64,000 nt of DNA. Source: an uncultured Gammaproteobacteria bacterium. GTDB taxonomy: Bacteria > Patescibacteriota > Microgenomatia > UBA10105 > UBA927. The notes under the pieces were generated by a model, which worked only from the letters and a program-made list of their open reading frames with translations, searched no databases and was not told the origin of the DNA. This document shows positions 1-64,000 of this stretch, one piece after another; positions within the stretch are counted from its first letter, which is position 1, and each line of letters starts with the position of its first letter. A program made the translations under genes and the position numbers. Location of the stretch: the NCBI GenBank assembly GCA_964621305.1, contig CAZUOM010000003.1, positions 14,589 to 78,588 on the forward strand, in the 5' to 3' direction.

Positions 1-565
1 TACCGTTATGAGACAGAATCAAAAAACTCCAGAGTATTGCCGTCCGGAGTTTTGCGGTTACAGACGTTTGGACAGTGGACGATTCAAGACTGAAAAACAA
101 CCACGGAAGGATGGCTAGTGCAACTAACTCACCGATGTCTCCTCGTACATAGAGGTTGAGAAAGTGATAGGGTGCAAGCCCGTACGCGATGCCTGCCGCA
201 AGTGCTGACAAAGTATCGACATGCCGAAGCAACCAGAGGTACATTCCTGTACCAGAGAGTATGAAAGCAAAACCGATAAGTATTTTGAATACAGTTTCAT
301 ATTCGATAGGCAAAAAAGAAATTGCCCCGGCGATGTAGCCGGGTAAGGGATAGAAAAAATTAAACACAGGGGTGCCATAGCGATAATTGATGTTCCCCGC
401 CCAGCGTGGCGGGAAGTGGCCGTCGGCAAACGCTTGTCGATATGCAGCAAATCGCGCGACGTGGTTTTCGCCATCGTGACTACGGTAGAAGCCGGGCTCA
501 AAGAGCGGTTTAAGGAAGAAAAGATGGACGAGAGCGACGGCGAGAACTAACTATGCTGGTTTCAT
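1..565 (-). CDS. YfhO-like polytopic membrane protein (short-type paralog), N-terminal part; CDS continues beyond window start. ATG at 565..563 is followed by in-frame TAG at codon 5 (possible pseudogene, sequencing error or unrecognised start)
   Basis: Minus-strand frame encodes MKPA*LVLAVALVHLFFLKPLFEPGFYRSHDGENHVARFAAYRQAFADGHFPPRWAGNINYRYGTPVFNFFYPLPGY..., matching the N-terminal HDG...H..R...PRWAG.LN.GYG.P.FNF motif of paralogs at 4546..6150, 13834..15480 and 17897..19549. The ORF-track entry 124..501 is in a different, non-homologous frame. Confidence 0.5.
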
Positions 566-569
566 ACGC

Positions 570-2216
570 TTACCGTGATGCGTTGACGATACCAAAATGT
601 GCCAGTTTTTCGGTTGATCGAATTGACTGGGGAATATCGTCGAAAAAATCAACCAAGAGGGAGCGCGTTTGGCCCATCTCACTCGTCCAATCTATGGGAC
701 GGAAGGTAAAGCGATCAAAGCTTTTGACGTGATAAAAGGCATCTGCCGTAAGCGGGTAGCGAACTGCGCTTTGTTGATACAGATGTGGTGGGTAGCTCGT
801 GTAAAACAGGAGAAATATATACGGTGAGTACTCCGGGTGTGTGATAACGACTGGTTTTTGTCGATATTCTTCTTGCAAAATCAGATCCGTCAATTTTTTA
901 TACGGGGCTCCCCAGTGACTGGCTTCATTTTTGGGGAAGTTGACGAAATACTGGTTTAGGTAGTAGCTAATGTTGAGAAGAAACACGATGCTGACAATGA
1001 TGATACCGGCCTTTTGGATCTGTGGCTTTTGCAGCGTCTTTAGTAGCGTCATGATGCCGATGGCAGTGAGAATCGGTGGTAGTGGGTAGATGGGGAACAT
1101 ACGATTGGTGTGGGGTGCATCCTTGGTGATGCTTGCCGCTATCGGACTTATGAAAATCCACCAGAGGAGAAACGTGTAAGGAAGTTTTTTTCTTTTCTGT
1201 ATAAGGATAAGAATCCCAAGGTAAAAGAATACTGCCTCAACCACGTAAAGGTTTCCCATGCCTTCGATATTGTGCGCGCGATTGGTGCCGCCACGGAGAA
1301 ATAGGAACGTGGGTCCAAAGGAGGCAAGGTAGTTTCTGGTTACTGTTTGGATGACGTAGGTTACGCGGTTATATCGCAGTCGTGTTATTAACGCATTTGG
1401 GTTGCCGCTTGAGAGCCTCGGTAGTTCAATTTTTGCGTGAATGACGGACGGATCGCCAAAGATACTTATACCAGCAAGCTTCGTCCTATCCGCATTATGG
1501 AAAGTTTTAGAGAGGATCCCGGCTGGTAAGGTTACGAGGATGATGAGAGCAACTAGGGAAAAACGATTCCGCGGTATTTGACTCCTGAACAAAACTACAA
1601 GTCCTGCAATAAGGAGAGAACTTGCAACGTGGTTGCCGTGGTAGGTGAAGTACGGCAGTGTGAGAAACAAAGCAGAGAACGGAAGCACCCTATGTTGTTT
1701 GAGTCCTTTGAAGAACAGGAGAAGTCCGACAGTAGTCAAAAAAACGGCGACGTTGGACTCAGACTCAACTCGTGAGAGGTGGAGGTGCCAGGGGGAGATG
1801 GCCAACAACAGCGAAGCTGTTATTGGAATGCCAAATGACCAATGCCAAATGTCAAATAAATCTTTTTTATTACGAAAAAGTTCCTTTACTAAAAAAAACG
1901 TTATGAATACAGTAAGTGTTCCGGCAATTGCAGATGGAAGGCGGACGGCGAGTTCAGTTAAACCGAATATCGCTACAAACGGCATGGTGGTATAGATATA
2001 GAGCGGGAGCTTCCAGTCGCCGAAAGATTGAAAGGAGATTGGCCATGACCTGCCGTATTCATCTTTGCCGGTTGTGATAAGCGAATATGCGCTGTAGCCG
2101 ATGGATGCTTCGTCGCGATTGACTCCGGGTGGGATCGTGTCAAGCTTATAGAGACGAAGGAAGGACGCTACTAGCGTTATGACAAAAAGAAGGGAGAGAA
2201 TAAATTTTGATTTCAT
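570..2216 (-). CDS. GT39/PMT_2 (ArnT-like) polytopic membrane glycosyltransferase, paralog 1
   Basis: 548-aa ORF. N-terminal RLYKLD..P.G..RDEA.IGYSAYSL..TGKDEYG plus KLPLY motif and C-terminal FRPIDW are shared with 7462..9105, 9106..10788 and 10785..12347. Multi-TM hydrophobic profile. Confidence 0.7.
   Translation of the reverse strand: MKSKFILSLLFVITLVASFLRLYKLDTIPPGVNRDEASIGYSAYSLITTGKDEYGRSWPISFQSFGDWKLPLYIYTTMPFVAIFGLTELAVRLPSAIAGTLTVFITFFLVKELFRNKKDLFDIWHWSFGIPITASLLLAISPWHLHLSRVESESNVAVFLTTVGLLLFFKGLKQHRVLPFSALFLTLPYFTYHGNHVASSLLIAGLVVLFRSQIPRNRFSLVALIILVTLPAGILSKTFHNADRTKLAGISIFGDPSVIHAKIELPRLSSGNPNALITRLRYNRVTYVIQTVTRNYLASFGPTFLFLRGGTNRAHNIEGMGNLYVVEAVFFYLGILILIQKRKKLPYTFLLWWIFISPIAASITKDAPHTNRMFPIYPLPPILTAIGIMTLLKTLQKPQIQKAGIIIVSIVFLLNISYYLNQYFVNFPKNEASHWGAPYKKLTDLILQEEYRQKPVVITHPEYSPYIFLLFYTSYPPHLYQQSAVRYPLTADAFYHVKSFDRFTFRPIDWTSEMGQTRSLLVDFFDDIPQSIRSTEKLAHFGIVNASR
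1788..1907. repeat. 120-bp inverted repeat copy A (inside GT39 paralog 1, minus strand)
   Basis: 119/120 nt identical to the reverse complement of 7771..7890. Both encode the same 40-aa block; antisense ORFs 1645..1995(+) and 7683..7994(-) are mirror artefacts of this repeat. Confidence 0.85.
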
Positions 2217-4573
2217 GCGTTTCTTTTATATCGCAGCTTGCGTAAAACAATAAGCGTTATCACGATGCTTACGAGAGTTACCACCTTCCCAATTTTTACC
2301 GAAAGCGGGTCGTAGATGAAAAAAATCGAATGTTTTCCAGCCGGTACATAAACCGCGCGAAAAGCGAAGTCAGCCCTAAGAATCGGTGTTTGGGTTCCGT
2401 CGATGGTGGCTTTCCAGCCCGGATAGAAGCTATCGGAGAGAAACAACAGTTGCGGTGCCACGTCTTCCGTTTCTATATCAACTTTTGTCGGAGAGTAGTG
2501 AGAAACTTTCACATCTTTTCGCGTTCCCGGCTCGACTGGTTTTTCGATGACAGAAGACAGGAGGATAGTATCCTTGGGGGAAAAGGAGGGGTCAAAAAAA
2601 CGATGGGAGAACTCCTCCTTAGACTGGTATGTTTCATACTTGCCGGAAAGAAACGCTCTAGGGAGCGCGTTTATATTTTTATACAAAATCCATCCACTAG
2701 ACCCCTCTGTAACAGTAAATTGTGAGGGAGGGATGGTTTTCTCTGAATTGTTATTTTCCACGTGATCTAAGAGAAAGCGAGTACCTAAAAGGTTAAGGAT
2801 TCGCAGGCGATAGTGATTGACAGCAAGATCGCCACCGTCCGTTGGAGCAAGGCGCGCATCAGAGCGCGTATCCCGGCTGAAACGCTCAAGAAGTCTGCCG
2901 TCATCGCTAGCGTGAATAAACTCGCCGTACCAGCGCGGGTAGAGGGGGTCATACCCCTCGGCAGAAAAGATTCGGTACTGGGTTGGGAAATTTGCCTCGA
3001 TGGTCGCGCTACCGAACGACCAAAAGCGGTCGATGCCAGTTTTTTCCCTTATGGTTTTTAAAATAGGAACCAATGGAAAGACGAGCTCTTTTGGCACAAA
3101 GGGGTTGAATTTTTGGAACGATTGCCACAACTGTACAACATGGACTAGAAGGAGCATTCCTAAAATCACTGGTGCGTATTTTGGTTTCTTGGACCAAAGC
3201 AGAAGGAGAAAAATGGATGTAACCAGAATGGTTGAGGTTATAAGAAGTGGATTTATTTGGAGTAATTTCGGACCAGTTGCGACGACAATCCAGAGAAGGG
3301 TCGTGATGACGACCAGAGGGGTTCCCGCAGTAAGCACGCTAGCGACCTTTAGCCGATTTTTCATCCATGCATCAAGGCCGAAACCCGCAGCTAGTGCAAG
3401 AGATAACTGAAAAAGGAATACCACAAGCGTTGGGCTGCCAGACGAAAGAATTGGGAGGTTAAGTCGATAGACTAACTCAGTTGCCGGATTTCGGGTGATA
3501 AAGATAAGGATGACCCCGCTGGCTACAAGAAAAAATTTAGCTAGCCGATCCAACTTCTGAAAAAGGAGCAGACAAACAAAAATGAGTGGAATCAAACCGA
3601 TGTTGGTAACTTTTCCCACATACGTGTCGGATGGCCAATAGGAGCGGGTTGCCGGGTTTCCAAATAAATCTTGCACCAGGAGCATGATAAGCTGCCATGG
3701 TTGAATAAGAACTTTGTTCAATATTTCGTTGACATCCAGTGGAGTCCTTGCCGAGTAAAGAATAAGCTCAATACCTGGAATTAACTGCACTGCAGCAACT
3801 CCAATTGATAAGATCATAAAGACTAGTACCTTTGCACTCTGCTTTAGTGCCGGTAGCCTGAACCAGGCATAGATTGCGGTAAAGAGGAATGCGTAAAAGG
3901 CCAACTGCGGATGTCCAGCCAAAAGTGAAAAAGTTAATCCGATGGCTAGGATTGCCCACCATTTCGTTACTGTTTGCTCCCTTATTCCTTCGATTGCCAA
4001 AAGCAACAAAGGCAACCAGGCGACAACGTGGCCTATGGTGTTGTACTCGATCCAGACGGTCATAAATGACCCGAAGGCGTAAGAAAGCGCAGATAACCAT
4101 GAAGCAGGCGGCGACAGTCTAATTTTTCGACAATAAAGATAAAGGAATACCAACGCCAGAGTAGGCTGCACGACAACCAGGATGGACCAGGCGAGGGGAT
4201 CAGGGAAGAAAAAGAAAAGGATGTTAAGTGGATAGAGTGCGGCGGATTGGAAGTTGGCAAGCAGTGGGCTGCCGGAAAAATTGTATGGATTCCAAAGTGG
4301 TAGTTTGCCTTCTTTAAGCAAATGTACAGAAAGCGACCTCCATGGGTAGAGCTGTCGAAGCACGTCAAAATATTGTGCCTTGTGTGGGTAGGAGCCAGGA
4401 TTGTAGCCCAGGAAAGAATAGTTTCTCCACGGCCGATACTCAGAGATAAGAAGATCACCCGGAAACGGTAGATGACCAAAGAGGAACGTTTTGTAAAAAA
4501 ATATGGCGATTGCGGCACAAATAATCGCGACTGGGACAAATCGTTTCATATTTTTCTTTTTCGGAAAATCCAT
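2213..4573 (-). CDS. YfhO-family polytopic membrane protein (long form, 786 aa)
   Basis: N-terminal LPFPGDLL...PLWNPYNFSGSPLLANFQSAALYPLN and C-terminal FYPGWKATIDG are typical of the YfhO family. Start overlaps the stop of 570..2216 (ATGA). Many TM segments. Confidence 0.7.
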   Translation of the reverse strand: MDFPKKKNMKRFVPVAIICAAIAIFFYKTFLFGHLPFPGDLLISEYRPWRNYSFLGYNPGSYPHKAQYFDVLRQLYPWRSLSVHLLKEGKLPLWNPYNFSGSPLLANFQSAALYPLNILFFFFPDPLAWSILVVVQPTLALVFLYLYCRKIRLSPPASWLSALSYAFGSFMTVWIEYNTIGHVVAWLPLLLLAIEGIREQTVTKWWAILAIGLTFSLLAGHPQLAFYAFLFTAIYAWFRLPALKQSAKVLVFMILSIGVAAVQLIPGIELILYSARTPLDVNEILNKVLIQPWQLIMLLVQDLFGNPATRSYWPSDTYVGKVTNIGLIPLIFVCLLLFQKLDRLAKFFLVASGVILIFITRNPATELVYRLNLPILSSGSPTLVVFLFQLSLALAAGFGLDAWMKNRLKVASVLTAGTPLVVITTLLWIVVATGPKLLQINPLLITSTILVTSIFLLLLWSKKPKYAPVILGMLLLVHVVQLWQSFQKFNPFVPKELVFPLVPILKTIREKTGIDRFWSFGSATIEANFPTQYRIFSAEGYDPLYPRWYGEFIHASDDGRLLERFSRDTRSDARLAPTDGGDLAVNHYRLRILNLLGTRFLLDHVENNNSEKTIPPSQFTVTEGSSGWILYKNINALPRAFLSGKYETYQSKEEFSHRFFDPSFSPKDTILLSSVIEKPVEPGTRKDVKVSHYSPTKVDIETEDVAPQLLFLSDSFYPGWKATIDGTQTPILRADFAFRAVYVPAGKHSIFFIYDPLSVKIGKVVTLVSIVITLIVLRKLRYKRNA

Positions 4574-6150
4574 AAGAGTGCTAGCGCAGCCAGAGTGGTT
4601 GCGGAAAGAAGCTCACCCAGGAGTTGGACCTTGCTTTTTTCAAAAGAGACCTTTACGCGGTGAGATCCTTCAGGAACGATATACGTGATCAACCCGCGCC
4701 AATTTTGATCTTGGAATTCGATCGGCACTTTTACGCGATCGACATATACTCGCCAGCCTGGAAAATACTGGGTGTGATCCACGAGACGCACGCCGCTTGC
4801 GGCGCGAACTGTGTAGGTGTGGAGGTTTGAGCGCTTCATAATATTTTCGACCTGGCCTTTTCCTTCAACGATTTCTGCTGGCGCGTTCGGGTACCTCTTG
4901 GCCGGGCCGGCTGACCAGATGAGATCAGTTTCGCCGAAGTAGGTCGTGTTGAGGGGATAGTTCCAGAATTGCGCCTCATTGGTGAGGCGATCATATCCAA
5001 GCGGTGGCTTCCAAAAGGCGACAGTTGCAAGGACGGCTAGACCTAGGAAAATAGGAAAACTTTTTTGAAACCACTTGAATTCAAACAGGAACCGTGCTGA
5101 AAGCGCACTTAGCAATAAAACGACTGATAAAAATCGCCAGGGGAACTGAAATTGGCGAAGGAATGCGATATTCTCCCAGGCGGATCTGGATATTTCAGTC
5201 ATGAAAACAACTGAACCGGCAAAAAGCAAAAGACAGAAGGCAAAAAGTCGTCGAAGGACTTTATCTTTTTTCTTCCGAAAAAAGAAAAGAACTGTCGCTG
5301 CTAGCGCAACAGTCTGGGCAAGTCCAATTTGCACAGAAACCCCACCGACATGAAACGCAGGGTCGTTAGTAATGTTTGGGAAAAGAAGAGGAGCGAGGGG
5401 CACGAAGTGTGTTTTATACAGGTCTTTCATGAAGAGGTTTCCGTAGGTGTACTTGTGTTCGAAAAGAGCCGGTAGCCAATAGAAGGAAGAGAGAAGAAGT
5501 CCAACGAGGAGCGCTGTTGCGGCAATTACAAACACGCGCTTCTTTTTGGCAAAAAAGAGGGAGAAAGCTATGCAAATACCAAAATAAACCAGGCTCACTG
5601 AGTTGTGGGAAATAATAAGAAGAAAACTTCCAACCGCGGTCAAAAGGAGATACCTAGGGAGAAAACTTTCCATAAGGCGAGTGATGCCCAGGAGCGTTAA
5701 CGGAAGAAAAGTATAGGTAAAAAGCTCGCCGAAGCTTCCGCGTACGGCAAGTTCCACCAGTCTAAATGGCGCAAATTGATACAGAACGGTTGTGACAAGT
5801 GCAACGTTTTCGTTTTTGAAAAACGCTTTGGCAAATTGGTACATAAAAACGCCAGCGGCAAGGTAGCTTATTGCCATAACCAGCTTGAATGTGGTCACGA
5901 GCCCCACCCCGAGGGCAAGAAACAGTGAGGAGACCAAATACGGCGTGTGATAGATGAAGTTAAATAGTGGCAGTCCGTAACCGTAGTTGAGGTCCCCTGC
6001 CCAGCGGGGTAGGATCTGCCAGTCAACGAGAGCCTTGTAGTATGCCGCCATCCGCGCCAGATGCACCGGCCCGTCGTGAGTATGTGGGAGATCGGAAGTT
6101 ACGAAGAAGCTAATGAGAGGGACAGATGAAAGGAAGAGAATTAATTTCAT
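4546..6150 (-). CDS. YfhO-like short-type polytopic membrane protein
   Basis: 534 aa. N-terminal THDGPVHLARMAAYY..PRWAGDLNYGYGLPLFNF and C-terminal YFPGWRVYVDRV resemble YfhO termini and the paralogs at 13834 and 17897. Confidence 0.65.
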   Translation of the reverse strand: MKLILFLSSVPLISFFVTSDLPHTHDGPVHLARMAAYYKALVDWQILPRWAGDLNYGYGLPLFNFIYHTPYLVSSLFLALGVGLVTTFKLVMAISYLAAGVFMYQFAKAFFKNENVALVTTVLYQFAPFRLVELAVRGSFGELFTYTFLPLTLLGITRLMESFLPRYLLLTAVGSFLLIISHNSVSLVYFGICIAFSLFFAKKKRVFVIAATALLVGLLLSSFYWLPALFEHKYTYGNLFMKDLYKTHFVPLAPLLFPNITNDPAFHVGGVSVQIGLAQTVALAATVLFFFRKKKDKVLRRLFAFCLLLFAGSVVFMTEISRSAWENIAFLRQFQFPWRFLSVVLLLSALSARFLFEFKWFQKSFPIFLGLAVLATVAFWKPPLGYDRLTNEAQFWNYPLNTTYFGETDLIWSAGPAKRYPNAPAEIVEGKGQVENIMKRSNLHTYTVRAASGVRLVDHTQYFPGWRVYVDRVKVPIEFQDQNWRGLITYIVPEGSHRVKVSFEKSKVQLLGELLSATTLAALALLWIFRKRKI

Positions 6151-6209
6151 GTCCCTATACTACATCATCAGTTGGCGGCGACACCACTTTTTCGATACAA
6201 TGGATTTGT

Positions 6210-7469
6210 ATGGGCTGGGGGATGATATCTTCGCTACTCCTTGCCGTTTTTTCCATTCCGGTGGTTACGGCCTATCGGATAGCTCCGATTGAGGGAACAC
6301 CCTATTGGCTCTTTGGCTTTCTCTTTTTGTTCCTCATGTGGAACCTTGTGATTTACCTATCTCCAACATTGCTTCCCACCTGGTTGAAAACTCAAAAAGT
6401 ACGATTAGCCCTTCTTGCGGCTTGCGTTTCCATCGTTTTGGGGGGAGCAACATGGACTGCAGTTGTCGATCGGTCGCGCGTTGCACCGGTGTATGGCGTC
6501 CATGACATTATTCTCCAGCAGGAAGCAGCTATGCGATATCTCTTGGCCGGTAAAAATCCGTATAAAGAAAAGTACTTTGGGACACCGGTTGAACAGTTTA
6601 ATTATGATGAGCCGGGAAACACCGAGGCTATCAATCCGGCACTCTTTCACTTCGTCATGCCGCCTTGGTATCTCTTATTCCCCATAGGGATTTATTTTTT
6701 AACTACACCAATCCTGGGATACTTCGATGGACGAATGGCTCTTCTTGTTGCGGCCTTTGGATTGCTTTTGGTAGTTTGGAGATGGTTTCGCAATCGGGAA
6801 ATTGCCAGCCTTGCCATTGTCACCGCGGTACTTTCACCGGCAACCGTGCATTTTGCCATTGAAGGCAGAAGTGACATATTTGCCCTCTTTTGGTTCGTAT
6901 GGGCGCTTTACCTACTTGACCGAAACCGGATTTGGTCCTCTGCCATTATGTTTGGATTAGCGCTCATGAGCAAGCAGACGATCTGGTTTGCCGCGCCAGT
7001 GTACCTGGCACTTTTGGTATTTAGTAAACGCTCAACAAAACAAGTTGTAACAGCTGTTGGCGTGGTTGCTATGGTTGTGCTAATTCTGGCAGCGCCCTTT
7101 ATTCTCTGGGATGCGAATGCATTCATTGACAGCACCGTTCTGTATCTTTCTGGGGCAGCAGCTGGGAGTTATCCCGTATCTGGTTATGGGCTGGGGATGC
7201 TGCTTACCCAACTAGGCGTAATTAAAGATATTCACGGCTATTACCCGTTCATCATCTGGCAGATAGTTTTTGGATTGCCATGGCTTTTCGTACTTCTCCG
7301 TTGGTTCCGTCAAAAACCGACCAGCGGCCGCTTACTGGTTGCCTACGCACTTTTCCTCTCTGTCATGTGGTACATGAGCCGATACTTTAATAACAGTCAC
7401 CTGGGATATCTATCAACCGTGTTCGCCCTCGGCGGATTAAAGATATTCGACGAGGAACACCATGACTAG
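6210..7469 (+). CDS. Integral membrane protein, possibly DUF2029/GT87-like glycosyltransferase
   Basis: Long multi-TM ORF. The ORF track starts at 6126 and would overlap the divergent start of 4546..6150, so an in-frame ATG at 6210 (MGWGMISS...) is preferred. Weak resemblance to 16813..17931. Confidence 0.5.
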   Translation: MGWGMISSLLLAVFSIPVVTAYRIAPIEGTPYWLFGFLFLFLMWNLVIYLSPTLLPTWLKTQKVRLALLAACVSIVLGGATWTAVVDRSRVAPVYGVHDIILQQEAAMRYLLAGKNPYKEKYFGTPVEQFNYDEPGNTEAINPALFHFVMPPWYLLFPIGIYFLTTPILGYFDGRMALLVAAFGLLLVVWRWFRNREIASLAIVTAVLSPATVHFAIEGRSDIFALFWFVWALYLLDRNRIWSSAIMFGLALMSKQTIWFAAPVYLALLVFSKRSTKQVVTAVGVVAMVVLILAAPFILWDANAFIDSTVLYLSGAAAGSYPVSGYGLGMLLTQLGVIKDIHGYYPFIIWQIVFGLPWLFVLLRWFRQKPTSGRLLVAYALFLSVMWYMSRYFNNSHLGYLSTVFALGGLKIFDEEHHD

Positions 7470-9105
7470 GTCAACGAAAATATTGCTCGTTGCGATTGTC
7501 CTTCTCTCTTTTTTTCTTCGTTTTTACAAGGTAACAGAGAACCCGCCGTCTCTATCGTGGGATGAAGTGTCTATTGGTTACAACGCCTACAGCATCCTCA
7601 AAAGTGGCCGCGACGAGCACGGGAGATTTCTTCCGCTGGACACCTTTGTTGCCTACGGAGATTACAAGCCACCACTGTCAATCTATGCTACTGTACCATT
7701 TGTTGCACTACTGGGACTCAACGAACTTGCCGTACGATTACCCTCCGTTATCGCAGGAACACTAACAGTTTTCATAACGTTTTTTTTAGTAAAGGAACTT
7801 TTTCGTAATAAAAAAGATTTATTTGACATTTGGCATTGGTCATTTGGCATTCCAATAACAGCTTCGCTGTTGTTGGCCATCTCTCCCTGGCATATTCTTC
7901 TCTCACGTGCCGGTTTTGAAGCAAACATCGCATTATTTTTCGTCGTCGTCGGTGTGTATCTCGTTTTGCGCGCACGAGACGACCCAAGGCTCATTCATTT
8001 TTGTTGGTTGCCATTTGTTGCAGGGGTTTACACCTTCAACAGCACACGTTACTTCGTCCTTCTTATGGCGGCGGGACTGGTTGTTTTCTGCCGTCACCAA
8101 TTTCTCAAAAACAAACGACAACTAGTTACGGGAGCTCTAGTTGCATTAATAGCACTTCTTCCGATTGCACCGCACCTGGTTTCCAAAGAGTCACGTCTTC
8201 GTTTTGACGAAGTGAGCATTTTCAACGAGCTGGAGTTAATTTTGCGATCAAATGAGCGAGCGGCGGTAGACGGTAGTCCGTGGTGGGGGAGGATCCTACA
8301 CAACCGGAGAATTGGCTATATGCGAAGTTACCTTACCCACTTTTTTGATCATCTCGAGCCGCGGTTTTTGTTTATTGCCGGAGATGGCAATCCAAAGTTT
8401 TCCATCCAGGAGGTTGGCCAGCTCTATTGGGTGGAAGCACCTTTGCTTTTGGTTGGGATATTTTTGCTGTTTCGCTCCAACAAAGGTATAGCAACACTTC
8501 TTTTGTTTTGGCTGCTGGCAGCTATTGTGCCCGCAGCAGTTGCTCGGCAGACTCCGCATGCGCTGCGGATAGAGAATAGCTTGCCGACGTGGCAGATTAT
8601 AATAGCGTTTGCGATAATTTCAAATTTCAAATTTCAAATTTCAAATTGGAAGAAAAATTCAATGAGGATATTGATTATTGGAGCTTACCTATTTAACTTT
8701 TTGTACTTTTGGCACCATTATATGGCCCATTACCCGAAGGATTATTCCGGAGAATGGCAGTATGGATATCGGGAGGCCATCAGTTTTGTATCCGGAATAA
8801 AAGATCAATACGACACGATTGTTATTTCCGAAAGCATTGGCAGGCCCTACGCGTATGTCCTGTTTTACGAGCGGACTGACCCAAAAACATATTGGGATAC
8901 AAAGAACTCAACATTTGATGCTAGTGGATTTTATCTTGTTTTTGGCTTTGACAAGTATCGTTTCACCCGCGTCGGTGTGGAAGAAGGAAAATACAAAGGT
9001 CGAGTTTTGTATGTTCTTCCTCCACATGAAGTACCCGCTGACGCGCGCATACTTGCCAGTGTGAAGCGGTTGAACGGGGAACACGCACTTGTGGTATTTG
9101 ACTAA
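7462..9105 (+). CDS. GT39/PMT_2 (ArnT-like) membrane glycosyltransferase, paralog 2
   Basis: 547 aa. Shares the N-terminal motif and a 48-aa identical block (IAGTLTVFITFFLVKELFRNKKDLFDIWHWSFGIPITASLLLAISPWH) with 570..2216. C-terminal FTRVGVEEG region is family-like. Confidence 0.7.
   Translation: MTRSTKILLVAIVLLSFFLRFYKVTENPPSLSWDEVSIGYNAYSILKSGRDEHGRFLPLDTFVAYGDYKPPLSIYATVPFVALLGLNELAVRLPSVIAGTLTVFITFFLVKELFRNKKDLFDIWHWSFGIPITASLLLAISPWHILLSRAGFEANIALFFVVVGVYLVLRARDDPRLIHFCWLPFVAGVYTFNSTRYFVLLMAAGLVVFCRHQFLKNKRQLVTGALVALIALLPIAPHLVSKESRLRFDEVSIFNELELILRSNERAAVDGSPWWGRILHNRRIGYMRSYLTHFFDHLEPRFLFIAGDGNPKFSIQEVGQLYWVEAPLLLVGIFLLFRSNKGIATLLLFWLLAAIVPAAVARQTPHALRIENSLPTWQIIIAFAIISNFKFQISNWKKNSMRILIIGAYLFNFLYFWHHYMAHYPKDYSGEWQYGYREAISFVSGIKDQYDTIVISESIGRPYAYVLFYERTDPKTYWDTKNSTFDASGFYLVFGFDKYRFTRVGVEEGKYKGRVLYVLPPHEVPADARILASVKRLNGEHALVVFD
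7771..7890. repeat. 120-bp inverted repeat copy B (inside GT39 paralog 2, plus strand)
   Basis: See 1788..1907. The single mismatch is ccagggGgag versus ccagggAgag. Confidence 0.85.
8617..8644 (+). repeat. Heptanucleotide tandem repeat (atttcaa)x4 inside GT39 paralog 2 CDS
   Basis: Directly visible as atttcaaatttcaaatttcaaatttcaa, encoding ISNFKFQISN in a loop inserted relative to paralogs 1 and 4. Confidence 0.8.
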
Positions 9106-10788
9106 ATGAAAAATAGTAAACACATTCAGAAAGTTTTTATCGTGTGCATCGTGATCCTTGCAGCAAGTATCCGGCTGTGGCAGTTGGGGAAGGTGCCGCC
9201 TAGTCCGGATTGGGACGAGGCGGCGTTGGGGTACAATGCCTACTCTATTCTAAAAACTGGAAAGGATGAATACGGAACGTTTCTGCCACGCGTGCTTCGT
9301 TCGTTTGACGATTACAAGCCGCCTCTCTATGCGTACTTGGCAATTCCATCGGTTGCAGTCTTTGGCCTTACTGTTTGGTCAGTACGACTCCCATCGGCTA
9401 TTGTCGGTACGCTTGCGGTATTGGGCACGTTTTTTTTGGTGAGAGAACTGTTTTTTAATTTCTCATCTCGACACTCGAAACCCGACACTCGAAACCCGAC
9501 ACTCGCGCTGGTAAGCGCACTCTTGCTTGCCCTCTCTCCCTGGCATATCCAATTCTCCAGGATCGCATTTGAGGCAAACATTGCTATCGGCATCAACATA
9601 TGGGTCCTCTATTTATTCTTTAAGGGGTTACGCGATCGCGGGTGGCTTCTTGTTAGTGCACTGCTCTTTGGCCTTGGCCTCTATGCCTATCATAGCGAAC
9701 GGATCTTTTTACCTCTCTTGGCGTTAACCGTGGCTGTTCTTTATCGGCGTGAATTGTTTATACATCGACGGTCGGTTGCTGCCGCTGTTGTTGTGGGGGT
9801 TTTGGTGGTTGCGCCTCTTGCACCAGTTATCTTTGATCACACGTCTTTTATGCGTCTTAAAGGAACCGGTTCTCTTTCAGATAAAACAGGACTGCTTGCC
9901 AACAGTGCCCGTAAGTTACAGGAAGATCTGGCTAGTGGCGATCGGTTGGGTGCTTTGTTGGAAAATCGGCGCATCGTCTATGCAAAAAAACTTCTAGAGG
10001 GGTACTTGACGCACTACTCGTTTCGGTGGCTGTTTGTTACCGGAGATAACGATCGCCACCATGCGCCAGATAATGCGCTTTTGTACCTCGTGGAGCTCCC
10101 ATTTCTTCTTTTGGGCATGTACGTCGTGTTTATGAAGATAGGCGGTCGTCTTGGTAAACTTCTTGGGGTTTGGTTTCTGATTGCGCCCCTTGCTGCGTCA
10201 CCGACGACGGAAGTACCGCATGCAATTCGCTCCATCGTATTTCTTCCTATTTTTCAGATTTTTACGGCAGTAGGAATTATTGCTGCGATATCAAATATCA
10301 AATATCAAATATCAAATATACATATCAAATATCAAAAATTATTAGCGTACGGGGTCAGCGTGCTTACTATTTTATTTTTGATACTTAATATTTCATATTA
10401 TTTCCACATGTACTTCGGACACCAGAATGGCGAGTTTTCGAAGTTTTGGCAGTACGGTTATGAGCAGGCGGTCGCGTACGCCAAAGCGCATTACGAAGAG
10501 TATCAAAAAATCGTAGTATCGACCAAACTCGAGCAGCCGCACATGTTTTTCCTTTTCTTTCTGCCGTATGACCCGAAAAAGTACCTGGCAGAAGGTGGCA
10601 CCGCATCCGGAGGCTTTGCTGAGGCAAACAATAAGTTTGACAAATTTGAATTTCGGCCAATCCGGTGGGATAAAGAGGAACGCGACGGCACGACGCTTTA
10701 CATCGGAACGTTTAAAGAAATCCATGGAGACCTTCTTGCCGCAATATTTAACGTGGATGGAACGGAGGCTATCCGTATCGCCAAATGA
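9106..10788 (+). CDS. GT39/PMT_2 (ArnT-like) membrane glycosyltransferase, paralog 3
   Basis: 560 aa. N-terminal RLWQLGKVPPSPDWDEAALGYNAYSILKTGKDEYG plus YKPPLYAY, C-terminal FRPIRW. Start abuts the previous stop. Confidence 0.7.
   Translation: MKNSKHIQKVFIVCIVILAASIRLWQLGKVPPSPDWDEAALGYNAYSILKTGKDEYGTFLPRVLRSFDDYKPPLYAYLAIPSVAVFGLTVWSVRLPSAIVGTLAVLGTFFLVRELFFNFSSRHSKPDTRNPTLALVSALLLALSPWHIQFSRIAFEANIAIGINIWVLYLFFKGLRDRGWLLVSALLFGLGLYAYHSERIFLPLLALTVAVLYRRELFIHRRSVAAAVVVGVLVVAPLAPVIFDHTSFMRLKGTGSLSDKTGLLANSARKLQEDLASGDRLGALLENRRIVYAKKLLEGYLTHYSFRWLFVTGDNDRHHAPDNALLYLVELPFLLLGMYVVFMKIGGRLGKLLGVWFLIAPLAASPTTEVPHAIRSIVFLPIFQIFTAVGIIAAISNIKYQISNIHIKYQKLLAYGVSVLTILFLILNISYYFHMYFGHQNGEFSKFWQYGYEQAVAYAKAHYEEYQKIVVSTKLEQPHMFFLFFLPYDPKKYLAEGGTASGGFAEANNKFDKFEFRPIRWDKEERDGTTLYIGTFKEIHGDLLAAIFNVDGTEAIRIAK
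9469..9505 (+). repeat. 14-bp tandem repeat (cgacactcgaaacc) x2.6 inside GT39 paralog 3 CDS
   Basis: cgacactcgaaacc cgacactcgaaacc cgacactcg, encoding HSKPDTRNPTL. Contains the same acactcga core as the heptamer array at 15764. Confidence 0.75.
10288..10336 (+). repeat. Heptanucleotide tandem repeat (atatcaa), 4 perfect plus 3 degenerate units, inside GT39 paralog 3 CDS
   Basis: atatcaa x4, then atataca, tatcaaa, tatcaaa. Encodes ISNIKYQISNIHIKYQ at the position equivalent to the repeat in paralog 2. Confidence 0.8.
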
Positions 10789-12347
10789 AGAAATTCATTT
10801 TGCTTATTTTGGTTCTTGCGACATTTTTGCGCACGTATAGGTTGTCCTCGGTCCCGCCGAGCCCTTCGTTGGATGAGGCATCAATCGGTTACAACGCCTA
10901 CTCCATTCTCAAAACTGGCAATGATGAGTACGGCTATCGGTTTCCTATCCTCCTTCGTGCCTACGATGACTGGCGACCGGCAGGCTACGCATATTTGACG
11001 CTACCCTTCGTTGGGTTACTGGGTTTAACAGTCAAAGCAGTACGCTTGCCGTCGGTCATCATGTCTGTCGTGACTATTTGGTTGGTGTATGTGTGGTTTA
11101 GTAAACTGTTTCAAAAACAGAAAGAAGGGGAGGCTATTGCATTGATTGTCGCACTGCTCGTTGCAATTTCACCTTGGCACATTTACCTTTCGCGGCTTGG
11201 TCATGAGGTGAACGCCGGACTGTTTACCGTAGTTCTTGGTGGATACTTCCTTATCAAGTTTTTGGGAGCAAAGCAATCCAAGTGGATTATTGGTGCAGCA
11301 GTGGCGTTTGCGCTTTCGTTCTATACCTACCAAAGCGAGAAATTGGTGGTGCCAATGCTCGTCGTTGCCGCGACGTTGCTCTTTTTCAAAGAGTTTTGGA
11401 AGGTTAAAAAATATACACTCGCCGCAGTAATTGTTGGGTTGGTTATTTCCCTTCCTGCAGTTATCGCATCACTTTCGCCGGAGGGCCTGATCCGCTTACG
11501 CGCTACATCGGTTTTTTCTTCGGCAGCCGACACGAGGTTAGTAACAAAGGTTGGTATTTTAGCATCACAATATCTGACACACTTTTCCCCTGGCTGGCTG
11601 TTTACAGGTGGGGCAGCCGAAAGCCACAAAGTGCCAGGGCTTGGGCCCCTGTGGTTTTGGGAGGCGCCGTTTATTCTTCTGGGCGCTGCAGCATTTTTAA
11701 GAAGTGCGCTTGATCGTCGCATGAAAGCATTTCTTCTGGTCTGGTTTCTGTCTGCTCCTCTTCCTGCAGCCATCAGCAATCAGGTGCCGCATGCTATGCG
11801 CGCATTTACGTTTCTGCCTATCTGGCAGCTCTTTGGTGCATTTGGCCTCGTGACATTTTTTGTTGTAGCCGCCAAAAGAGTTAGAAGAGAGTATCTCTGG
11901 CTTTTAGCAAGTATCGTGATCTCAGTCAGTGTTGGCTATTTTATGAGGCAGTACTTTGACGTTTTTCGACGACAACACTCCTCCTCCTTCCAATACGCGT
12001 TGGCACACTCACTTCAATACTCTATGGAGCGCGATCATAGCTATCGAAGCATTATTGTTTCCAATAGCGCCGCCCTTTACCAATCATACATGTTTTACTT
12101 ATTTTTTAGCGGTTTTGATCCGGCAACGTACCAGCGTTTCGGCGGGACGGTTTCGGGGGGTTACGCGGAGACGCATCGGATTGGAAAATATCTTTTTCGG
12201 CCGATTGATTGGATAAGGGAAAAAATCGTGTGTGGAAATCTTTATCTTGATACTATTGAGACTATTCCTAAAGATCGAGGAGTAACACGCGTTGTGAATA
12301 ACCTGGACGCAGTTCCTGCCATCGGCATAGTTGATCCATGCTTATGA
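10785..12347 (+). CDS. GT39/PMT_2 (ArnT-like) membrane glycosyltransferase, paralog 4
   Basis: 520 aa. N-terminal RTYRLSSVPPSPSLDEASIGYNAYSILKTGNDEYG, C-terminal FRPIDW. ATGA overlap with the previous gene. Confidence 0.7.
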   Translation: MKKFILLILVLATFLRTYRLSSVPPSPSLDEASIGYNAYSILKTGNDEYGYRFPILLRAYDDWRPAGYAYLTLPFVGLLGLTVKAVRLPSVIMSVVTIWLVYVWFSKLFQKQKEGEAIALIVALLVAISPWHIYLSRLGHEVNAGLFTVVLGGYFLIKFLGAKQSKWIIGAAVAFALSFYTYQSEKLVVPMLVVAATLLFFKEFWKVKKYTLAAVIVGLVISLPAVIASLSPEGLIRLRATSVFSSAADTRLVTKVGILASQYLTHFSPGWLFTGGAAESHKVPGLGPLWFWEAPFILLGAAAFLRSALDRRMKAFLLVWFLSAPLPAAISNQVPHAMRAFTFLPIWQLFGAFGLVTFFVVAAKRVRREYLWLLASIVISVSVGYFMRQYFDVFRRQHSSSFQYALAHSLQYSMERDHSYRSIIVSNSAALYQSYMFYLFFSGFDPATYQRFGGTVSGGYAETHRIGKYLFRPIDWIREKIVCGNLYLDTIETIPKDRGVTRVVNNLDAVPAIGIVDPCL

Positions 12348-13837
12348 AAGTACTTACTAAATATTTCTGGTGGTTAGGAGGAGCTATATTGGTTCTGGCT
12401 GCACTTCCCCGGGCAATTGAGCTTATCAACCATAACTATCTTTTCGGCTTTGACCAGGGGGAGCACTTTATGGCTGTCAAGCGGATTGTGATAGACGGCA
12501 AGCCCACCCTCATCGGGACAGAAAGCGGCGGCATCGGTGGACTCTTTCAAGGCCCCGGGTGGTACTGGCTCCTTGCGATTCCCTTTGCAGTAAGCCGAGG
12601 TGATCCATACGCAGCAATGGTCCTTATGTTCTTGCTTTCGCTTGTAGTAATACTGCTGCCTATTCTTGCCTTTAAAAAATCACCCGGGGCTATTGTGGCC
12701 ATTCTGGTCGCCTGGGTCCTGGCGCTTTCCCCGGAGCTTACCAAGCACGCCCGGTTCATCTGGCCGCCGTTTGTTATACCGTCGCTCACTTCGTTGGTTC
12801 TGGTCTGCTTGTGGCAGGGAATTAATGGAAAGAAATATTATTTCCCGATGGCAACTTTTTTGGTCGGCAGCATGTACCACTTTGAAGTTGCGACAGCAGC
12901 GACACTTCTCCTTGCCTTGGCTCTTTATGCGCCGCTTGCGTGGCGAAGGCGGATCATAGACGGCAAAATACTTATTGCCGCAGGTTGTTCTGCGCTTTTT
13001 TCTTTTTTGCCCATGCTTTTATTTGATCTGCGGCACGATTTTCTCAATACCAGGGGTATCGTAAATTTATTTGTGTCCAAAAACCTCCCGCCGTTTTCTT
13101 ATGAAAATATCCTCGCCAACCATCGCGAGATTTTTAGCAGAATCGTCTCCCAAACACTTCCCATCCCACCAGAGGCACTAGGAGCGCTCATCCTTCTTAT
13201 GGTTGTGGGTTGGTGTCTGTACTTGCGAAATCAGAGGATTCCCCACACACAGCGCGCGTACGTATTTTTTCTTGGTACATTTCCGGTGGCGCTATTTGCT
13301 GTTTTTTTGTTCTATCGAAATCACCTGTGGGAGTGGTGGCTCTATGACGTAAGTGTTATTTTGAGTTTTCTCGTCGGTTTCCTGCTCGCCTTTTGGTTAC
13401 GGGAAAAACGTTGGATATGGGCGGCAGTAGCCGTACTCCTTCTGTTTTTTTCCACCTACGCCAAGAAGACGGCTGAGTTCTACTCCTATGACATCCGCGA
13501 TTACGGTGGGGTCCACAAAATAAAGGGAAAACTTGCCGCTTTGGACACAATCTATCAAGATGCAGGGAGCATACCGTTCGGTTTGTTGGTTTTTACCCCG
13601 CCGATTTATACCTGGGCATATGATTACCTCACCTGGTGGTACGGGCAACGGAAGTATCAGTATGTACCATATCAAGATAAGCGCGGGACCGTGTATCTCC
13701 TGATCGAGCCGGACAACGAGAAACCCTGGCGTCACCAGGGGTGGCTTGAGACGGTTATCAAAGACGGAGAAGTTATCTGGACCAAGGAACTGCCGAGCGG
13801 TTTCATTCTCGAAAAGAGAGTGTTTCCCTCAACATGA
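12338..13837 (+). CDS. Divergent ArnT/PMT-like polytopic membrane protein (putative GT-C glycosyltransferase)
   Basis: 499-aa multi-TM ORF. N-terminal FDQGEHFMAVKRIVIDGKPTLIGTESGG..GPGWYWLLAIP resembles the ArnT/PMT_2 DE..Y...A and KPPL.YW loop motifs. Confidence 0.45.
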   Translation: MLMKVLTKYFWWLGGAILVLAALPRAIELINHNYLFGFDQGEHFMAVKRIVIDGKPTLIGTESGGIGGLFQGPGWYWLLAIPFAVSRGDPYAAMVLMFLLSLVVILLPILAFKKSPGAIVAILVAWVLALSPELTKHARFIWPPFVIPSLTSLVLVCLWQGINGKKYYFPMATFLVGSMYHFEVATAATLLLALALYAPLAWRRRIIDGKILIAAGCSALFSFLPMLLFDLRHDFLNTRGIVNLFVSKNLPPFSYENILANHREIFSRIVSQTLPIPPEALGALILLMVVGWCLYLRNQRIPHTQRAYVFFLGTFPVALFAVFLFYRNHLWEWWLYDVSVILSFLVGFLLAFWLREKRWIWAAVAVLLLFFSTYAKKTAEFYSYDIRDYGGVHKIKGKLAALDTIYQDAGSIPFGLLVFTPPIYTWAYDYLTWWYGQRKYQYVPYQDKRGTVYLLIEPDNEKPWRHQGWLETVIKDGEVIWTKELPSGFILEKRVFPST

Positions 13838-15480
13838 AAAAACTTATTTGGGTTGTTTTGTTTTTGCTGACCTTGGTGCCCATCCTGAATCTTGCGCATC
13901 CAGGCCTGCCCCTCACACATGACGGTCAGGATCACGTGGCTCGGATTGCCAACTTTTACCAGTCAATTTTGGAGGGCAACGCAATCCCGCGTTGGGCGGG
14001 GAATCTCAATTGGGGATACGGACACCCGATTTTGATGTTTCTTTATCCGTTTCCTTCCTACGTTGCCTCGTTTTTTCATTGGATTGGATTTTCTTTGGTT
14101 GACGCGACTAAGTTGGTTTTTGGATTGAGTTTTGTTGCGAGCGTGTTGGCGATGTACCTGTGGTTATCGTGCTGGTATGGTAGAGCTCCCGCGTTTGTTG
14201 GCGCCGCCCTCTATGGTTTTGCACCCTACCGGTTTGTTGATCTCTCTGTGCGTGGGGCGATAGGCGAGCATGTAGCATTCGTTTTTCCGCCGCTCATTTG
14301 TTGGGGATTGCACCTGTTGGCCCGCAGAGAACGACCCTTTCGCTCAGCCCTTCTTGTATCTTTGGGAACCGCGGGATTGCTTCTTTCCCATAACGCATTA
14401 AGCGTGATGTTTCTGCCGTTCGTTGTTCTCTACTTCGTCTACCTCGGTTTCTTTGGAGCAAAGAACCGTCTGCAGTTTTTTATGCTTGGTTCTTGGTACT
14501 TAGTTCTTGGCTTTTTGCTCGCTGCATTTTTTTGGGCTCCTGCTTTTTTTGAGGGCAAATATACCCTGCGAGATATTGTCACCAAAGGTGAGTACGCCAC
14601 TCGCTTTGTTTCTTGGCAGTGGTTTCTTTCTTCAACTTGGAATTATGGTGGGGGCGATGAGTTTAGCAAAGAACTAGGGCTTCTTCAGTGGTTGGGTGTG
14701 GTTGGGTCAGTACTCGTTTTTTTCAAAACAAAAGAGAAAAAATTTCGTGTCGCAATAGTAAGCTTGCTGACTCTGTTTTTCTTCTTGCTGTTTCTTATGA
14801 CAAGTTATGCAAGGGTCATCTGGGATAGCATCACCATTCTCCAGAAATTTCAGTTCCCCTGGCGGCTTTTGAGTGTTTCTGTTTTTCTTTCTTCCATATT
14901 GGGGACAATCGTAATCTCCAAACTACCAAAACAATTCGCTTTATTTACGTGCTTTTTTGTTCCATTGACGTTATTGGTTACGACCAACACTATGTGGGGT
15001 CCGAAAGACTATCTTGTAAAACCTGAATCGTTTTACACGGGGGTCTACCCTGGTACTACCGATACCGGCGAAAGCAGCCCCATCTGGTCAGTGCGGTTTA
15101 TGGAACAAGAAGCGAAAGCACCCTACGAGGTCATCGAAGGCGAGGCAGCAATTGCCCAGATCTCTCGCAGTACGACTAAGCACGTCTTTTCTGTCGATGC
15201 AAAAAAGAAATCCAGAATTGTTGATAATACACTCTACTTTCCCGGATGGACAGTGCTAGTCGACGGGAAAACGCTACCTCCATTGGACATCTGGTTCCAG
15301 GACCCCCAGTATCGGGGACTTATTAACTTTTGGCTAGAGAAGGGGAAGCACACGGTTACACTCGAATTTCGGGAAACGAAACTGCGCCGTTTTGCAGATA
15401 GCGTAAGCGTATTCGGGTTGCTCCTCCTCGTTGGGACTGTTACCATTGGGAAACCTTGGGTATGGCTAAAATCTCGGTAG
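13834..15480 (+). CDS. YfhO-like short-type polytopic membrane protein
   Basis: 548 aa. LTHDGQDHVARIANFYQ..PRWAGNLNWGYGHPILMFLYPFPSY and C-terminal YFPGWTVLVDGK, paralog of 4546..6150. Confidence 0.65.
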   Translation: MKKLIWVVLFLLTLVPILNLAHPGLPLTHDGQDHVARIANFYQSILEGNAIPRWAGNLNWGYGHPILMFLYPFPSYVASFFHWIGFSLVDATKLVFGLSFVASVLAMYLWLSCWYGRAPAFVGAALYGFAPYRFVDLSVRGAIGEHVAFVFPPLICWGLHLLARRERPFRSALLVSLGTAGLLLSHNALSVMFLPFVVLYFVYLGFFGAKNRLQFFMLGSWYLVLGFLLAAFFWAPAFFEGKYTLRDIVTKGEYATRFVSWQWFLSSTWNYGGGDEFSKELGLLQWLGVVGSVLVFFKTKEKKFRVAIVSLLTLFFFLLFLMTSYARVIWDSITILQKFQFPWRLLSVSVFLSSILGTIVISKLPKQFALFTCFFVPLTLLVTTNTMWGPKDYLVKPESFYTGVYPGTTDTGESSPIWSVRFMEQEAKAPYEVIEGEAAIAQISRSTTKHVFSVDAKKKSRIVDNTLYFPGWTVLVDGKTLPPLDIWFQDPQYRGLINFWLEKGKHTVTLEFRETKLRRFADSVSVFGLLLLVGTVTIGKPWVWLKSR

Positions 15481-16241
15481 CAATCGCTACATACAACGAA
15501 GAGCAAAATATACGAGCGTGTTTGGATTCGGTACGCTCTTGGGTAGATGAGATCGTTGTGGTTGATGGTGAGTCGACGGATAAAACCGTGGAGATTGCAA
15601 AACGATATAAAGCGAAAGTCATCGCTAGCGATAATCCACCGATTTTTCATATTAATAAACAAAAAGCCGTTGACACATGCACTGGGGACTGGATTTTTCA
15701 ACTCGACGCCGACGAAGTCGTGACTCTAGAGCTTGCAAATGAAATTCAAGAAATTGTTTCTAACACTCGACACTCGACACTCGACACTCGACGCAACGGT
15801 CATTATGTTCCACGTAAAAACTTTTTTCTCGGCCACTGGCTGAGAAAGGGCGGGCAGTATCCTGACTACGTCATACGTTTATTTCGGCGGGGGAAGGGAA
15901 AATTTCCGAGTAAAAGCGTGCATGAACAAATCGAAATTGACGGCAATGTCGGTTATCTTAAAAATCCATTATTACATTACACATCTAGAACACTCGGCGA
16001 TTACTGGAAAAAGGCACGTGCCTATACTTCGTTGGAGGCCCAGGAGTTTAAACAAAGCGAGCTTGCTTTGAATATTTTTACATACGTTGAGTACAATCTA
16101 TTGAAACCGACCATGACATTACTCAGTCTATTTCTGCGCCACAAAGGATTCCTCGATGGTATCTACGGCTTTCTCTTTTCCCTCTTTTCCGCTCTTCATC
16201 ATCCAATCGCATTTTGGAAAAACGCAACGATGCAAAAATAA
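15456..16241 (+). CDS. GT2 family glycosyltransferase
   Basis: ISVAIATYNEEQNIRACLDSV...VVVDGESTDKT...QLDADE, a typical GT-A (family 2) N-terminal domain with a DxD-like motif. Confidence 0.75.
   Translation: MGMAKISVAIATYNEEQNIRACLDSVRSWVDEIVVVDGESTDKTVEIAKRYKAKVIASDNPPIFHINKQKAVDTCTGDWIFQLDADEVVTLELANEIQEIVSNTRHSTLDTRRNGHYVPRKNFFLGHWLRKGGQYPDYVIRLFRRGKGKFPSKSVHEQIEIDGNVGYLKNPLLHYTSRTLGDYWKKARAYTSLEAQEFKQSELALNIFTYVEYNLLKPTMTLLSLFLRHKGFLDGIYGFLFSLFSALHHPIAFWKNATMQK
15764..15791 (+). repeat. Heptanucleotide tandem repeat (cactcga)x4 inside GT2 CDS
   Basis: cactcgacactcgacactcgacactcga, encoding TRHSTLDTR. Confidence 0.8.
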
Positions 16242-16272
16242 ATTCGCTCTACTTTTTTAATATTGATGAGGC

Positions 16273-16806
16273 ATGGGAAAATATTATTTCATTCTGCTTA
16301 TGGCGGTCATTTTTTTAAGCAATACTCACACTTCATTTGCAGAGTATGTTTTGCCATATCCGTCGTATATGCCGGGAAATAAGGTGTATAAAATTTCAAG
16401 ACTGGTTGGCGAGTTAAAGAAATATTGGTACTGGGGGTCGATTGCGAGTTTTAAATATCATCTTGGTCTTTCTGACAAATACTTGGTAGAAGCCAAGACG
16501 CTTTTTGAATACAAACAATATCTTTTGGCAAGGGATGCGCTCGCGCGCTCCAATGAAAACTTCCGAGAGCTTCCTCAATACCTTATCCGGGCAAAAAACG
16601 AAGGAAAGGATATGCGAATATTTAATCAACAAATTCAAAAGGCGGCTGCAGCGCATATGGGGGTCATCGATGGGTTGGCACGACTTGTGCCAAAAACATT
16701 TAACTGGAGGGAGGAAAAAAAGCAACCGGTAGAGCTTGGCCTCCAGCAGCTTTTGACTGAGACAAACAAGCTTCGCCAGAGCGTTGCTTTGGAGATGAGA
16801 AAGTGA
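16273..16806 (+). CDS. Hypothetical secreted protein
   Basis: 177-aa ORF with an N-terminal hydrophobic signal-like segment (MGKYYFILLMAVIFLSNTHTSFA). No recognisable family. Confidence 0.4.
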   Translation: MGKYYFILLMAVIFLSNTHTSFAEYVLPYPSYMPGNKVYKISRLVGELKKYWYWGSIASFKYHLGLSDKYLVEAKTLFEYKQYLLARDALARSNENFRELPQYLIRAKNEGKDMRIFNQQIQKAAAAHMGVIDGLARLVPKTFNWREEKKQPVELGLQQLLTETNKLRQSVALEMRK

Positions 16807-16812
16807 GAAGGT

Positions 16813-17931
16813 ATGAGATTTCTTTTTCCGGCGTATGTGGTTCTGTCGGTAATATTCGCTTTCTACTCGTATGCCTTTGTTGATCCCAATGTAAGCTTAA
16901 GCACCCACACATGGTATTTGGCCATTCATAGCCCTCTTTCGCGTTTACTCTACGAAGAGCGACCGTTGAACGGTATATTACTTGTGGCCTTTTTCAGTCT
17001 CTGGTGGATCTTCTATGGTTTTTCACTCCGGTGGTTGTCGCGACTAACCAACGGTACGCTATTCCGTCGAACAATTCTTGCCGTTGCCGCCATCCTTCTT
17101 TTTTCCTTCCCGGCATTTTCCTATGATCTTTTCAACTATATCACCACTGCCAAAGTGACGTTTTTCTGGAAAGAGAATCCCTACGTAGTCATGCCCATTG
17201 AAATACCCAACGAGCCCAATCTTGCTTTCACGCGGGCCGCCAACAAGCTTGCTCTTTACGGACCCACGTGGATTGTTGCGTCGTTTTTTCCTTCCCTTGC
17301 CGGATTTGGAAATATTTGGCTTTCGCTAATTGCTTTTAAATCGTTCGTGGTAGCCTTTTACGGCTTGATGTTATGGCTTATTTTTCGCCTTACCAATCAT
17401 TGGTGGAACGTCGTTTTTTTTGGACTCAATCCACTCGTCTTATCCGAAGTCCTCGTCAATGGTCACAACGACATAGTCATGATGGTTTTGGCAGTTGGAG
17501 GACTGGTGCTGGCGAAAGATGAACAGGCTAGGAATCGGTTTTTCGGATATGCATTGTTTCTTGCTTCGGTTTTTGTCAAGGCAGCCACGATAGTGCTTGT
17601 CCCACTATTCTTTGTCCGCATGCCGATTGAGAAGGTATGGCGAGTTGGGTTTTTCCTTATGTTGGGTATATTTCTGCTTACTCCTTTTCGCGAGGAACTC
17701 TACCCCTGGTACGCTGTGTGGTTCTTGACCTTTGCTGCACTTCTGCCAAAAGGAAAAGCGCCACTCATCCATGGGATCGCAATTGCACTCTCTCTGGGGT
17801 TGGTTTTTCGTCATCTCCCGTACGTCATCACGCGCGAGTACGGGGGAACGGGTCCTTTTTGGCGAATAATAATCACATTAGTACCCGCTGCTTTATATGT
17901 TGTCTGGAAGGGGCTTAAAAAATATGTTTAA
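16813..17931 (+). CDS. Integral membrane protein, DUF2029/GT87-like putative mannosyltransferase
   Basis: 372-aa multi-TM ORF. Central VNGHNDIVMMVLAVGGLVLAKDEQARNRFFGYALFLASVFVKAATIVLVPLFF resembles the conserved core of GT87/DUF2029 proteins. Confidence 0.45.
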   Translation: MRFLFPAYVVLSVIFAFYSYAFVDPNVSLSTHTWYLAIHSPLSRLLYEERPLNGILLVAFFSLWWIFYGFSLRWLSRLTNGTLFRRTILAVAAILLFSFPAFSYDLFNYITTAKVTFFWKENPYVVMPIEIPNEPNLAFTRAANKLALYGPTWIVASFFPSLAGFGNIWLSLIAFKSFVVAFYGLMLWLIFRLTNHWWNVVFFGLNPLVLSEVLVNGHNDIVMMVLAVGGLVLAKDEQARNRFFGYALFLASVFVKAATIVLVPLFFVRMPIEKVWRVGFFLMLGIFLLTPFREELYPWYAVWFLTFAALLPKGKAPLIHGIAIALSLGLVFRHLPYVITREYGGTGPFWRIIITLVPAALYVVWKGLKKYV

Positions 17932-19549
17932 GTGGCTTCTGGTGGCATTATTGCCCGCGATATTTGCCGCGCGGGCCCTACTTGCGCCGGGATTCATTCC
18001 TACTCACGACGGAGAATATCACCTTATCCGTTTCCACGAATTTGAAACCATGCTCAAAAGTGGTTCGCTGTTTCCCCGTTGGGCGCCGAATCTTAACAGC
18101 GGGTATGGCGTGCCGCTGTTTAACTTCCACTACCCGTTTCCAAACTACTTCGGTTCACTCTTTCACTTTTTAGGGGCGAGTTTGGCTGATTCGGTAAAAC
18201 TTGTCCTTGTCACGGGTTACTTGACTGCGGTGGCTTTTTGTTTCCTTTGGCTGTCGGCGCTGTTTAAGAGGAGGGTAGCAGCCATTGGTACGATTGTGTT
18301 TTCGCTCGTTCCCTACTGGTTTGTTGATCTCTATGTTCGTGGCGTTGTCGGGGAAGTTTTAGCACTTGCTTGGGTGATGCTTGCCTTTGCATGTATCGAA
18401 CGCGGGTGGAAAGTAGGCGTTGCAGTTTCTATCGGGCTCCTTATCGCTAGTCACAATATCATGGCAATTTTATTTCTTCCAATATTATTTTTGTATCTGA
18501 TCGCGCGTCGTCGGTCTGCGATTGTCGCATTCTTTGTCGGCATTGGGCTTGCATCTTATTTTTGGATTCCTGCGCTTTTGGAGCGGGACTACGTTGTTGG
18601 ACTTAATTCTGTCAATTTCCGTGACCATTTTCCGGCTCTGACCCAGACCCTTTTTCCCTCCTGGGGGACCGGTTTTTCTCAACCAGGGCAAAACGCAGAC
18701 GAAATGTCGTTTCAGATCGGTGTCGTACCGTTAATGGTGTTGTTTGCGTCTTTGATTTTGTTTCTAAAGCATATGAAAAACGTACTGGCTTTATTTTTTC
18801 TTTTTATTTGCGGAGTTGGGTTTTTATTGATGCAGGAAACATCGCTTTGGATATGGGAATTTTTGTCGTTTTTGCAATACGTTCAATATCCCTGGCGGCT
18901 GTTATCTGTCTTTCTGCCGGGAGCGGCGTACCTCACAGGGTATCTGGTTATGAAGAAAGGCTTGTTCGTCGGAGCAACACTCGTGCTGGTTGCGGTTGTG
19001 GTGACAGTTCCCTACATCCGACCTGTTACCTACGAGCCGCGTTCAGACGTTTACTACCTCTCCCGGCCGAATTTTACCGACGGCACATCGTCTCTCGGGA
19101 ATACGTTTTCTACTCGATGGAGCCAGTGGAAGGGCAAAAGACCGAGAAACAAAGTTGAAGTTGTCAATGGAGAAGCTAGAGCAACCATATTGACAACTTC
19201 ATCCATCCGCTATAAGTTTTTACTTCAGGCGAAATCTGAAAGTCGCATCCGTGTTAACACACTGTATTACCCTGGCTGGAAGGTGTGGGTCGATGGTGAG
19301 CTCGTGCCGATTGACTACCAAAATGATGGGACCATCACCTTCCCCATCACTGTCGGAGAAAATAAGGTAACGGTTAGTTTCGCAGAGACACCTTTGCGAA
19401 AAGCCGCGGATGTTCTTTCATTGGCGAGTTTGTTATGGCTGATTTTTTCGGTTATACTCGATATTAATGCGCGTCGCCATCGACATCTCCCCACTTTCAA
19501 GCAACCACAAGGTTCGTGGTACCGGATTTTATACAAGAAATTTAATTGA
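17897..19549 (+). CDS. YfhO-like short-type polytopic membrane protein
   Basis: 550 aa. PTHDGEYHLIRFHEFETMLKSGSLFPRWAPNLNSGYGVPLFNFHYPFPNY and C-terminal YYPGWKVWVDGE. Confidence 0.65.
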   Translation: MLSGRGLKNMFKWLLVALLPAIFAARALLAPGFIPTHDGEYHLIRFHEFETMLKSGSLFPRWAPNLNSGYGVPLFNFHYPFPNYFGSLFHFLGASLADSVKLVLVTGYLTAVAFCFLWLSALFKRRVAAIGTIVFSLVPYWFVDLYVRGVVGEVLALAWVMLAFACIERGWKVGVAVSIGLLIASHNIMAILFLPILFLYLIARRRSAIVAFFVGIGLASYFWIPALLERDYVVGLNSVNFRDHFPALTQTLFPSWGTGFSQPGQNADEMSFQIGVVPLMVLFASLILFLKHMKNVLALFFLFICGVGFLLMQETSLWIWEFLSFLQYVQYPWRLLSVFLPGAAYLTGYLVMKKGLFVGATLVLVAVVVTVPYIRPVTYEPRSDVYYLSRPNFTDGTSSLGNTFSTRWSQWKGKRPRNKVEVVNGEARATILTTSSIRYKFLLQAKSESRIRVNTLYYPGWKVWVDGELVPIDYQNDGTITFPITVGENKVTVSFAETPLRKAADVLSLASLLWLIFSVILDINARRHRHLPTFKQPQGSWYRILYKKFN

Positions 19550-20543
19550 TGCGTTACAGAAGTACAAAAAGAGACATTCGTACCTTTTTTTTACTCGAGG
19601 AGATTTGGTACCCAAAAATGCAGACTTAGTCCATTATCCCTATTTTGATCCATTTTTCCCAACGCTGCCGCTTTTGAAACCAAAGCCTGTTGCGGTTACG
19701 GTCCATGACCTTATTCCATTGGTATTTCCAGATAAATTTCCAGCCGGATTAAGAGGTTTACTGAAATGGCAGTTGCAGCGGTTGTCTCTCTTGGGAGCCG
19801 ATCGTATCATCGCTGACTCAGCCCAGTCTGCGCAGGATATCGCGCGTTACTCTGGAGTTTCGCATGAGCGTATCGACGTGGTGCACCTTGCCCCAGGGGA
19901 AAGATTTCGAAAGATGGATAAGAAGGATAAGATGAATCAGAGGGGAATAGAACGGGTGAAGGCAAAGCACCACTTACCCGAGCACTTCATTCTCTACGTG
20001 GGAGATGTCAATTGGAACAAAAACATCCACGGAATGCTTGAAGCATTCCGAAATCTCAAAACTCAAAACTCAAAACTCAAAACTAAATTAGTTTTCGTTG
20101 GTGCCGCTTTTAAAAATAGTTTACTTGCTGAAACGAAGGATATCGACAACCATATCCATTCATTAAACGTAACTGACGATGTAATGAAACTGGGTTTTGT
20201 GCCGGATGAAGATTTACCGGCTATTTATTCGCTTGCAAGCGTTTACATCCAACCGTCGTTTTATGAAGGTTTTGGGCTGCCGGTTCTGGAGGCGATGGCA
20301 TGCGGGTGCCCAGTGGTGTGTTCGTACGTTGCCAGCCTTCGTGAGATTGGCGGGCCGGCCATTTCTATCGATCCCGACGACCCCGCCAACATCGCTTCAG
20401 GCATTTTGCGCGTGTTGTCCTTGTCTAAAGAGCAGAGAAATAAGCTGATAGGTGACCAGCGACAATGGGCAAAACAGTTTACCTGGAGGAATGTTGCGGC
20501 CCTAACCATGAAGGCCTATGAAAAAGTTTTGGCAAACAAATAG
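19467..20543 (+). CDS. GT4 (group 1) glycosyltransferase
   Basis: N-terminal MRVAIDISPL...GTGFYTRNL and C-terminal EGFGLPVLEAMACGCPVVCS (E-x7-E region) are typical of GT4 retaining glycosyltransferases. Confidence 0.75.
   Translation: MRVAIDISPLSSNHKVRGTGFYTRNLIDALQKYKKRHSYLFFTRGDLVPKNADLVHYPYFDPFFPTLPLLKPKPVAVTVHDLIPLVFPDKFPAGLRGLLKWQLQRLSLLGADRIIADSAQSAQDIARYSGVSHERIDVVHLAPGERFRKMDKKDKMNQRGIERVKAKHHLPEHFILYVGDVNWNKNIHGMLEAFRNLKTQNSKLKTKLVFVGAAFKNSLLAETKDIDNHIHSLNVTDDVMKLGFVPDEDLPAIYSLASVYIQPSFYEGFGLPVLEAMACGCPVVCSYVASLREIGGPAISIDPDDPANIASGILRVLSLSKEQRNKLIGDQRQWAKQFTWRNVAALTMKAYEKVLANK
20053..20087 (+). repeat. Heptanucleotide tandem repeat (aactcaa)x3 with degenerate flanking units inside GT4 CDS
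   Basis: atctcaa aactcaa aactcaa aactcaa aactaaa, encoding NLKTQNSKLKTK. Confidence 0.8.
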
Positions 20544-21630
20544 ACCAGTTGTGTTCTTATACATGCTTTGGTTGGCTGGTATGGTGTTCGTTGAGCGCCT
20601 AGCCCCGGCGTTATTTCTTTTGCGTGAGGAGTACGTGGGAGTTATTCCTTGGGCGAACTTTGACGGCATGCACTACGTCACCATTGGCACTGACGGCTAC
20701 CACCCGTACCAGCAAGCGTTCTTTCCCGGTTATCCACTGCTTATCCGTGCGTTTTCTGAATTATTTCCGAATATTTTAGCCGAGACAATCGCGATCGTTA
20801 TCTCTCGCATCCTATTCCTTCCGGCACTTTTGGTGTTTTACGCTTTGGCTCGAAGGGTAGTGCCGCAGCAGGCTGTCTGGGCAGTCGTTTTGCTCCTTTT
20901 GTTCCCAACGAGTTTTTTCTTTGGCGCAGCCTACACTGCCAGTCTCTACCTACTCCTTGGGGCAGGGGTGTTTCTTCTCTTGCTACACCGACAGCATCTT
21001 CTGGCTGGAATTGTTGGTGCGGCTGCAAGCGGGAGCTGGCTCTTTGGCGCGTTTCTCTTTCCGGCCGCTCTTTTGGCGTGGAAGGAGGAGGAGGAGAAGA
21101 AGAAAAATAAGGGGGACAAGAAGGATAAGAAGTGGGTATTGGCCATCTTCGTTATGCCGTTGGGACTGGTTGGGTACATGATATACCTCTGGTGGTCAAT
21201 GGGGGACCCGCTCGCATTCATCCACGTGCAGCCGTCTTTTGGTGCAGGCAGAAGTGGCGGGGAGATTATTCTTTTGCCACAGGTATTGTGGCGCTATGCC
21301 AAGATTCTCTTGACTGCATCCGCCAATACCGTTCAGTACTTTGTCGCGGGTTTTGAACTTTTGACCCTCATCTTGGCCCTGTTTCTCTTGTGGCAGGGGT
21401 ATTTGAGAAAACTGCCGCTGGCCTATCTTTTGTACTCGATGGCCATTGTTATTACCCCAACACTCACCGGTACGCTCTCATCATTCCCGCGGTACTTTCT
21501 CGCAGCATTTCCTCTTTTTTGGGTATTGGCGAATATTAGTGGAAGGACCAAAGTCGTGGTAGCATTGGTGTTTTTACTTGTGCAAGCTGTCGTTTCGAGT
21601 GCATTTTTGAGAGGGCACTTCGTTTCGTAA
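20518..21630 (+). CDS. Polytopic membrane protein, putative glycosyltransferase (mannosyltransferase-like)
   Basis: 370-aa multi-TM ORF. FDGMHYVTIGTDGYHPYQQAFFPGYPLL motif. Contains a polypurine-encoded charged loop WKEEEEKKKNKGDKKDKKW. Confidence 0.5.
   Translation: MKKFWQTNRPVVFLYMLWLAGMVFVERLAPALFLLREEYVGVIPWANFDGMHYVTIGTDGYHPYQQAFFPGYPLLIRAFSELFPNILAETIAIVISRILFLPALLVFYALARRVVPQQAVWAVVLLLLFPTSFFFGAAYTASLYLLLGAGVFLLLLHRQHLLAGIVGAAASGSWLFGAFLFPAALLAWKEEEEKKKNKGDKKDKKWVLAIFVMPLGLVGYMIYLWWSMGDPLAFIHVQPSFGAGRSGGEIILLPQVLWRYAKILLTASANTVQYFVAGFELLTLILALFLLWQGYLRKLPLAYLLYSMAIVITPTLTGTLSSFPRYFLAAFPLFWVLANISGRTKVVVALVFLLVQAVVSSAFLRGHFVS
21061..21135 (+). repeat. Polypurine (GAR) tract inside a membrane-protein CDS
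   Basis: gaaggaggaggaggagaagaagaaaaataagggggacaagaaggataagaag, encoding the low-complexity loop WKEEEEKKKNKGDKKDKKW. Generates spurious Arg-rich and Phe-rich ORFs in other frames. Confidence 0.7.
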
Positions 21631-21635
21631 GAAAT

Positions 21636-22322
21636 ATGAAAACATTATCGGTCATCATGCCGGTCTATAATGAGGAAGCAACCGTTTCCGAGATACTGCG
21701 GCGGGTATTTGCTGTGAGGATTGCCGGATGGAAGAAGGAAGTCATTGTTGTGGATGATGGGTCAACAGACGGGACGAGGGCAGCCTTGAAACGGTGGGAG
21801 GGGAAAGCGATTGTTATCTTCCAGAAAAAAAATCAAGGCAAGGGGTCAGCCATAACTGCCGGGCTTTTGCGTGTTACCGGGGATATCGTGCTTATTCAGG
21901 ACGCTGACCTTGAATATAATCCGCAAGACTACCCCACACTTCTTGCGCCCTTTGACGATACACGGATACACGTGGTGTACGGATCGCGCTTCCTGGGGCC
22001 GCATCTGACTACTATGTTTGTGTATGAGGTGGGGAACAAATTCATCACTTTTGTAACGAACCTTCTGTTTAACACCAATATCACAGATGTTGAAACCGGA
22101 TACAAGGTGTTCCGACACAAGGTACTTGCGGCAATGACACTGCGGGCCAAACGATTTGATTTTGAACCGGAAGTTACGGTTAAGCTACTCAAAGCTGGCT
22201 ATCAGATATACGAAGTACCCATCTCGTACTTTGGAAGGAAGTTTTCTGAAGGGAAGAAGTTGACATGGAAAGATGGAGTGATGGCAATCTGGACGCTTCT
22301 CGTGTATCGTTTTTTCCCCTAA
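21636..22322 (+). CDS. GT2 glycosyltransferase, polyprenyl-phosphate sugar synthase-like (Dpm1/GtrB-like)
   Basis: LSVIMPVYNEEATVSEIL...VVDDGSTDGT...QKKNQGKGSAITAGL...LIQDADLEYNPQDY, a classic Dpm1/GtrB-type GT2. Confidence 0.8.
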   Translation: MKTLSVIMPVYNEEATVSEILRRVFAVRIAGWKKEVIVVDDGSTDGTRAALKRWEGKAIVIFQKKNQGKGSAITAGLLRVTGDIVLIQDADLEYNPQDYPTLLAPFDDTRIHVVYGSRFLGPHLTTMFVYEVGNKFITFVTNLLFNTNITDVETGYKVFRHKVLAAMTLRAKRFDFEPEVTVKLLKAGYQIYEVPISYFGRKFSEGKKLTWKDGVMAIWTLLVYRFFP

Positions 22323-22323
22323 T

Positions 22324-23565
22324 ATGCACTGGGAGTCACTTTTATCCAACAAACTGCTGCGCGCTGGTGGCGTGGTGTATGCAGGATCGATGGTGGCCAA
22401 TGTGGCTGCCTGGGGCTACCATGTCCTGGTTGGTCGTATTTTGGGCGCAGAGGCCTATGGAGAGCTGGCTGCTCTCTTGTCACTGTTTTACCTGGTCAAT
22501 GTTCCTTCTGTTGTGCTCCAGACGATTCTCGTCAAGTTCTTTTCGGTTCTTAAGGCTCGTGGTGATACCGGCGGAGCGAGGCACTTATTTGAACGCGTAA
22601 CTATTTTTTTGATTGCGGCTCTTGTCGTAGTCGGGGTGATCGCATCCTTCTTGGTGCCTACGCTGGCGTCATTTCTCCATATTGATAACCGCTGGTATTT
22701 CGTCTTTCTCTACCTCATTTTTGCAACGTTCATCGTATCGGTGGTGAACACCAGTCTCCTCCAGGGGTACCAGCGATTTGTGGCCGTCAGCATATTTACC
22801 AACCTGGGGGTGATTCTGCGACTGATAGTCAGTATCCCTGCGGCGCTTTTCGGGGTTGGTTGGACCTTGGTTGCCAACATCGCATCAAACGTAACCAGCT
22901 ACCTCCTCATGTTTGTTCCGATGCAATTTCTCTTTCGCCAAAAACCGGTGGCGGTTGCCATCACAAAGGAGCAGGCGCTGGGTTTTAGTTTATCTGCTCT
23001 TTTGGCAACAGTCGGTGTTGTCGCCCTGTTTTCCGTCGATGTCATACTCGTCAAACACTACTTTTTGCCCTTTGAGGCCGGCATATATAGTGCACTTTCG
23101 ATACTTGGTAAAGTGGTCTATTACGCATCGTTTGCGGTAACGTTTGTTCTCTATCCGGTCTTGGCGGAGCGCAAAGAGCAACGCCGAGACCATAGGCGGA
23201 TTGTGTTCGTTGGACTTTCGTTTATTGGAGCCACAGGTTTGGCCGTTACCGCTTTGTACACGCGTTTCCCGTCCTGGGTGATTATTCCATTTGGGGCTGC
23301 GTATAAAGATGCAGTACCGTACTTAGGAAGTTTTGCGTTGTTCATTTCATTTTTTTCTTTGGCCAACATCCTCGTGACGATACTTTTGGCCCTGGATGCA
23401 CGGCGCGTGTGGGTTATGAGCGTTGCCGCAGCCACCACCCAGGCCACGTTGATCGTGCTGTCTCATACGAGCTTACAGAGGGTCATTGCAATCAACACGG
23501 CTGTTTCGGCGGCCCTGGCCGCTCTACTTCTGCTATACTACCTCTATGTTATCCGGCGCACGTAA
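22324..23565 (+). CDS. MOP-superfamily oligosaccharide flippase-like membrane protein (Wzx-like)
   Basis: 413-aa ORF with about 12 TM segments. N-terminal L...G.VVYAGSMVANVAAWGYHVLVGRILGAEAYGELAA pattern is typical of polysaccharide biosynthesis (PF01943-like) flippases. Confidence 0.6.
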   Translation: MHWESLLSNKLLRAGGVVYAGSMVANVAAWGYHVLVGRILGAEAYGELAALLSLFYLVNVPSVVLQTILVKFFSVLKARGDTGGARHLFERVTIFLIAALVVVGVIASFLVPTLASFLHIDNRWYFVFLYLIFATFIVSVVNTSLLQGYQRFVAVSIFTNLGVILRLIVSIPAALFGVGWTLVANIASNVTSYLLMFVPMQFLFRQKPVAVAITKEQALGFSLSALLATVGVVALFSVDVILVKHYFLPFEAGIYSALSILGKVVYYASFAVTFVLYPVLAERKEQRRDHRRIVFVGLSFIGATGLAVTALYTRFPSWVIIPFGAAYKDAVPYLGSFALFISFFSLANILVTILLALDARRVWVMSVAAATTQATLIVLSHTSLQRVIAINTAVSAALAALLLLYYLYVIRRT

Positions 23566-24346
23566 GCTCCTTTCTCTTATCATTCCAGTCTACAATCAGG
23601 AGAAAACCATCGCGAAAAACCTTCGCAATATTGTTGCGGCACTCGAGCAGCTAACGCATCCATACGAAATTATTGTCGTCGTCGACGGAGCAACCGACAA
23701 AAGCATGGAGGAAGCAAAAAAGGTATCCTCACAACATCTATCGGTTGTTGGGTATAAAACGAATAAAGGAAAGGGCTACGCGGTGCGGTTTGGGATGGCA
23801 AAAAGTCACGGTGACATCATCGGATTTCTTGATTCTGGCGGGGATATCGATGAGACGGGGTTAACAATGATGTTGGAACATTTTCGTTGGTACAATGCCG
23901 ACATCATCGTGGGGAGTAAACGACATCCAGTCTCAAAAGTTTACTACCCACTCGGTCGCAAGATTCTCTCTCTCGGATACCAACTTATTGTGCGGCTTCT
24001 TTTTGGCCTTAACATCCGCGACACCCAGGTGGGGTTCAAGCTCTACCGTCGGGATGTGTTGGAGGATGTACTCCCGCGACTTTTGGTGAAGCAGTTTGCC
24101 TTTGATATCGAGATTTTGGCTGTCGCGCATCAATTGGGGTACCGGCGGATCTTTGAGGCGCCGGTAGAGCTTGATTTCACCGGCGCATCCAGTATCACCT
24201 CTACTAGTTTTTGGAAAGTAGTTTTACACACGCTGTGGGATACGTTGGCCGTGTTTTATAGGTTGAAGATTTTATGCTACTACGATAACGCAAACAAACG
24301 GAAATGGCGTTTCGACCCTGAACTTAATTTTCGCGTAAACGTCTGA
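23546..24346 (+). CDS. GT2 family glycosyltransferase
   Basis: LSLIIPVYNQEKTIAKNL...IVVVDGATDKS...KGKGYAV...GFLDSGGDID. Internal ATG at 23546 is preferred over the ORF-track start at 23486, which overlaps the previous gene. Confidence 0.7.
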   Translation: MLSGARKLLSLIIPVYNQEKTIAKNLRNIVAALEQLTHPYEIIVVVDGATDKSMEEAKKVSSQHLSVVGYKTNKGKGYAVRFGMAKSHGDIIGFLDSGGDIDETGLTMMLEHFRWYNADIIVGSKRHPVSKVYYPLGRKILSLGYQLIVRLLFGLNIRDTQVGFKLYRRDVLEDVLPRLLVKQFAFDIEILAVAHQLGYRRIFEAPVELDFTGASSITSTSFWKVVLHTLWDTLAVFYRLKILCYYDNANKRKWRFDPELNFRVNV

Positions 24347-24352
24347 TAACCC

Positions 24353-25462
24353 ATGCGAATTCTTGTTTTTAACTGGCGGGATATAAAAAATCCGCAGGCT
24401 GGTGGAGCAGAGCTCCTCACCCACGAGCTTGCAAAACGATGGAAGAAACATGGACACACAGTAACCTTATTTACCTCAGGATTTTCCGGTGCAAAGGCTG
24501 ACGATGCTATCGATGGAGTCACGGTTATTCGGCGGGGGAGATGGTGGAGTGTGCACGGATTGGCTTTTTTCTATTATCTGTTGCACTTCCGAAGCTTGGT
24601 CGATGTGGTGGTGGATGAAGTCCACTGGTATCCTTTTTTTAGCGTACTGTATGCGCGACACAAGACAGTTCTTTTGGCCTGCGAAGTTGCCAACCGATTA
24701 TTTTTTCAGCTTTTGCCATACCCACTTGCGCTTCTTGGACGATGGTTGGAGAAGATCTACCTTTTTATCTATCGGAGCACACCGGTTATGGCAATCTCCC
24801 CATCGACCAAGCGCGATCTTGTCGCCGAGGGCATAGATGCAGGTCAGATTACCATCTTGCCCATGGGAGTTACTGTGCCAAAGACCGCTTCTAGGTTGAA
24901 AAAAAGTATGCACCCGACGATTCTCTTCCTCGGTCGTCTGCATCCACTAAAGGGCGCACGTGATGCCATCGATGCGTTTGCGTTGATTCGAAAAAAGCTC
25001 CCTTCTGCAAAACTGTGGATTGTTGGAGAGGGTCAAAGTCGCTACAAAAAACAGCTCGATACACAGATTCACTCACTCGCACTCGCATCTTCGGTAACAT
25101 TTTTTGGACACGTATCCGAGCGAAGAAAATTTGAGCTCTTAGCCGCGGGACACCTCTTATTGGTACCGTCGGTACACGAGGGGTGGGGGTTGGTGGTGGC
25201 TGAAGCAGCGCACGTGGGGACTCCGGCGGTTGGCTACCGCACAGCCGGTATTGCCGATGTCATCGTTGATGGAAAGACCGGAGTTCTTGTGCCGCCCGGA
25301 AACATAGAGGAATTGGCGTTAGAAACACTGAAACTATGGGAAGATCGTGCCAGATACAAACGGTACCAGACAGCTGGAAAAAAACGAGCGTTATCTATGA
25401 ACTGGGGCAATACGGCGCTGGTTGCACTTTCCGTATTGGTCAAGGCGCATGAGAAAAACTAA
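24353..25462 (+). CDS. GT4 (group 1) glycosyltransferase
   Basis: MRILVFNWRDIKNPQAGGAE...PSVHEGWGLVVAEAAHVGTPAV, a GT4 signature. Confidence 0.8.
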   Translation: MRILVFNWRDIKNPQAGGAELLTHELAKRWKKHGHTVTLFTSGFSGAKADDAIDGVTVIRRGRWWSVHGLAFFYYLLHFRSLVDVVVDEVHWYPFFSVLYARHKTVLLACEVANRLFFQLLPYPLALLGRWLEKIYLFIYRSTPVMAISPSTKRDLVAEGIDAGQITILPMGVTVPKTASRLKKSMHPTILFLGRLHPLKGARDAIDAFALIRKKLPSAKLWIVGEGQSRYKKQLDTQIHSLALASSVTFFGHVSERRKFELLAAGHLLLVPSVHEGWGLVVAEAAHVGTPAVGYRTAGIADVIVDGKTGVLVPPGNIEELALETLKLWEDRARYKRYQTAGKKRALSMNWGNTALVALSVLVKAHEKN

Positions 25463-26468
25463 CCTTCCAACCATAAGTGTCGTGATCGCTACATATAACT
25501 CGTCGCGAACAATCGGGCGCTGCCTCAAAAGCATCCGGCAGCAGCACTACCCGCAGGAGAAGGTCGAGATTATTATCACCGACGGCGCTTCCACCGATAC
25601 GACGAAAGAGATTGCTTTAGGCCACATCGTGCGATGGATTGACGTCCCTTCTGCCCGTCAAAACGCCGAGTACAACAAGGCGACGGGTATTGCGGCAGCA
25701 AGCCATGAGATTATCGCGATGATTGATCACGACAATGTATTGCCACACGTCAGGTGGCTTCAGAATATGGTGGCGCCGCTTGCCAAGCATAAAGAGGTCG
25801 TCGGTGTCGAGACACTTCGGTATCACTATGATCCGCGGGTGTCGCTTCTCGATAGATACTTTTCGCTTTTTGGCGCTGGGGATCCATTGGTGTGGTATAT
25901 GGGAAAAGCCGATAGACTTTCGTACATCTATGACAGCTACGCGCTTAAAGGCGCGGCGAAGGATTGCGGCGCGTACTATTTAGTACAGTTTCGTCCTGAT
26001 ACCATGACGACCATAGGAGCGAATGGGTTCCTAGTTAGAAGAGACGTGCTTATGAAAAACGCTAATGTGGCGCCGCGCAAGTATTTTGATATGGATGTAA
26101 ATGTTGACTTGATCAAAAAGGGATTTAACACATATGCATTTGTGAAAGATTCGATTTTGCACCTTACAGGTTATGGCAGCGTTTCGAATTTTTTGAAACG
26201 CAGATTGTTGTTTTTGACCCAATATCGATTTGGGAGGGAAGTGGCGCGTGTGCAAAAATTACGCCGATACGGAAAGTTATCAGGGAAAGACAAGTGGCAT
26301 CTTCTCTGGGCGATTATCGCGTGTGCAACGCTCGTTGTTCCGCTGTATGATAGTATTCGCGGGTGGAGAAAAGTGAAGGACAGGGCGTGGTTTCTCCATC
26401 CGGTATTGTGTCTAAGTTTCGTTGCGATATATGGTCTTGCAGTTGGAAAAAAACTTTTGGCGAAATAG
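25449..26468 (+). CDS. GT2 family glycosyltransferase
   Basis: ISVVIATYNSSRTIGRCLKSIRQQHY...IIITDGASTDTT...IDHDN. An alternative start at 25422 is in the ORF track. Confidence 0.65.
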   Translation: MRKTNLPTISVVIATYNSSRTIGRCLKSIRQQHYPQEKVEIIITDGASTDTTKEIALGHIVRWIDVPSARQNAEYNKATGIAAASHEIIAMIDHDNVLPHVRWLQNMVAPLAKHKEVVGVETLRYHYDPRVSLLDRYFSLFGAGDPLVWYMGKADRLSYIYDSYALKGAAKDCGAYYLVQFRPDTMTTIGANGFLVRRDVLMKNANVAPRKYFDMDVNVDLIKKGFNTYAFVKDSILHLTGYGSVSNFLKRRLLFLTQYRFGREVARVQKLRRYGKLSGKDKWHLLWAIIACATLVVPLYDSIRGWRKVKDRAWFLHPVLCLSFVAIYGLAVGKKLLAK

Positions 26469-27354
26469 GCGAGTTTTGGTGACGGGCGCGGGCGGTTTTG
26501 TCGGATCGCACCTGAGAGAAACACTTGTGGCACTTCGTGCAAACGTCATGACACTTGCTCGAAAGAATGACGGAGTCGATATTACCCGTAGGGAGGATGT
26601 TGCCCCGATGTTTGAAAAAAATCCGTCCGTGGTGTTTCACCTAGCTGGTGAGGCTCTGGTAGAGCGGGGGCAGAAGGCTCCCTACGAGACATTCCGTACA
26701 AACGTGATGGCCACGCTTAACGTTCTGGAACTCTGCCGCTTGACTAAGGTCGCAAGGATCATCATCGCTTCCACGGCTCACGTCTACGGCGCCGGACAAC
26801 CGCCGTATACCGAAGACGATCCGCCACGCCCTTCTCGGCCGTATGAGACGAGTAAAACCGCAACGGATCTCTTGGCCCAGTCATATGCCGACAGTTTTCG
26901 TTTACCCGTGGTTATCCCTAGGTTTGTCAACATTTATGGCCCGGGCGATGCAAATATGACAAGGCTTATCCCAAAAACCATGTACCATATCCTTCGTGGC
27001 AAGCCCCTGCCGATGTGGGGCGGGAAGGCAAAAAGAGAGTATATCTACATTGATGATGCGATCAATGCCTATCTTCTCCTTGCCACCATGTTAGAGGATA
27101 AGTTGGAGAAAAATCGCATCTTCAATTTCGGGTCGGGCAGACCAGTGACGGTTGTAGAACTTGTCCGGCGCATTGGGAAAGTTGTAGGGCATTCCGTGCG
27201 GATCAAGCACATCCGAAAAGAGAGAGAAGGGGAGATAGCCGAGCAGTATGTCTCCTGGGAGAAGGCCCGGCGTGTGTTGGGGTGGAGGCCGCGGATATCT
27301 CTTGATGAGGGGCTACAGCGCACCGTTGCGTGGTATCGCAGGAACCCTCTATAA
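26422..27354 (+). CDS. NAD-dependent NDP-sugar epimerase/dehydratase (SDR family)
   Basis: Rossmann motif VLVTGAGGFVGSHL and catalytic YETSK (YxxxK). About 310 aa, extended SDR. Confidence 0.75.
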   Translation: MRYMVLQLEKNFWRNRRVLVTGAGGFVGSHLRETLVALRANVMTLARKNDGVDITRREDVAPMFEKNPSVVFHLAGEALVERGQKAPYETFRTNVMATLNVLELCRLTKVARIIIASTAHVYGAGQPPYTEDDPPRPSRPYETSKTATDLLAQSYADSFRLPVVIPRFVNIYGPGDANMTRLIPKTMYHILRGKPLPMWGGKAKREYIYIDDAINAYLLLATMLEDKLEKNRIFNFGSGRPVTVVELVRRIGKVVGHSVRIKHIRKEREGEIAEQYVSWEKARRVLGWRPRISLDEGLQRTVAWYRRNPL

Positions 27355-28544
27355 TGCGCCGTATGATCCCGCTTATTAAATCGACGTTTTACCATGAAAC
27401 CCAGACCAAACGAAAGCTGTGTCAATTCATACAATCGGCTAAAAAGTTGAGCATAGGTGACCAGTGCCGACGATTTGAAGAAAACTTTGCCAAATACCAA
27501 GGACGAGCCCACTGTGTTTTTGTCAATAGCGGCAGCAGCGCCAATCTTGCTTTGATTCAAGCGCTCCTCAACCTTGGTAGACTTAAAAAAGGTGATAGCG
27601 TTGGGTTTTCCTCACTCACCTGGTCCACAAACGTGATGCCGCTTATTCAATTGGGTCTTATGCCAATACCTATTGATGTGGAACTTGATACATTAAATGT
27701 ATCAAGTAAATCGCTTCTTGCGGCAACAAAAAAACACACGCCGAAGGCAGTGTTCCTTACCAACCTCTTGGGATTTTGCGATGACATTGAGACAATTAGC
27801 GACATTTGTAAGTCCAAAGGTATTCTCTTTTTGGAGGACAATTGCGAGGCCTTAGGCTCTGTGTATAAAAATAAAAAGCTCGGGAATTGGGGACTAGCAA
27901 GTACATTTTCCTTTTACGTGGGACACCACATGTCTACCGTAGAGGGCGGTGCCATCTGTACCAACAATGGTCAGCTTGAAACAATGCTCCAGCTTGTGCG
28001 AGCACACGGATGGGACCGAAATTTAACCGAGCAAAAGCAGCTAAAAATTCGGGTACGTCATGGCGTGAATGAAACATTTTATTCACGCTATACTTTTTAT
28101 GATTTGGGCTATAACTTGCGCGTGAATGAGATACAAGGGTTTCTTGGCAATACGCAACTTGGCTATATTGATGAGATTGTAAAAAAAAGAGAGAAAAATT
28201 TTTTCTCCATGACCAGTCGCATCATGCGAAGAGATGACCTCTACTTTCCGCTGCGCTACAATCACATTGATCGTGTTTCAAATTTTGCGGTTCCGCTGGT
28301 ATGCCGCTCGCAGAAGATTCGAGATGCACTGGCGGCACGCTGTGACGGGAAGGTTGAGATCCGACCCGTTGTGGGCGGAGACATGACAAGCCAGCCGTTT
28401 TTCAAAAAGTACATGGGGAAGCACATCGACACCGCCTGTCCGAATGCCCGGCTTATCCACGAGCAGGGGTTGTACTTCGGCAACAACCCTGAATTGACCA
28501 AAAAAGAGATGGACACGATCGTTCACGTATTTACCGACCTATGA
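27330..28544 (+). CDS. DegT/DnrJ/EryC1-family PLP enzyme with His replacing the Schiff-base Lys; candidate NDP-4-keto-6-deoxyhexose 3-dehydratase (ColD/E1-like)
   Basis: Family motifs FEENFAKYQG...VNSGSSANLALIQALL, KKGDSV, LEDNCEALGS, then FSFYVGHHMSTVEGG where canonical aminotransferases have SFH..K. A His at this position is characteristic of ColD/E1 3-dehydratases. Confidence 0.6.
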   Translation: MVSQEPSIMRRMIPLIKSTFYHETQTKRKLCQFIQSAKKLSIGDQCRRFEENFAKYQGRAHCVFVNSGSSANLALIQALLNLGRLKKGDSVGFSSLTWSTNVMPLIQLGLMPIPIDVELDTLNVSSKSLLAATKKHTPKAVFLTNLLGFCDDIETISDICKSKGILFLEDNCEALGSVYKNKKLGNWGLASTFSFYVGHHMSTVEGGAICTNNGQLETMLQLVRAHGWDRNLTEQKQLKIRVRHGVNETFYSRYTFYDLGYNLRVNEIQGFLGNTQLGYIDEIVKKREKNFFSMTSRIMRRDDLYFPLRYNHIDRVSNFAVPLVCRSQKIRDALAARCDGKVEIRPVVGGDMTSQPFFKKYMGKHIDTACPNARLIHEQGLYFGNNPELTKKEMDTIVHVFTDL

Positions 28545-29521
28545 GTGCTTTTTGGAAAAGTAAAAAGGTCTTAGTCACCGGAGGCACCGGGTTTATCGGT
28601 AGCCACGTCGTGGAAAAACTGGTCGAAATGAGAGCAAAGGTAACAGTTCTTGACAATTTACAAAACGGCAAAATTAAAAACATCTCATCGTTGAAGGATC
28701 GCGTTCGATTCATCAAGGGGAATTGCGCGGATATAAAAGACGCGTTAGCTGCATGTAAAAATCAGGAGGTGGTTATGAATCTTGCTGCGCGCGTCGGAGG
28801 CATCGAATATAACCGAACGCACCAGGCGACGATGCTCCGCGACAACCTCACCATTGCCACGACGATGATGGAGGCGGCAAGACGCGCCGGTGTCGAGCGA
28901 TATCTCGTGGTCTCCTCTGCCTGTGTATATCCACGGACCTGTTCGATGCCCACACCAGAGTCCGAGGGATTTGTGGATGAGCCGGAACCAACCAACGGCG
29001 GATATGGCTGGGCCAAGCGTATGGCGGAAAAACTGGGCATGTATTATGCAGAGGAGTTTGGGATGAAGGTAGCAATTGTCCGGCCATACAACGCGTATGG
29101 CCCACGAGACCACTTCGACCCTGCTGTTTCGCATGTCATTGCCGCGCTTATCAAGCGAGTTTTTGATGGAGAAAATCCGTTGGTGGTATGGGGAAGCGGT
29201 AAGCAGACGAGGGCCTTCCTCTATGTTGACGATTTGGCTCGAGGAATGATCGAAGCAATTGAGCACTATCCAAAGCCGGATCCGGTTAATCTTGGTACGG
29301 ACGAGGAAGTAACTATTAGAGAGCTTGTAGAAAAGATTGTGCGGTTAAGCGGAAAATCGCCCACGGTAGTTTTTGACACCACCAAACCGGACGGTAGCCC
29401 CAGAAGGAATAGCGATAACACGAAAGCGAAAGAAAATATCGGTTTTGTAGCCAAGACAAGACTCGATGAGGGGTTGGAAAAAACCATCATGTGGTACCAG
29501 AAGACTATCAAAAGGGTGTAG
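28541..29521 (+). CDS. GDP-L-fucose synthase-like epimerase/reductase (Fcl/ColC-like SDR)
   Basis: KVLVTGGTGFIGSHV, YGWAKRMAE (YxxxK), YNAYGPRDHFDPAVSHVIAALIKRV closely matches the Fcl PTNLYGP.DNF....SHVIPALLRR region. Confidence 0.75.
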   Translation: MSAFWKSKKVLVTGGTGFIGSHVVEKLVEMRAKVTVLDNLQNGKIKNISSLKDRVRFIKGNCADIKDALAACKNQEVVMNLAARVGGIEYNRTHQATMLRDNLTIATTMMEAARRAGVERYLVVSSACVYPRTCSMPTPESEGFVDEPEPTNGGYGWAKRMAEKLGMYYAEEFGMKVAIVRPYNAYGPRDHFDPAVSHVIAALIKRVFDGENPLVVWGSGKQTRAFLYVDDLARGMIEAIEHYPKPDPVNLGTDEEVTIRELVEKIVRLSGKSPTVVFDTTKPDGSPRRNSDNTKAKENIGFVAKTRLDEGLEKTIMWYQKTIKRV

Positions 29522-29560
29522 GTTAGAGCCTCAAGTTGTAAACCTCTCATTTAGTGAGCA

Positions 29561-29577
29561 TAGCGTCGCTAATTTTC
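29561..29577 (+). terminator. Weak candidate intrinsic terminator in a convergent gap
   Basis: Short hairpin tagc-gtc-gcta followed by a T-run (aatttt) between the convergent gene ends at 29521 and 29600. The stem is only 4 bp. Confidence 0.2.
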
Positions 29578-29599
29578 TGACAGTGTAATTTCCGGGTGG

Positions 29600-29929
29600 C
29601 TAAAATTTGACTTTAACATTAATTATAAAAATCGCCCACATGAGTAAATATAACAGAGTGCCAAGATTTTCGGCTATATCGTGTCTGGAAAAAAGAACGG
29701 CAAGGATTGAGAGGAAGAGAAAAAAAATGGCAATAACCAAATAAGCCCTGGTTCTAAATTTGAGGATAATGGTTGCAAGAATTATCATGATAAAAATCTT
29801 ATTCCTAGTCGTAAAGACAAGGCTTGAGTAGGGAAGAATAGACAAAAGGTCCACAACGAAATAGCTCAAGGTAAAAGCAAGTAATTTCCCGCTGTTTTGA
29901 CTGATAAACTCTTTAATCTTCTGCCACAT
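29600..29929 (-). CDS. Small membrane protein (GtrA-like?)
   Basis: 109 aa, 3-4 hydrophobic segments. Start overlaps the stop of the upstream large membrane protein. Family uncertain. Confidence 0.3.
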   Translation of the reverse strand: MWQKIKEFISQNSGKLLAFTLSYFVVDLLSILPYSSLVFTTRNKIFIMIILATIILKFRTRAYLVIAIFFLFLSILAVLFSRHDIAENLGTLLYLLMWAIFIINVKVKF

Positions 29930-32900
29930 ATTTTCTTTTTCTCAGAAAAACTAGTAACAGGACGAATGTTGGCAGGGTCACAGACGTAATCAGAAGACCT
30001 ATATAGAAAAAGCTCTGTGGAGCATAGACAATCCTCATTTCAAAATCTCCTGTATTTTGGACTAGCCAGGCATTCGAGTAACCGTCAAGACTAAAATGGA
30101 CAGATGGGTCAACTTGACTGAAAAATTTTCCCGGTAAGATTTTGGCCAAAAAGGTCGATTTAACATCTTCCTCCACGAAGTAAGCTTTCCAACCGTTATT
30201 GAAAGACTGCAAGAAGTTAAGAATAAAACCGGAGTCTGCCCCGCTGACCTTTAGTTTGTATTCGGTAGGCGAGACCATTTCACTGGTAATTTGTGGGGTG
30301 GACAATTTTTCCCCCGCGAGTTCCTTGGTAAAAAAAACTTTGGGACTATAAGTTCTATAGATCCTGGGGCTACTGACCTCAAAATACTTTTCATCTATAA
30401 AGCTGTTAAAACCTTGATATTCAAACCCTAGATAACCTTCCCTCGCCAAAAAATTAGGGTCAATGGTAAAGCTAAAGGTTCTCGGAACCCTGGAAGTTTT
30501 TAAGTCTTTTTTAACTCTGTCTGCTTTTCCTAAAATATTCGGTCTATCATTGTCCTGAAAGATAATTAAGCGGGGGTTGGTATTTTTGCTAGCCCGATAT
30601 TCGAAAGAAACTGCGTACGAATCCGAATATGAGTAATCATTAATTTTTAGCCTGCTGCTCTCGTTTTTCGAAATATCAATAAGCTCCCCAGGAGGTGGTT
30701 CTAATAGATTCACGGGCTCGGGATATATAAGCTCAACTCGATGTGTACCTTCTGCTAATGATATCTGGCGCCTGTTACTAACTTTTTGTCCATTAAGATA
30801 TAGAGAAACTGGTTCTGTAACTTGTTCTACAATTTCCAGCCGGTAAATTCCCGGCTCGCTTATGACGACCAAATACCTTTTTTTCGTTTCTTCCTGTGTT
30901 ACCCAGACTTGTTTCTCAAGAACTGAAACCCCGTCGTTTATAAACCCAAAAAGCTGGTTAAAAGCATCGGGGGCTAAGTTGTATTGGTTCTCTACTGCCG
31001 AAAGAGACCTCTTGTGCATCGTCAGATAGCCCAAAATTTTTAGCCCATAGGCATTCTTGTCTGATAAATTAAGATTCGAAAACTGGGACATGGCGTCTTC
31101 CAGATTCTTTTGATAGCGAGAAAGACTATCCTCTATTAACCCGGCTGTGAGCTCTCTCTCTTTTGGATTTTGGCTTCCGGCTCTTTCTGTTAGAAGCGCC
31201 GCTTCCCCCAATCTTTTGCTGGCAATACCAAGGTTGGCGTCGATTCTCCGGGCCGGGAGATCTTCAACTTCCTTAAGAACACCAGCCTCTCTCTTGTCAA
31301 TAAAGCTGTAGAGAAGAGAACCGGGCAAAAAGTTAATATAGGGAAGAGATAACTCTTCAACGAATTGCATATATTCTCCTTGTTTGCAATATACACAAGT
31401 TGCCTCAATTCCCAAGGCGTCGGAATAAATAAGAATTTTTCCTACGTCTTTTCCTTCTGTGTCCAAGGAGCTGACAAGGTGCTTACCAGACCCGCTGATT
31501 GCCTTAAACGTCTCCTCTGTAGGCTGCTTATCAGATTGAATGTAGGAAAAAGTCCTTACCGTACCAACTTGGGCCAGATCATAGATGGCTTTGTCTAGGC
31601 CATATAGTCTCCAAGCGCCCTCTTCCCTTTCCAAGAATACTCCCCTAAAGCTTTTTAAGTTCTCCTCCCAAAACAAGGCGTCTTGGCTTTTATTTATTTT
31701 ATTGTTGTACAAGATATCGTCTCTCCAGAGAACCTTCTTTACCCCCGACAGTTTTACGAAATATATAAAATCGTTTTCGTCCCCCCTCTCAATTGCTTTG
31801 TACAGAGCGTCGACTAATTTCTCCCTTTTGGTGTCGTTGGCCAAAAACGATTTGGTGGTGGAAATCCTGGGAAGAAGATCTAAACTCCAATAACCCCATT
31901 CGTAGCTGTCGGAGTTGAACTGGGAATCCATGGGTGGGATCATAAGTATTCTTGCTTCCTTGTCTTTAAGGTTATCGATGTAGTTTGACATATCCCTGAC
32001 ATAGGAGGGAACTGTTACTTTTGTGCTAAATGGCGGATTCCAGTCAAAAAATCTGTTGGAAAAATACGGGTAGTGATATGAAAGAATAAAAACTATCGAT
32101 AAGACTCCAGCAACAATTTTTTTCTTACCGGAAGCAATGAATCTCTGAATCAAAAAATTCAAGAAAAATCCTGTCAGGAGAACTGCTGGAAACCAGGCGG
32201 CGGGAGCAAACTTGTAAAAAGCGGTCCTGAATATGGCAAATCCAGGAAGATACTTAATAAGAAAAACATAGATAAAACCGAACGGAGGATGTGAACCTGC
32301 CGTAAAGACCAATCCGACCAGGAAAAGAAGCAGAAGAAAGAAAACGACCTCCCTCTTTTGGTTTTCTTTACTTGCGAAATAAGACCACATTCCGACCAAA
32401 ACGAGGAGAGTGGGAATAAAGCTGGCCATAATAAGGATGGGGTTTCCCATAAAGGGCTGTGAGTAAGGATGGTGGCCGCTATACCAATCAGGAATTCCTT
32501 GCAGCCTGAAAAGGTTTATAAGACTTGAATACTGACTAACATTCTCTTCCCACCGAAGCGCCCCCAATATTCCTCCCATGGACGAGAGCTCCGATTTATA
32601 AGTGTTGAAAAATAAGTAAGATTGGGGAAAAACCCAATAGGCATTAGTGACCAAAAAGGTAAATACAAAAGTTAAGCCAGTTACGGCCGGCCGTAAAATA
32701 CCTTTTAAGCCATATTTGTATATAGCGGTAAACGCCAAGTATGCAAAAGCCACAAGAACAGCCAAAAGGACCGAGCCATAGAGGGGGGCGGAACCTCCGC
32801 CATTTAAAAAGAAAAAAAGAAAAGAAAAAAAGATTGCTCCCTTCAAAATAGAATAGTCCGTCTTAAGAGTTTTATATGTAATTAAAATTGCAAGAGGAAG

Positions 32901-33368
32901 GGCTGCATAAAGGGAAAATTTTGCCCTCTCGCCTATAAACCAGCCCTGCAAGATAAAAAAGTTGTAAACATAGAAGGTGCTAGAAAATATTCTCAATATC
33001 CAATATTTTTTTTCTGGAAAGAAGTTGCGAACAAAAATATACATGGATATCACCATAACGAAAAACCAGAGAACAAAGGAAAATCTTTGGGCGATAGAAA
33101 GGGAACCTGTCAGATAGTTGCCCAGAACTTCGGGTAGTTGGTTGACGAGGAAACCTTTATTGATAGCCCAATCGACACCAAAACCAATAGTTGGATTCCA
33201 AGAATAAAAAAGACTTTTAAGGTGGGACATCGAAAGCAATCTAAATCCAGAGTCGTGCCCCAAAACAACTTCTCCTCCTTTAAACCAGAGAAGTGGTGTA
33301 AGAGACAACAAGAAAATAAATAAAATTTCGAGTGTTTTTGTATTTAAAAAATTTATCCTAAATTTCAT
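29913..33368 (-). CDS. Large polytopic membrane protein (1151 aa) with extracytoplasmic C-terminal domain; putative GT-C glycosyltransferase
   Basis: About 500-aa N-terminal multi-TM region homologous to 43634..45232 (for example IKYLPGFAIFRTAFYKF versus EHFPGFVMFRDPTKFYV). Long C-terminal soluble domain. AT-rich codon usage. Confidence 0.7.
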   Translation of the reverse strand: MKFRINFLNTKTLEILFIFLLSLTPLLWFKGGEVVLGHDSGFRLLSMSHLKSLFYSWNPTIGFGVDWAINKGFLVNQLPEVLGNYLTGSLSIAQRFSFVLWFFVMVISMYIFVRNFFPEKKYWILRIFSSTFYVYNFFILQGWFIGERAKFSLYAALPLAILITYKTLKTDYSILKGAIFFSFLFFFLNGGGSAPLYGSVLLAVLVAFAYLAFTAIYKYGLKGILRPAVTGLTFVFTFLVTNAYWVFPQSYLFFNTYKSELSSMGGILGALRWEENVSQYSSLINLFRLQGIPDWYSGHHPYSQPFMGNPILIMASFIPTLLVLVGMWSYFASKENQKREVVFFLLLLFLVGLVFTAGSHPPFGFIYVFLIKYLPGFAIFRTAFYKFAPAAWFPAVLLTGFFLNFLIQRFIASGKKKIVAGVLSIVFILSYHYPYFSNRFFDWNPPFSTKVTVPSYVRDMSNYIDNLKDKEARILMIPPMDSQFNSDSYEWGYWSLDLLPRISTTKSFLANDTKREKLVDALYKAIERGDENDFIYFVKLSGVKKVLWRDDILYNNKINKSQDALFWEENLKSFRGVFLEREEGAWRLYGLDKAIYDLAQVGTVRTFSYIQSDKQPTEETFKAISGSGKHLVSSLDTEGKDVGKILIYSDALGIEATCVYCKQGEYMQFVEELSLPYINFLPGSLLYSFIDKREAGVLKEVEDLPARRIDANLGIASKRLGEAALLTERAGSQNPKERELTAGLIEDSLSRYQKNLEDAMSQFSNLNLSDKNAYGLKILGYLTMHKRSLSAVENQYNLAPDAFNQLFGFINDGVSVLEKQVWVTQEETKKRYLVVISEPGIYRLEIVEQVTEPVSLYLNGQKVSNRRQISLAEGTHRVELIYPEPVNLLEPPPGELIDISKNESSRLKINDYSYSDSYAVSFEYRASKNTNPRLIIFQDNDRPNILGKADRVKKDLKTSRVPRTFSFTIDPNFLAREGYLGFEYQGFNSFIDEKYFEVSSPRIYRTYSPKVFFTKELAGEKLSTPQITSEMVSPTEYKLKVSGADSGFILNFLQSFNNGWKAYFVEEDVKSTFLAKILPGKFFSQVDPSVHFSLDGYSNAWLVQNTGDFEMRIVYAPQSFFYIGLLITSVTLPTFVLLLVFLRKRKYVAED

Positions 33369-33408
33369 AATTACTTCTTAACGAATAATTAACCCCTACA
33401 ATAATTTT

Positions 33409-35064
33409 TTATTGTTTTCTCCATGTCCCCACTTTCCCTAACCTTACTCTTGTCTCGGAGGTAATATCTTCTAATGTTTTCGTTTGGCCATCGTAGAAAA
33501 AGGCATAAACATTCTCCGGTTCAAGAATATTTTCTTTTACTGTCTCCCTCATTTCCTCAAAATCCCAAAAATAACCAAAGCCAGCCTCACCTACCTCTCT
33601 ATATCCTTGCTCTGTCATTCCCCACAAAAAATTATCTACCAAAAGTTCTTTAGGAATAATCCCAGTATCGTTGTACCAAACCATTAGTGTATATCCTGGT
33701 CCTTGTTGTAGGGGAAGAGGAAGATTTTCTATATAGAAGCTCTTATTTCCTGTAATATAAAAAATATTTTTGCTACCAAGTGTAGGATAGTTCTTCTTTA
33801 TTTGGGATAAAATCGCTTTTCTGTCGCCTGCTAAAATTACTTGTCTTGCAATCTCTGCCCTAATAATACTAGCGTGGTGAAATAAAAAAATTAGAAATAC
33901 AAATAACCCCATTATTTTTAATAATCCCGCTTTTTGAGAAATCCATCTAATAACCGAGGCCAGGATAATACCGGCACCTGCCGAGGCAATATAATAGTAA
34001 CGGGATTCAAGATAGGTAAAAGTGCGATCTAAAACTATGTAAGGAAGAAAACTTAGAAAAACTAAAGCAACGGCAAGCAAAACAATTTTAGCATCTTCAC
34101 TTTTTCTATAAAGGAAGAGAAGAGTCAAGAGTAAAGAAGCTGAAATGAAAATCGAAAGAAGGTCAGCTGTTATTGTCTGTGATACTAATCCAATAATGGG
34201 ATTGCCTTCAAGGAACGGGTACTGGATTTTAGTTATTTCGCTAGCCCAAGAAGAAAGAGTTAAGGGGGGAATAAAAACTTGAGAAAAACTCGTAGTTGGA
34301 TAAAGGATCAGACGAACAGTAATGGTTTTTAAAAAATTATCACCACCGGCTACAAAAACTCCCACCTGCTCCTTTTGAGAAAAAAGTTCAAAAAGTCGGA
34401 AGAGAATAAGTCCCAAACCATAGACAAGCAGTGATAGATGTATCTTAACAGCTCGAAGAACGTTTGCTTTTTTAAAGATGATGTACATGAGGGGTAGAAA
34501 TAGAAAAAGAAAAAGGCCTATCTCTTTAAACCAGAAAGAAATGATAGTAAACAAAAATGAAAAATACAAAAACCTCTTTTTATCATTTTTACAATAGATA
34601 AAATAAGAAATAATAGCCAAAAGAATAAATGTTGTGGCTGGAAGCGTTCCGGTTGAAGTACCAAACCATGTAACAGGTTGGTGTGAAACACTATTTAGAG
34701 AAAAAAATAAGGCAGGGATCAATGCAATCAGACGATTTGTAAATATTTTTTTGGCTAGAGTAAATACTAAAATCGCATTTAAAAAATGGATCATAATTGA
34801 AAAGATTACCAGTGGAACGATATTAAATCTTGATATTTTAAAAAGAGGAAGGCTAATAAACCGTGTTAAAATCCGTCCCTCGCCAAAAAAAATCTGTAAA
34901 GGTGTAAAACCACCAGTAATGTGCTGCTCTATCCCCTCAACCATCATGTGGCCTAAACCTTGCCATTCATCTTGTTGATAAAAGGTTCTTGGAAGATCCT
35001 GGAAGGTTCCAATTATGGCAAAAAAAATTATTAGGGTGGGTAGAATTAGAAAAAACCGCTTCAT
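33409..35064 (-). CDS. Polytopic membrane protein, putative GT-C glycosyltransferase
   Basis: 551-aa ORF with about 12 hydrophobic segments and ATGA overlap with the downstream gene. No specific family recognised. Confidence 0.55.
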   Translation of the reverse strand: MKRFFLILPTLIIFFAIIGTFQDLPRTFYQQDEWQGLGHMMVEGIEQHITGGFTPLQIFFGEGRILTRFISLPLFKISRFNIVPLVIFSIMIHFLNAILVFTLAKKIFTNRLIALIPALFFSLNSVSHQPVTWFGTSTGTLPATTFILLAIISYFIYCKNDKKRFLYFSFLFTIISFWFKEIGLFLFLFLPLMYIIFKKANVLRAVKIHLSLLVYGLGLILFRLFELFSQKEQVGVFVAGGDNFLKTITVRLILYPTTSFSQVFIPPLTLSSWASEITKIQYPFLEGNPIIGLVSQTITADLLSIFISASLLLTLLFLYRKSEDAKIVLLAVALVFLSFLPYIVLDRTFTYLESRYYYIASAGAGIILASVIRWISQKAGLLKIMGLFVFLIFLFHHASIIRAEIARQVILAGDRKAILSQIKKNYPTLGSKNIFYITGNKSFYIENLPLPLQQGPGYTLMVWYNDTGIIPKELLVDNFLWGMTEQGYREVGEAGFGYFWDFEEMRETVKENILEPENVYAFFYDGQTKTLEDITSETRVRLGKVGTWRKQ

Positions 35065-36317
35065 TTTACTGTCATCTTACAAAATTTTTTGATTATTTTT
35101 GCCTCATCTTGGGCGATTTTCCTCCAAGCAAACCTTCTGGCATACTTTCTTGCCTCAGAAGAAATACGTTTTACTTCTTCCGGCCGAAGAAAAAGAAACG
35201 CCAATACTTTCTTTGTTGCTTTTCTAATGTTTTTATTTTCTACTAGATAAAAAGATGGATGATTATAAAGTTCTGGATAATCTTTCAAAGCTGCTACGTT
35301 GTAGTGTACGACTGGAAGACCGCAAGATAAGGCTTCAAGAATAGTAATAACAGGAACCAGAGGTTCAAAATGAGCTAAATGGATAAAAACTCTCGATTCT
35401 CTCAATCTTTGAAATTTTTCCTCTTCAGATAAAACTCCAAGAATAAAGATATTCTTTTTTAATTTCTTTTTCTCAATTTCTCCCTCTAGTTTCAACTTTG
35501 TTTCTCTGTCGCAAGGGCCAATCATGATGAGCTTTGCACCCTTTTTTATTTTTGTCACATTTTCCCAAACTTTTACCAAATCAAAGATCCCTTTTTCCGA
35601 AGTATGACGGCCAACAAAAACCCCATCATATTTTGGTAAAATCTTCTTATAGCTAACACTGTTTATGGTTCCTATTGAAACGCCTGAAGGAGTTACACTT
35701 ATTTTTGATGAATGGTAGTAAGGTGCTAATTTTCTTTTAACGTGAGGGCTAACAGTAACAACATAGTTAACATTTCGTATTAATCTTTTCATCAGAAGCA
35801 AACTAATTACAATACCAAGGGGCGAAACAAATGAACGAGATCTTCCAATCTTGTTACTTCTTAGCGATTTATAATATTGCCAAAACCCTCCCTCTGGAAT
35901 TTCAAAGTTAAGAACGTCAATAATTACTGAGACAGAAGGAAAAAGTTTTTTTAAGATAACAGCGGGTAGAAAAATGTGTAAAGCTTCCCCTATCGGTGCA
36001 TAAATTACTTTATATCTTTTTGTCTTTAATTCTTGCCAACCCTTAATTGTTAGGATGACCGCAATCAAACTCCATTCTAGTATTCTTCCCCAAAGGAAGC
36101 TCCAGTTATAAATTCTGTCAACGATACTAGGTAGTTTATATTCAACAACCCTTCCGTTGAATTTTAAATCGGCAAGAATCGTTGGGTACTTGTCTAGAAC
36201 AGTTACGTGAAAATCTTGCGGAAAAAATCTCAAAAATTCTTTGGTTCGGACTAAACCACCAGAAGTAGGAACGGGCTGATCTGGGTGCCATAAGAGAAGT
36301 AAAATACCCTGATTCAT
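35061..36317 (-). CDS. GT4 (group 1) glycosyltransferase
   Basis: C-terminal domain with HTSEKGIFDLVKVW and FEPLVPVITILEALSCGLPVV (E-x7-E-like), GT-B architecture. Confidence 0.7.
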   Translation of the reverse strand: MNQGILLLLWHPDQPVPTSGGLVRTKEFLRFFPQDFHVTVLDKYPTILADLKFNGRVVEYKLPSIVDRIYNWSFLWGRILEWSLIAVILTIKGWQELKTKRYKVIYAPIGEALHIFLPAVILKKLFPSVSVIIDVLNFEIPEGGFWQYYKSLRSNKIGRSRSFVSPLGIVISLLLMKRLIRNVNYVVTVSPHVKRKLAPYYHSSKISVTPSGVSIGTINSVSYKKILPKYDGVFVGRHTSEKGIFDLVKVWENVTKIKKGAKLIMIGPCDRETKLKLEGEIEKKKLKKNIFILGVLSEEEKFQRLRESRVFIHLAHFEPLVPVITILEALSCGLPVVHYNVAALKDYPELYNHPSFYLVENKNIRKATKKVLAFLFLRPEEVKRISSEARKYARRFAWRKIAQDEAKIIKKFCKMTVK

Positions 36318-36336
36318 AAAATAACTGCCTCAAATA

Positions 36337-37359
36337 TTAATCTTTATAGTTTTCTAACTCTGTAAACAAATAATAGTAATACAACAGCCGAACCTTTTTC
36401 TTTACCCGTTTCATAAGTTTTTTGTCGCTGATCTTTCGTAACTTCTCCTGGACTTTTTTTCTGTTGTTCAAGGTTTTCCCCAGATGAGTCAGATTCCAAA
36501 AGACAGCCTGTTGGATTGAGATTGCAACTCCAACTCTACCTCGTAAGAGAAAGGAAAACACTACGGCCTGGGTTAAGAGTAGATGGATGGGAAGCGTCTT
36601 AATAAGCTCCCATAGCCCGAGGTTTTTGATAATTGCGCTGATCCTATTCTTAAAGGAATGAAAATTAATGAAAGCGGTGGGAAGCTTTCTAGTGGTACTG
36701 CCTCCTTTGTGGAATATCGATGTGGTCGGCACGTACTTAATAATGTAGCCAGCCAACCAAACTCTCCAGCAAAAATCTGTCTCCTCAAAATATAAAAAGA
36801 ACTCATCGTCAAAAAGTCCAACTTTGTCTATAACCTCGCGCTTAATAAGCATGCAGGAGCCATTTGCAGAAAAAATTTCAGAGGATTCATTGTATTTTTT
36901 AAGTTTTGGGTTTTTATCATAACCGAAGTGGTATAAAAACCCCGAACTAGTCAAGAATGCCCCTGCGCTTTGGAGCTTCCTAGAGTCTACAAAAATTATT
37001 TTTGGCTGAACCACGCCAAGAATTTTTTCTTTTTCTAGTGCAGCCACCAGTTCAGTGAGAAGATTGGGCTGGACGACAGTGTCGTCGTTTAGCAACAAAA
37101 CATATTCTCCCTTTGTTTCCTTTACCCCCAAATTATTGCCTTTTGCAAAACCCAGGTTCTTTTTTTTCTCTAGAAGTTTTACCCGGGGATAATGTCTTTT
37201 AATGTATTCAATGGAGCCGTCGGTAGAGCCGTGGTCAACAATAATCATCTCAACGTTTTTATATTTAAGTTTCAAAAGAGACGGGAGAAGATCTCTCAAG
37301 TTTTCTAAACCATTTAAGTTAATGGTGACTATTGAAACCAAGCCTTTTTGGGAAGCCAT
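36337..37359 (-). CDS. GT2 family glycosyltransferase
   Basis: VSIVTINLNGLENLRDLLPSL...IIVDHGSTDGS...NLGFAKGNNLG...LLNDDT, a GT-A fold family 2. Confidence 0.75.
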   Translation of the reverse strand: MASQKGLVSIVTINLNGLENLRDLLPSLLKLKYKNVEMIIVDHGSTDGSIEYIKRHYPRVKLLEKKKNLGFAKGNNLGVKETKGEYVLLLNDDTVVQPNLLTELVAALEKEKILGVVQPKIIFVDSRKLQSAGAFLTSSGFLYHFGYDKNPKLKKYNESSEIFSANGSCMLIKREVIDKVGLFDDEFFLYFEETDFCWRVWLAGYIIKYVPTTSIFHKGGSTTRKLPTAFINFHSFKNRISAIIKNLGLWELIKTLPIHLLLTQAVVFSFLLRGRVGVAISIQQAVFWNLTHLGKTLNNRKKVQEKLRKISDKKLMKRVKKKVRLLYYYYLFTELENYKD

Positions 37360-37428
37360 AACTTTCTAGTATTGTATACCGATAAGATGAAGCATTAAAG
37401 CTTTCTAGACATAAAGTTTTTCGTCATT

Positions 37429-38112
37429 TCAAAAATAAAGCTCTTTTATCAGGGAGAACAGAAATTTTATCCCCTCGGTCGTCTTAAGCTTTGACTCACC
37501 CCAGGCTCTTGCTTTCTCCCGACTGGGAATCTCTAATACTTTAAGACCATACCTCAAAGCCTTAACAACCATTTCCTGTTCAGACCTAAAATCATTGAAT
37601 TTTAATCCTAGCTTAAGCGCTTCTGATTTTTTTATGGCCCGGAAGCTATAAAGTATGTCTGTCAGATTTGTACCATATCGCCTGTTAACTAAGGCGACCA
37701 AAAGATCGCTGCCCGCAGAACGAACTATCCCGCCTAAGTTAATATCCATATCATAACTTCCTCCAGTTCTTCTCGAGGCCGTAACCAAATCGGCTCTTCC
37801 TTGTTTAATCGGGTTTACAAATTTTGGGATGTCTTTCTCGTCGTGTGAGCCGTCCGCATCAAAAAATACAACAATGTCCCCTTTGGCTTTTTTGATACCT
37901 ATCCTTAAAGCCGCTCCTCTGCCTTTTTTATTATCCAAAAAAAATCTGGCGCCTAGTTTTTCAGAAATTTCTTTTGTCCCGTCGTTAGAATGTCCATCGA
38001 TAACCACTATCTCATCACCATATCTTTTTATTGACTTTAAAATCTTTTCAATTCCCTGCCCTTCGCCTTTAGTCAAAACTACAAGACTTACTTTTTGTTC
38101 TACTTTTTTCAT
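37429..38112 (-). CDS. GT2 glycosyltransferase, Dpm1/GtrB-like polyprenyl-phosphate sugar synthase
   Basis: VSLVVLTKGEGQGIEKIL...IVVIDGHSNDGT...KKGRGAALRIG...VFFDADGSHD. Confidence 0.75.
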   Translation of the reverse strand: MKKVEQKVSLVVLTKGEGQGIEKILKSIKRYGDEIVVIDGHSNDGTKEISEKLGARFFLDNKKGRGAALRIGIKKAKGDIVVFFDADGSHDEKDIPKFVNPIKQGRADLVTASRRTGGSYDMDINLGGIVRSAGSDLLVALVNRRYGTNLTDILYSFRAIKKSEALKLGLKFNDFRSEQEMVVKALRYGLKVLEIPSREKARAWGESKLKTTEGIKFLFSLIKELYF

Positions 38113-38777
38113 TTCTTACCCTTCACCGCACGAACAACGCAATATAAAGACAAATCGACCGGAAGTAAATAAGGAAACCAAATGGTCTTGTCAATAACGA
38201 CATTCTTTTTAATCGCACCGATAATTTGCCTATGGCTTGAAGGATGTATCTCGTCTGGAGTAAAGCCCAATACGTTTTTAATAATAAAATCGGTAAGTAG
38301 ATTTTTTGCGGGAAAACCCATTATTAAATAACCGTCGGGTTTCAAAATACGATACATTTCGCCAATAGCAACGCTCAACTCTTTCTTGGTGAAATGTTCA
38401 AGAACGCTCATGCAAACAATAGTATCAAAATAATTTTTCCGGTAAGGAGTTCTAAAAATCGACCCTGTAACTAACTTGGCTTTTATATTTTGTTTTTTAA
38501 GTATCTCTTCCACAGTTCTTGGATTGGGCAGGGTATCAATACCATGGATTTGAATGCCAAGCTTTACAAGTGTTGGTATAAAAGTTCCTCCTCCGTAACC
38601 CACATCAAGAATCTTCTCCACCTTGCGGCGCTTCATCAAAGAAATGGCCATCTCCAGACGTTTTCTCATAAAGTAGCCTTGTATAGGTCGATAGTACTGA
38701 TCAATAGTACTATCGATATAATCATAGTTGAGGTTCTTCAAATTCTCCTTTGGGGGTATAACCAATTTGACTTTCAT
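38109..38777 (-). CDS. Class I SAM-dependent methyltransferase
   Basis: Motif I KILDVGYGGGTF and post-I LVKLGIQIHGID; downstream VLEHF. Typical methyltransferase type 11/12. Confidence 0.7.
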   Translation of the reverse strand: MKVKLVIPPKENLKNLNYDYIDSTIDQYYRPIQGYFMRKRLEMAISLMKRRKVEKILDVGYGGGTFIPTLVKLGIQIHGIDTLPNPRTVEEILKKQNIKAKLVTGSIFRTPYRKNYFDTIVCMSVLEHFTKKELSVAIGEMYRILKPDGYLIMGFPAKNLLTDFIIKNVLGFTPDEIHPSSHRQIIGAIKKNVVIDKTIWFPYLLPVDLSLYCVVRAVKGKK

Positions 38778-41317
38778 AGAGACAATTGCGGCACTAGTTT
38801 AATCAGAAAGACATCAATATTCAGCGGTAATTCTCCAAATTCTAGAGAAATTTCGGTCAGATACTTATCAAACATCTGCCCTGAGGCTGCGAATATTTCT
38901 CCTTCGGGAATCTTTACTCTCACCTCTTGTGGTTGCAATTGTACCTTAAACCGAAAGTACAGCTCCTGCGAGTTTTGTTTCGGGCTATCTTTGTTCGTGT
39001 TCCAGCGAAGTTTTGCCCAAAAAGTATCCAGACCAGCCTTTTTTGCATAAGCAAAATCATCATAAGAAGCCATAAAAGAGAATGTGTCTAAGAAATCTTT
39101 TAAAAGCTGGTCGCGGCTGATGTACAAATTTAATACCGCCCTGGCTCCATCAGTAATAACCTCAAACTCATCGAGGAGGGCGAAGTTTCCGGTCTGGGTT
39201 GTATGGAGATCCATTTTTATATATCGAGCCCTGATTGGCCCATCTAGTATATCAAGCCTGCTATCTTTTTTATTATTTGAAATCTCCAAAACCTTTTCCC
39301 AATTAATTCCATCCAAAGAGGCCGAGTAGGTATAGGTTGAAGGAGTTCTGCCCACACCCGGTTGCGAACCCCAGGCCAATGCTGCCACATTTAGCTCTCT
39401 ACCTAAGTCGACCTTTATCCAAGCGGGTACTGCGTCAACAATCCAAGAGGATCTTTCGCCAACGTTCCCATCTATTAAGTTTTCCGGTAAAACATGTAAA
39501 AAGGGTTCTCCCGGTCTTTGAGACAAAGTATTTGCTGTGTTCACTTTCGCGGTTTTCAAATACCTGGCGCGGTCAATTGAATAATCCACTAAAGCCCTAA
39601 ACTTTTTACTGTCCGGTCGAGATCCCTGCTTAAAAATGCCAAAACTGGAACTCATATTTATTTCTGCTAAGTAGGGAGTTTCGACAAATGGGACACCATC
39701 AGTTTTCGCAATATAGGTACTCCTGTCGCTTTCGGCCGGCTCGAGGAAATATGTCCCCTGCTTAGCCAGTACGGTTCTTGCTTCTTTTGTCCTGTTAATA
39801 ATGCCCTCGTTGCTGTTATAATCTAGAAAGATAACGCTAGACAAATCGAGCTTGCCTTCTTTTACCTTCTTTAAGACTGCTGCGATTTGAGATTCAATTC
39901 GATAAGGCTCATCTGCCAGGTTTGGGTATTGTTTGTCTTTCACAAAGGACCACTCATATAAGAAATCATTTAAACCTGAAGCGTGAGGGTAGATGTAAAA
40001 AACTACACCATCCGGCAGTGACGGAAACTCCTTTGAAAATTGAGAATTAAATCTCTTTGGCTCCGAATACGTTGACAGGTAAGCTTCGGATTGAATTTTA
40101 TGAAGATGATAAAGTTGCACTCCCAAATAAAAAGTGACTGCTGTGGCGAGTATTTTATGGGTTCCAATTTTTGCCGCTTTCTTTTGAAGTTTTTTAGACA
40201 AAAAGATCAGAAAGTATGCCAAAAGGACAGAGGTGCCTGCAAACGCAAAGTAGCCATAGCGCATCGTGATGAATTTATAATCTCGTGACAGAAATTCTTC
40301 CGTGTAAGGTATTGCCATCGCCACAAATGTAATAAAGCAAGCAACCCAACCGGTAAACAATAGGGGAAGACAAATATCTTTCTTCTTTTTACGCAGTAAA
40401 TAAAGAGCGTAGCTTAATAAAGAAATTGTCACCCACCCTATAAATGGAAAGAAGTACTTGTTAAGAAAGTTTGCATTCACAAATGTTTTTAAACTCTCTC
40501 TAACATCATTGAGAATTGGATAGGGAACTGCTTGTGGTGATATGAGCTTCCCAATCGTTAACAAAATAGACTTGAAATACACAAAGTACAATCCGTCTGC
40601 GATGAGCTTTACGCGCATTTTAACGTTGCTGTCAGCAAAGTCTCCGGGTATGCCTCCGTACCAGGATCGAATCATAAGAAACGCAAAGACAGAAAGATAG
40701 AAGGGAAACTGTCTTATGACAATTTTGTAAAGTACTTTCTTAGAAAAAGCGTCTTTGGTATTAATAAAGTCATAAAGAGTGATAATTGCTACAATTACTA
40801 AACCCGTTTCCCTGGTGAAAAAGGCCAAGAAAGAAAAAAACATAGACAACAATAGGTTCCACGAGCTTCCATTCTTTCTGTAATCTATAAATTTAATTAG
40901 TGCCAAGGACATAAAAATCAAAAGGAGCGGGTAATAGGAATTAAAACTACCCCAGGTAAGAACGTCGTTGTAGGCAGTGTTTGCAACGAAAATAAGACTT
41001 GAAATAAAAGATAGTTGTCTATTTTTTGTTAGGATTTCCACGAGCCTAAAGAGAGTCAAGGCTGCGACAATGTGTAGGACTAAGCTAGTCAGGTACCAGC
41101 CGCTGGGATTCCAGCCGAAAATTTTCCAATCCAAATAATATAAAAAACTGTGGCTCTTAATGAGATTTACAAGAGTATGCGGAGTTGACCCCATCAGCCA
41201 AGATGTTTCAAAACCTTTAAGAAACCAAAAATCCAGAGTCCGATGCCAAGCAATCAAACCGGTAAGTATAATGGCTATCGGGTATATAAATGGAGAGTTA
41301 AAAATTCTTTTTAACAT
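38774..41317 (-). CDS. Polytopic membrane protein (putative GT-C glycosyltransferase) with C-terminal F5/8 type C (discoidin) carbohydrate-binding domain
   Basis: 847 aa. N-terminal about 400 aa is multi-TM. Residues 612-720 read LIDGNVGERSSWIVDAVPAWIKVDLGRELNVAALAWGSQPGVGRTPSTYTYSASLDGINWEKVL...YIKMDL, matching the discoidin DGN..T.W....QWI.VDLG....I..V.L.W pattern. Confidence 0.7.
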   Translation of the reverse strand: MLKRIFNSPFIYPIAIILTGLIAWHRTLDFWFLKGFETSWLMGSTPHTLVNLIKSHSFLYYLDWKIFGWNPSGWYLTSLVLHIVAALTLFRLVEILTKNRQLSFISSLIFVANTAYNDVLTWGSFNSYYPLLLIFMSLALIKFIDYRKNGSSWNLLLSMFFSFLAFFTRETGLVIVAIITLYDFINTKDAFSKKVLYKIVIRQFPFYLSVFAFLMIRSWYGGIPGDFADSNVKMRVKLIADGLYFVYFKSILLTIGKLISPQAVPYPILNDVRESLKTFVNANFLNKYFFPFIGWVTISLLSYALYLLRKKKKDICLPLLFTGWVACFITFVAMAIPYTEEFLSRDYKFITMRYGYFAFAGTSVLLAYFLIFLSKKLQKKAAKIGTHKILATAVTFYLGVQLYHLHKIQSEAYLSTYSEPKRFNSQFSKEFPSLPDGVVFYIYPHASGLNDFLYEWSFVKDKQYPNLADEPYRIESQIAAVLKKVKEGKLDLSSVIFLDYNSNEGIINRTKEARTVLAKQGTYFLEPAESDRSTYIAKTDGVPFVETPYLAEINMSSSFGIFKQGSRPDSKKFRALVDYSIDRARYLKTAKVNTANTLSQRPGEPFLHVLPENLIDGNVGERSSWIVDAVPAWIKVDLGRELNVAALAWGSQPGVGRTPSTYTYSASLDGINWEKVLEISNNKKDSRLDILDGPIRARYIKMDLHTTQTGNFALLDEFEVITDGARAVLNLYISRDQLLKDFLDTFSFMASYDDFAYAKKAGLDTFWAKLRWNTNKDSPKQNSQELYFRFKVQLQPQEVRVKIPEGEIFAASGQMFDKYLTEISLEFGELPLNIDVFLIKLVPQLSL

Positions 41318-41430
41318 AATAGATCGATAAAAACATCGATGATTTTTTGGATTTCCCTGCCGGTCAATTCCGGATTATTTCCAATATACAACCCCTGTCC
41401 GCGAACAAGTCTTGCATCGGGAACCTTGTC

Positions 41431-42216
41431 TTAAACTTTTTGCATCACGACGTGGTAGGCGGAAGCAAATCTTTCGTCTTGATCCAAACGGTCTAATAAA
41501 AACCCCATACAATTCATCAAGAAAAATATTAAAGGGGACACTAAAAGCAAAACAATTTTTGTCATGGCCCTTCCTTCGAGTATTTTTCTTACTATATATT
41601 GATTTACAAGTATAGCCAGCGTTGTCCCAAAAAATGAATAAGTGTAAATTCTTTTCACTTTTAATCCGGATTTTCTTGCCAACTGCCGGTAGCCGCCCCT
41701 GGTTATTCTTTGGAAATCGCTGTCGATACCGCCATGCTCCCGATAAATAAACGGAGAAACGGTTAAACACCTTCCGCCTTTTTTAAGAACTCTGGCAGCC
41801 TCGCGGAAAAATTTTTGAATATCAGAGATATGTTCCGCCACTTCAAAGCTTGCGTAAGTATCAAAGGTTTTATCTTTAAAGGGCAGCGTGAGGGCATCAC
41901 AAACTAGGTCTATTTTTTGAGGGTCCTTAGTTCTCCCGTATAGTATCTCGGTGATGACTCCAAATTTATGCGCCTCCTCCTTTTGTGTCTTAAATTGCTT
42001 ATCCCACGAAGATGAGTCTGTTGCTATATATTCTCTAACCCGCTTGTTCCTAGCTAATATTCTTTCTTTTTTCTCACAATTTCCAGCCCCCGTTTCCAAA
42101 ACTTTTCCCTTAAAATATTTAATCAGTTCATTATTTCCCTTCTCCTTGTTCCTAAAATCAAGCCAGTGAGGATAAAAAGGGGTCGCGACAAAAGTGGTAA
42201 GTAGCGCTCTTATCAT
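41431..42216 (-). CDS. Class I SAM-dependent methyltransferase
   Basis: GKVLETGAGNCE (motif I), acidic motif II, GGRCLTV. 261 aa. Confidence 0.6.
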   Translation of the reverse strand: MIRALLTTFVATPFYPHWLDFRNKEKGNNELIKYFKGKVLETGAGNCEKKERILARNKRVREYIATDSSSWDKQFKTQKEEAHKFGVITEILYGRTKDPQKIDLVCDALTLPFKDKTFDTYASFEVAEHISDIQKFFREAARVLKKGGRCLTVSPFIYREHGGIDSDFQRITRGGYRQLARKSGLKVKRIYTYSFFGTTLAILVNQYIVRKILEGRAMTKIVLLLVSPLIFFLMNCMGFLLDRLDQDERFASAYHVVMQKV

Positions 42217-42218
42217 TG

Positions 42219-43391
42219 TTATACACCTAGCGTTTTTCCCAGTGCCTCTGCAAAAATTTTATTCCAATCGAAGTTGACAGCGTATTGTACTGCGTTGGCC
42301 GAATAGCTGTCTAATTTAGACCTGTTTCCTAATAACTCTTCTATTTTCCGGGCTACTGAATCTACGTTGTATCTGGCTATTAATCCGCACCTCTTCTTGG
42401 CTAATTGTTTAGCTATTGGCGGTACGTCTGTCAAAATTACAGGGAGGCCTGCGGCAAGATAGCTTTTTATTTTTCCGGGGTCTGTAAAATAGGTAAAACT
42501 GTCTGGCGCGGGTTCATAAGTAGCTACCGAAAGAGTACTTTTTGCCAACTCCTCCTCAATTTTTTTATGGTTTTTGATAAAACCAAGAAAGGAAACCTGA
42601 TTTTGTAAATTGTTTTTTTTAACTCTTCTCCTGAGATCTTGTTCATAAGGACCGGTGCCGATAGCATAAAGGTGTACTCCCGGAAATTTTTTAGAAACCT
42701 TAGTAATTGCATCGATAACGACTTGAAGCCCTTGTTTTTTTATGAGGTGGCCCAAAAAGACAATTCGATCTTTTTCTTTTTGGACTTTCCGATGCCTTTG
42801 GGTTCTCTTAAGCCAGATACCAACCGGCACTACTATGTTAGTTGCGAGTCTATCTCTTTTCAGTTCGTGTTTTATTCTTGCTTCTACGATTTTTTCCGAA
42901 AGATTCCACACCATATCAGCCTTCTTTGCACATTGCGAATCAAAAAAATGATAAAGTTTGTTCAAAAAGCTATTGGTAAACCTTTTAGGGACGTAATCGA
43001 TGGTGTAGAAAACTACTTTTTTAGCTCTTCCCAGTCGTTTCAGAAATAGGCCAAGGTATGCAAGAAGGCCATCTGAACCAATATATAAGTCAACTTTATC
43101 TGTTTTTCCCAATACCCACAGCACGGTAGAGACGGCCTCTTTTAAGTATGTAAATACCCCAGGGAGTTTCAGATTAAGCCCATGGTGCTCTCTAAGTAAT
43201 TTTCCCTGCTTATAGGTTCGATAAAAAGATGGCTTCCCTTCCATGATGGAAAACGGGTGGCCAATAAAAAGAAGGCTGCCTGTTTTGTTTTTTAAATACT
43301 CCTCTAGATCAAGAGCCGGACCACTTGCAGAGACGTGAGAAGAGATTACTACGTCAAGACCCTTTAGGGTTCTTTTTAAATCTTCATTCAT
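42219..43391 (-). CDS. GT4 (group 1) glycosyltransferase
   Basis: 390 aa, GT-B-like. C-terminal domain RIVFLGHLIKKQGLQVVIDA...GTGPYEQDL...FIKNH. First gene of the minus-strand AT-rich operon. Confidence 0.7.
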   Translation of the reverse strand: MNEDLKRTLKGLDVVISSHVSASGPALDLEEYLKNKTGSLLFIGHPFSIMEGKPSFYRTYKQGKLLREHHGLNLKLPGVFTYLKEAVSTVLWVLGKTDKVDLYIGSDGLLAYLGLFLKRLGRAKKVVFYTIDYVPKRFTNSFLNKLYHFFDSQCAKKADMVWNLSEKIVEARIKHELKRDRLATNIVVPVGIWLKRTQRHRKVQKEKDRIVFLGHLIKKQGLQVVIDAITKVSKKFPGVHLYAIGTGPYEQDLRRRVKKNNLQNQVSFLGFIKNHKKIEEELAKSTLSVATYEPAPDSFTYFTDPGKIKSYLAAGLPVILTDVPPIAKQLAKKRCGLIARYNVDSVARKIEELLGNRSKLDSYSANAVQYAVNFDWNKIFAEALGKTLGV

Positions 43392-43633
43392 ACCAATCTA
43401 TTCTTTCTTGACAGATAACCACATCCGCACCCCTCGTAACTTTTAAATTATATCACAGCTTCCTGTATGTCACCCTGTTAGAAGTTCTGGCAAGGTATTC
43501 CTGATTTTGAAATGAGTTCCAGGAAAAGAGGGCTTCCCCCAGTTGTGGTTAAAATGCTAGGATATACTTTGGGTAAGATATTAGTTTTAAAACTGGCTCA
43601 TGGAATGTTTGTTTTGCAACGCCAATTACACGC
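43392..43633. promoter_or_regulatory. Divergent intergenic region (242 bp) likely holding promoters for the minus-strand island operon and the plus-strand downstream genes
   Basis: Largest non-coding gap in the window and the only divergent gene pair junction here. Contains a TTGACA hexamer at 43411; no confident -10 assigned. Confidence 0.3.
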
Positions 43634-45232
43634 ATGATGCCGTACCTTATAACGTTTTTGATTGTTTTGGTTGTTTATCGCGGCTGGTTTCTGGCTCCGG
43701 AAATTATCGGCGGAGACTGGCCGTATTATTTTGCCGAGACGGTCAAGGAAAAAGCATTTCCCCCGCCCGTATGGGTTTATTGGGCCAGTAACGGTTTGGG
43801 GGGTATTGACCCGGTACGGGGGCTCCATGCGTTTGAGTCGTTTCTTGCCGTGGTCGGGACACAATGGTTCGGATTGCCCTGGCCGGTTGTCTATAAAATC
43901 GGGTGGTTTGGTTTATTTCTAGTACTTTCGTTTGGTTGCTCAGTTTTGCTGTGGCGGCGTGTATTTCCTGATGTCTCCTCGGCGTGGCCCGCGGCGTTTG
44001 CCGGTCTTATCTATACGACCAATACCTATATCCTTATGGTGACGGGAGGCGGGCAGATGGGAGTGGCATTAGCCTACTCCGTAGCGCCATTAGTTATCAC
44101 GAGTTTCATAATTAAATCAGCTGTATTCTCCGGAATTATTTTAGGATTTCAAATAATGATTGATCCCAGAATTGCGTATATCACGATGATCGGTGTGGTA
44201 ACATATTTAATTTCAAATTTTAAATATGAAAAATCAAATATACCACGGAATTATTTTCTGCCGCTAGCGATTGCCATTGGCTTCAATGCATTTTGGATCG
44301 TTCCGATGATTGTCTTGCGATTTAATCCTATCGATGCCATGGGATCGGCATACACGTCTGTAGGGTCGGTTAAGTTTTTTAGTTTTGCGGACTTTCCCCA
44401 CGCCCTTTCGTTTCTTCATCCCAACTGGCCGGAGAATATATTTGGGAAGACTTATTTTCTGCAGCCGGAGTTTTTAGTGCTTCCTATACTGGCTTTTTCA
44501 AGTTTGCTGTTTGGCAGAAAGGATAAGAACATTCTTCTGTTTTCTCTCCTTGGATTGATTGGTGTTTTTTTAGCTAAAGGAGCGGGGGAACCGTTCGGTT
44601 GGATATATGTGTGGTTTTTTGAGCACTTTCCAGGATTTGTGATGTTTCGCGACCCGACCAAATTCTACGTATTGACGGCAATTTCGTATTCTATGCTAAT
44701 ACCTATTGCCTTGGTTTATATTGGTAAAAGACTGGAGACAATTACGGGATTGGCACTGGCGACCACATGTATTCTTTTCTGGCTGTTTGTTCACCGCCAA
44801 GCAGTATCTGGCAATCTGGGCGGGACGTTTGCTCGTCGATCAGTTCCGAATGAGTATATTGCATTGAAAGACTTTCTCGTAGCTCAACCAGAATTTTTTC
44901 GAACGCTCTGGGTGCCGCGGCAAAGCAGATTTGCGTTCAACTCTTCCCTTCACCCGGCAGTAGAAGCCCAGCCGCTGTTGGGGGCGACTTCCTCCGCTTC
45001 CCTTTTCGCATCGTTGCGCGACAGCAAGACTCGTAGGACGTTGGAGGATGTTTCGGTTAAGTACATAATCGTGCCGTCTGATTACCACGGCGAGATATAT
45101 ATTTCAGATCGTCGCTACGATGATGCGAAAAGGGAAGCGTTAGACCACACGCTGTCACAGGTTCCTTGGTTGAGGAAGCTTCCTTTTTCTGGATTTTCAC
45201 TCTATAGGGTAGGTGATGAGGTGGTAAAATAA
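43634..45232 (+). CDS. Polytopic membrane protein, short paralog of the N-terminal domain of 29913..33368
   Basis: 532-aa multi-TM ORF. Shared blocks with 29913..33368 (GGDWPYYFAE/WxxNG..G.D region; EHFPGFVMFRDPTKFYVLTAISY versus IKYLPGFAIFRTAFYKFAPAAWF). GC-normal composition, unlike its AT-rich paralog. Confidence 0.6.
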   Translation: MMPYLITFLIVLVVYRGWFLAPEIIGGDWPYYFAETVKEKAFPPPVWVYWASNGLGGIDPVRGLHAFESFLAVVGTQWFGLPWPVVYKIGWFGLFLVLSFGCSVLLWRRVFPDVSSAWPAAFAGLIYTTNTYILMVTGGGQMGVALAYSVAPLVITSFIIKSAVFSGIILGFQIMIDPRIAYITMIGVVTYLISNFKYEKSNIPRNYFLPLAIAIGFNAFWIVPMIVLRFNPIDAMGSAYTSVGSVKFFSFADFPHALSFLHPNWPENIFGKTYFLQPEFLVLPILAFSSLLFGRKDKNILLFSLLGLIGVFLAKGAGEPFGWIYVWFFEHFPGFVMFRDPTKFYVLTAISYSMLIPIALVYIGKRLETITGLALATTCILFWLFVHRQAVSGNLGGTFARRSVPNEYIALKDFLVAQPEFFRTLWVPRQSRFAFNSSLHPAVEAQPLLGATSSASLFASLRDSKTRRTLEDVSVKYIIVPSDYHGEIYISDRRYDDAKREALDHTLSQVPWLRKLPFSGFSLYRVGDEVVK

Positions 45233-45365
45233 CTGTATGGGCGCTTTGGGGCACTAAATGTTCTAAGCCAGGAAGAAGACATCGAAATGTTTCCTCGGTG
45301 GCTTACCACGGATTGTTCCTACCTCCTCGTTTTGGAAAAGCCATAGTTGGGTATACAATACCTCT

Positions 45366-46307
45366 ATGAACGTTATTGTAACCGGGGGCGCAGGGTTTAT
45401 CGGTTCACATCTAGTGGACGGATTGCTTAAGAGGGGGTATCGGGTTGTTGCGGTTGATAATCTTGTTACCGGCAGCAAAGGTAATCTTGCAGATGCTTCC
45501 AAAAATCCCAATTTTACCTTTGTCGAGCACGACATTATACAACTTCTAACGAAACAACAAATTGACAAAGCGACGCACATTTTTCATTTAGCATCACCCG
45601 CGTCGGTTGTAGATTATCAGAAGTATCCAGAAGAAACCGCACTAGTTAATTCGGTTGGCACAAGGAACCTTTTGCAACTAGCGCAGGAAACAGGATCCCG
45701 CTTCCTCTTTGCCTCCACCTCCGAAGTCTACGGAGATCCCCAAGAACATCCGCAGAAGGAGACGTACTGGGGGAACGTGAATCCCAACGGGGTGAGGGCG
45801 TGCTACGACGAGAGCAAGCGGTTCGGGGAAATGCTTTCGATGACGTACTTCAGGCGCGACAAACTCGATATCCGGATTGCTCGGATTTTTAACACCTATG
45901 GACCTCGGATGCGCTCCGATGATGGCCGAGTGGTGTCCAATCTTATTAACCAGGCCATCGGTAACCAACCACTGACTGTCTACGGTGACGGTACGCAGAC
46001 GCGCTCCTTTTGTTATGTATCGGATATGGTCGAAGGCCTAGTCAAACTTATGTTTACCGATGGTATTGCGGGAGAGGTGATCAATGTAGGTAGTCCCGAG
46101 GAGTACCGCATTCTGGACTTGGCGACGAAAATAAAAACAATGACAGGGGCTCACTCAGAAATTGTATTCAAATCGCTTCCAGCTGACGATCCAAAGGAGC
46201 GACGGCCCGATATCACAAAGGCAAAAGAACTTCTAGGCTGGGAGCCAAAAGTTAGCCTTGATGAAGGCTTACAAAAGACGATTGAACACTATAGGACCCA
46301 CCCATGA
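45366..46307 (+). CDS. UDP-glucuronate decarboxylase (UDP-xylose synthase, UXS)
   Basis: MNVIVTGGAGFIGSHLVD...ETYWGNVNPNGVRACYDESKRFGEMLSMTYFRRDKLDIRIARIFNTYGPRM..DDGRVVSNLINQA...GDGTQTRSFCYVSDMVEGL closely matches conserved UXS blocks. Confidence 0.85.
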   Translation: MNVIVTGGAGFIGSHLVDGLLKRGYRVVAVDNLVTGSKGNLADASKNPNFTFVEHDIIQLLTKQQIDKATHIFHLASPASVVDYQKYPEETALVNSVGTRNLLQLAQETGSRFLFASTSEVYGDPQEHPQKETYWGNVNPNGVRACYDESKRFGEMLSMTYFRRDKLDIRIARIFNTYGPRMRSDDGRVVSNLINQAIGNQPLTVYGDGTQTRSFCYVSDMVEGLVKLMFTDGIAGEVINVGSPEEYRILDLATKIKTMTGAHSEIVFKSLPADDPKERRPDITKAKELLGWEPKVSLDEGLQKTIEHYRTHP

Positions 46308-46525
46308 AGTCGCAGGACATCCTATTTCTGATAGTGTTTGTTGCTCTTCTGTTTTTACGTAAGCCGCGATTTCTTGTCTGGGCGGGTTTAGTAAACCTCG
46401 CCCTTGCAATACCGCTATTTGCCACCTGGACATTTTTTACCGCAGAGCGACTGACGTGGTATGCGGCAGCTTTTTTTCTTGTTTTTATCCTCATTTTTCT
46501 CCTCAAACCACATAAGGTACAATAG
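46304..46525 (+). CDS. Small two-TM membrane protein (hypothetical)
   Basis: 73-aa ORF with ATGA overlap to UXS and two hydrophobic helices. No family. Confidence 0.3.
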   Translation: MKSQDILFLIVFVALLFLRKPRFLVWAGLVNLALAIPLFATWTFFTAERLTWYAAAFFLVFILIFLLKPHKVQ

Positions 46526-46530
46526 GATAT

Positions 46531-46584
46531 TAGCAGCTAGTAGATAGTAGCTAGCAGCTAGGAGTTTTTCTAACTACTAACTAC
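46531..46584. repeat. Intergenic TAG-rich heptamer microsatellite (tagcagc/tagtaga/tagtagc/tagcagc/taggag) followed by (taactac)x2
   Basis: ttagcagctagtagatagtagctagcagctaggag ... ctaactactaactac between the small ORF 46304..46525 and galE. Has stop codons in all forward frames. Confidence 0.7.
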
Positions 46585-46589
46585 GCCTT

Positions 46590-47567
46590 ATGAAAATTTT
46601 AATCACCGGCGGGGCTGGCTATATTGGTTCAATTACCAATTGGTTGCTTCGGAAACAGGGCATTGAGACAGTTATCTTTGACAATCTTTCGTGTGGACAC
46701 AAAGAGGCGGTTGGTGACACTCCGTTGGTTGTTGGTGATTTGACAAAAAAAACTGACGTTTCCGCACTTTTCCAACAGTATAAGTTCGACGCTGTCGTCC
46801 ACTTTGCAGCTTTAGCTCTAGCCGGTGAGTCTATGGAGCGCCCGGCTGACTATTATTACAACAACATTGTCGGAGGAATAAATCTTTTAGAGGCAATGAA
46901 CGCTCACAATTGTAAATACATCGTTTTTTCCTCTACCTGTGCTGTATACGGCACACCAAAAGAACTTCCCGTGACTGAAGGAGCTCCAATTCATCCAGAG
47001 AGTGTGTACGCCTCCAGCAAAAGGATTTTTGAGGAAATTTTGGCTTGGTACGCTTTGTTGAAAGACATTCGATTTACAAATCTTCGCTACTTTAACGCTG
47101 CCGGTGCTCTTTTAGACGGTAGCCTAGGAGAAGATCACCGTCCAGAAACCCACATCATCCCCATCGCGCTTTCCGTAGCGGCAGGTAAGCGTAGCATCTT
47201 TGAATTCAATGGTGATGATTATGATACGCCCGATGGAACCTGTATCCGCGACTACATTCACACCACGGATTTAGCCCACGCCCACATAAAAGCGCTTGAG
47301 TACATTACGAAGGGTGGATCATCAGACTCATTTAATCTCGGAGTAGGGAAGGGTTATAGCAATAGAGAGGTGATTCAGATGGTTGAGCAGGTGGTCGGCC
47401 GCGAGATTCCCAAGAAAGTGGTTGGCAGGCGACCCGGAGACCCAGCTACCATTTGGGCAGACAACACCAAAGTCAAAAAAGTCCTAGGCTGGGAGCCGAA
47501 ATACTCCGATCTTAAAACTATTGTCGAGAGCGCATGGAAATGGGAAAAGAATAAATTTAAAATTTAA
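46590..47567 (+). CDS. galE: UDP-glucose 4-epimerase
   Basis: MKILITGGAGYIGS, YASSKRIFEEIL (YxxxK), NLRYFNAAGA, DGTCIRDYIHTTDLAHAH, matching GalE-family blocks. Confidence 0.85.
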   Translation: MKILITGGAGYIGSITNWLLRKQGIETVIFDNLSCGHKEAVGDTPLVVGDLTKKTDVSALFQQYKFDAVVHFAALALAGESMERPADYYYNNIVGGINLLEAMNAHNCKYIVFSSTCAVYGTPKELPVTEGAPIHPESVYASSKRIFEEILAWYALLKDIRFTNLRYFNAAGALLDGSLGEDHRPETHIIPIALSVAAGKRSIFEFNGDDYDTPDGTCIRDYIHTTDLAHAHIKALEYITKGGSSDSFNLGVGKGYSNREVIQMVEQVVGREIPKKVVGRRPGDPATIWADNTKVKKVLGWEPKYSDLKTIVESAWKWEKNKFKI

Positions 47568-47577
47568 AATTGAAAAT
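47553..47577 (+). repeat. Heptanucleotide repeat (aaattta/aaattga) about x3.5 spanning the galE stop and the next gene start
   Basis: aaattta aaattta aaattga aaatg, covering the KNKFKI* C-terminus and the TTG/ATG start of 47570. Confidence 0.65.
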
Positions 47578-48124
47578 GCGCATAGGTATAGATATTAGTC
47601 AGATTGCTCATGAGGGGACTGGAGTGGCTACATACGTGAGAGAGATGGTAAAAGCGCTTCTTGGGCAAGATAAAAAGAATGAGTACGTGCTATTTGGCGC
47701 GTCTCTACGGAAACTGCACGTTTTTTTCGAATACTTCCAAACTGTTAACACCTTGAGTAAAAAAATTCGATTAGTCGTTGTTCCCTTTCCACCGACACTT
47801 CTTGAAATTATTTGGAATCGACTCCATGTGCTGCCAATTGAATGGTTTGTAGGAAACATTGACGTTTTTTGGAGCAGCGACTGGGCGCAGCCTCCGCTAA
47901 CATCTGCAAAAGGCATAACGACCATTCACGACCTTATTGCCGTCAGGTTTCCCCGCGAGACTGATCGTAGGATTGTTGCTGCGCATACGCGACGATTGGC
48001 GCATGTTGCAAAAGAATGTCAGGCGATTTTATGCGACAGCCAAGCAACGAAAAAAGATACCGCGACGTTATTAAACGTACCTACTGATCGACTTCATGTG
48101 GTATACCCAGGAGTCAATGTATGA
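47570..48124 (+). CDS. GT4 N-terminal-domain-only ORF (184 aa); possible truncated duplicate or pseudogene fragment
   Basis: MKMRIGIDISQIAHEGTGVATY...HDLIAVRFP...VVYPGVNV* stops where GT4 enzymes begin their C-terminal catalytic domain. A full-length GT4 follows immediately with ATGA overlap. TTG start per ORF track; ATG at 47576 also possible. Confidence 0.45.
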   Translation: MKMRIGIDISQIAHEGTGVATYVREMVKALLGQDKKNEYVLFGASLRKLHVFFEYFQTVNTLSKKIRLVVVPFPPTLLEIIWNRLHVLPIEWFVGNIDVFWSSDWAQPPLTSAKGITTIHDLIAVRFPRETDRRIVAAHTRRLAHVAKECQAILCDSQATKKDTATLLNVPTDRLHVVYPGVNV

Positions 48125-49245
48125 TGATAGCAATTGACGGTTATGAGGCAAACGATGTCCATCGAGTAGGAATTGGACGCTACGCCTATGAAATCTTAAA
48201 AAATATTCATCTTTTACGCTCAAGGCACGAATTTCGTATCTATCTTCCCGACCAGCGTCTTGCCGATATGCCCCAGGAGACCGATTGGTGGCGATATCGG
48301 GTACTTTCGCCGAAGCGACTTTGGACATTCTTTCGCCTGCCGCTTGCGTTGAGTGTTGATTTGCCTCGGGCTGATGTCGTGTTTTCTCCGACACATTACG
48401 TTCCTCGGTTTGTTGGCACACCGCGGGTTATGGCCATTATGGACCTTTCTTTTGCGGTTTACCCGGAGATGTTTAGACGCAAAGATCTCCATCAATTGGT
48501 TCACTGGACTAGATATTCAGCCCGTCAGGCAAAGAAAATCCTTACAATCAGCCAGTTTAGCAAGAATGCTATAATTAAGGAGTACGGAAAGAAGCCGGAA
48601 GATGTGGTGGTGACATACCCGGGATTAACAATTAAAAATTCAAAATTCAAAATGCAAAATTATAAGAGTAAATACAGCATCACAAACCCCTATATCCTTT
48701 CAGTAGGCACGTTGCAGCCTAGAAAGAATTTCGTGAGACTTATTGAGGCGTTTTCAAAATTGTTGCCAAAATATCCTCATTTTGAACTTGTTATTGTGGG
48801 TAAAAAAGGTTGGCTGTATGAGGAGATTTTGGATGCTCCGAAGAAGTACGGAGTTATTGGCAGAGTAAAGTTTTTAGATTTCGTTATAGACGAAGATCTT
48901 CCAGCTCTTTATCAGGGTGCGAAGTGCTTTGTTTTGCCTAGTTTATACGAAGGATTTGGCTTGCCGGTTTTGGAGGCAATGGCGCTCGGAACGCCCGTCG
49001 TGGTAAGCAATAGTTCAAGTTTGCCGGAAGTAGCAGGAAAAGCCGGGATTTATGTTGATCCGCTCAATACTGACAGTATAGGCCGCGGCATTGATCAAGT
49101 TTTACAGGAAGAGGGAAAAGCAGTCGGCAAGAATCGAATTGACTTAGGAAAAAAGCAAGCCGGACAATTTACGTGGGAGGCGGCAGCCAAGCAGACCCTG
49201 GAAGTGTTAGAAGGCCTCGCCTTGCGAGGCAAGGCGAGACCTTGA
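48121..49245 (+). CDS. GT4 (group 1) glycosyltransferase
   Basis: MMIAIDGYEAN...VVVTYPGL...ILSVGTLQPRKN...LPSLYEGFGLPVLEAMALGTPVVVSNSSSLPEVAG. Confidence 0.8.
   Translation: MMIAIDGYEANDVHRVGIGRYAYEILKNIHLLRSRHEFRIYLPDQRLADMPQETDWWRYRVLSPKRLWTFFRLPLALSVDLPRADVVFSPTHYVPRFVGTPRVMAIMDLSFAVYPEMFRRKDLHQLVHWTRYSARQAKKILTISQFSKNAIIKEYGKKPEDVVVTYPGLTIKNSKFKMQNYKSKYSITNPYILSVGTLQPRKNFVRLIEAFSKLLPKYPHFELVIVGKKGWLYEEILDAPKKYGVIGRVKFLDFVIDEDLPALYQGAKCFVLPSLYEGFGLPVLEAMALGTPVVVSNSSSLPEVAGKAGIYVDPLNTDSIGRGIDQVLQEEGKAVGKNRIDLGKKQAGQFTWEAAAKQTLEVLEGLALRGKARP
48633..48661 (+). repeat. Heptanucleotide tandem repeat (caaaatt)x3-4 inside GT4 CDS
   Basis: taaaaatt caaaatt caaaatg caaaatt, encoding IKNSKFKMQNYK. 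Confidence 0.75.
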
Positions 49246-49251
49246 AAACAT

Positions 49252-49830
49252 ATGAGAATGTTTATCGATTTCTGGGTTTTTCTTTGTACGCTAACCGGTT
49301 TTATTCCGAGTCATACGATTCGGCTGTTCCTGTACCGCAATTTTTTCCGGGTTAAAATCGGCAAGGACAGCTCGATTCACTGGCTTGCTCGATTTAACAA
49401 TCCCGCAGGAGTTTCGATCGGGAACAATACCGTCATCGGCAACGACGCATTTCTGGACGGAAGATATAAACGCAATGGGGGAAGCTACCTGAAAGACTTT
49501 TTTTCTCCTCGGGTGAGGCCGCTAGTGATAGGCAATAACGTGTCTATTGCAGGTGAAGTAAGGATTTATACGATGCAACATGATGTTGATGACCCGAACT
49601 TTGTAGAAATTGAAGCCCCCGTCGTCATGGGTGACTACGTTGTTATAGGTACGAGGGTGACTATATTGCCAGGAGTTCACATCGGTCAAGGAGCAGTTGT
49701 TGCAAGCGGCGCAGTCGTAACCAAGGACGTTCCCTCATACACGGTCGTGGGCGGAGTTCCGGCGACGTTTATAAGAAATAGAAGTAAGAATTTACGGTAT
49801 ACGTTAAAATTCGCGAGACTGTTTCAATAA
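49252..49830 (+). CDS. Hexapeptide-repeat (LbH) sugar O-acetyltransferase
   Basis: Repeated [LIV]G.N..I hexapeptides: [15 protein letters not shown]...[13 protein letters not shown]...[34 protein letters not shown]-terminal hydrophobic segment. Confidence 0.75.
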
Positions 49831-49834
49831 CAAA

Positions 49835-50704
49835 GTGGATCTTTCCATTATTATTCCCAGTTACGGTACGCGAGGCCTCCTCGACCGCTGTTTACGCTCA
49901 ATATATGACAGTCTGAAAGTATCAAAACTATCTTTTGAGATTATAGTCGTCGATAACGCGTCAGATGATGGTTCTGTAGAACTATTGAAGAAGAAATATC
50001 CTCGAGTACAAACAATTTTCAATAAAGATAATTTGGGCTATGGAAAAGCGAATAATCAAGGAATAAAAAAAGCAAAAGGGAAGTACGTGCTTCTTTTAAA
50101 TTCGGATATTTCAGTTGTTGATAGTGGCATAGAACGTCTCTGGCAATTTGCAACAATGCAAAGTAATGCGTTTGTCGGCGGAAAGCTCTTCAACGAAGAC
50201 GGAACTTCACAACCATCTTGCGGCCCCATGTACAGTTTGCCAATCGTGTTCCTAATGCTTTTTACCAAAGGCGATCGCTTGGGCATTACTCGTTACGCTC
50301 CACAGAGAGTCCAGTCGGTAGATTGGGTCTCTGGTGCCTGTCTTATCGGTCCAAAGCTGGCGTTTGTCGAGGTGGGTCTTTTTGATGAGAGAATATTTAT
50401 GTACATGGAAGAAATTGAGTTTCTTTACCGAGCCAAACAGAAAGGGTATACTGTCTTTTTCTATCCGAATGCACACTTTGTCCATACGGGTGCCGCAAGT
50501 AGCGGCGAGCGACGGACACCGGTGGTTAATATCTACCTGGGTCTCTTGTATTTTTATCGGAAACACCGGGGGCCTCTTGCCTTGGGAGTACTTCGACTTC
50601 TATTGGTGGCCAAAGCCTTGGCAGCGATCATCATTGGACGTATGATTGGGAGGAAGGACCTTTTTGTTACATATGAAGAAGCTCTTCGGATGGTTTTTCG
50701 ATAA
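49835..50704 (+). CDS. GT2 family glycosyltransferase
   Basis: LSIIIPSYGTRGLLDRCLRSI...IIVVDNASDDGS...NLGYGKANNQG...LLNSD. Confidence 0.75.
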   Translation: MDLSIIIPSYGTRGLLDRCLRSIYDSLKVSKLSFEIIVVDNASDDGSVELLKKKYPRVQTIFNKDNLGYGKANNQGIKKAKGKYVLLLNSDISVVDSGIERLWQFATMQSNAFVGGKLFNEDGTSQPSCGPMYSLPIVFLMLFTKGDRLGITRYAPQRVQSVDWVSGACLIGPKLAFVEVGLFDERIFMYMEEIEFLYRAKQKGYTVFFYPNAHFVHTGAASSGERRTPVVNIYLGLLYFYRKHRGPLALGVLRLLLVAKALAAIIIGRMIGRKDLFVTYEEALRMVFR

Positions 50705-53700
50705 CGCGCTTGCCATCGGAACGCTTTTTTTGTTGGTTTTCATCCCACTTTACCCGAAACTGCCGCTTGTCGATGTGGTGGGTACTTGGGTCTATGTACG
50801 CGCCGAAGATTTCGTGGTTTTTGGCGTGCTATTTTTGTGGGCCGTGGCGTTAATTCGCAACAAGATTACCCTTAGAACGCCGCTGACGGTTCCAATTTTT
50901 CTTTTTTGGATAGCCGGAGCAATCGCGACCCTCCATGGGGTTCTCTTAATATTTCCGACTCTCCATGATGTCTATCAGAACGTTGCGTTTCTAAGTTTCC
51001 TGCGGCGCATCGAGTATATGAGCATGTTTTTCGTGGCCTTTAGCGCGACGAAGGGGAAGGGCAATATCCGCCATGTTATCGCCGTTTTGGCAGCCACACT
51101 GTTTTTAGTGACAGTCTATGGAATCGGTCAAAAGTACTTAGGATTTCCGGCCTTTTTGACGATGAACGAAGAATTTGCCAAAGGTTGGGTGATACGACTT
51201 TCACCACTGTCGCGCATTTCTTCTACTTTTGGCGGCCACTACGATTTTGCAGCCTACCTTGTGCTTGTGGTTCCGATCATAGCCAGTGTCCTTTTTGTGT
51301 TTCGACATTGGCTATTACGAACGGTGTTGATACTTCTTATTCTACTTTCTGCAATCGCTATGTTTATGACGGTATCGAGAATATCTTTTCTTGCGCTGGT
51401 TGCCGCTATCGCTTTGGTATTGCTGTTTCACAAAAGTAAACTTGTCTTAGTAGCTATACCGGCAGCGGCTCTTGCAGCAGCAGCGACAATCATTGTCTCG
51501 CCGACGCTTCTTTCGCGTTTTGGCAGCACGGTCAAAGAGATCGATGTTATTGTGGATGCCAAAACGCAGCGCGTAATCGGACACCCTCGGGAAGTTCCCA
51601 ATACCTATTTTGTTGATAAGGTCATTCATCAGCAGTTCCTTACTGACATTTCTGATGTTTCACTAACTGCCAGTGCGTCTGCAGATGTTGTCATTCCTTA
51701 TAAAAATCTTCCCGCCTCCGTTGTTCTTTTGACCCAACCCAGCGCGCCAACGGGGGAAGATTTACCACCCGGAACAGGTTATATCAACTTATCGCTTTCT
51801 CCTATCAAAAGAAAAATCGGAAATTTTTATTATGAACCCAAAAAGGCTGTACCGGCAGCTGGCGGACCGGTTTTTGTAATCAATGGAAATTTTTTGGTAA
51901 GGCGCGTATTAACCTATGATTTATCATTTACCACAAGATTTCAGGGCGGATGGCCGCGTACTCTTGCTGCTTTTAAACGAAATGTGTTTTTTGGTAGCGG
52001 CTACGGTTCGGTGGGTCTAGCGGTTGACAACAGTTACCTGCGTATGCTCGGAGAGACAGGGATATTTGGCTTTGCTTCGTTTCTCGGAATATTTCTGATC
52101 ATGGCTATTGTGATAAGAAAAAAATTCTCGAGTCTCACAGATCATCTTGAAAAAAGTTTTCTGGTTGGTTTTTGTGCAGGGCTGGTAGGTTTGGCATTTA
52201 ACGCGCTATTTATAGACGTTTTTGAAGCTTCGAAAGTTGCGTTCGTGTTATGGATTTTGGCAGGAATTGCAATGGGAATACTTGTTGGCTACCGAGACAG
52301 CACCGTTAAACTCGTCAAGGAGCTTCGAACTGCCATCTCCTCTTCCGTTGCCGTGGTTTTGTCGTTGTTTGTTGTTGCAATTTTGATTTATTCTCCACTA
52401 CTCCGAAATGGATTCGTCGGCGATGACTTTACCTGGTTCCGCTGGGTTTCTGATTGTGGTGCCAGCGAGATAGTACAGCGATGCCCTCCTGCTATTTCGA
52501 CGATCCAAGATTTTTTTACTAATGCCAGTGGATTTTTTTACCGGCCAGGAGCAAAAATATATTTTTTAGCTATGTACTGGTTGTTCTGGCTAAACCAAAA
52601 CGCCTACCACGTCGTTTCACTGCTTTTACATTTTGGGGTTAGCGTCCTAGTTTTTTTCCTTGCCAAGAAGATAGTCAAAACGATTCTTGCCTCTGCGGCA
52701 GTGGCATTTCTGTTTCTCCTGTCAAGCGGGACGATTGAGGCAGTTCATTGGATCTCTGCGACAGGATTCCTCTGGGCGACAGCCTTTTCTCTTTTGAGCT
52801 TACTCGCATTTATCTCGTGGCAAGAAAAAAGAAAGACGTTTCTTTTTTCGGCTACCCTTATATTTTTCGTCTTGGCGCTTCTGTTTCATGAGTTAGCTAT
52901 TGTTACGCCCTTATTGTATTTGGTGTACGTATTTGTAGCAGGCGGTGCTGTTCCAAAGGTTCTTTTTTCACCTATACCTCTCTACCTTATCGTGAGATTC
53001 TTGGCTGGCAGCCACTGGTTTAGCGGAGATTACAATTATAATCTCTTTAAATTACCTTTTAACGCGGTTGGCAACTCCTTAGGATATTTCTCACTCGCCC
53101 TGTTTGGTCCGGCTTCGACTCCATTTTACTCTTCTCTTAGAAATTTACTCAGAGACAACATTTTAATAGCTGTTGGTGCAATTGCGCTACTTCTTCCATC
53201 TGTTTTTTATACAGGAAAGCAATTTTTTATTCGACTTCAAAAAGACAACCAAAAAGCATTTTTGTTCGGTTTGTTATTTTTTCTAGCTTCTTTGCTTCCT
53301 TTTCTAGGCTTGGGAAACATGTCGTCACGATATGGTTATGTTGCCGCTATTGGCGTAATGTTTATGTTAGTGGTTTTTCTCAAAAATCTATATACGTTTT
53401 TGTTAGGCAATGGTCGAGCAATTGCCTTATTAGGAATAACGATTACGGTAAGCTCGTTTAGTCTGTTTCAACTTATTCAACAGCAGCAGTTGCATAGCGA
53501 CTGGTATGAGGCAGGTGAAAAAACTAAAAGGTTTATTAACTCTATAGCGGCCTACTATGAAGATGAGTGGACTACTCAACCAATTGAAATTCACTTGGTT
53601 AACGTTCCAATTCGCATGGGCGAGGCGTGGGTATTTCCCGTGGGTATTGATGACGCGCTTTTTTTAATATTTCGTAATCAACAGATGAAAATATATAAGT

Positions 53701-53819
53701 GGCCGTCGCTACTCGCTGCATTCGACGCAGTCTCTTATAACTCACAGACACAAAGGGTATTTATGTTCGATAGAGATGGTAACGTCACGGAACAGAAAAA
53801 AGTCAAGATCGCGCAATGA
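50646..53819 (+). CDS. Large polytopic membrane protein: O-antigen ligase (Wzy_C)-like N-terminal half fused to a second multi-TM GT-C-like domain
   Basis: 1057 aa. TVSRISFLALVAAIAL ... GYGSVGLAVDNSYLRMLGETGIFGF matches the Wzy_C/WaaL loop and HNSYL motif with N for H. Second half (GFVGDDFTWF...NAYHVVSLLLHFGVSVLVFFLAKKI) resembles DUF1736/PMT-like N-termini. Confidence 0.55.
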   Translation: MGGRTFLLHMKKLFGWFFDNALAIGTLFLLVFIPLYPKLPLVDVVGTWVYVRAEDFVVFGVLFLWAVALIRNKITLRTPLTVPIFLFWIAGAIATLHGVLLIFPTLHDVYQNVAFLSFLRRIEYMSMFFVAFSATKGKGNIRHVIAVLAATLFLVTVYGIGQKYLGFPAFLTMNEEFAKGWVIRLSPLSRISSTFGGHYDFAAYLVLVVPIIASVLFVFRHWLLRTVLILLILLSAIAMFMTVSRISFLALVAAIALVLLFHKSKLVLVAIPAAALAAAATIIVSPTLLSRFGSTVKEIDVIVDAKTQRVIGHPREVPNTYFVDKVIHQQFLTDISDVSLTASASADVVIPYKNLPASVVLLTQPSAPTGEDLPPGTGYINLSLSPIKRKIGNFYYEPKKAVPAAGGPVFVINGNFLVRRVLTYDLSFTTRFQGGWPRTLAAFKRNVFFGSGYGSVGLAVDNSYLRMLGETGIFGFASFLGIFLIMAIVIRKKFSSLTDHLEKSFLVGFCAGLVGLAFNALFIDVFEASKVAFVLWILAGIAMGILVGYRDSTVKLVKELRTAISSSVAVVLSLFVVAILIYSPLLRNGFVGDDFTWFRWVSDCGASEIVQRCPPAISTIQDFFTNASGFFYRPGAKIYFLAMYWLFWLNQNAYHVVSLLLHFGVSVLVFFLAKKIVKTILASAAVAFLFLLSSGTIEAVHWISATGFLWATAFSLLSLLAFISWQEKRKTFLFSATLIFFVLALLFHELAIVTPLLYLVYVFVAGGAVPKVLFSPIPLYLIVRFLAGSHWFSGDYNYNLFKLPFNAVGNSLGYFSLALFGPASTPFYSSLRNLLRDNILIAVGAIALLLPSVFYTGKQFFIRLQKDNQKAFLFGLLFFLASLLPFLGLGNMSSRYGYVAAIGVMFMLVVFLKNLYTFLLGNGRAIALLGITITVSSFSLFQLIQQQQLHSDWYEAGEKTKRFINSIAAYYEDEWTTQPIEIHLVNVPIRMGEAWVFPVGIDDALFLIFRNQQMKIYKWPSLLAAFDAVSYNSQTQRVFMFDRDGNVTEQKKVKIAQ

Positions 53820-55213
53820 AGAAAGAACTTTTGTTAGTTTTAATACTTTTAGCTGTCGCAATAGCAGTTCGACTTTACAGGATCGATCAGCCCATGGCTG
53901 ACTGGCATAGTTTCCGCCAGGCTGATACGGCGGCCGTAGCCCGCAATTTCGAGATATTTGGATTTGATCCTCTGCGACCACGCGGCATTGACCTTTCCAA
54001 CATTCAGTCAGGAAAAGACAATCCGATGGGTTGGAGGATGGTGGAGTTTCCGCTCTATCAATCCGTTGGGTACAGGATAAAGAAGCTCTTTCCGTCTCTC
54101 TCATGGGAGGTTGCTTTGCGGCTAACTACGGTTGTTGCCTCATCGCTGACGGCACTTCTTTTGGCAGTAATCGTTCGACGTAGCGTTGGAATTCTCGCCG
54201 GCTTCATCACCTTTCTTTCTTTTGCGATTTTGCCATACAGCATTTTTTACGGCCGCGCGATCTTGCCGGAGCCTTTTATGGTTTTTTGGGCAGTTTTGAG
54301 TGTGTTTCTCCTTGCTCGCGGGCTTCCTGTTCCTTCCGCATTTGCTGCAGCTGTTGCCCTTTTGGTGAAACCGACCGCTCTATTTCTCCTTTTTCCCGTA
54401 CCGTACTTATTTTTCCGAAAGTTTTCTTTTTCAAAGCATTTGCTTATTTACTTATTTGTTTATTTACTTATTTGTTTATTACCCCTGTGGTGGTGGAGGG
54501 TCTGGATTCAACAGTTTCCGGAAGGAATACCGGTATTTAGTTGGCTTCTTAATGAAGGGAATATTCGACTAAAAGGCGCGTGGTTTTATTGGTTATTCGC
54601 CGAACGCCTGGGAAAGTTAATTCTTGGCTACTGGGGGCTTATACCTTTTGCGCTAGGCCTCTTAGTAGCTCCGTCAAAAAAAGAAGGTTGGCTTTTTCGA
54701 TTGTGGGGGATTGGAGCAATGGCGTATTTAATGGTTGTTGCAAGAGGTAACGTACAACATGATTATTACCAGATTCTCCTTTTACCGGTAATAAGCGTTT
54801 ATCTTGGAAAAGGATTTGCATTTTTATTAACTACTCCTGTTTTTTCCAAATTTATCACTTATCCCTTATCATTTATTACCTTTTTATTCATGCTCGCCTT
54901 TTCCTGGCATACAGTTCGCACCTACTATTGGATCAATCGGCCAGAAATTGTTGAGGCAGGAAAGGAAGCTGATAAAAATTTGCCTCCAAATGCTAAAGTT
55001 ATCGCTCCCTATCAGGGCGATACGACATTCCTTTATCAAATCAACAGAGTTGGTTGGCCGCTGGGGTTTGAGATCGATAAAAAAATAGCCATGGGTGCCA
55101 CCCACTACGTGACTGTGTCGCCAACCGATGCTGACCTTGAGACGAAAGAGCTCGCCGAAAAATATACTGTTTTAGTTCGCAACGACAAATTCGCCATTAT
55201 CGATCTCAGATGA
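53816..55213 (+). CDS. GT39/PMT_2 (ArnT-like) membrane glycosyltransferase (short form)
   Basis: RLYRIDQPMADWHSFRQADTAAVARNF. R-Q-A-D-T-A-x-x-A-R-N is the hallmark N-terminal loop of PMT_2 proteins. 465 aa multi-TM. Confidence 0.6.
   Translation: MKKELLLVLILLAVAIAVRLYRIDQPMADWHSFRQADTAAVARNFEIFGFDPLRPRGIDLSNIQSGKDNPMGWRMVEFPLYQSVGYRIKKLFPSLSWEVALRLTTVVASSLTALLLAVIVRRSVGILAGFITFLSFAILPYSIFYGRAILPEPFMVFWAVLSVFLLARGLPVPSAFAAAVALLVKPTALFLLFPVPYLFFRKFSFSKHLLIYLFVYLLICLLPLWWWRVWIQQFPEGIPVFSWLLNEGNIRLKGAWFYWLFAERLGKLILGYWGLIPFALGLLVAPSKKEGWLFRLWGIGAMAYLMVVARGNVQHDYYQILLLPVISVYLGKGFAFLLTTPVFSKFITYPLSFITFLFMLAFSWHTVRTYYWINRPEIVEAGKEADKNLPPNAKVIAPYQGDTTFLYQINRVGWPLGFEIDKKIAMGATHYVTVSPTDADLETKELAEKYTVLVRNDKFAIIDLR
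54444..54480 (+). repeat. 16-bp tandem repeat (ttatttacttatttgt)x2.3 inside GT39-like CDS
   Basis: ttatttac ttatttgt ttatttac ttatttgt ttatta, encoding LIYLFVYLLICLL. Confidence 0.7.
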
Positions 55214-56385
55214 AAATTCTTTTTGTCTCAGCCCTCTTGCCGTACCCTCCCCATCAAGGAGGGCAAGTCCGGATGTTTAACCTGCTCAAGCGAGTTGCCA
55301 AAAATCACGACGTGACGCTTCTGTCTTTTATTCGGAGTAATGATGAGATTGGGCATATTAAGAGCTTGGACTTTTGCAAAAAGGTTATTCCTGTTATGCG
55401 GGGCTCCGCTTGGCAATCAAAATATATTTTGCGGGCGGCTCTAACCAATATTCCACTTCTCTATGCAACCTATGAAAACGGGGAGATGCGACAAACGATT
55501 ACCAGAGAACTTGCTACAGGAGGTTATGACCTTATACATCTTGAGCCAAGTTACGTGCGGCCATCGCTACCAGATACAAAAATTCCTACAGTTGTAACAG
55601 AACACAACATTGAGTCGAGTGTTTATAGCGGGTTTGTCCGGCGTTTTCCGATTATTTTTGCAAGACCACTATTGTTCTTCGACGTAATTAAGCTTTGGTT
55701 TGGAGAGCGACAGATATGGAAAAAGGCAAATCATGTAATTGCTGTTTCAGAGCAAGATGCAGCTGTTATTAAAAAAGTTAATCTTAATGTAGCCGTAGTG
55801 TCAAATGGTGTGGATTTAGAAACATATTCATTCCGGCCAAAAATTAATAAAGGTGAACTGATATTTTTGTTTGTCGGATATTTTGGCTGGCTCCAAAACC
55901 GCGATGCGCTAACCTATTTAATGGAAAGCATTTGGCCAAAGATAATAGTGCAATTTCCGGGTGCGAAACTTCGGGTCGTAGGTAAAAATTTACCAAAAAC
56001 TTTGGCTAAAAAACTTAAAGGCGAATACATTTCAGAAGTAAGCGATCTTGCTTCTGAATATCATAATGCGGATCTTCTGTTGGCTCCGATTAGAATCGGA
56101 GGTGGAACGCGATATAAAATATTGGAAGCGATGGCTTGTGGCACGCCAGTCATAACGACAACCAAAGGCGCCCAAGGTTTGGGGGTCAGTGATCGAAAAG
56201 AACTTTTGATCGCCGATACGCCAGCGGCAACGGTAGACGCTATGAACAAGCTCACTGCCGAGCCTCGATTAAGGAAGGAAATGGTTAGCTTCGCGCGAAA
56301 ACTTGTCGAAAAAAGATATTCGTGGGATTTGCTTGCCCGAAAATTGGAAGGAGTTTGGCAGCATGCCGCAAAAAAATCACGCTGA
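55210..56385 (+). CDS. GT4 (group 1) glycosyltransferase
   Basis: MKILFVSALLPYPPHQGGQVRMFNLLKRV...FVGYFGWLQNRDAL...LAPIRIGGGTRYKILEAMACGTPVI. Confidence 0.8.
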   Translation: MKILFVSALLPYPPHQGGQVRMFNLLKRVAKNHDVTLLSFIRSNDEIGHIKSLDFCKKVIPVMRGSAWQSKYILRAALTNIPLLYATYENGEMRQTITRELATGGYDLIHLEPSYVRPSLPDTKIPTVVTEHNIESSVYSGFVRRFPIIFARPLLFFDVIKLWFGERQIWKKANHVIAVSEQDAAVIKKVNLNVAVVSNGVDLETYSFRPKINKGELIFLFVGYFGWLQNRDALTYLMESIWPKIIVQFPGAKLRVVGKNLPKTLAKKLKGEYISEVSDLASEYHNADLLLAPIRIGGGTRYKILEAMACGTPVITTTKGAQGLGVSDRKELLIADTPAATVDAMNKLTAEPRLRKEMVSFARKLVEKRYSWDLLARKLEGVWQHAAKKSR

Positions 56386-57232
56386 ACTTTCCATTATTGT
56401 AGTTTCTTATAATACCAAAGACCTCACGCGACAGTGTTTGGCGTCACTCCTTGCCGCCAAAACAAAAAAAGACTCATGGGAAATTATTGTCGTCGACAAC
56501 GCCTCGACCGACGGTTCGGCTCAAATAATTAAAAAGGAATTTCCAACGGTGAAACTAATGAATCAACACGGCAATCTCGGCTTTTCAGTCGGCAATAACG
56601 TTGGTATTCGACGATCTGGAGGGCGTTACATCCTGCTTCTTAATTCGGATACCGAAATAAGACCTGGATCAATTCAAAAAACGCTTGAGTTTCTCAAGAG
56701 TCAACCGGGTGTCGGAGTTGCGACGTGTAAGCTTGTGCAAGAGGATGGTTCTATGGATCCGGCCTGCCACCGAGGGTTTCCAACTCCATGGGCTTCTCTA
56801 ACGTATTTTTCCGGGCTCGAGCGACTGTTTCCCAGATTAAGATTTTTTGGACAATATCATCAAGGATATAAAGATTTACATGAGGCGCACGAAATCGATA
56901 GCCCAAGTGGAGCTTTTTTCATGGTCAGGAGAGAGGTAATCGACGCTGTTGGTCTTCTTGATGAGCAGTTTTTTATGTACGGCGAAGATCTTGATTGGGC
57001 TTATCGTATTAAACAAGCTGGGTGGAAAATAATGTTTTACCCGCAGGTGAGTGTTCTTCACAAGAAATGGCAAAGCGGAAAAGCCCACGCGGATGAAGTT
57101 ATCCGTAAAGAAACTCAAGAGCATTTTTCCGAATCAATGCAACTATTTTACAAAAAACATTACCAACACCGCTACGGGTGGCTGGTAACAGCGCTCGTTA
57201 TTTTAGGAATAAAACTTCATTCATTCAGGTAA
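56363..57232 (+). CDS. GT2 family glycosyltransferase
   Basis: LSIIVVSYNTKDLTRQCLASL...IIVVDNASTDGS...NLGFSVGNNVG...LLNSDT. Start at internal ATG 56363 is preferred; the ORF track begins at 56303, overlapping the previous gene. Confidence 0.75.
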   Translation: MPQKNHAELSIIVVSYNTKDLTRQCLASLLAAKTKKDSWEIIVVDNASTDGSAQIIKKEFPTVKLMNQHGNLGFSVGNNVGIRRSGGRYILLLNSDTEIRPGSIQKTLEFLKSQPGVGVATCKLVQEDGSMDPACHRGFPTPWASLTYFSGLERLFPRLRFFGQYHQGYKDLHEAHEIDSPSGAFFMVRREVIDAVGLLDEQFFMYGEDLDWAYRIKQAGWKIMFYPQVSVLHKKWQSGKAHADEVIRKETQEHFSESMQLFYKKHYQHRYGWLVTALVILGIKLHSFR

Positions 57233-57262
57233 ACTTACAAACCGAGATCGTTATATTATACT

Positions 57263-57278
57263 GTACATATATGTACAA
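57263..57278. promoter_or_regulatory. Perfect 16-bp palindrome tgtacatatatgtaca in the intergenic region upstream of the cohesin-dockerin gene set
   Basis: Read directly from the sequence. Lies in the 146-bp AT-rich gap 57233..57377, about 100 bp upstream of 57378 ATG. Could be an operator or promoter element. Confidence 0.25.
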
Positions 57279-57377
57279 AATAGATAAACTATTGAAGCTG
57301 GATCGGAAACTTTTTCACACGAAGTCATTAATAAAGACTTAAACTCACTTTTACCGCGATGAGGGTGTACCCCGTAT

Positions 57378-57659
57378 ATGAAAAATAAGAAAGTTGAACT
57401 CTTTTTAGTCTTTTTTCTCCTGTTGCTTCTATCAGGATTAATCTCCCTAACTCTATTTATATCATCCCAAGAAAGAATTAATGAAAAGGGGAAATTTAAG
57501 CCACCTGGAGAAAGACCTTTATGTACAAGCGACCTAAACTGTCAAAAGGGATTTTCTTGCTGGTATAAAATTCCGGCAGGACCAGCCGAAGGGGAAAAGG
57601 GATCGAGGGAAAATCCAGGCATCTGTCGGGACAACGAAGTAATAAATACGATCCTTTAG
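57378..57659 (+). CDS. Small secreted/anchored Cys-containing protein (hypothetical)
   Basis: 93 aa with N-terminal hydrophobic segment and CTSDLNCQKGFSCWY...GICRD. No family. Confidence 0.35.
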   Translation: MKNKKVELFLVFFLLLLLSGLISLTLFISSQERINEKGKFKPPGERPLCTSDLNCQKGFSCWYKIPAGPAEGEKGSRENPGICRDNEVINTIL

Positions 57660-57662
57660 TCA

Positions 57663-58865
57663 ATGAAAAATTTTCTTCTCAATATTATACTCCTGATTAT
57701 TACTGTATTTTTCACTCCCAATGTTTTCGCACAAGAAGGGCCAAATCCAGCTGTTTCTCGTCTACAAGTAAAAATCCTTAATAAAAAGACTATCTACATC
57801 AATAACCAGCCCTTTATTCCCAAAGGCATTTGGAACCCGTTTGTAGTAAGTCTTGGAGAACTGGCAAACCCAACTATTATCAGCAGCCGTATTGAAGAAC
57901 TTGGAAGTAGAAAGTTTAACTTATTGGTGGAGAAGATAAATTGTCTTAGCGCCTTTAATGCCTGTAAGAATGTTCTTGACGCTCTATCCCTATTCAATCA
58001 AAACAGGACCTCTCCAAACGAGCAGATCTGGGCTTTTTTCTCCTTACAGGATGTGCTTTACGATAAAAACCTATCCGAAGAAGAGAGGATCAGAAAAACT
58101 AAAGAAGTGGTCAGAAAAGTCTATTCATACCCATTTTTCTTAGGCATGCTTCTTGGTGATGAACCGGACTATGGTCATGCTTCAGCAACATTTCTTGCCC
58201 AAGTTAATCAAGCTATCCATCAGGAATTTCCCAATATCCTGACATTTATTGACTTGGCAAAATCAGATCCGACTAGCGTAAAATCATTTCTCACATCAGC
58301 CGATATCCTTGCCCATGAACAGCATTTTTACAAAACTATTTACACCAGCTACGAAGATTATCTTCCGAAATTGGCTACCGACGCGAAACAGTTCGTCGAT
58401 GCCACCAAAGATTCAAACGGACAATATCAAATGCCTCTTTGGGGTGCAGTCCATACGTTCGGAAATTATACAGGCTATACCGATAGTCCACCGACCCCGC
58501 AGCAACATCTTAACATTACCAAAAAATGGCTTGAGGCAGGGGTGACTGGCGTTATTTACTACGCCTACCAGCATACAAATTGGATCCTCTCTAAAGACTC
58601 ACCTCACTCCTGGCCAACTACAACTGGTAGTTTTGGTTCACCAGCGCTTTGGAACAGTCTCACAGATACTAACTCTTATATAAACAAAACATTGACAACG
58701 ACACCTGGCGATCTCAATGCAGACAACAAAGTAGATATCTTTGATTATAATTTGATGGTCCAAAACTTTAGTGCCACTAATTGTGGCAATGTGGCTGATC
58801 TTGACGGCAACTGTAGGGTGGATATTTTTGACTACAATATCTTGGTGCAAAACTTTGGGAAATAG
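57663..58865 (+). CDS. Secreted protein with C-terminal dockerin-like domain (type I dockerin repeats); N-terminal domain possibly TIM-barrel glycoside-hydrolase-like
   Basis: Signal peptide MKNFLLNIILLIITVFFTPNVFA. C-terminus GDLNADNKVDIFDYNLMVQNF...VADLDGNCRVDIFDYNILVQNFGK is a duplicated Ca-loop D.N.D..VD...D segment, typical of dockerins. LLGDEPDYG is reminiscent of GH TIM-barrel NEP-type motifs. Confidence 0.65.
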   Translation: MKNFLLNIILLIITVFFTPNVFAQEGPNPAVSRLQVKILNKKTIYINNQPFIPKGIWNPFVVSLGELANPTIISSRIEELGSRKFNLLVEKINCLSAFNACKNVLDALSLFNQNRTSPNEQIWAFFSLQDVLYDKNLSEEERIRKTKEVVRKVYSYPFFLGMLLGDEPDYGHASATFLAQVNQAIHQEFPNILTFIDLAKSDPTSVKSFLTSADILAHEQHFYKTIYTSYEDYLPKLATDAKQFVDATKDSNGQYQMPLWGAVHTFGNYTGYTDSPPTPQQHLNITKKWLEAGVTGVIYYAYQHTNWILSKDSPHSWPTTTGSFGSPALWNSLTDTNSYINKTLTTTPGDLNADNKVDIFDYNLMVQNFSATNCGNVADLDGNCRVDIFDYNILVQNFGK

Positions 58866-58931
58866 ATCGCTTGACAATGGTCTATTTATATTCCATAATT
58901 AGTAGTATATTTTACTATTTGCGAAACAAAT

Positions 58932-59588
58932 ATGAATAATCTGAAGCTGAACAATATTTTAAAACAGGCGCCCTATCTGACTAAACAAAATCTGGCGCTC
59001 GCCCTTTCTAAGGAAGGAGAGAGTTTAAATTACTGGATAAAAAAGCTCTTGAAAGAAAAGGCCTTAATCAGCCTGAAAAAGGGTTTCTATATTTCTTCTT
59101 ATTATCTCGATCTTGTTTCGCAGAACCCTTTAAACAAAGAGGCTTATTTTGAGTATTTGGCCAATTTTTTACGTTTTCCTTCTTACATTTCTTTGGAATA
59201 CGTTCTGTCTTCCCGGAATTTTCTGGCCGAAACAGCCTTTGCCATTACTTCTGTTACTGTCAAATCGCCCCGCGTATACGAATCAGAAATTACCAAGTTT
59301 GTCTACCGCAGCATCAAGCAAGAACTATTTTCCGGTTACGGATTCAAAGAATTTGGAATAAAAAGTATAAAGATTGCCAGCCTTCCCAAGGCTTTTTTCG
59401 ATTTTGTCTACCTAAAAAAATTCGCTACGGTTGAGGAAATGCGCGAGTATTTAACTGAAGGGGGAAGATTTAACTGGGATGTCATGTTACCGAACGACAA
59501 AAAGGAACTGGTACAATTAACGGAGGTCTCCGGCTCAAAAAAGATGAAATTGGTTCTTTCTATTCTTAGAAAGGCTAAAATCTTATGA
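58932..59588 (+). CDS. AbiEi-family antitoxin / transcriptional regulator (type IV TA, abortive infection)
   Basis: 218 aa with an N-terminal wHTH-like segment (LTKQNLALALSKEGESLNYWIKKLLKEKALISLKKGFYIS). 4-bp overlap with the downstream AbiEii-like gene is classic pair organisation. Confidence 0.5.
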   Translation: MNNLKLNNILKQAPYLTKQNLALALSKEGESLNYWIKKLLKEKALISLKKGFYISSYYLDLVSQNPLNKEAYFEYLANFLRFPSYISLEYVLSSRNFLAETAFAITSVTVKSPRVYESEITKFVYRSIKQELFSGYGFKEFGIKSIKIASLPKAFFDFVYLKKFATVEEMREYLTEGGRFNWDVMLPNDKKELVQLTEVSGSKKMKLVLSILRKAKIL

Positions 59589-60424
59589 TCGTTGACAAAC
59601 TAAAATCAGTCCTGGATCAATATAAAACCAATGCTAATAAGCTCTTTATCCGAAGCGCTCTTAAAGAAGCTCTGCAAGATTATGTGCTCAACTTTATCTA
59701 CAATGACGCCGATTATAAAACGCTGATTTTCACCGGCGGAACGTGTCTACGAAAAGTTTATGGTCTGCCCCGTCTTTCCGAAGATCTGGATTTTGATTTT
59801 ATAGACGGGTTTGAGATCAAAAATTTTGCCGCTGGTATCAAGGCGTATTTTATCAAAGGACTACAGTATAAAGATCTAGCTGTAAAAGTAAGCGGCGCCG
59901 GACAATCCGTTTTTCTGAAATTTCCCATCTTTAAGGATTTGGGGTTGGTCAAGAACCCGTCTGATTCGCCGTTTCTTTTCGTCAGGTGCGATTTTTCCAG
60001 AGAAACAATCGGCGTTTTTAAAACCGAAGTCAATTCTATTTCTACCACGGAATTTTCTTTTTTTTCTTTATCTTATGATCTGCCGACCCTTTTTAGCAAT
60101 AAGATTATGGCTTTCCTAAAAAGGGATTTTTTTAAAGGGAAAAAACAGGCCCTCCCTTTCAAGGGCCGGGATTTGTTTGATCTGGTCTGGTTTCTGGAAA
60201 AGTCGAAAAAATCCGATTTAAAACCAAATTGGGAAAGACTGATTAAGGGATTAACAGTGAAAAGCAAACAAGAAGTTGTTGAAAGGATTCTTGATAAAAC
60301 AGAAAGAATCGAAAAGAAAGATGTCTATACTGACCTTTCGCCTTTTATTGAAAATGGTCAGGTCCTTGATAATTTTGTCAGTAACTTTGGCAGGATAATA
60401 AAAGATAATGCCAAGTATTTTTGA
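59585..60424 (+). CDS. AbiEii/AbiGii-family nucleotidyltransferase toxin (DUF1814; type IV TA / abortive infection)
   Basis: LIFTGGTCLRKVYGLPRLSEDLDFDF matches the conserved GGTAL...R.SEDLDF nucleotidyltransferase motif of AbiEii. Confidence 0.7.
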   Translation: MIVDKLKSVLDQYKTNANKLFIRSALKEALQDYVLNFIYNDADYKTLIFTGGTCLRKVYGLPRLSEDLDFDFIDGFEIKNFAAGIKAYFIKGLQYKDLAVKVSGAGQSVFLKFPIFKDLGLVKNPSDSPFLFVRCDFSRETIGVFKTEVNSISTTEFSFFSLSYDLPTLFSNKIMAFLKRDFFKGKKQALPFKGRDLFDLVWFLEKSKKSDLKPNWERLIKGLTVKSKQEVVERILDKTERIEKKDVYTDLSPFIENGQVLDNFVSNFGRIIKDNAKYF

Positions 60425-60473
60425 CTATAATGATTATAATTTAGCGGTAAGGAATTTTGGGAAGACACAATGA
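60417..60473 (+). pseudogene. Remnant of a dockerin repeat 3' end (IFDYNDYNLAVRNFGKTQ*) between the AbiEii stop and the next gene start
   Basis: Alternate frame spanning the AbiEii stop translates to SIFDYNDYNLAVRNFGKTQ-stop, homologous to the IFDYNILVGNFGKTN* C-termini of the flanking dockerin proteins. Its TGA overlaps the ATG of 60470. Confidence 0.5.
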
Positions 60474-61636
60474 AAAAAATTATTCTTCTCACTTTTATAC
60501 TTCTTATTTCCGCTTTAACGCTTACCCCCAACGTTTTAGCACAAGATGCTCCGGGCGTGCCCGTGGTTCCCTTCGTTTTCGCCGTTGACATTATGGGTCA
60601 GGGGTATTCCTCTGAAAATTGTAACGCGCTGAGGACCAGAGCCGGCTATTGCTTTGGACTGGAGACAGACTTGGAGAAAATAAAGAAAGCCTACAATACA
60701 ATCAATGTGGTTTCCAGCATACCTGCATATTGGGATAGGTGGCTGATACGTGTTATTCAAAAAGCTAGGGAGAAAAACTTGGCAGTGATTATCAATAGTA
60801 GTACCGCTACAAATGTCGAACAATGGTTTACTGATTTATCACTGAAGGTGAAAAACCATCCCAATGTGATAGGTTTTCGGGTGGTTGATGAGATTGGTAG
60901 TACGAACACTATTGACTTCTGGTTATCTTATCTCAGAAAGACAAAAGCCGGTATCAGAAAAAATTCTCAAGCTCCAATTATGGTTGACGTCATTCCCTGT
61001 GAATATGTGCATAATAATCCTTCATGGTGTCAGGAGAAATATCCAGCCATGACGCTTTCGGCTATTGACCGGTATGTAAATTCCGGTTATATCGATGCCC
61101 TCATTTTATCGTTGGGTAATGACTTGGAAGCAGATTTAAAAACTGCGGTTGATAGATGGGGAGGAAAGGTGAAGATTTATGTTCGCAATGGAAGTGCTAT
61201 TAAGTTGAATTTATCATTTCCCCCGGATGCCGAAATAAAAACAAAGATATTAAACCGCCAAAATTTTATCAGGGATAACGGAGCAATCGGAACAAGTGAT
61301 TATGCCTGGAGACATGAAAGCAGTCCCGGAGACGAATATAGAATGTTAAACGCAGACGGAACGGAAACAAGTATCTATCGCGCTCTGGTCGCCACATTTC
61401 AGGCATTCGGAAGTCCAAGATTCAATTTTCCCGCACCGCCAATTTCAACGCCAACGCCTATATTACTACCCGGCGATCTCAACAGAGACAACAAAGTAGA
61501 CATCTTTGATTATAACTTATTGGTCCAGCACTTTGGCAACACCACTTGCCGCAATGTGGCTGATATTGACGGCAACTGCAAGGTGGATATTTTTGACTAT
61601 AATATCCTGGTAGGGAATTTTGGGAAAACGAACTAG
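60470..61636 (+). CDS. Secreted protein with C-terminal dockerin-like domain; N-terminal domain possibly TIM-barrel hydrolase-like
   Basis: Signal peptide MKKIILLTFILLISALTLTPNVLA. C-terminus GDLNRDNKVDIFDYNLLVQHF...VADIDGNCKVDIFDYNILVGNFGKTN. Internal FRVVDEIGS beta-strand-acid motif. Confidence 0.65.
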   Translation: MKKIILLTFILLISALTLTPNVLAQDAPGVPVVPFVFAVDIMGQGYSSENCNALRTRAGYCFGLETDLEKIKKAYNTINVVSSIPAYWDRWLIRVIQKAREKNLAVIINSSTATNVEQWFTDLSLKVKNHPNVIGFRVVDEIGSTNTIDFWLSYLRKTKAGIRKNSQAPIMVDVIPCEYVHNNPSWCQEKYPAMTLSAIDRYVNSGYIDALILSLGNDLEADLKTAVDRWGGKVKIYVRNGSAIKLNLSFPPDAEIKTKILNRQNFIRDNGAIGTSDYAWRHESSPGDEYRMLNADGTETSIYRALVATFQAFGSPRFNFPAPPISTPTPILLPGDLNRDNKVDIFDYNLLVQHFGNTTCRNVADIDGNCKVDIFDYNILVGNFGKTN

Positions 61637-62447
61637 TGCTGCTAGAATGAATACATTGAAAAAATATTTGGGGATTATTCTGTTGGCAGTTGCGGTACTT
61701 GGTACCGCTGGGTGGGTATCTAGGCCCCAAAATACACAGGAAACTCGCAGCAGGGCCTGGGCGGCAAGCACTCTGTCGTTTGACCCATCGAATGCGTCTG
61801 TTGGCGTGGGACAGCTGGTTTCACTAGACGTCAAAATCACGCCTGCGACAAATATTGTAAGTGCAACAGAGCTCTATTTTCGGTACGACCCTGCAAGAGT
61901 TGAGTTGCTAAGTATCGTACCCTCGTCTGCTTTTTCTGCAATACTTTCTGCTGCATCCATTAATAACGCGACTGGGCAAGCCAGTATTACAGTCGGTACG
62001 CCTCCGCTGTCGCCGGTCAAAGATCCAACATCGGTAGCAACCATTTCATTTCGTACGAAAACTGCTGGTTCGCCAACCACCGTTACCTTCACTTCTGCCA
62101 CCAAAGTGGCCGCGCTTAATGAGAAAGGCAATGTTGTCTCATCTCTGACGCCCGCTACGATCGCCATCCTTTTACCCACGCCTACGCCAACCCCCATTCC
62201 CACTGTGACACCCACGCCGACACCACGACCGACGGTAACCCCGACACCTACTCCCACTGCAACGCCCACGCCTACCCCAACGCCACTGCCGGGAGATCTG
62301 GATCGAGACGGAGACGTGGATATTTACGACTACAATATCCTGGTTACAAACTTTGGACGAACTGGAACAAATGTGGCAGATATTGACGGCAACGGCAAAG
62401 TAGATATTTTTGACTACAATATCATCGTAACGAATTTCGGCAAGTGA
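61620..62447 (+). CDS. Cohesin-like domain protein with Pro/Thr linker and C-terminal dockerin-like domain (adaptor-like)
   Basis: N-terminal TM/signal. About 135-aa domain TLSFDPSNASVGVGQLVSLDVKITPATNIVSATELYFRYDPARVELLSIVP...ITVGTPPLSP...ATISFRTK follows the cohesin pattern (...DF.L.YDP..LE...). PTPTPTPIPTVTPTPTPRPTVTPTPTPTATPTPTPTP linker; C-terminal GDLDRDGDVDIYDYNILVTNF...VADIDGNGKVDIFDYNIIVTNFGK. Confidence 0.6.
   Translation: MGKRTSAARMNTLKKYLGIILLAVAVLGTAGWVSRPQNTQETRSRAWAASTLSFDPSNASVGVGQLVSLDVKITPATNIVSATELYFRYDPARVELLSIVPSSAFSAILSAASINNATGQASITVGTPPLSPVKDPTSVATISFRTKTAGSPTTVTFTSATKVAALNEKGNVVSSLTPATIAILLPTPTPTPIPTVTPTPTPRPTVTPTPTPTATPTPTPTPLPGDLDRDGDVDIYDYNILVTNFGRTGTNVADIDGNGKVDIFDYNIIVTNFGK
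62170..62285 (+). repeat. Pro/Thr-linker coding repeats (ACN-CCN)n
   Basis: Encodes PTPTPTPIPTVTPTPTPRPTVTPTPTPTATPTPTPTPLP between the cohesin-like and dockerin-like modules. Antisense gives the spurious GVGVGV ORF 61874..62269. Confidence 0.8.
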
Positions 62448-62466
62448 ATTTTGGTATGCTGGATCT

Positions 62467-63015
62467 ATGGCTAAATCTCAGAGGCAAAATCATTGGCTGA
62501 TGCCACTTATCATCGTGGCATTGGTGGTGCTCGGAGTATACGCTGTGGTGCGACTAAAGATTCCTTTGTTACCCACGTTTTCATCTGTGTCGCAGGTTGC
62601 CGCGGATACCACGCTGTCGTTTGTTCCTGCGACTCTGACGGGGAAAGTCGGCGAGACCAAAACTCTTGCCATTGCCGTTTCTTCCGGCAAAAACACCCTG
62701 ACAGGAGCGGAGTTTCAACTTTCCATCGACTCCTCTGTTGCGCGCATTCAGAAAGCCTCCGCTGCATCTTTTTTTGAAAAGCCGACAGTTCTTGCAAACG
62801 TTCTCTCAAAGTCAGGCAGTTCCCTTCACTTTGCCGTCGGCAGTTTGACTCCTAAGCAGGGAGACGGAACATTAGTAAACATTACGATGCGCCTGATCAA
62901 GCCGGGGAGCATAGCTATGAGTTTTTTTGACGTCAAGATTGCGGCGGTGGGCGCCGGATCAACCAATGTCTTTCGTGCAGCCTCGCCGATTACAATTACT
63001 GTGACAAAACCATGA
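62467..63015 (+). CDS. Membrane-anchored cohesin-like domain protein
   Basis: N-terminal TM (WLMPLIIVALVVLGVYAVV), then TLSFVPATLTGKVGETKTLAIAVSSGKNTLTGAEFQLSIDSSVARIQ...LVNITMRLIKPG, the same domain pattern as 61620 and 63012. Confidence 0.55.
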   Translation: MAKSQRQNHWLMPLIIVALVVLGVYAVVRLKIPLLPTFSSVSQVAADTTLSFVPATLTGKVGETKTLAIAVSSGKNTLTGAEFQLSIDSSVARIQKASAASFFEKPTVLANVLSKSGSSLHFAVGSLTPKQGDGTLVNITMRLIKPGSIAMSFFDVKIAAVGAGSTNVFRAASPITITVTKP

Positions 63016-63827
63016 AATTGCTTCGTCCGTTTCTGCCATTTTTGGTGCTGGCATTTGTCTTAGGTGTGTTGGTAACGGCGGTGCAAAAGCCACAGGAACT
63101 CCGAAGGAAAGCCGCACCGGCCACCACCCTTTCATTTTCTCCTGCCAACCTTTCGGTCCATCCCGGCGACACATTTGACGTGAGCATACTAGTGGAAACA
63201 GGAGAAAATACTATTTCCGCCGCCGACATTAGCATTTCCTTTGACAAGAATAAACTGCAGGGCAAATCGATAGTAGCCGACGACTTTCTGACGAATGTCC
63301 TGATCTCCGGAGCTATTGGCGATGGTAAAGCGACCATCACCCTCGGCAGTCCGCCAACATCTCCTAAAAAGGGAAACGGAAAGCTTGCAACCGTCATATT
63401 TCGGGCAAAAGACTCAGGGACAACACAAGTAAGTTTTACTGACGCAACGCAAATTGCCGGTATCGGAGAGAACACAAATGTTATTATCGGGAAAACTCCG
63501 GCAACCGTAACGATTGGGAGCGGCGGCAGTGTATCCAAACCCACGCTGACTCCCACGCCACGGCGCTCCAGTCAGTCGAAGACCCAGCCATCGCCGGTAC
63601 CACCGGCCGAGGTTTCCGCCCAATTGAGTACGTGTACTTGTGGCGACGGCATATGTCAGAAAGACAACTGTGGGGAGTCTGCTTTTACCTGTGCGGCTGA
63701 CTGTAAATCCGTCGCTTCAGATGCTACCGGTTTACCGACATTGCCTATCGTGTCCGAAAAAAACTCTGAGCCCTTCTTTGTCAGTTTCGTTAGAAAAGTA
63801 CTCAGTCTTTTTGGCATCAGATTTTAG
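63012..63827 (+). CDS. Cohesin-like domain protein with Cys-rich C-terminal region
   Basis: Signal/TM, then TLSFSPANLSVHPGDTFDVSILVETGENTISAADISISFDKNKLQ...ATITLGSPPTSP...ATVIFRAKDSG. C-terminal STCTCGDGICQKDNCGESAFTCAADCKS. Confidence 0.55.
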   Translation: MKLLRPFLPFLVLAFVLGVLVTAVQKPQELRRKAAPATTLSFSPANLSVHPGDTFDVSILVETGENTISAADISISFDKNKLQGKSIVADDFLTNVLISGAIGDGKATITLGSPPTSPKKGNGKLATVIFRAKDSGTTQVSFTDATQIAGIGENTNVIIGKTPATVTIGSGGSVSKPTLTPTPRRSSQSKTQPSPVPPAEVSAQLSTCTCGDGICQKDNCGESAFTCAADCKSVASDATGLPTLPIVSEKNSEPFFVSFVRKVLSLFGIRF

Positions 63828-63888
63828 CCAAACGCCAGCGCCTAGATAAACTTTTTTCCCTCAATGGTTTATAATTGGTACTACTTCT

Positions 63889-64000
63889 ATGCGCATAGGA
63901 ATCGATGCACGACTTATCAATGAGACCGGGGTGGGGAGGTATATCAATAATCTCGTTAAAGAGCTGGGGGAGATTGAGAAAAACAATAATTACATCGTTT
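63889..64000 (+). CDS. GT4 glycosyltransferase, N-terminal fragment (continues beyond window end)
   Basis: ATG at 63889 opens MRIGIDARLINETGVGRYINNLVKELGEIEKNNNYIV, a typical GT4 N-terminus like 19467 and 47570. A TATAAT hexamer sits at 63870..63875. Confidence 0.45.
   Translation, partial: MRIGIDARLINETGVGRYINNLVKELGEIEKNNNYIV

Follow-up and report, generated by a model that had tools for sequence, protein, structure and literature searches.

The block of ten minus-strand ORFs at 29600-43391 is probably a mosaic replacement cassette for extracytoplasmic glycosylation and methylation, exchanged by recombination within its clade and lying inverted. The window, which here means the whole 64,000-nucleotide stretch of DNA that was analyzed, belongs to a Microgenomates-type Patescibacteria (CPR) bacterium, uncultured and ultra-small, and contains a surface-glycan biosynthesis supercluster that spans at least 57 kb and encodes no fewer than 15 GT-C-like membrane glycosyltransferases. 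The block, approximately 14 kb of sugar-transferase and methylase genes, is the variable segment of this much larger locus, with further glycan genes on both sides. The conserved left arm (19467..29521, plus strand), which would be the left recombination flank of the cassette, encodes by Pfam a GT4, GT2s, polytopic proteins, two NDP-sugar epimerases/dehydratases, and a DegT aminotransferase. The conserved right arm (43634..53819, plus strand) encodes by Pfam a GT-C-like 532-aa protein, epimerases, a split GT4, an acetyltransferase, a GT2, and a 1057-aa polytopic protein. At the far right of the window are cohesin genes of 50% GC, which lie outside glycan synthesis.

The ten co-oriented genes exist exactly as an earlier, sequence-only reading had listed them, and public assemblies of the same sequence carry identical gene calls. 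That reading had labeled them a glycosylation/methylation module, a functional label that is correct, and Pfam confirmed the gene families: two GT4-type and two GT2 glycosyltransferases, two methyltransferases, and an F5/8 type C (discoidin) domain. Genes are named below by their first coordinate, and all those of the block are on the minus strand. The GT4-type glycosyltransferase 42219 (42219..43391, 390 aa; Glycos_transf_1, E 3e-21) shows 64% identity to its counterpart in the related locus L092, and the SAM methyltransferase 41431 (41431..42216, 261 aa; Methyltransf_11, E 1e-13), with a single C-terminal hydrophobic segment at residues 221-239, shows 72% identity in the same locus. The class I SAM methyltransferase 38109 (38109..38777, 222 aa; Methyltransf_11, E 1.7e-18) is 71-74% identical in L092 and L093 and overlaps its neighbor by 4 nt on each side; operon-like overlaps of this length are found at 35061/35064, 38109/38112, and 38774/38777. 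The GT2 37429 (37429..38112, 227 aa) is of the polyprenyl-phosphate sugar synthase type (DPMS/AglJ/ArnC-like), has no membrane domain, and presumably makes a lipid-linked donor. It matched Pyrococcus dolichol-P-mannose synthase (5mlz, E 2e-14) and ArnC in the PDB and AglJ (TIGR04182, E 3e-32, below the equivalog cut-off) in NCBIfam, and is 79% identical to a gene of L093. The second GT2, 36337 (36337..37359, 340 aa; Glycos_transf_2, E 4.4e-28), is cytoplasmic with a GT-A fold and shows 69-70% identity to genes of L010 and L093. The GT4-type (GT-B fold) 35061 (35061..36317, 418 aa; Glycos_transf_1, E 1.4e-20) has a GC content of 35%, overlaps 33409 by 4 nt, and is 34% identical to its best relative among the fetched loci.

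The GT-C-like membrane proteins proposed earlier were supported by fold matches for 29913 and 38774, and 33409 gave a weak PMT_2 signal (E 0.004, below the cut-off). The 847-aa product of 38774 (38774..41317) is a GT-C and CBM32 fusion, with a GT-C membrane domain at approximately residues 1-430 and an extracytoplasmic part including a CBM32 / F5/8 type C lectin domain at residues 610-718 (Pfam F5_F8_type_C, E 2.6e-14). In its AF2 model (pLDDT 86), Foldseek matched the membrane part to the oligosaccharyltransferases Stt3 (8AGE) and PglB (6GXC, 5OGL), and CBM32 (4A44, TMt 0.79) was also matched. PMT_2 was present in approximately 10 of 61 homologs; the source-named matches were all Patescibacteria, most matches carrying no name. 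The polytopic PMT_2-type protein 33409 (33409..35064, 551 aa) has approximately 11 hydrophobic segments, a GC content of 35%, and a GC3 of 0.29. Among 1.8e9 representatives, the best one outside its own cluster is 43-44% identical, and 33409 and 35061 form the lowest-GC, most divergent stretch of the block. The 1151-aa product of 29913 (29913..33368) is an AftD-like GT-C glycosyltransferase with an N-terminal polytopic domain, extracytoplasmic β-sandwich (CBM-like) domains, and a membrane helix at the C terminus. For its AF2 model (pLDDT 82, pTM 0.73), the top Foldseek match in the PDB was mycobacterial AftD (6W98, E 1.4e-14, TMq 0.47); STT3, AftA, and EmbC ranked next. PF11847 (GT-C_AftD) was matched by 7 of 20 homologs, G37-H38-D39 in the first loop is invariant, and the nearest relative (65% identity) is in L009 (GC 38%). 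The last gene, 29600 (29600..29929), shares 17 nt with the AftD-like gene upstream of it and encodes a 109-aa protein with approximately four membrane helices predicted by hydropathy and no match in Pfam or NCBIfam. Its homolog of 116-119 aa always trails the AftD-like gene in relatives (66% identity in L009). The small protein may act as a partner or flippase for the AftD-like enzyme.

The GC content of the block is 38.65%, compared with 47.4% in the left flank (1-29599) and 44.0% in the right flank (43392-64000). The previously claimed drop is therefore real, but its size was overstated, the flanks being at 44-50% GC and not 50-55%. Against a background of only 50 kb of flanks, themselves glycan genes, the departure was significant: mean per-gene GC was 0.381 in the block and 0.461 in the flanks (Mann-Whitney p=5.5e-6), and mean GC3 was 0.380 and 0.481, respectively (p=8.6e-5). 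Beyond GC3, GC1, GC2, and amino-acid usage were also shifted (Lys 1.55x, Ala 0.68x), and the GC-normalized dinucleotide signature gave a Delta* of 123e-3 for the block versus 12-23e-3 for equal-sized flank chunks. FYMINK in the block GT-C was above that of all ten GT-C paralogs in the flanks, and these paralogs, of the same protein class, stay at 45-49% GC. Unsupervised maximum-likelihood/BIC segmentation over the whole window at 100-bp resolution placed one change point at 29.4 kb and another at 43.6 kb, corresponding to the two intergenic gaps of the block. The block itself is not uniform (sub-segments of 41.4%, 34.7%, and 39.5% GC), and another low-GC patch lies at 57.1-61.7 kb; overall, the window comprises five compositional segments, with approximately 45 of 64 kb at 44-50% GC.

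Both compositional borders are also synteny breaks. The left junction is a convergent 78-bp gap (29522..29599) after the conserved epimerase gene; no terminator-like hairpin was found there, the fold being no better than that of shuffled sequences (z=+1.4), so the terminator proposed for this gap was not borne out. Nor was the promoter region proposed for the right junction, a divergent 242-bp gap (43392..43633), where no promoter match rose above chance (32 promoter-like sites in the region versus 31 expected).

In approximately 40 related loci, the left-arm genes are collinear up to the epimerase at 28541-29521. The first gene past this epimerase in relatives is a codirectional 42219 homolog; of 48 related loci, at least 27 have such a 42219-like GT4 on the strand of the epimerase and within 2.6 kb of it, with variable genes coming after. 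The order is 28541, 42219, 38774, 38109, and 37429 in L025. In L010, it is 27330, another gene, 28541, 42219, 36337, further genes, 33409, further genes, 29913, the small gene, and a 43634-like gene; in L093, 38774, 38109, and 37429 are followed, past further genes, by 36337 and, past others, by a 33409-like gene. Inverting the block restores the gene orders of all three loci. The block is thus inverted relative to its relatives, and inversion of an ancestrally codirectional segment is the best explanation for its opposite orientation. In many related Patescibacteria genomes, the block families adjoin these flank genes too, largely in the same order; such synteny across the clade, which the earlier reading had itself named as grounds for refutation, partly contradicts the claim of an island.

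The closest relatives of the arms differ in the slot, as judged from gene-identity comparisons that could mix paralogs, since orthology among the many glycosyltransferase paralogs is uncertain. Between epimerase 28541 and the GT-C-like gene 43634, the closest relatives of either flank appear to carry non-orthologous glycan genes. In L011, the closest left-flank relative, five of seven matched left-arm genes are 68-85% identical (24353, 40%; partial 22324, 50%); collinearity stops right after the epimerase, the slot genes differ, and the GT4 is just 36% identical. In Candidatus Gottesmanbacteria L094 (GCA_016194575.1), the right arm is collinear at 59-82% identity starting at the 43634 gene, and the genes upstream of the 43634-like gene are unrelated. 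Conversely, island genes are matched at 62-79% identity in L092 and L093, whereas the arm-type genes of L092 are only 38-49% identical. Best-match loci have a GC content of 33-41% for the island genes and 42-47% for the arm genes (≥59% identity; range 59-85%), with one arm relative, L096, at 55%; the relatives closest to the island genes (62-79% identity) are at 36-41% GC. The nearest relatives of block and flanks therefore differ, those of the island coming from lower-GC lineages of the same clade.

Import is likely, because the block differs from both flanks in GC, dinucleotides, and amino-acid usage and its nearest relatives are lower in GC. The cassette would have arrived whole or piecemeal through recombination inside the conserved arms, replacing its predecessor rather than entering by integrase-mediated insertion, and the donor may have been a lower-GC relative of the same clade. 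No donor could be identified, since nucleotide identity reached approximately 70% at best in any relative. Island genes (62-79% protein and approximately 66-70% DNA identity to their best relatives) are no closer to their relatives than the flanks are to theirs, so any transfer was old or came from unsampled lineages; an old import should, however, have partly ameliorated. Of the horizontally acquired island originally proposed, the separate history is thus supported, by composition, amino-acid usage, and incongruent relatives, but the word island misleads for part of a larger glycan cluster with syntenic families in relatives, no mobility hallmark, and no donor.

Vertical inheritance is an unlikely alternative: the cassette would always have been in the lineage with an intrinsically low GC, fast-evolving, weakly expressed surface-glycan genes drifting AT-ward through AT-biased mutation or relaxed selection, and a local inversion would be the sole event. 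The shared families and order and the lack of any donor closer than approximately 70% nucleotide identity speak for it, as does a GC drop downstream of the epimerase in the higher-GC relatives L011 (-3.6 points) and L013 (-5.7 points), which fits recurrent import and an intrinsically low-GC slot equally. It is opposed by the non-orthologous slot genes of L011 and L094, the distant arms of the closest island-gene relatives, the shift of GC1, GC2, and amino acids along with GC3, the unaffected arm GT-C paralogs, and sharp change points that coincide with synteny breaks. We consider a reversed polarity, in which the block would be native to a host genome of approximately 38-40% GC and the arms, higher in GC, would be imported or atypical, still less probable. 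Most sampled clade members are at 29-40% GC, the background consists of flanks only, and the five segments indicate that heterogeneity is general; however, the greater part of the window, including the non-glycan cohesin genes, is at 44-50% GC, and the GC contents of the arm relatives show that a higher-GC host lineage exists. An assembly or binning chimera of two Patescibacteria populations of unlike GC is very improbable: every public short-read assembly of this population is interrupted within the block (at 35.0, 35.9, 37.1-37.4, and 41.4 kb), but independent contigs cross the junctions at 100% identity (the left in an NCBI assembly contig, 18541-37422; both in Logan assemblies of SRR6261452 and SRR6943130), and contigs L001 and L004 share a 331-bp overlap within the block. 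The reading as a classical mobile genomic island or the remnant of a prophage, delivered from a distant donor through site-specific recombination, has the sharp GC drop and uniform opposite orientation as its sole attractions and is effectively refuted by the absence of tRNAs from the whole window, of direct repeats from the block borders, and of integrase, transposase, or phage genes from the ten products, and by named homologs that are all Patescibacteria in the same kind of locus.

As for function, the gene families and folds suggest that the block provides for the lipid-linked, extracytoplasmic glycosylation of a surface glycan and for its methylation. The enzymes 42219, 36337, and 35061 would extend a lipid-linked or membrane-associated glycan in the cytoplasm, the small soluble GT2 37429 would load a sugar onto polyprenyl phosphate, and 38109 and 41431 would methylate sugars. 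After the donor had been flipped across the membrane, the GT-Cs 38774 (with its lectin domain), 33409, and 29913 may add sugars to a surface glycan or glycoprotein outside the membrane; the substrates and glycan target are proposed from these families. Among the block genes, neither a flippase nor an initiating phosphoglycosyltransferase was identified.

We compared the block with known systems. Like AftD (6W98), 29913 combines an N-terminal GT-C membrane domain with large extracytoplasmic carbohydrate-binding β-sandwich domains. By contrast, sequence identity to AftD is just 9-10%, 29913 itself falls below PF11847, and the block lacks the decaprenyl-phosphoarabinose pathway genes (UbiA-type PRTase, DprE1/E2) of the AftD/Emb/AftA systems. 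In archaeal Agl N-glycosylation (AglJ/AglD Dol-P-hexose synthases with AglS/AglB GT-Cs), the likeness lies in AglJ being the best family for 37429 and in the resemblance of the 38774 membrane domain to Stt3 and PglB, but all block scores are far below equivalog cut-offs. The three-component systems GtrA/GtrB/Gtr*, CsbB/GtcA/YfhO, ArnC/ArnEF/ArnT, and pentofuranose (PMC11127046, PMC8035078) resemble the block in the tight linkage of a GtrB/DPMS-like synthase (37429) to GT-Cs, which here too would take a lipid-linked donor outside the membrane. The block differs in having no recognizable GtrA, SMR, MATE, or Wzx-type flippase, a synthase without membrane helices that would serve three GT-Cs, a methyltransferase translationally coupled between the synthase and GT-C genes, and a CBM32 lectin domain on a GT-C.

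Cassette swapping is an ordinary bacterial route to surface variation. The block resembles the replacement flexible genomic islands of aquatic prokaryotes ("glycotype" or O-chain/S-layer cassettes; Lopez-Perez et al. 2014, PMC4033161), of which the Pelagibacterales O-chain cluster is a further example (PMC11898729), in occupying a slot between conserved neighbors, in its surface-glycan role, in the different genes held by relatives, in its atypical composition, and in lacking mobile-element genes. Those islands are defined among strains of one species, with near-identical cassettes across clonal frames and SNP peaks marking the borders; the nearest comparators of the block have only 60-85% protein identity, so that recent replacement cannot be shown. 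The exchange of flexible islands has been ascribed to homologous recombination in the genes that border them, and we propose the same for this cassette, which differs from them in its CPR host, its inversion, and its internal mosaicism.

The low-GC block at 29600-43391 appears to be an exchangeable cassette that lies inverted in a fixed slot. Its ten minus-strand genes, named here by their start coordinates, sit between the epimerase gene 28541, the last of the plus-strand left arm (19467-29521), and the GT-C-like gene 43634, the first of the plus-strand right arm (43634-53819). For comparison, 80 metagenome loci were fetched at homologues of the flanking epimerase (63-85% identity), together with loci at homologues of the island proteins (both given L numbers). 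About 40 loci were of sufficient length for this comparison, and in them the left arm is collinear, in the order 19467-21636-22324-23486-24353-25422-26422-27330-28541. In at least 27 of 48 loci, the first 2.6 kb beyond the epimerase hold a 42219-like GT4 gene in the same orientation. Several relatives run on into island-type genes, all codirectional with the arm. The gene orders are 28541, 42219, 38774, 38109, 37429 in L025; 42219, 36337, 38774, 28541, 38109, 37429 in L007 and L037; 27330, x, 28541, 42219, 36337, .., 33409-like, .., MT, 29913, small, 43634-like in L010; and 38774, 38109, 37429, MT, .., 36337, .., 33409-like in L093. Read backwards, the block of the window runs 42219, 41431, 38774, 38109, 37429, 36337, 35061, 33409, 29913, 29600 and then 43634. 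Because the reversed block matches the orders in relatives, it is the usual variable segment of the clade, inverted as a unit. The sequence-only reading, which proposed a horizontally acquired glycosylation/methylation island, had named synteny across the clade as evidence against itself; such synteny is found in part, as island-type gene orders next to the arm in relatives. In L025, a homologue of the 41431 methyltransferase (7112-7891, 57% identity) lies within the left arm, between 25422-like and 26422-like genes, which indicates that single genes also move between arm and cassette.

Most homologues of island and flank proteins carry no source label; the named sources are Patescibacteria, Levybacteria, Gottesmanbacteria, Microgenomates, and Berkelbacteria. 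Two metagenome-assembled genomes titled "uncultured Gammaproteobacteria" (CAYQEJ010000001.1, L006; CAZBFH010000001.1, L008) have a Patescibacteria-type glycan locus of 30-31% GC, collinear with the Candidatus Levybacteria contig L007, and their label is probably wrong.

The compositional shift coincides with the block. In a 1-kb profile, GC is 35-43% across 30-43 kb, 45-52% to its left, and 44-49% to its right. The exact values are 38.65% for 29600-43391, 47.4% for 1-29599, and 44.0% for 43392-64000; the drop reported from the sequence is thus real, but the 50-55% given for the flanks was too high. Mean gene GC is 0.381 in the block versus 0.461 in the rest of the window (Mann-Whitney p=5.5e-6), mean GC3 is 0.380 versus 0.481 (p=8.6e-5), and GC1 and GC2 are likewise reduced. 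Unsupervised multi-change-point segmentation of the whole window gave a BIC optimum of five segments (47.5, 38.7, 44.7, 39.2, and 50.0% GC from left to right) with cuts at 29.4, 43.6, 57.1, and 61.7 kb, and the first two cuts place the block limits at the two intergenic gaps. Synteny breaks and GC change points fall together at both block ends. The GC-normalized dinucleotide distance delta* is 123e-3 for the block versus 12-23e-3 for flank chunks of equal size. Amino acid usage is also shifted relative to the flanks (Lys 1.55x, Ala 0.68x; FYMINK 0.339 versus 0.284), and the 551-residue GT-C candidate 33409 is more AT-adapted than all ten flank GT-C paralogues. The block itself is a mosaic of three sub-segments, with 41.4% GC at 29.4-32.8 kb, 34.7% at 32.8-36.4 kb, and 39.5% at 36.4-43.6 kb. 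The GT-C/GT4 pair at 33409-36317 has the lowest GC (35%, GC3 0.28-0.29) and no close relative: its own cluster aside, 33409 has a best match of 43-44% identity among 1.8 billion representatives (clustered at 50% identity), and 35061 reaches 34% at most among the fetched loci.

Block and arms also differ in their nearest relatives. The closest left-arm relative, L011 on contig ORMF010731707.1, matches 23486, 25422, 26422, 27330, and 28541 (five of seven matched genes) at 68-85% identity, 24353 at only 40%, and a partial 22324 at 50%; its collinearity stops at the epimerase, after which come other GT4 genes and epimerases, with a best match to 42219 of 36%. The closest right-arm relative, a Candidatus Gottesmanbacteria contig (JACQBI010000016.1 of GCA_016194575.1, L094), matches 43634-50646 at 59-82% identity, and upstream of its 43634 homologue lie DegT, a 780-residue protein, a methyltransferase, and a 1242-residue protein with merely trace similarity to the block. 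The island genes have their closest relatives in other loci, namely L092 (42219 64%, 41431 72%, 38774 62%, 38109 71%), L093 (38774 65%, 38109 74%, 37429 79%, 36337 70%), and L009 (29913 65%, 29600 66%). Orthology among the many glycosyltransferase paralogues is uncertain. The arm-type genes 24353, 25422, and 26422 of L092 reach only 38-49% identity. The best-match loci have 33-41% GC for island genes and 42-47% for arm genes (at least 59% identity). Together, the incongruent relatives and the compositional and amino acid shifts favor slot content imported from lower-GC members of the clade. The polarity, with imported block content rather than atypical arms, rests on the 45 kb of the arms and the GC of their nearest relatives. 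Base composition across the clade ranges over at least 29-56%, since a Logan contig from SRR27730037 (L096; 43634 homologue 59% identical, epimerases 64-71%) has 55.5% GC. Higher-GC relatives too lose 3.6-5.7 GC points downstream of the epimerase, and this loss fits both recurrent import into the slot and an intrinsic low-GC tendency of the slot.

Apart from contigs of the population itself, which are 100% identical, every other contig reaches a nucleotide identity of about 75% at most, and no second genome of the species was found. Recent transfer from a sampled donor is ruled out because no nucleotide match exceeds about 70-75%. With no donor closer than about 70%, any import from lower-GC clade members was not recent, or its source lineage is unsampled. 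A classical mobile genomic island would carry an integrase together with a tRNA gene or att-type direct repeats at its borders. Additive islands, unlike replacement ones, have integrase, transposase, or phage genes. Pfam and NCBIfam scans found no integrase, transposase, or phage gene among the ten products, a tRNA scan of the window found none, and a search of the block borders found neither direct nor inverted repeats; the block thus lacks the marks of such an island, and recombination in the conserved arms becomes the likely route. The claim of horizontal acquisition accordingly keeps its support from the separate history of the block, in composition and relatives, and is weakened by the lack of mobility features and by a slot shared across the clade. 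The junction signals proposed from the sequence did not hold up. In the 78-bp gap at 29522-29599, described as a convergent terminator, there is no terminator-like site and the fold is no better than that of shuffled sequence (z=+1.4), and the 242-bp gap at 43392-43633, described as a divergent promoter region, has no promoter match above chance, promoter-like sites in the region numbering 32 versus 31 expected. A lagging-strand or inversion effect as the source of the low GC is ruled out because inversion alters strand skew and leaves GC and amino acid composition as they were. An assembly chimera is ruled out by independent contigs, in NCBI assembly GCA_005239695.1 and two Logan run assemblies (SRR6261452 and SRR6943130), that span both junctions with 100% identity. 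Public short-read assemblies of the population (contigs L001-L005) all break within the block, at 35023, 35882, 37092-37422, and 41409, yet extend across its borders; strain-level variation in the cassette, or low coverage there, may be the cause.

The ten co-oriented open reading frames are called identically in public annotations of the identical contigs. Overlapping start and stop codons of 4 nt at 35061/35064, 38109/38112, and 38774/38777 point to an operon, and 29600 and 29913 overlap by 17 nt (29913-29929). Pfam backs the gene list proposed from the sequence, with two GT4-type (35061 and 42219) and two GT2 (36337 and 37429) glycosyltransferases, two SAM methyltransferases of the Methyltransf_11 family (38109 and 41431), and one F5/8 type C domain (PF00754; 53.9 bits, cut-off 28.2) in the 847-residue product of 38774; 33409 has a weak PMT_2 match. 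The 227-residue product of 37429 (37429-38112), which has no membrane helices, matches Pyrococcus DPMS (PDB 5mlz, E 2e-14), ArnC, and NCBIfam AglJ (TIGR04182, E 3e-32), with all scores under the equivalog cut-offs, and by homology is predicted to be a polyprenyl-phosphate sugar synthase of the GtrB/DPMS-like GT2 type. In the AlphaFold model of 38774 (pLDDT 86), the GT-C membrane domain resembles Stt3 and PglB in Foldseek, which also backs the CBM32 fold of the F5/8 type C domain (4A44, TMt 0.79, and 4A42; range 0.77-0.80). Every source-named homologue of this GT-C::CBM32 protein is from Patescibacteria, with most homologues unlabelled by source.

The 1151-residue product of 29913 matched no Pfam or NCBIfam family, and sequence and profile searches of PDB sequences returned nothing significant. 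An AlphaFold model built on 20 homologues (pLDDT 82, pTM 0.73) matched mycobacterial AftD best in Foldseek (6W98, E 1.4e-14; 6WBY; 6WBX), followed by STT3, AftA, and EmbC. Across the three AftD structures, E ranges from 1e-14 to 4e-13 and TM from 0.41 to 0.47. PF11847 (GT-C_AftD) is matched by seven of the 20 aligned homologues (best E 2e-8) and not by the window protein itself. The predicted structure has the AftD-type architecture of a GT-C membrane domain with extracytoplasmic carbohydrate-binding modules. The 109-residue product of 29600 (29600-29929) has about four hydrophobic helices, and neither it nor its homologues matched any family at E up to 5. In relatives, its homologue always comes after the AftD-like gene. 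None of the ten block products matched GtrA, SMR, MATE, or a Wzx-type flippase in Pfam or NCBIfam, and 29600 is, by size and linkage alone, a candidate flippase.

The block is not set in unrelated DNA, as nearly all proteins encoded at 0.6-57.2 kb are for glycan biosynthesis. Beyond the block, the same locus has at least a dozen GT-C-like polytopic proteins (PMT_2, YfhO, GT87, PTPS_related, and unassigned), GT2 and GT4 enzymes, four NDP-sugar epimerases/dehydratases, a DegT aminotransferase, and a hexapeptide acyltransferase. In total, at least 15 GT-C-like polytopic glycosyltransferase candidates lie within 57 kb (570-57232). Tandem PMT_2 paralogues at 7462-12347 are 30-35% identical, and the product of 50646-53819 has 1057 residues and about 22 hydrophobic segments. 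At 47570-49245, a lone GT4 N-terminal-domain reading frame (184 residues) immediately precedes a complete GT4 (374 residues); the pair is kept in Candidatus Gottesmanbacteria L094 at 70% and 71% identity, which excludes a recent pseudogene split. Farther right, the second low-GC segment (57100-61700, 39.2% between BIC change points) has an AbiEii-type toxin gene at 59585-60424 (Pfam E 5e-17), overlapped by 4 nt by an upstream 218-residue reading frame. Both sit between dockerin-domain paralogues (57663-58865 and 60470-61636) that are 81% identical across their C-terminal 53 residues, and the segment looks like a toxin-antitoxin insertion. Cohesin- and dockerin-domain proteins cluster at the far right of the window (57663-63827, about 50% GC), which suggests a cellulosome-like or surface-scaffold system adjoining the glycan locus. 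Bacteria of the CPR (Patescibacteria) have very small genomes and an attached life on other cells. At least 57 kb and at least 15 GT-C enzymes in so small a genome make the surface glycan a major investment, and the apparent cassette exchange in a fixed slot suggests selection by phage or host recognition. A low-GC variable region in a polysaccharide locus is, taken alone, ordinary; what stands out more is how large the whole locus is and how dense in GT-C enzymes, together with the triad of GT-C::CBM32 protein, methyltransferase, and synthase (38774-38109-37429). The GT-C::CBM32 fusion family and the AftD-like enzyme with its conserved small partner are offered as candidate enzymes.

In the proposed mechanism, cytoplasmic GT4 and GT2 enzymes would lengthen a lipid-linked glycan, and 37429 would produce a polyprenyl-phosphate sugar. 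The methyltransferases would act on sugars; one of them, 38109, lies between 37429 and the GT-C gene 38774 and is translationally coupled to both. Once flipping has taken place, all three GT-C enzymes would transfer sugars on the outer side of the membrane, onto an acceptor presumably bound by the CBM32 module in 38774 and by the β-sandwich domains in 29913. A bolder and rather unlikely reading is that the triad, coupled and conserved in the clade, represents a Patescibacteria-specific type of extracytoplasmic glycosylation, built from a GT-C::CBM32 lectin fusion, a SAM methyltransferase, and a polyprenyl-phosphate sugar synthase free of membrane helices. The lipid-linked donor sugar would then be methylated prior to transfer, the acceptor glycan would be chosen by the lectin domain, and flipping would proceed outside the GtrA, SMR, MATE, and Wzx families, possibly through small proteins like 29600. 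If so, cassette exchange would be how minimal-genome episymbionts vary their surface glycan for host attachment or phage evasion.

Taken together, the observation holds in part, and the sequence-only interpretation has partial support. As a Gtr-type system, the block has a polyprenyl-phosphate glycosyltransferase (37429, by homology with scores below equivalog cut-offs) and GT-C fold enzymes (29913 and 38774, from predicted structures, and 33409, a weak PMT_2 match), and its membership is incomplete because no flippase was recognized. The proposed mechanism would work like the three-component Gtr/Arn/YfhO systems (PMC11127046, PMC8035078) and can also be likened to mycobacterial AftD. As a replacement island, the block occupies the same slot between conserved neighbors (on the left in about 40 loci, on the right in Gottesmanbacteria L094), the slot of relatives holds non-orthologous genes of similar function (L011 and L094), and integrase, transposase, and phage genes are absent. 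It is best grouped with the replacement surface-glycan cassettes, a known class, as a CPR member that is inverted and mosaic. In replacement flexible genomic islands, exchange has been proposed to occur via recombination in the conserved bordering regions (PMC4033161), and the picture of replacement glycotype islands drawn from free-living aquatic bacteria is here extended to CPR.

Follow-up and report, generated by a model that had tools for sequence, protein, structure and literature searches.

An AbiE toxin-antitoxin pair bracketed by dockerin gene ends in a patescibacterial cohesin-dockerin locus

Gene content of the locus

This work concerns an AbiEi/AbiEii toxin-antitoxin (TA) pair within a 64,000-nt stretch of patescibacterial DNA (contig CAZUOM010000003.1; source sample, SRR6943130), referred to here as the window. 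A previous sequence-only reading placed the pair inside a cohesin-dockerin gene set, and this holds: dockerin genes lie on both sides, and cohesin genes follow at 61620-63827 (Table 1). Pfam Cohesin matched the three adjoining genes of that interval (E values of 4.6e-7, 5.8e-6, and 1.2e-9), and Dockerin_1 matched the downstream neighbor of the pair above the cutoff and two other genes just under it (the second of these with 20.4 bits). Each dockerin gene encodes two dockerin repeats, in line with the doubled Ca-binding loop and helix segment (D.N.D..VD..DYN..V.NFG) that type I dockerins carry at the C terminus of secreted proteins, and cohesin partners are encoded nearby. Upon six-frame translation of the whole window, FDYN-type motifs were confined to the three dockerin genes and an orphan fragment immediately downstream of abiEii. 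The two dockerin genes flanking the pair share 83% nucleotide identity over 160 nt in their dockerins and 73% in their signal-peptide regions (60476-60546 in the downstream gene) and are otherwise unrelated. A homologue search with the catalytic part of the downstream protein returned nothing except itself.

Table 1. Features of the AbiE pair and its surroundings in the window
Feature	Position	Strand	Evidence or remark
Upstream dockerin-bearing secreted protein, 400 aa, intact	57663..58865	+	Pfam Dockerin_1 E=5.5e-4, 20.5 bits, just below 22.9 cutoff
Dockerin module of upstream protein	58703-58862	+	Two FDYN repeats
Left bracket copy (L arm): terminal repeat and stop of upstream gene	58821-58865	+	..VDIFDYNILVQNFGK, then stop
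Predicted cassette promoter	58871..58899	+	TTGACA, 17 nt, CATAAT
Candidate AbiEi operator, inverted repeat	58897..58920	+	AATTAGTA-N8-TACTATTT
AbiEi, predicted antitoxin/autorepressor, 218 aa	58932..59588	+	PADLOC AbiEi
AbiEii, predicted nucleotidyltransferase toxin, 279 aa	59585..60424	+	Pfam PF08843, PADLOC AbiEii
Orphan dockerin 3' fragment, right bracket copy (R arm)	60414..60473	+	SIFDYN[DYN]LAVRNFGKTQ, then stop; out of frame with AbiEii
Downstream dockerin-bearing secreted protein, 388 aa, intact	60470..61636	+	Pfam Dockerin_1 3.5e-5, 24.3 bits, above cutoff
Cohesin+dockerin protein	61620-62447	+	Pfam Cohesin and Dockerin_1; context, outside cassette
Two cohesin proteins	62467-63015, 63012-63827	+	Pfam Cohesin; context, outside cassette

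The two open reading frames reported for the pair are present, with the antitoxin gene first and the expected 4-bp overlap (ATGA); an overlapping or abutting two-gene layout with the antitoxin first is found in 140 of the 151 related loci. Their assignment to AbiEi/AbiEii is borne out by PADLOC (1.6e-33 and 3.4e-31, respectively) and, for the toxin, by PF08843, formerly DUF1814 (5.4e-17; 62.9 bits vs a cutoff of 22.5). The PADLOC match to AbiEii is nearly full length, and that to AbiEi aligns residues 1 to 214 with profile positions 1 to 196 of 199. While the predicted DUF1814 domain was thus recovered, the predicted AbiEi_4 domain was not, as AbiEi matched no Pfam family even at E<=10; its score against NCBIfam TAA_AbiEi was just 21 bits (cutoff, 150). 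PDB sequence searches gave no relative of AbiEi and weak matches only for AbiEii. All four nucleotidyltransferase (NTase) motifs are intact in AbiEii (hG[GS], R..DhD, K..A...R, and +DxxD), and residues G51 G52, R63 D67 D69, K173 R180, and R195 D196..D199 are invariant or nearly so in a 39-homologue alignment; they correspond to the motif definitions and essential residues of PMC3985639.

The predicted promoter matches the consensus at 11 of 12 positions, and its position is kept in all related loci; CTTGACA is the first stretch conserved between cassette copies of different genomes. The candidate operator is 7/8 complementary and overlaps the -10 box. A perfect form with a variable spacer, AATTAGTA-N8-TACTAATT, occurs in L002, L006, L009, L169, and L163, the last of which has no dockerin bracket. 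At the sequence level, 58932-60424 is confirmed as an intact AbiEi/AbiEii pair with its own predicted promoter. By analogy with characterized relatives, the pair would have abortive-infection or TA activity: AbiEii would stop growth by nucleotidyl transfer, tRNA acceptor ends being the most likely targets, as in MenT, and AbiEi would neutralize AbiEii and repress its transcription.

The last two codons and stop of abiEii (TAT TTT TGA, 60416-60424) sit in dockerin-derived sequence. The translation quoted earlier for this stretch is correct in content and one codon off in its start: from 60417 it reads IFDYNDYNLAVRNFGKTQ followed by a stop, and the leading S is encoded by 60414-60416. Its TGA (60471-60473) does overlap the ATG of the next dockerin gene (60470-60472). 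The claim that the 57 to 60 nt after abiEii derive from a dockerin gene also withstands comparison at the nucleotide level: the best local alignment of 60340-60480 with the three dockerin 3' ends scored 40, against a null from 882 other window tiles with a mean of 17.5, a standard deviation of 2.5, and a maximum of 27, and against a maximum of 29 in 1,000 shuffles. Positions 60416-60431 are identical to 61588-61603 (16/16), and 60431-60466 shares 81% identity with 61594-61629; within the fragment, 9 nt are duplicated in tandem (GACTATAAT, 60423-60431, and GATTATAAT, 60432-60440). Positions 60414-60473 are confirmed as a real dockerin 3' fragment. Comprising the last ~40% of a single dockerin module, it cannot function as a dockerin. 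An extension of the fragment upstream into the AbiEii C terminus was rejected: the tail LDNFVSNFGRIIKDNAKYF, which slightly resembles a dockerin (LDNFVSNFG.. vs FDYNLLVQNFG..), is genuine AbiEii sequence, being conserved in AbiEii homologues without dockerin context and covered by the PADLOC profile.

The dockerin bracket in related loci

Every relative with AbiEii at least 66% identical carries dockerin tails at the cassette edges, for a total of 11 cassette lineages (loci: the window, L001-L011, L086, L152-L162, and L169; L151 and the window are one and the same sequence). All 10 lineages with a readable right flank have the orphan right copy, and the left dockerin copy is present in 8 of 9. 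Among ~135 AbiE loci at <=64% AbiEii identity, none had a dockerin tail. The junction common to all close relatives consists of the AbiEii stop followed by (K)VDIFDYNILVGNFGK and a stop, and bracketed cassettes lie in ~11 genomic contexts, whose neighbors share cohesin/dockerin modules only, or nothing. The window and L005 share a derived junction, with the AbiEii stop inside IFD, amid unrelated neighbors. The sequence-only reading took the fragment for the scar of one gene destroyed locally when the pair was acquired; with the same junction in every close relative, this is not supported in that form. Given its recurrence across lineages, the "remnant" is therefore the right member of a direct-repeat pair rather than an accidental scar. 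The arms are direct repeats of 21 to 63 nt and lack an invariant core across loci, as GGGAATTTTGGGAAA, AGTCTGTTTGGGAAA, and ACCAACTTTGGGACA all serve. The orphan copy of L169 repeats the end of its upstream gene, which is itself intact.

The window cassette belongs to an AbiE lineage of Microgenomates-type Patescibacteria whose members directly follow the stop of a dockerin gene and are trailed by an orphan dockerin end. In a neighbor-joining tree, two lineages without dockerin arms (L168 and L019) fall inside the bracketed group, so the history includes gains or losses. A search for an empty counterpart of the window site found none; the sole orthologue of the upstream gene (78% identical; L170) has another dockerin type and another downstream gene on a 1.9-kb contig. 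A search of viral contigs gave no close relative.

The same dockerin-end bracket surrounds PADLOC PDC-S01, a self-promoted candidate defense gene (1e-95 and 5.5e-112); here too, the orphan copy repeats the end of an upstream gene that is intact. Orphan dockerin tails were found solely beside such defense cassettes. A literature search on DUF4143/AAA_14 returned nothing relevant. AbiE cassettes in other phyla are flanked by direct repeats of 20 to 80 nt in 9 of 91 loci, compared to 0 of 282 shifted controls (p=2e-6). Some of these repeats duplicate unique gene ends (L106 and L083); in L106, from Caldisericota, the orphan copy duplicates the end of an intact, non-dockerin upstream gene. Further non-dockerin cases are L105, L091, and L088. 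Such repeats cannot arise from preexisting homology and hint at an insertion mechanism making long target duplications. No recombinase was detected by Pfam in the cassette, in the window 16 kb upstream or 4 kb downstream, or among the called genes of related loci. Terminal inverted repeats of >=8 nt common to both ends, as in IS elements or MITEs, were absent across loci. Nor were the hallmarks of an integron gene cassette present: no attC was found in the window by Rfam, no integrase appeared in the neighbors' Pfam tables, and the arms do not form hairpins. Rfam and tRNA scans of the whole window gave no match.

One cassette of 1,523 nt, from the groundwater series ERZ272933xx/Ga0100392-93, recurs with 0 mismatches over 10 contigs, joined to 2 left genes and 3 right contexts; as contigs spanning a 1.8-kb exact repeat may be chimeric, the safe counts are at least 2 left and at least 3 right junctions, rather than left/right combinations. 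The left breakpoint lies within the first dockerin repeat, and those on the right fall within the orphan copy in L156 or at nt 17 of the gene that follows. Breakpoints among identical copies spread over >150 nt. In the same population, a gene termed C occurs with four different dockerin ends and downstream regions, the breakpoints falling in IFDYN repeats, and the end of one variant is exactly that of the orphan copy with its spacer. Arrays of this type generally contain dockerin genes in tandem. Among the sequences compared, neither an excision product nor a circular junction was seen, nor a clean pair of empty and occupied sites.

Conservation of the arms was assessed at two depths. Between two cassette subclades, the untranslated orphan copy is 69 to 92% identical, compared to 41 to 60% at four-fold synonymous sites, and it is in this comparison only that its conservation is informative. 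The fragment is far better preserved than neutral positions in the gene beside it, which would not be expected of a scar in passive decay. In the closer subclade, its divergence is about that of third codon positions, so part of the pattern can be put down to simple coinheritance. A left copy matches the right copy of its own locus better than those of other loci (9 cassettes; permutation test, p=0.005), a value reached only after adding two PDC-S01 cassettes; on AbiE loci alone, the co-variation is not significant (p=0.057). The clearest matches are L169 and the PDC-S01 cassette B385. The window pair shows no co-variation, with 13 of 24 positions equal between its left and right copies, under the between-locus mean. 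Conservation of the terminal dockerin repeats extends to synonymous sites (AATTTTGGR), both among paralogues and between genomes. Restricted codon use in cassette-adjacent arms, considered as a hint of a specific site, was rejected since other terminal repeats share AATTTTGGR.

Explanations for the bracketed cassette

The anatomy of the cassette, its recurrence, the multiple contexts of identical copies, the breakpoints in dockerin repeats, and the excess conservation of the orphan copy are direct observations. The explanation we favor, with confidence somewhat above even, is that of a self-contained, recombinase-less defense cassette of ~1.6 kb (58871-60473) exchanged among dockerin genes by homology-driven recombination. 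The cassette would comprise the promoter and candidate operator, AbiEi, AbiEii, and, at its far edge, the orphan dockerin 3' end. Portable homology would be supplied by the terminal repeats of dockerin genes and by the signal-peptide starts of the genes that follow, both of which are conserved at the nucleotide level among many otherwise unrelated genes. Recombination through dockerin ends would insert, remove, or exchange the cassette among dockerin genes, and each host gene would keep a complete dockerin after the exchange. We infer a recombinase-independent mechanism, which may proceed by crossover or gene conversion after DNA uptake or, alternatively, by excision as a circle and Campbell-type reentry. 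In Patescibacteria, genomes are tiny, classical mobile elements are few, and DNA is taken up naturally.

Two alternatives make different use of the dockerin ends. A third dockerin gene may once have stood between the two flanking genes and had its body replaced by the AbiE pair, for instance through a double crossover whose left arm fell in one dockerin and whose right arm fell in the following one, so that only the last ~57 nt survived. The left and right copies of the window are not especially alike, and therefore the local origin of the right copy could be a lost gene; the right copy is indeed nearest to the end of the downstream dockerin gene and not to that of the upstream gene. The overlap of the fragment's stop with the next ATG resembles a native operon junction, the 9-nt duplication together with L>A and G>R changes looks like decay, and the arrays are usually tandem. 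For the window taken by itself, such a replacement may have occurred. However, the junction between AbiEii and the dockerin fragment is common to L005 and, before small deletions, to all other lineages and was therefore not created in the window locus. Orphan copies elsewhere duplicate the end of an intact upstream gene, one of them a non-dockerin gene, and conservation of the orphan copy is above the neutral expectation. We regard local replacement as unlikely. In the other alternative, the dockerin ends are attL and attR of a minimal, integrase-less element, similar to a cis-mobilizable element or an integron cassette and moved in trans by a recombinase encoded elsewhere, with the long direct repeats representing an att identity segment or a long target duplication. 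The bracketing repeats of other phyla fit this scheme, as do host genes that are always intact, like those of islands targeting gene 3' ends, and a relative at 64% identity that lies in a conjugative-type region with PrgI, TraC-like, and TraG genes. Against it stand the lack of an integrase and of attC or any other Rfam match in the sequences scanned, arms of such variable length without an invariant core, and the scatter of breakpoints in identical copies. We regard trans integration as quite improbable.

The fragment might instead have been retained for expression, because it supplies the downstream gene with its native translation-initiation context (GGGAAG ~7 to 12 nt before the ATG, and the stop/start overlap), rather than for recombination. 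In the window, L005, L004, and L162, it does end 0 to 6 nt from the next start or overlap it. Yet this would account for at most the last ~15 nt and not for the conserved VDIFDYNILV part, the next gene in L008/L009 is set apart from the fragment by a hairpin and a spacer of 35 nt, and the multiple contexts of the identical cassette are left unexplained. This reading is very unlikely. That a fragment so short (57 to 60 nt) and AT-rich is a chance resemblance or an assembly artifact is refuted: its alignment score is ~9 standard deviations over the window-wide null, and the feature is seen in >20 independent contigs. In addition, an independent Logan assembly is identical to the window over 5,046 nt (54254-59299), covering the left junction alone and the first third of abiEi, as the overlap ends before the orphan fragment.

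Homology-driven cassette exchange admits a wider reading that is speculative and less likely than not. Dockerin coding ends would constitute an integrase-free cassette system in cohesin-dockerin-rich Patescibacteria, in which dockerin-tagged enzymes and self-promoted defense genes (AbiE and PDC-S01) would be captured, duplicated, and shuffled by homologous recombination through conserved ends, each composed of a terminal repeat and the signal-peptide start of the next gene. Every defense cassette would bring its own spare dockerin end. More widely, AbiE would spread with 20- to 80-nt duplications, its cassettes perhaps becoming bracketed by copies of whatever gene end or dispersed repeat hosts them. 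The TA pair would protect the hypervariable arrays from deletion; that the module helps to retain the surface locus, as was suggested from the sequence, is plausible only in analogy to the stabilization of plasmids reported for AbiE (PMC3985639).

Significance and comparison with known systems

AbiE itself is ordinary; the embedding of the window lineage is not. If true, a cassette that draws its portable homology from a recurrent protein-domain coding sequence would offer a simple and general answer to the problem of moving defense modules that lack a recombinase. The cassette would also connect surface cohesin-dockerin repertoires with antiphage defense, which are normally studied apart. The data show dockerin modules in these genomes to be recombination hot spots that reshuffle enzyme-dockerin pairings. 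Cassette exchange can be tested with existing metagenomic reads, through junction polymorphism, and with long-read genomes. In the literature searched, no report ties AbiE, or any TA system, to dockerin genes, and the dockerin-end bracket is undescribed for AbiE.

Among the closest known systems is AbiE of Streptococcus agalactiae and lactococcal plasmids, a type IV TA and abortive-infection system for which plasmid stabilization has been reported (PMC3985639). The window pair shares with it the bicistronic overlapping genes, the DUF1814 NTase toxin, and a promoter with an inverted repeat; R63, D67, D69, K173, and R180 carry identical numbers, and G51/G52 correspond to G49/G50 (PMC3985639). 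Occurrence on or as mobile DNA is likewise common to both, the reported stabilization of linked DNA being that of AbiE (PMC3985639). Unlike in AbiE, the window antitoxin is too diverged for Pfam or NCBIfam, and a single 8-N8-8 candidate operator is found rather than two 23-bp repeats (PMC3985639). The DUF1814 toxins of Mycobacterium tuberculosis MenAT (MenT) add nucleotides to tRNA acceptor stems and block aminoacylation (PMC7450476, PMC10435456, and PMC11375011). They belong to the same toxin superfamily as the window AbiEii and supply the biochemical mechanism with the best support, although they are distant in sequence and the antitoxin modes differ.

With respect to gene arrays, sedentary chromosomal integrons carry TA and defense cassettes, and the TA systems are thought to protect the array from loss (PMC13108822, PMC11023631, and bioRxiv 10.1101/2024.07.02.601686). 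Like those cassettes, the units described here are small, self-promoted TA or defense units within an exchangeable gene array, each bounded by a repeat. In contrast to integrons, there is no IntI and there are no attC hairpins (no Rfam match) here; the bounding repeat is a protein-coding dockerin terminal repeat, and exchange appears to be homology driven.

Islands that enter gene 3' ends have direct repeats equal to the 3' end of the target gene, which stays intact, with an orphan copy at the far end. Genomic islands and cis-mobilizable elements of this kind bring a replacement 3' end (reviewed in PMC5704250). The window bracket likewise repeats the 3' end of its target, with an intact host gene and an orphan copy on the far side, but the insert is 1.6 kb with no integrase, the paralogous targets are many, and the repeat lacks a fixed core. 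Orphan cdiA-CT/cdiI and rhs-CT/immunity modules adjoin short conserved coding fragments, which let homologous recombination swap them. In these systems, the module comes after the fragment, and what recombination alters is the main gene's toxin tip. In the window, by contrast, the fragment comes after an operon that is complete and independent, and the product of the host gene is unchanged.

The AbiE pair and its setting

The two open reading frames (ORFs) that the sequence-only reading assigned to an AbiE pair lie as described and overlap by ATGA. The second is an AbiEii/DUF1814 nucleotidyltransferase (PF08843, E = 5.4e-17, 62.9 bits at a cutoff of 22.5; PADLOC AbiEii, 3.4e-31). The identity of the first stands in part: PADLOC AbiEi models match it over its full length (1.6e-33), but no Pfam family does, even at E ≤ 10, and NCBIfam TAA_AbiEi scores 21 bits against a cutoff of 150. 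In an alignment of 39 homologues, the residues established as essential in S. agalactiae AbiEii (PMC3985639) are all present and invariant (motif I, GG; motif II, R63/D67/D69; motif III, K173/R180; motif IV, +DxxD). An inverted repeat, AATTAGTA-N8-TACTATTT, overlaps the promoter -10 box and is kept in relatives; by analogy (PMC3985639, PMC7319586), it is a plausible candidate for the AbiEi operator. As far as sequence reveals, this is an ordinary AbiE module, predicted to be an AbiE type IV toxin-antitoxin (TA)/abortive-infection system (PMC3985639), and the embedding is the unusual part. MenT (PMC7450476, PMC10435456) is the best guide to how the AbiEii toxin would act.

Gene order runs from a polysaccharide/glycosyltransferase cluster through a small secreted protein and a dockerin protein to the cassette, i.e., the AbiE pair with its promoter, and then to a second dockerin protein, a cohesin+dockerin protein, and two cohesin proteins. 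The flanking dockerin proteins share 83% nucleotide identity across 160 nucleotides (nt) of their dockerin modules and 73% across 71 nt of their signal peptides (57666-57736 versus 60476-60546), while their central parts are unrelated, one lacking any homologue; they resemble interchangeable cassettes with common ends. The sole orthologue of the upstream one (L170:492-1787, 78% identical) likewise follows a small Cys-rich protein; its C terminus is another kind of dockerin (..DANCDGEVDGLDYSLW..DFTRDGNTDDEDYRVW..), and the promoter and gene downstream differ. Two large ORFs (50646-53819 and 53816-55213; 1,057 and 465 amino acids) with no Pfam match at E ≤ 1e-4 separate the glycosyltransferase genes from the dockerin set. 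At 61950-62400, over the cohesin+dockerin protein's Pro/Thr linker (PTPTPTP..), GC content reaches 0.55 with strongly negative GC skew, a composition that results in a long spurious antisense ORF (61874-62269). A tRNA gene scan and an Rfam scan of the window gave no match, and no recombinase was found within 16 kb upstream and 4 kb downstream of the cassette.

Coordinates of the features in the window and in loci of other genomes (L numbers)
Feature	Position or loci	Strand	Remark
Upstream dockerin protein	57663-58865	+	dockerin module 58703-58862
Promoter TTGACA-17-CATAAT	58871-58899	+	near consensus; 5′ of AbiE operon
Inverted repeat	58897-58920	+	overlaps -10 box
AbiEi	58932-59588	+	PADLOC AbiEi, full length
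AbiEii nucleotidyltransferase	59585-60424	+	PF08843; PADLOC AbiEii
Downstream dockerin protein	60470-61636	+	dockerin module 61468-61627
Right-copy edge intact, straight after stop codon	L086, L008-L011, L162		
Right-copy edge with AbiEii stop codon within IFD	window, L005		
Right-copy edge fused in frame	L001-L004, L006		VLV[AG]NFGK-stop
PDC-S01-type genes	L154:2042-3232, L154:8525-9682		also L153, L155, L157-L161
Gene C copies	L153:5023-6174, L154:3236-4336, L158:5124-6227, L159:5536-6603, L161:5000-6055		
L106 direct repeats	2290-2349, 3993-4052		
L083 direct repeats	1720-1780, 3310-3369		

A recurrent dockerin bracket

The stretch 3′ of AbiEii, which translates as (S)IFDYNDYNLAVRNFGKTQ-stop, had been read as the scar of a dockerin gene disrupted or replaced when AbiE was acquired. 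Its dockerin derivation is borne out at the nucleotide level (score of 40 against dockerin 3′ ends; maximum of 27 across 882 other window tiles): 60416-60431 agrees with the 3′ end of the next gene at 16/16 positions, with 81% identity across the next 36 nt. As claimed, it terminates in a TGA that shares bases with the ATG at 60470. The fragment contains a 9-nt tandem duplication (60423-60440), and the AbiEii stop codon sits in dockerin-derived sequence (TAT TTT TGA, out of ..GAT ATT TTT GAC..). What is not supported is a local, one-off scar, since the bracket recurs in relatives. A 21-codon ORF (60408-60473, MPSIFDYNDYNLAVRNFGKTQ-stop; counterpart in L005, MQSIFDYNILVGNFGK-stop) begins within the AbiEii 3′ end and ends on this TGA; a role in translational coupling to the downstream gene is conceivable, but the ORF may equally be meaningless.

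Among 1,770 AbiEii homologues, the closest named belong to Candidatus Gottesmanbacteria, Chisholmbacteria, and "Patescibacteria group." Because two close homologues terminate in ..VLVANFGK and ..VLVGNFGR, the loci of relatives were inspected (∼170 fetched). All loci with AbiEii ≥66% identical to that of the window have dockerin 3′ sequence at the cassette edges, and a dockerin tail occurs in 0 of ∼135 loci with AbiEii ≤64% identical. The shared order comprises a dockerin gene end (..IFDYNxLVxNFGK-stop), 3 to 12 nt, the promoter from CTTGACA, the candidate operator, AbiEi, AbiEii, an orphan dockerin end ((K)VDIFDYNILVGNFGK-stop), and the next gene. Of the lineages with a readable right flank, 10/10 have the orphan right copy; the left copy occurs in 8/9 lineages; that of L005 is itself an orphan, behind a sortase gene. 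Apart from cohesin/dockerin modules, where present, the flanking genes of different lineages have nothing in common.

Across lineages, the 5′ edge of the right copy is trimmed in three ways. In L086, L010, L162, and L152, the orphan copy is in the AbiEii frame with only TGA between (..IKNVI-stop-KVDIFDYNILVGNFGK-stop), and in three other lineages it is fused in frame; the in-frame junctions probably represent one ancestral junction plus deletions. The nearest relatives without dockerin arms (L163-L168, 64% identical) have the same promoter and candidate operator among conjugation-type genes. There, AbiE adjoins genes for PrgI, a TraC-like protein, an intein-containing TraG, and a DUF3800 protein (L163:225-11669; the same in L164-L168), a region that resembles an integrated conjugative element near dnaA/dnaN.

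Conservation of the bracket and proposed exchange of the cassette

Between two cassette subclades, the untranslated orphan copy is 69 to 92% identical over 36 nt, compared to 41 to 60% at AbiEii four-fold synonymous sites; within the closer subclade, the two identities are similar. Conservation above synonymous sites implies that something keeps or renews the orphan copy: selection may act at the DNA level, or functional dockerin ends may repeatedly recombine with it or convert it. Terminal dockerin repeats in general have conserved synonymous sites (AATTTTGGR), which fits concerted evolution. With nine cassettes pooled, left and right copies are more alike within a locus than between loci (p = 0.005), most clearly in L169, where both have the rare ..NLIDxFDYNMFVSxxGK-stop flavor; the window's own pair shows no such covariation.

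The contig collection has 66 blocks with the AbiEii protein P0006 (69% identical to that of the window). Across the ten contigs read, its 1,523-nt cassette has 0 mismatches and borders two distinct genes on the left and three distinct contexts on the right. Since contigs spanning an exact 1.8-kb repeat may be chimeric, only the number of distinct junctions is relied upon. On the left, the breakpoint is within the first dockerin repeat, ∼190 nt 5′ of abiEi; on the right, breakpoints fall within the orphan copy (L156) or past base 17 of the next gene's conserved start (ATGAAAAAAATTATTTT). Gene C of the same population comes in four versions that differ in dockerin end and downstream region, the breakpoints lying in IFDYN repeats. 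Dockerin modules of these genomes are thus hot spots of recombination, swapped through recombination within those repeats. One cassette-free variant ends in ..NFGSP-stop, a spacer, and ATGAAAAAAAT, like the orphan copy. In contigs of one groundwater population, the same enzyme gene is identical as far as the PT linker and then continues into four different dockerin modules, one variant having a three-repeat mosaic dockerin.

The same arrays contain two AAA_14/DUF4143 genes with matches to PDC-S01, a PADLOC candidate defense family (1e-95 and 5.5e-112). Each has its own promoter, sits behind a dockerin stop codon, and precedes an orphan dockerin tail of the left neighbor's flavor; in one cassette, both copies are AATGATCTCGTCACCAAYTTTGG. 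When orphan tails were scanned for, clear examples turned up only beside AbiE and PDC-S01 cassettes. Outside the dockerin clade, direct repeats scoring at least 40 surround AbiE cassettes in 9/91 loci, compared to 0/282 shifted controls (p = 2e-6). In L106 (Caldisericota), the last ∼58 nt of an upstream nondockerin gene are repeated 3′ of the cassette; in L083, a copy of the first ∼55 nt of the downstream gene precedes the cassette; and Cryosericum loci have REP-like palindromic repeats at both sides. Bracketed AbiE pairs of other phyla (31 to 58% identical; 30- to 80-nt repeats, either a duplicated end of a unique neighbor gene or the Cryosericum palindromes) also include L105, L091, L088, L097, and L071.

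Origin of the arrangement and known systems

The best-supported reading is homology-driven exchange, in which a recombinase-less cassette would move among dockerin genes via their conserved coding ends; the supposed remnant (60414-60473) would then be the bracket's right-hand repeat. The scanned neighbors, the arms, and the Rfam scan of the window yielded no integrase, terminal inverted repeat, attC site, or invariant core, and crossover points are scattered, which favors homologous recombination over a site-specific enzyme. Because unique gene ends are duplicated in other phyla, the primary insertion may have been another process that produces long target duplications. For the window only, a double crossover that replaced a former third dockerin gene is possible: the right copy resembles the dockerin end of the downstream gene and bears decay marks.

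A literature search found no report of AbiE, or of any TA system, linked with dockerin genes. Recurrence, multiple contexts of an identical cassette, and a second defense family make homology-driven exchange a testable case of domain-coding repeats as landing pads for defense genes. Two known arrangements come closest to the one described here: the TA/defense cassettes of sedentary chromosomal integrons (PMC13108822, PMC11023631, bioRxiv 10.1101/2024.07.02.601686) and islands that integrate at gene 3′ ends. Both have an integrase and att sites, neither of which was found in the scanned surroundings of the cassette.
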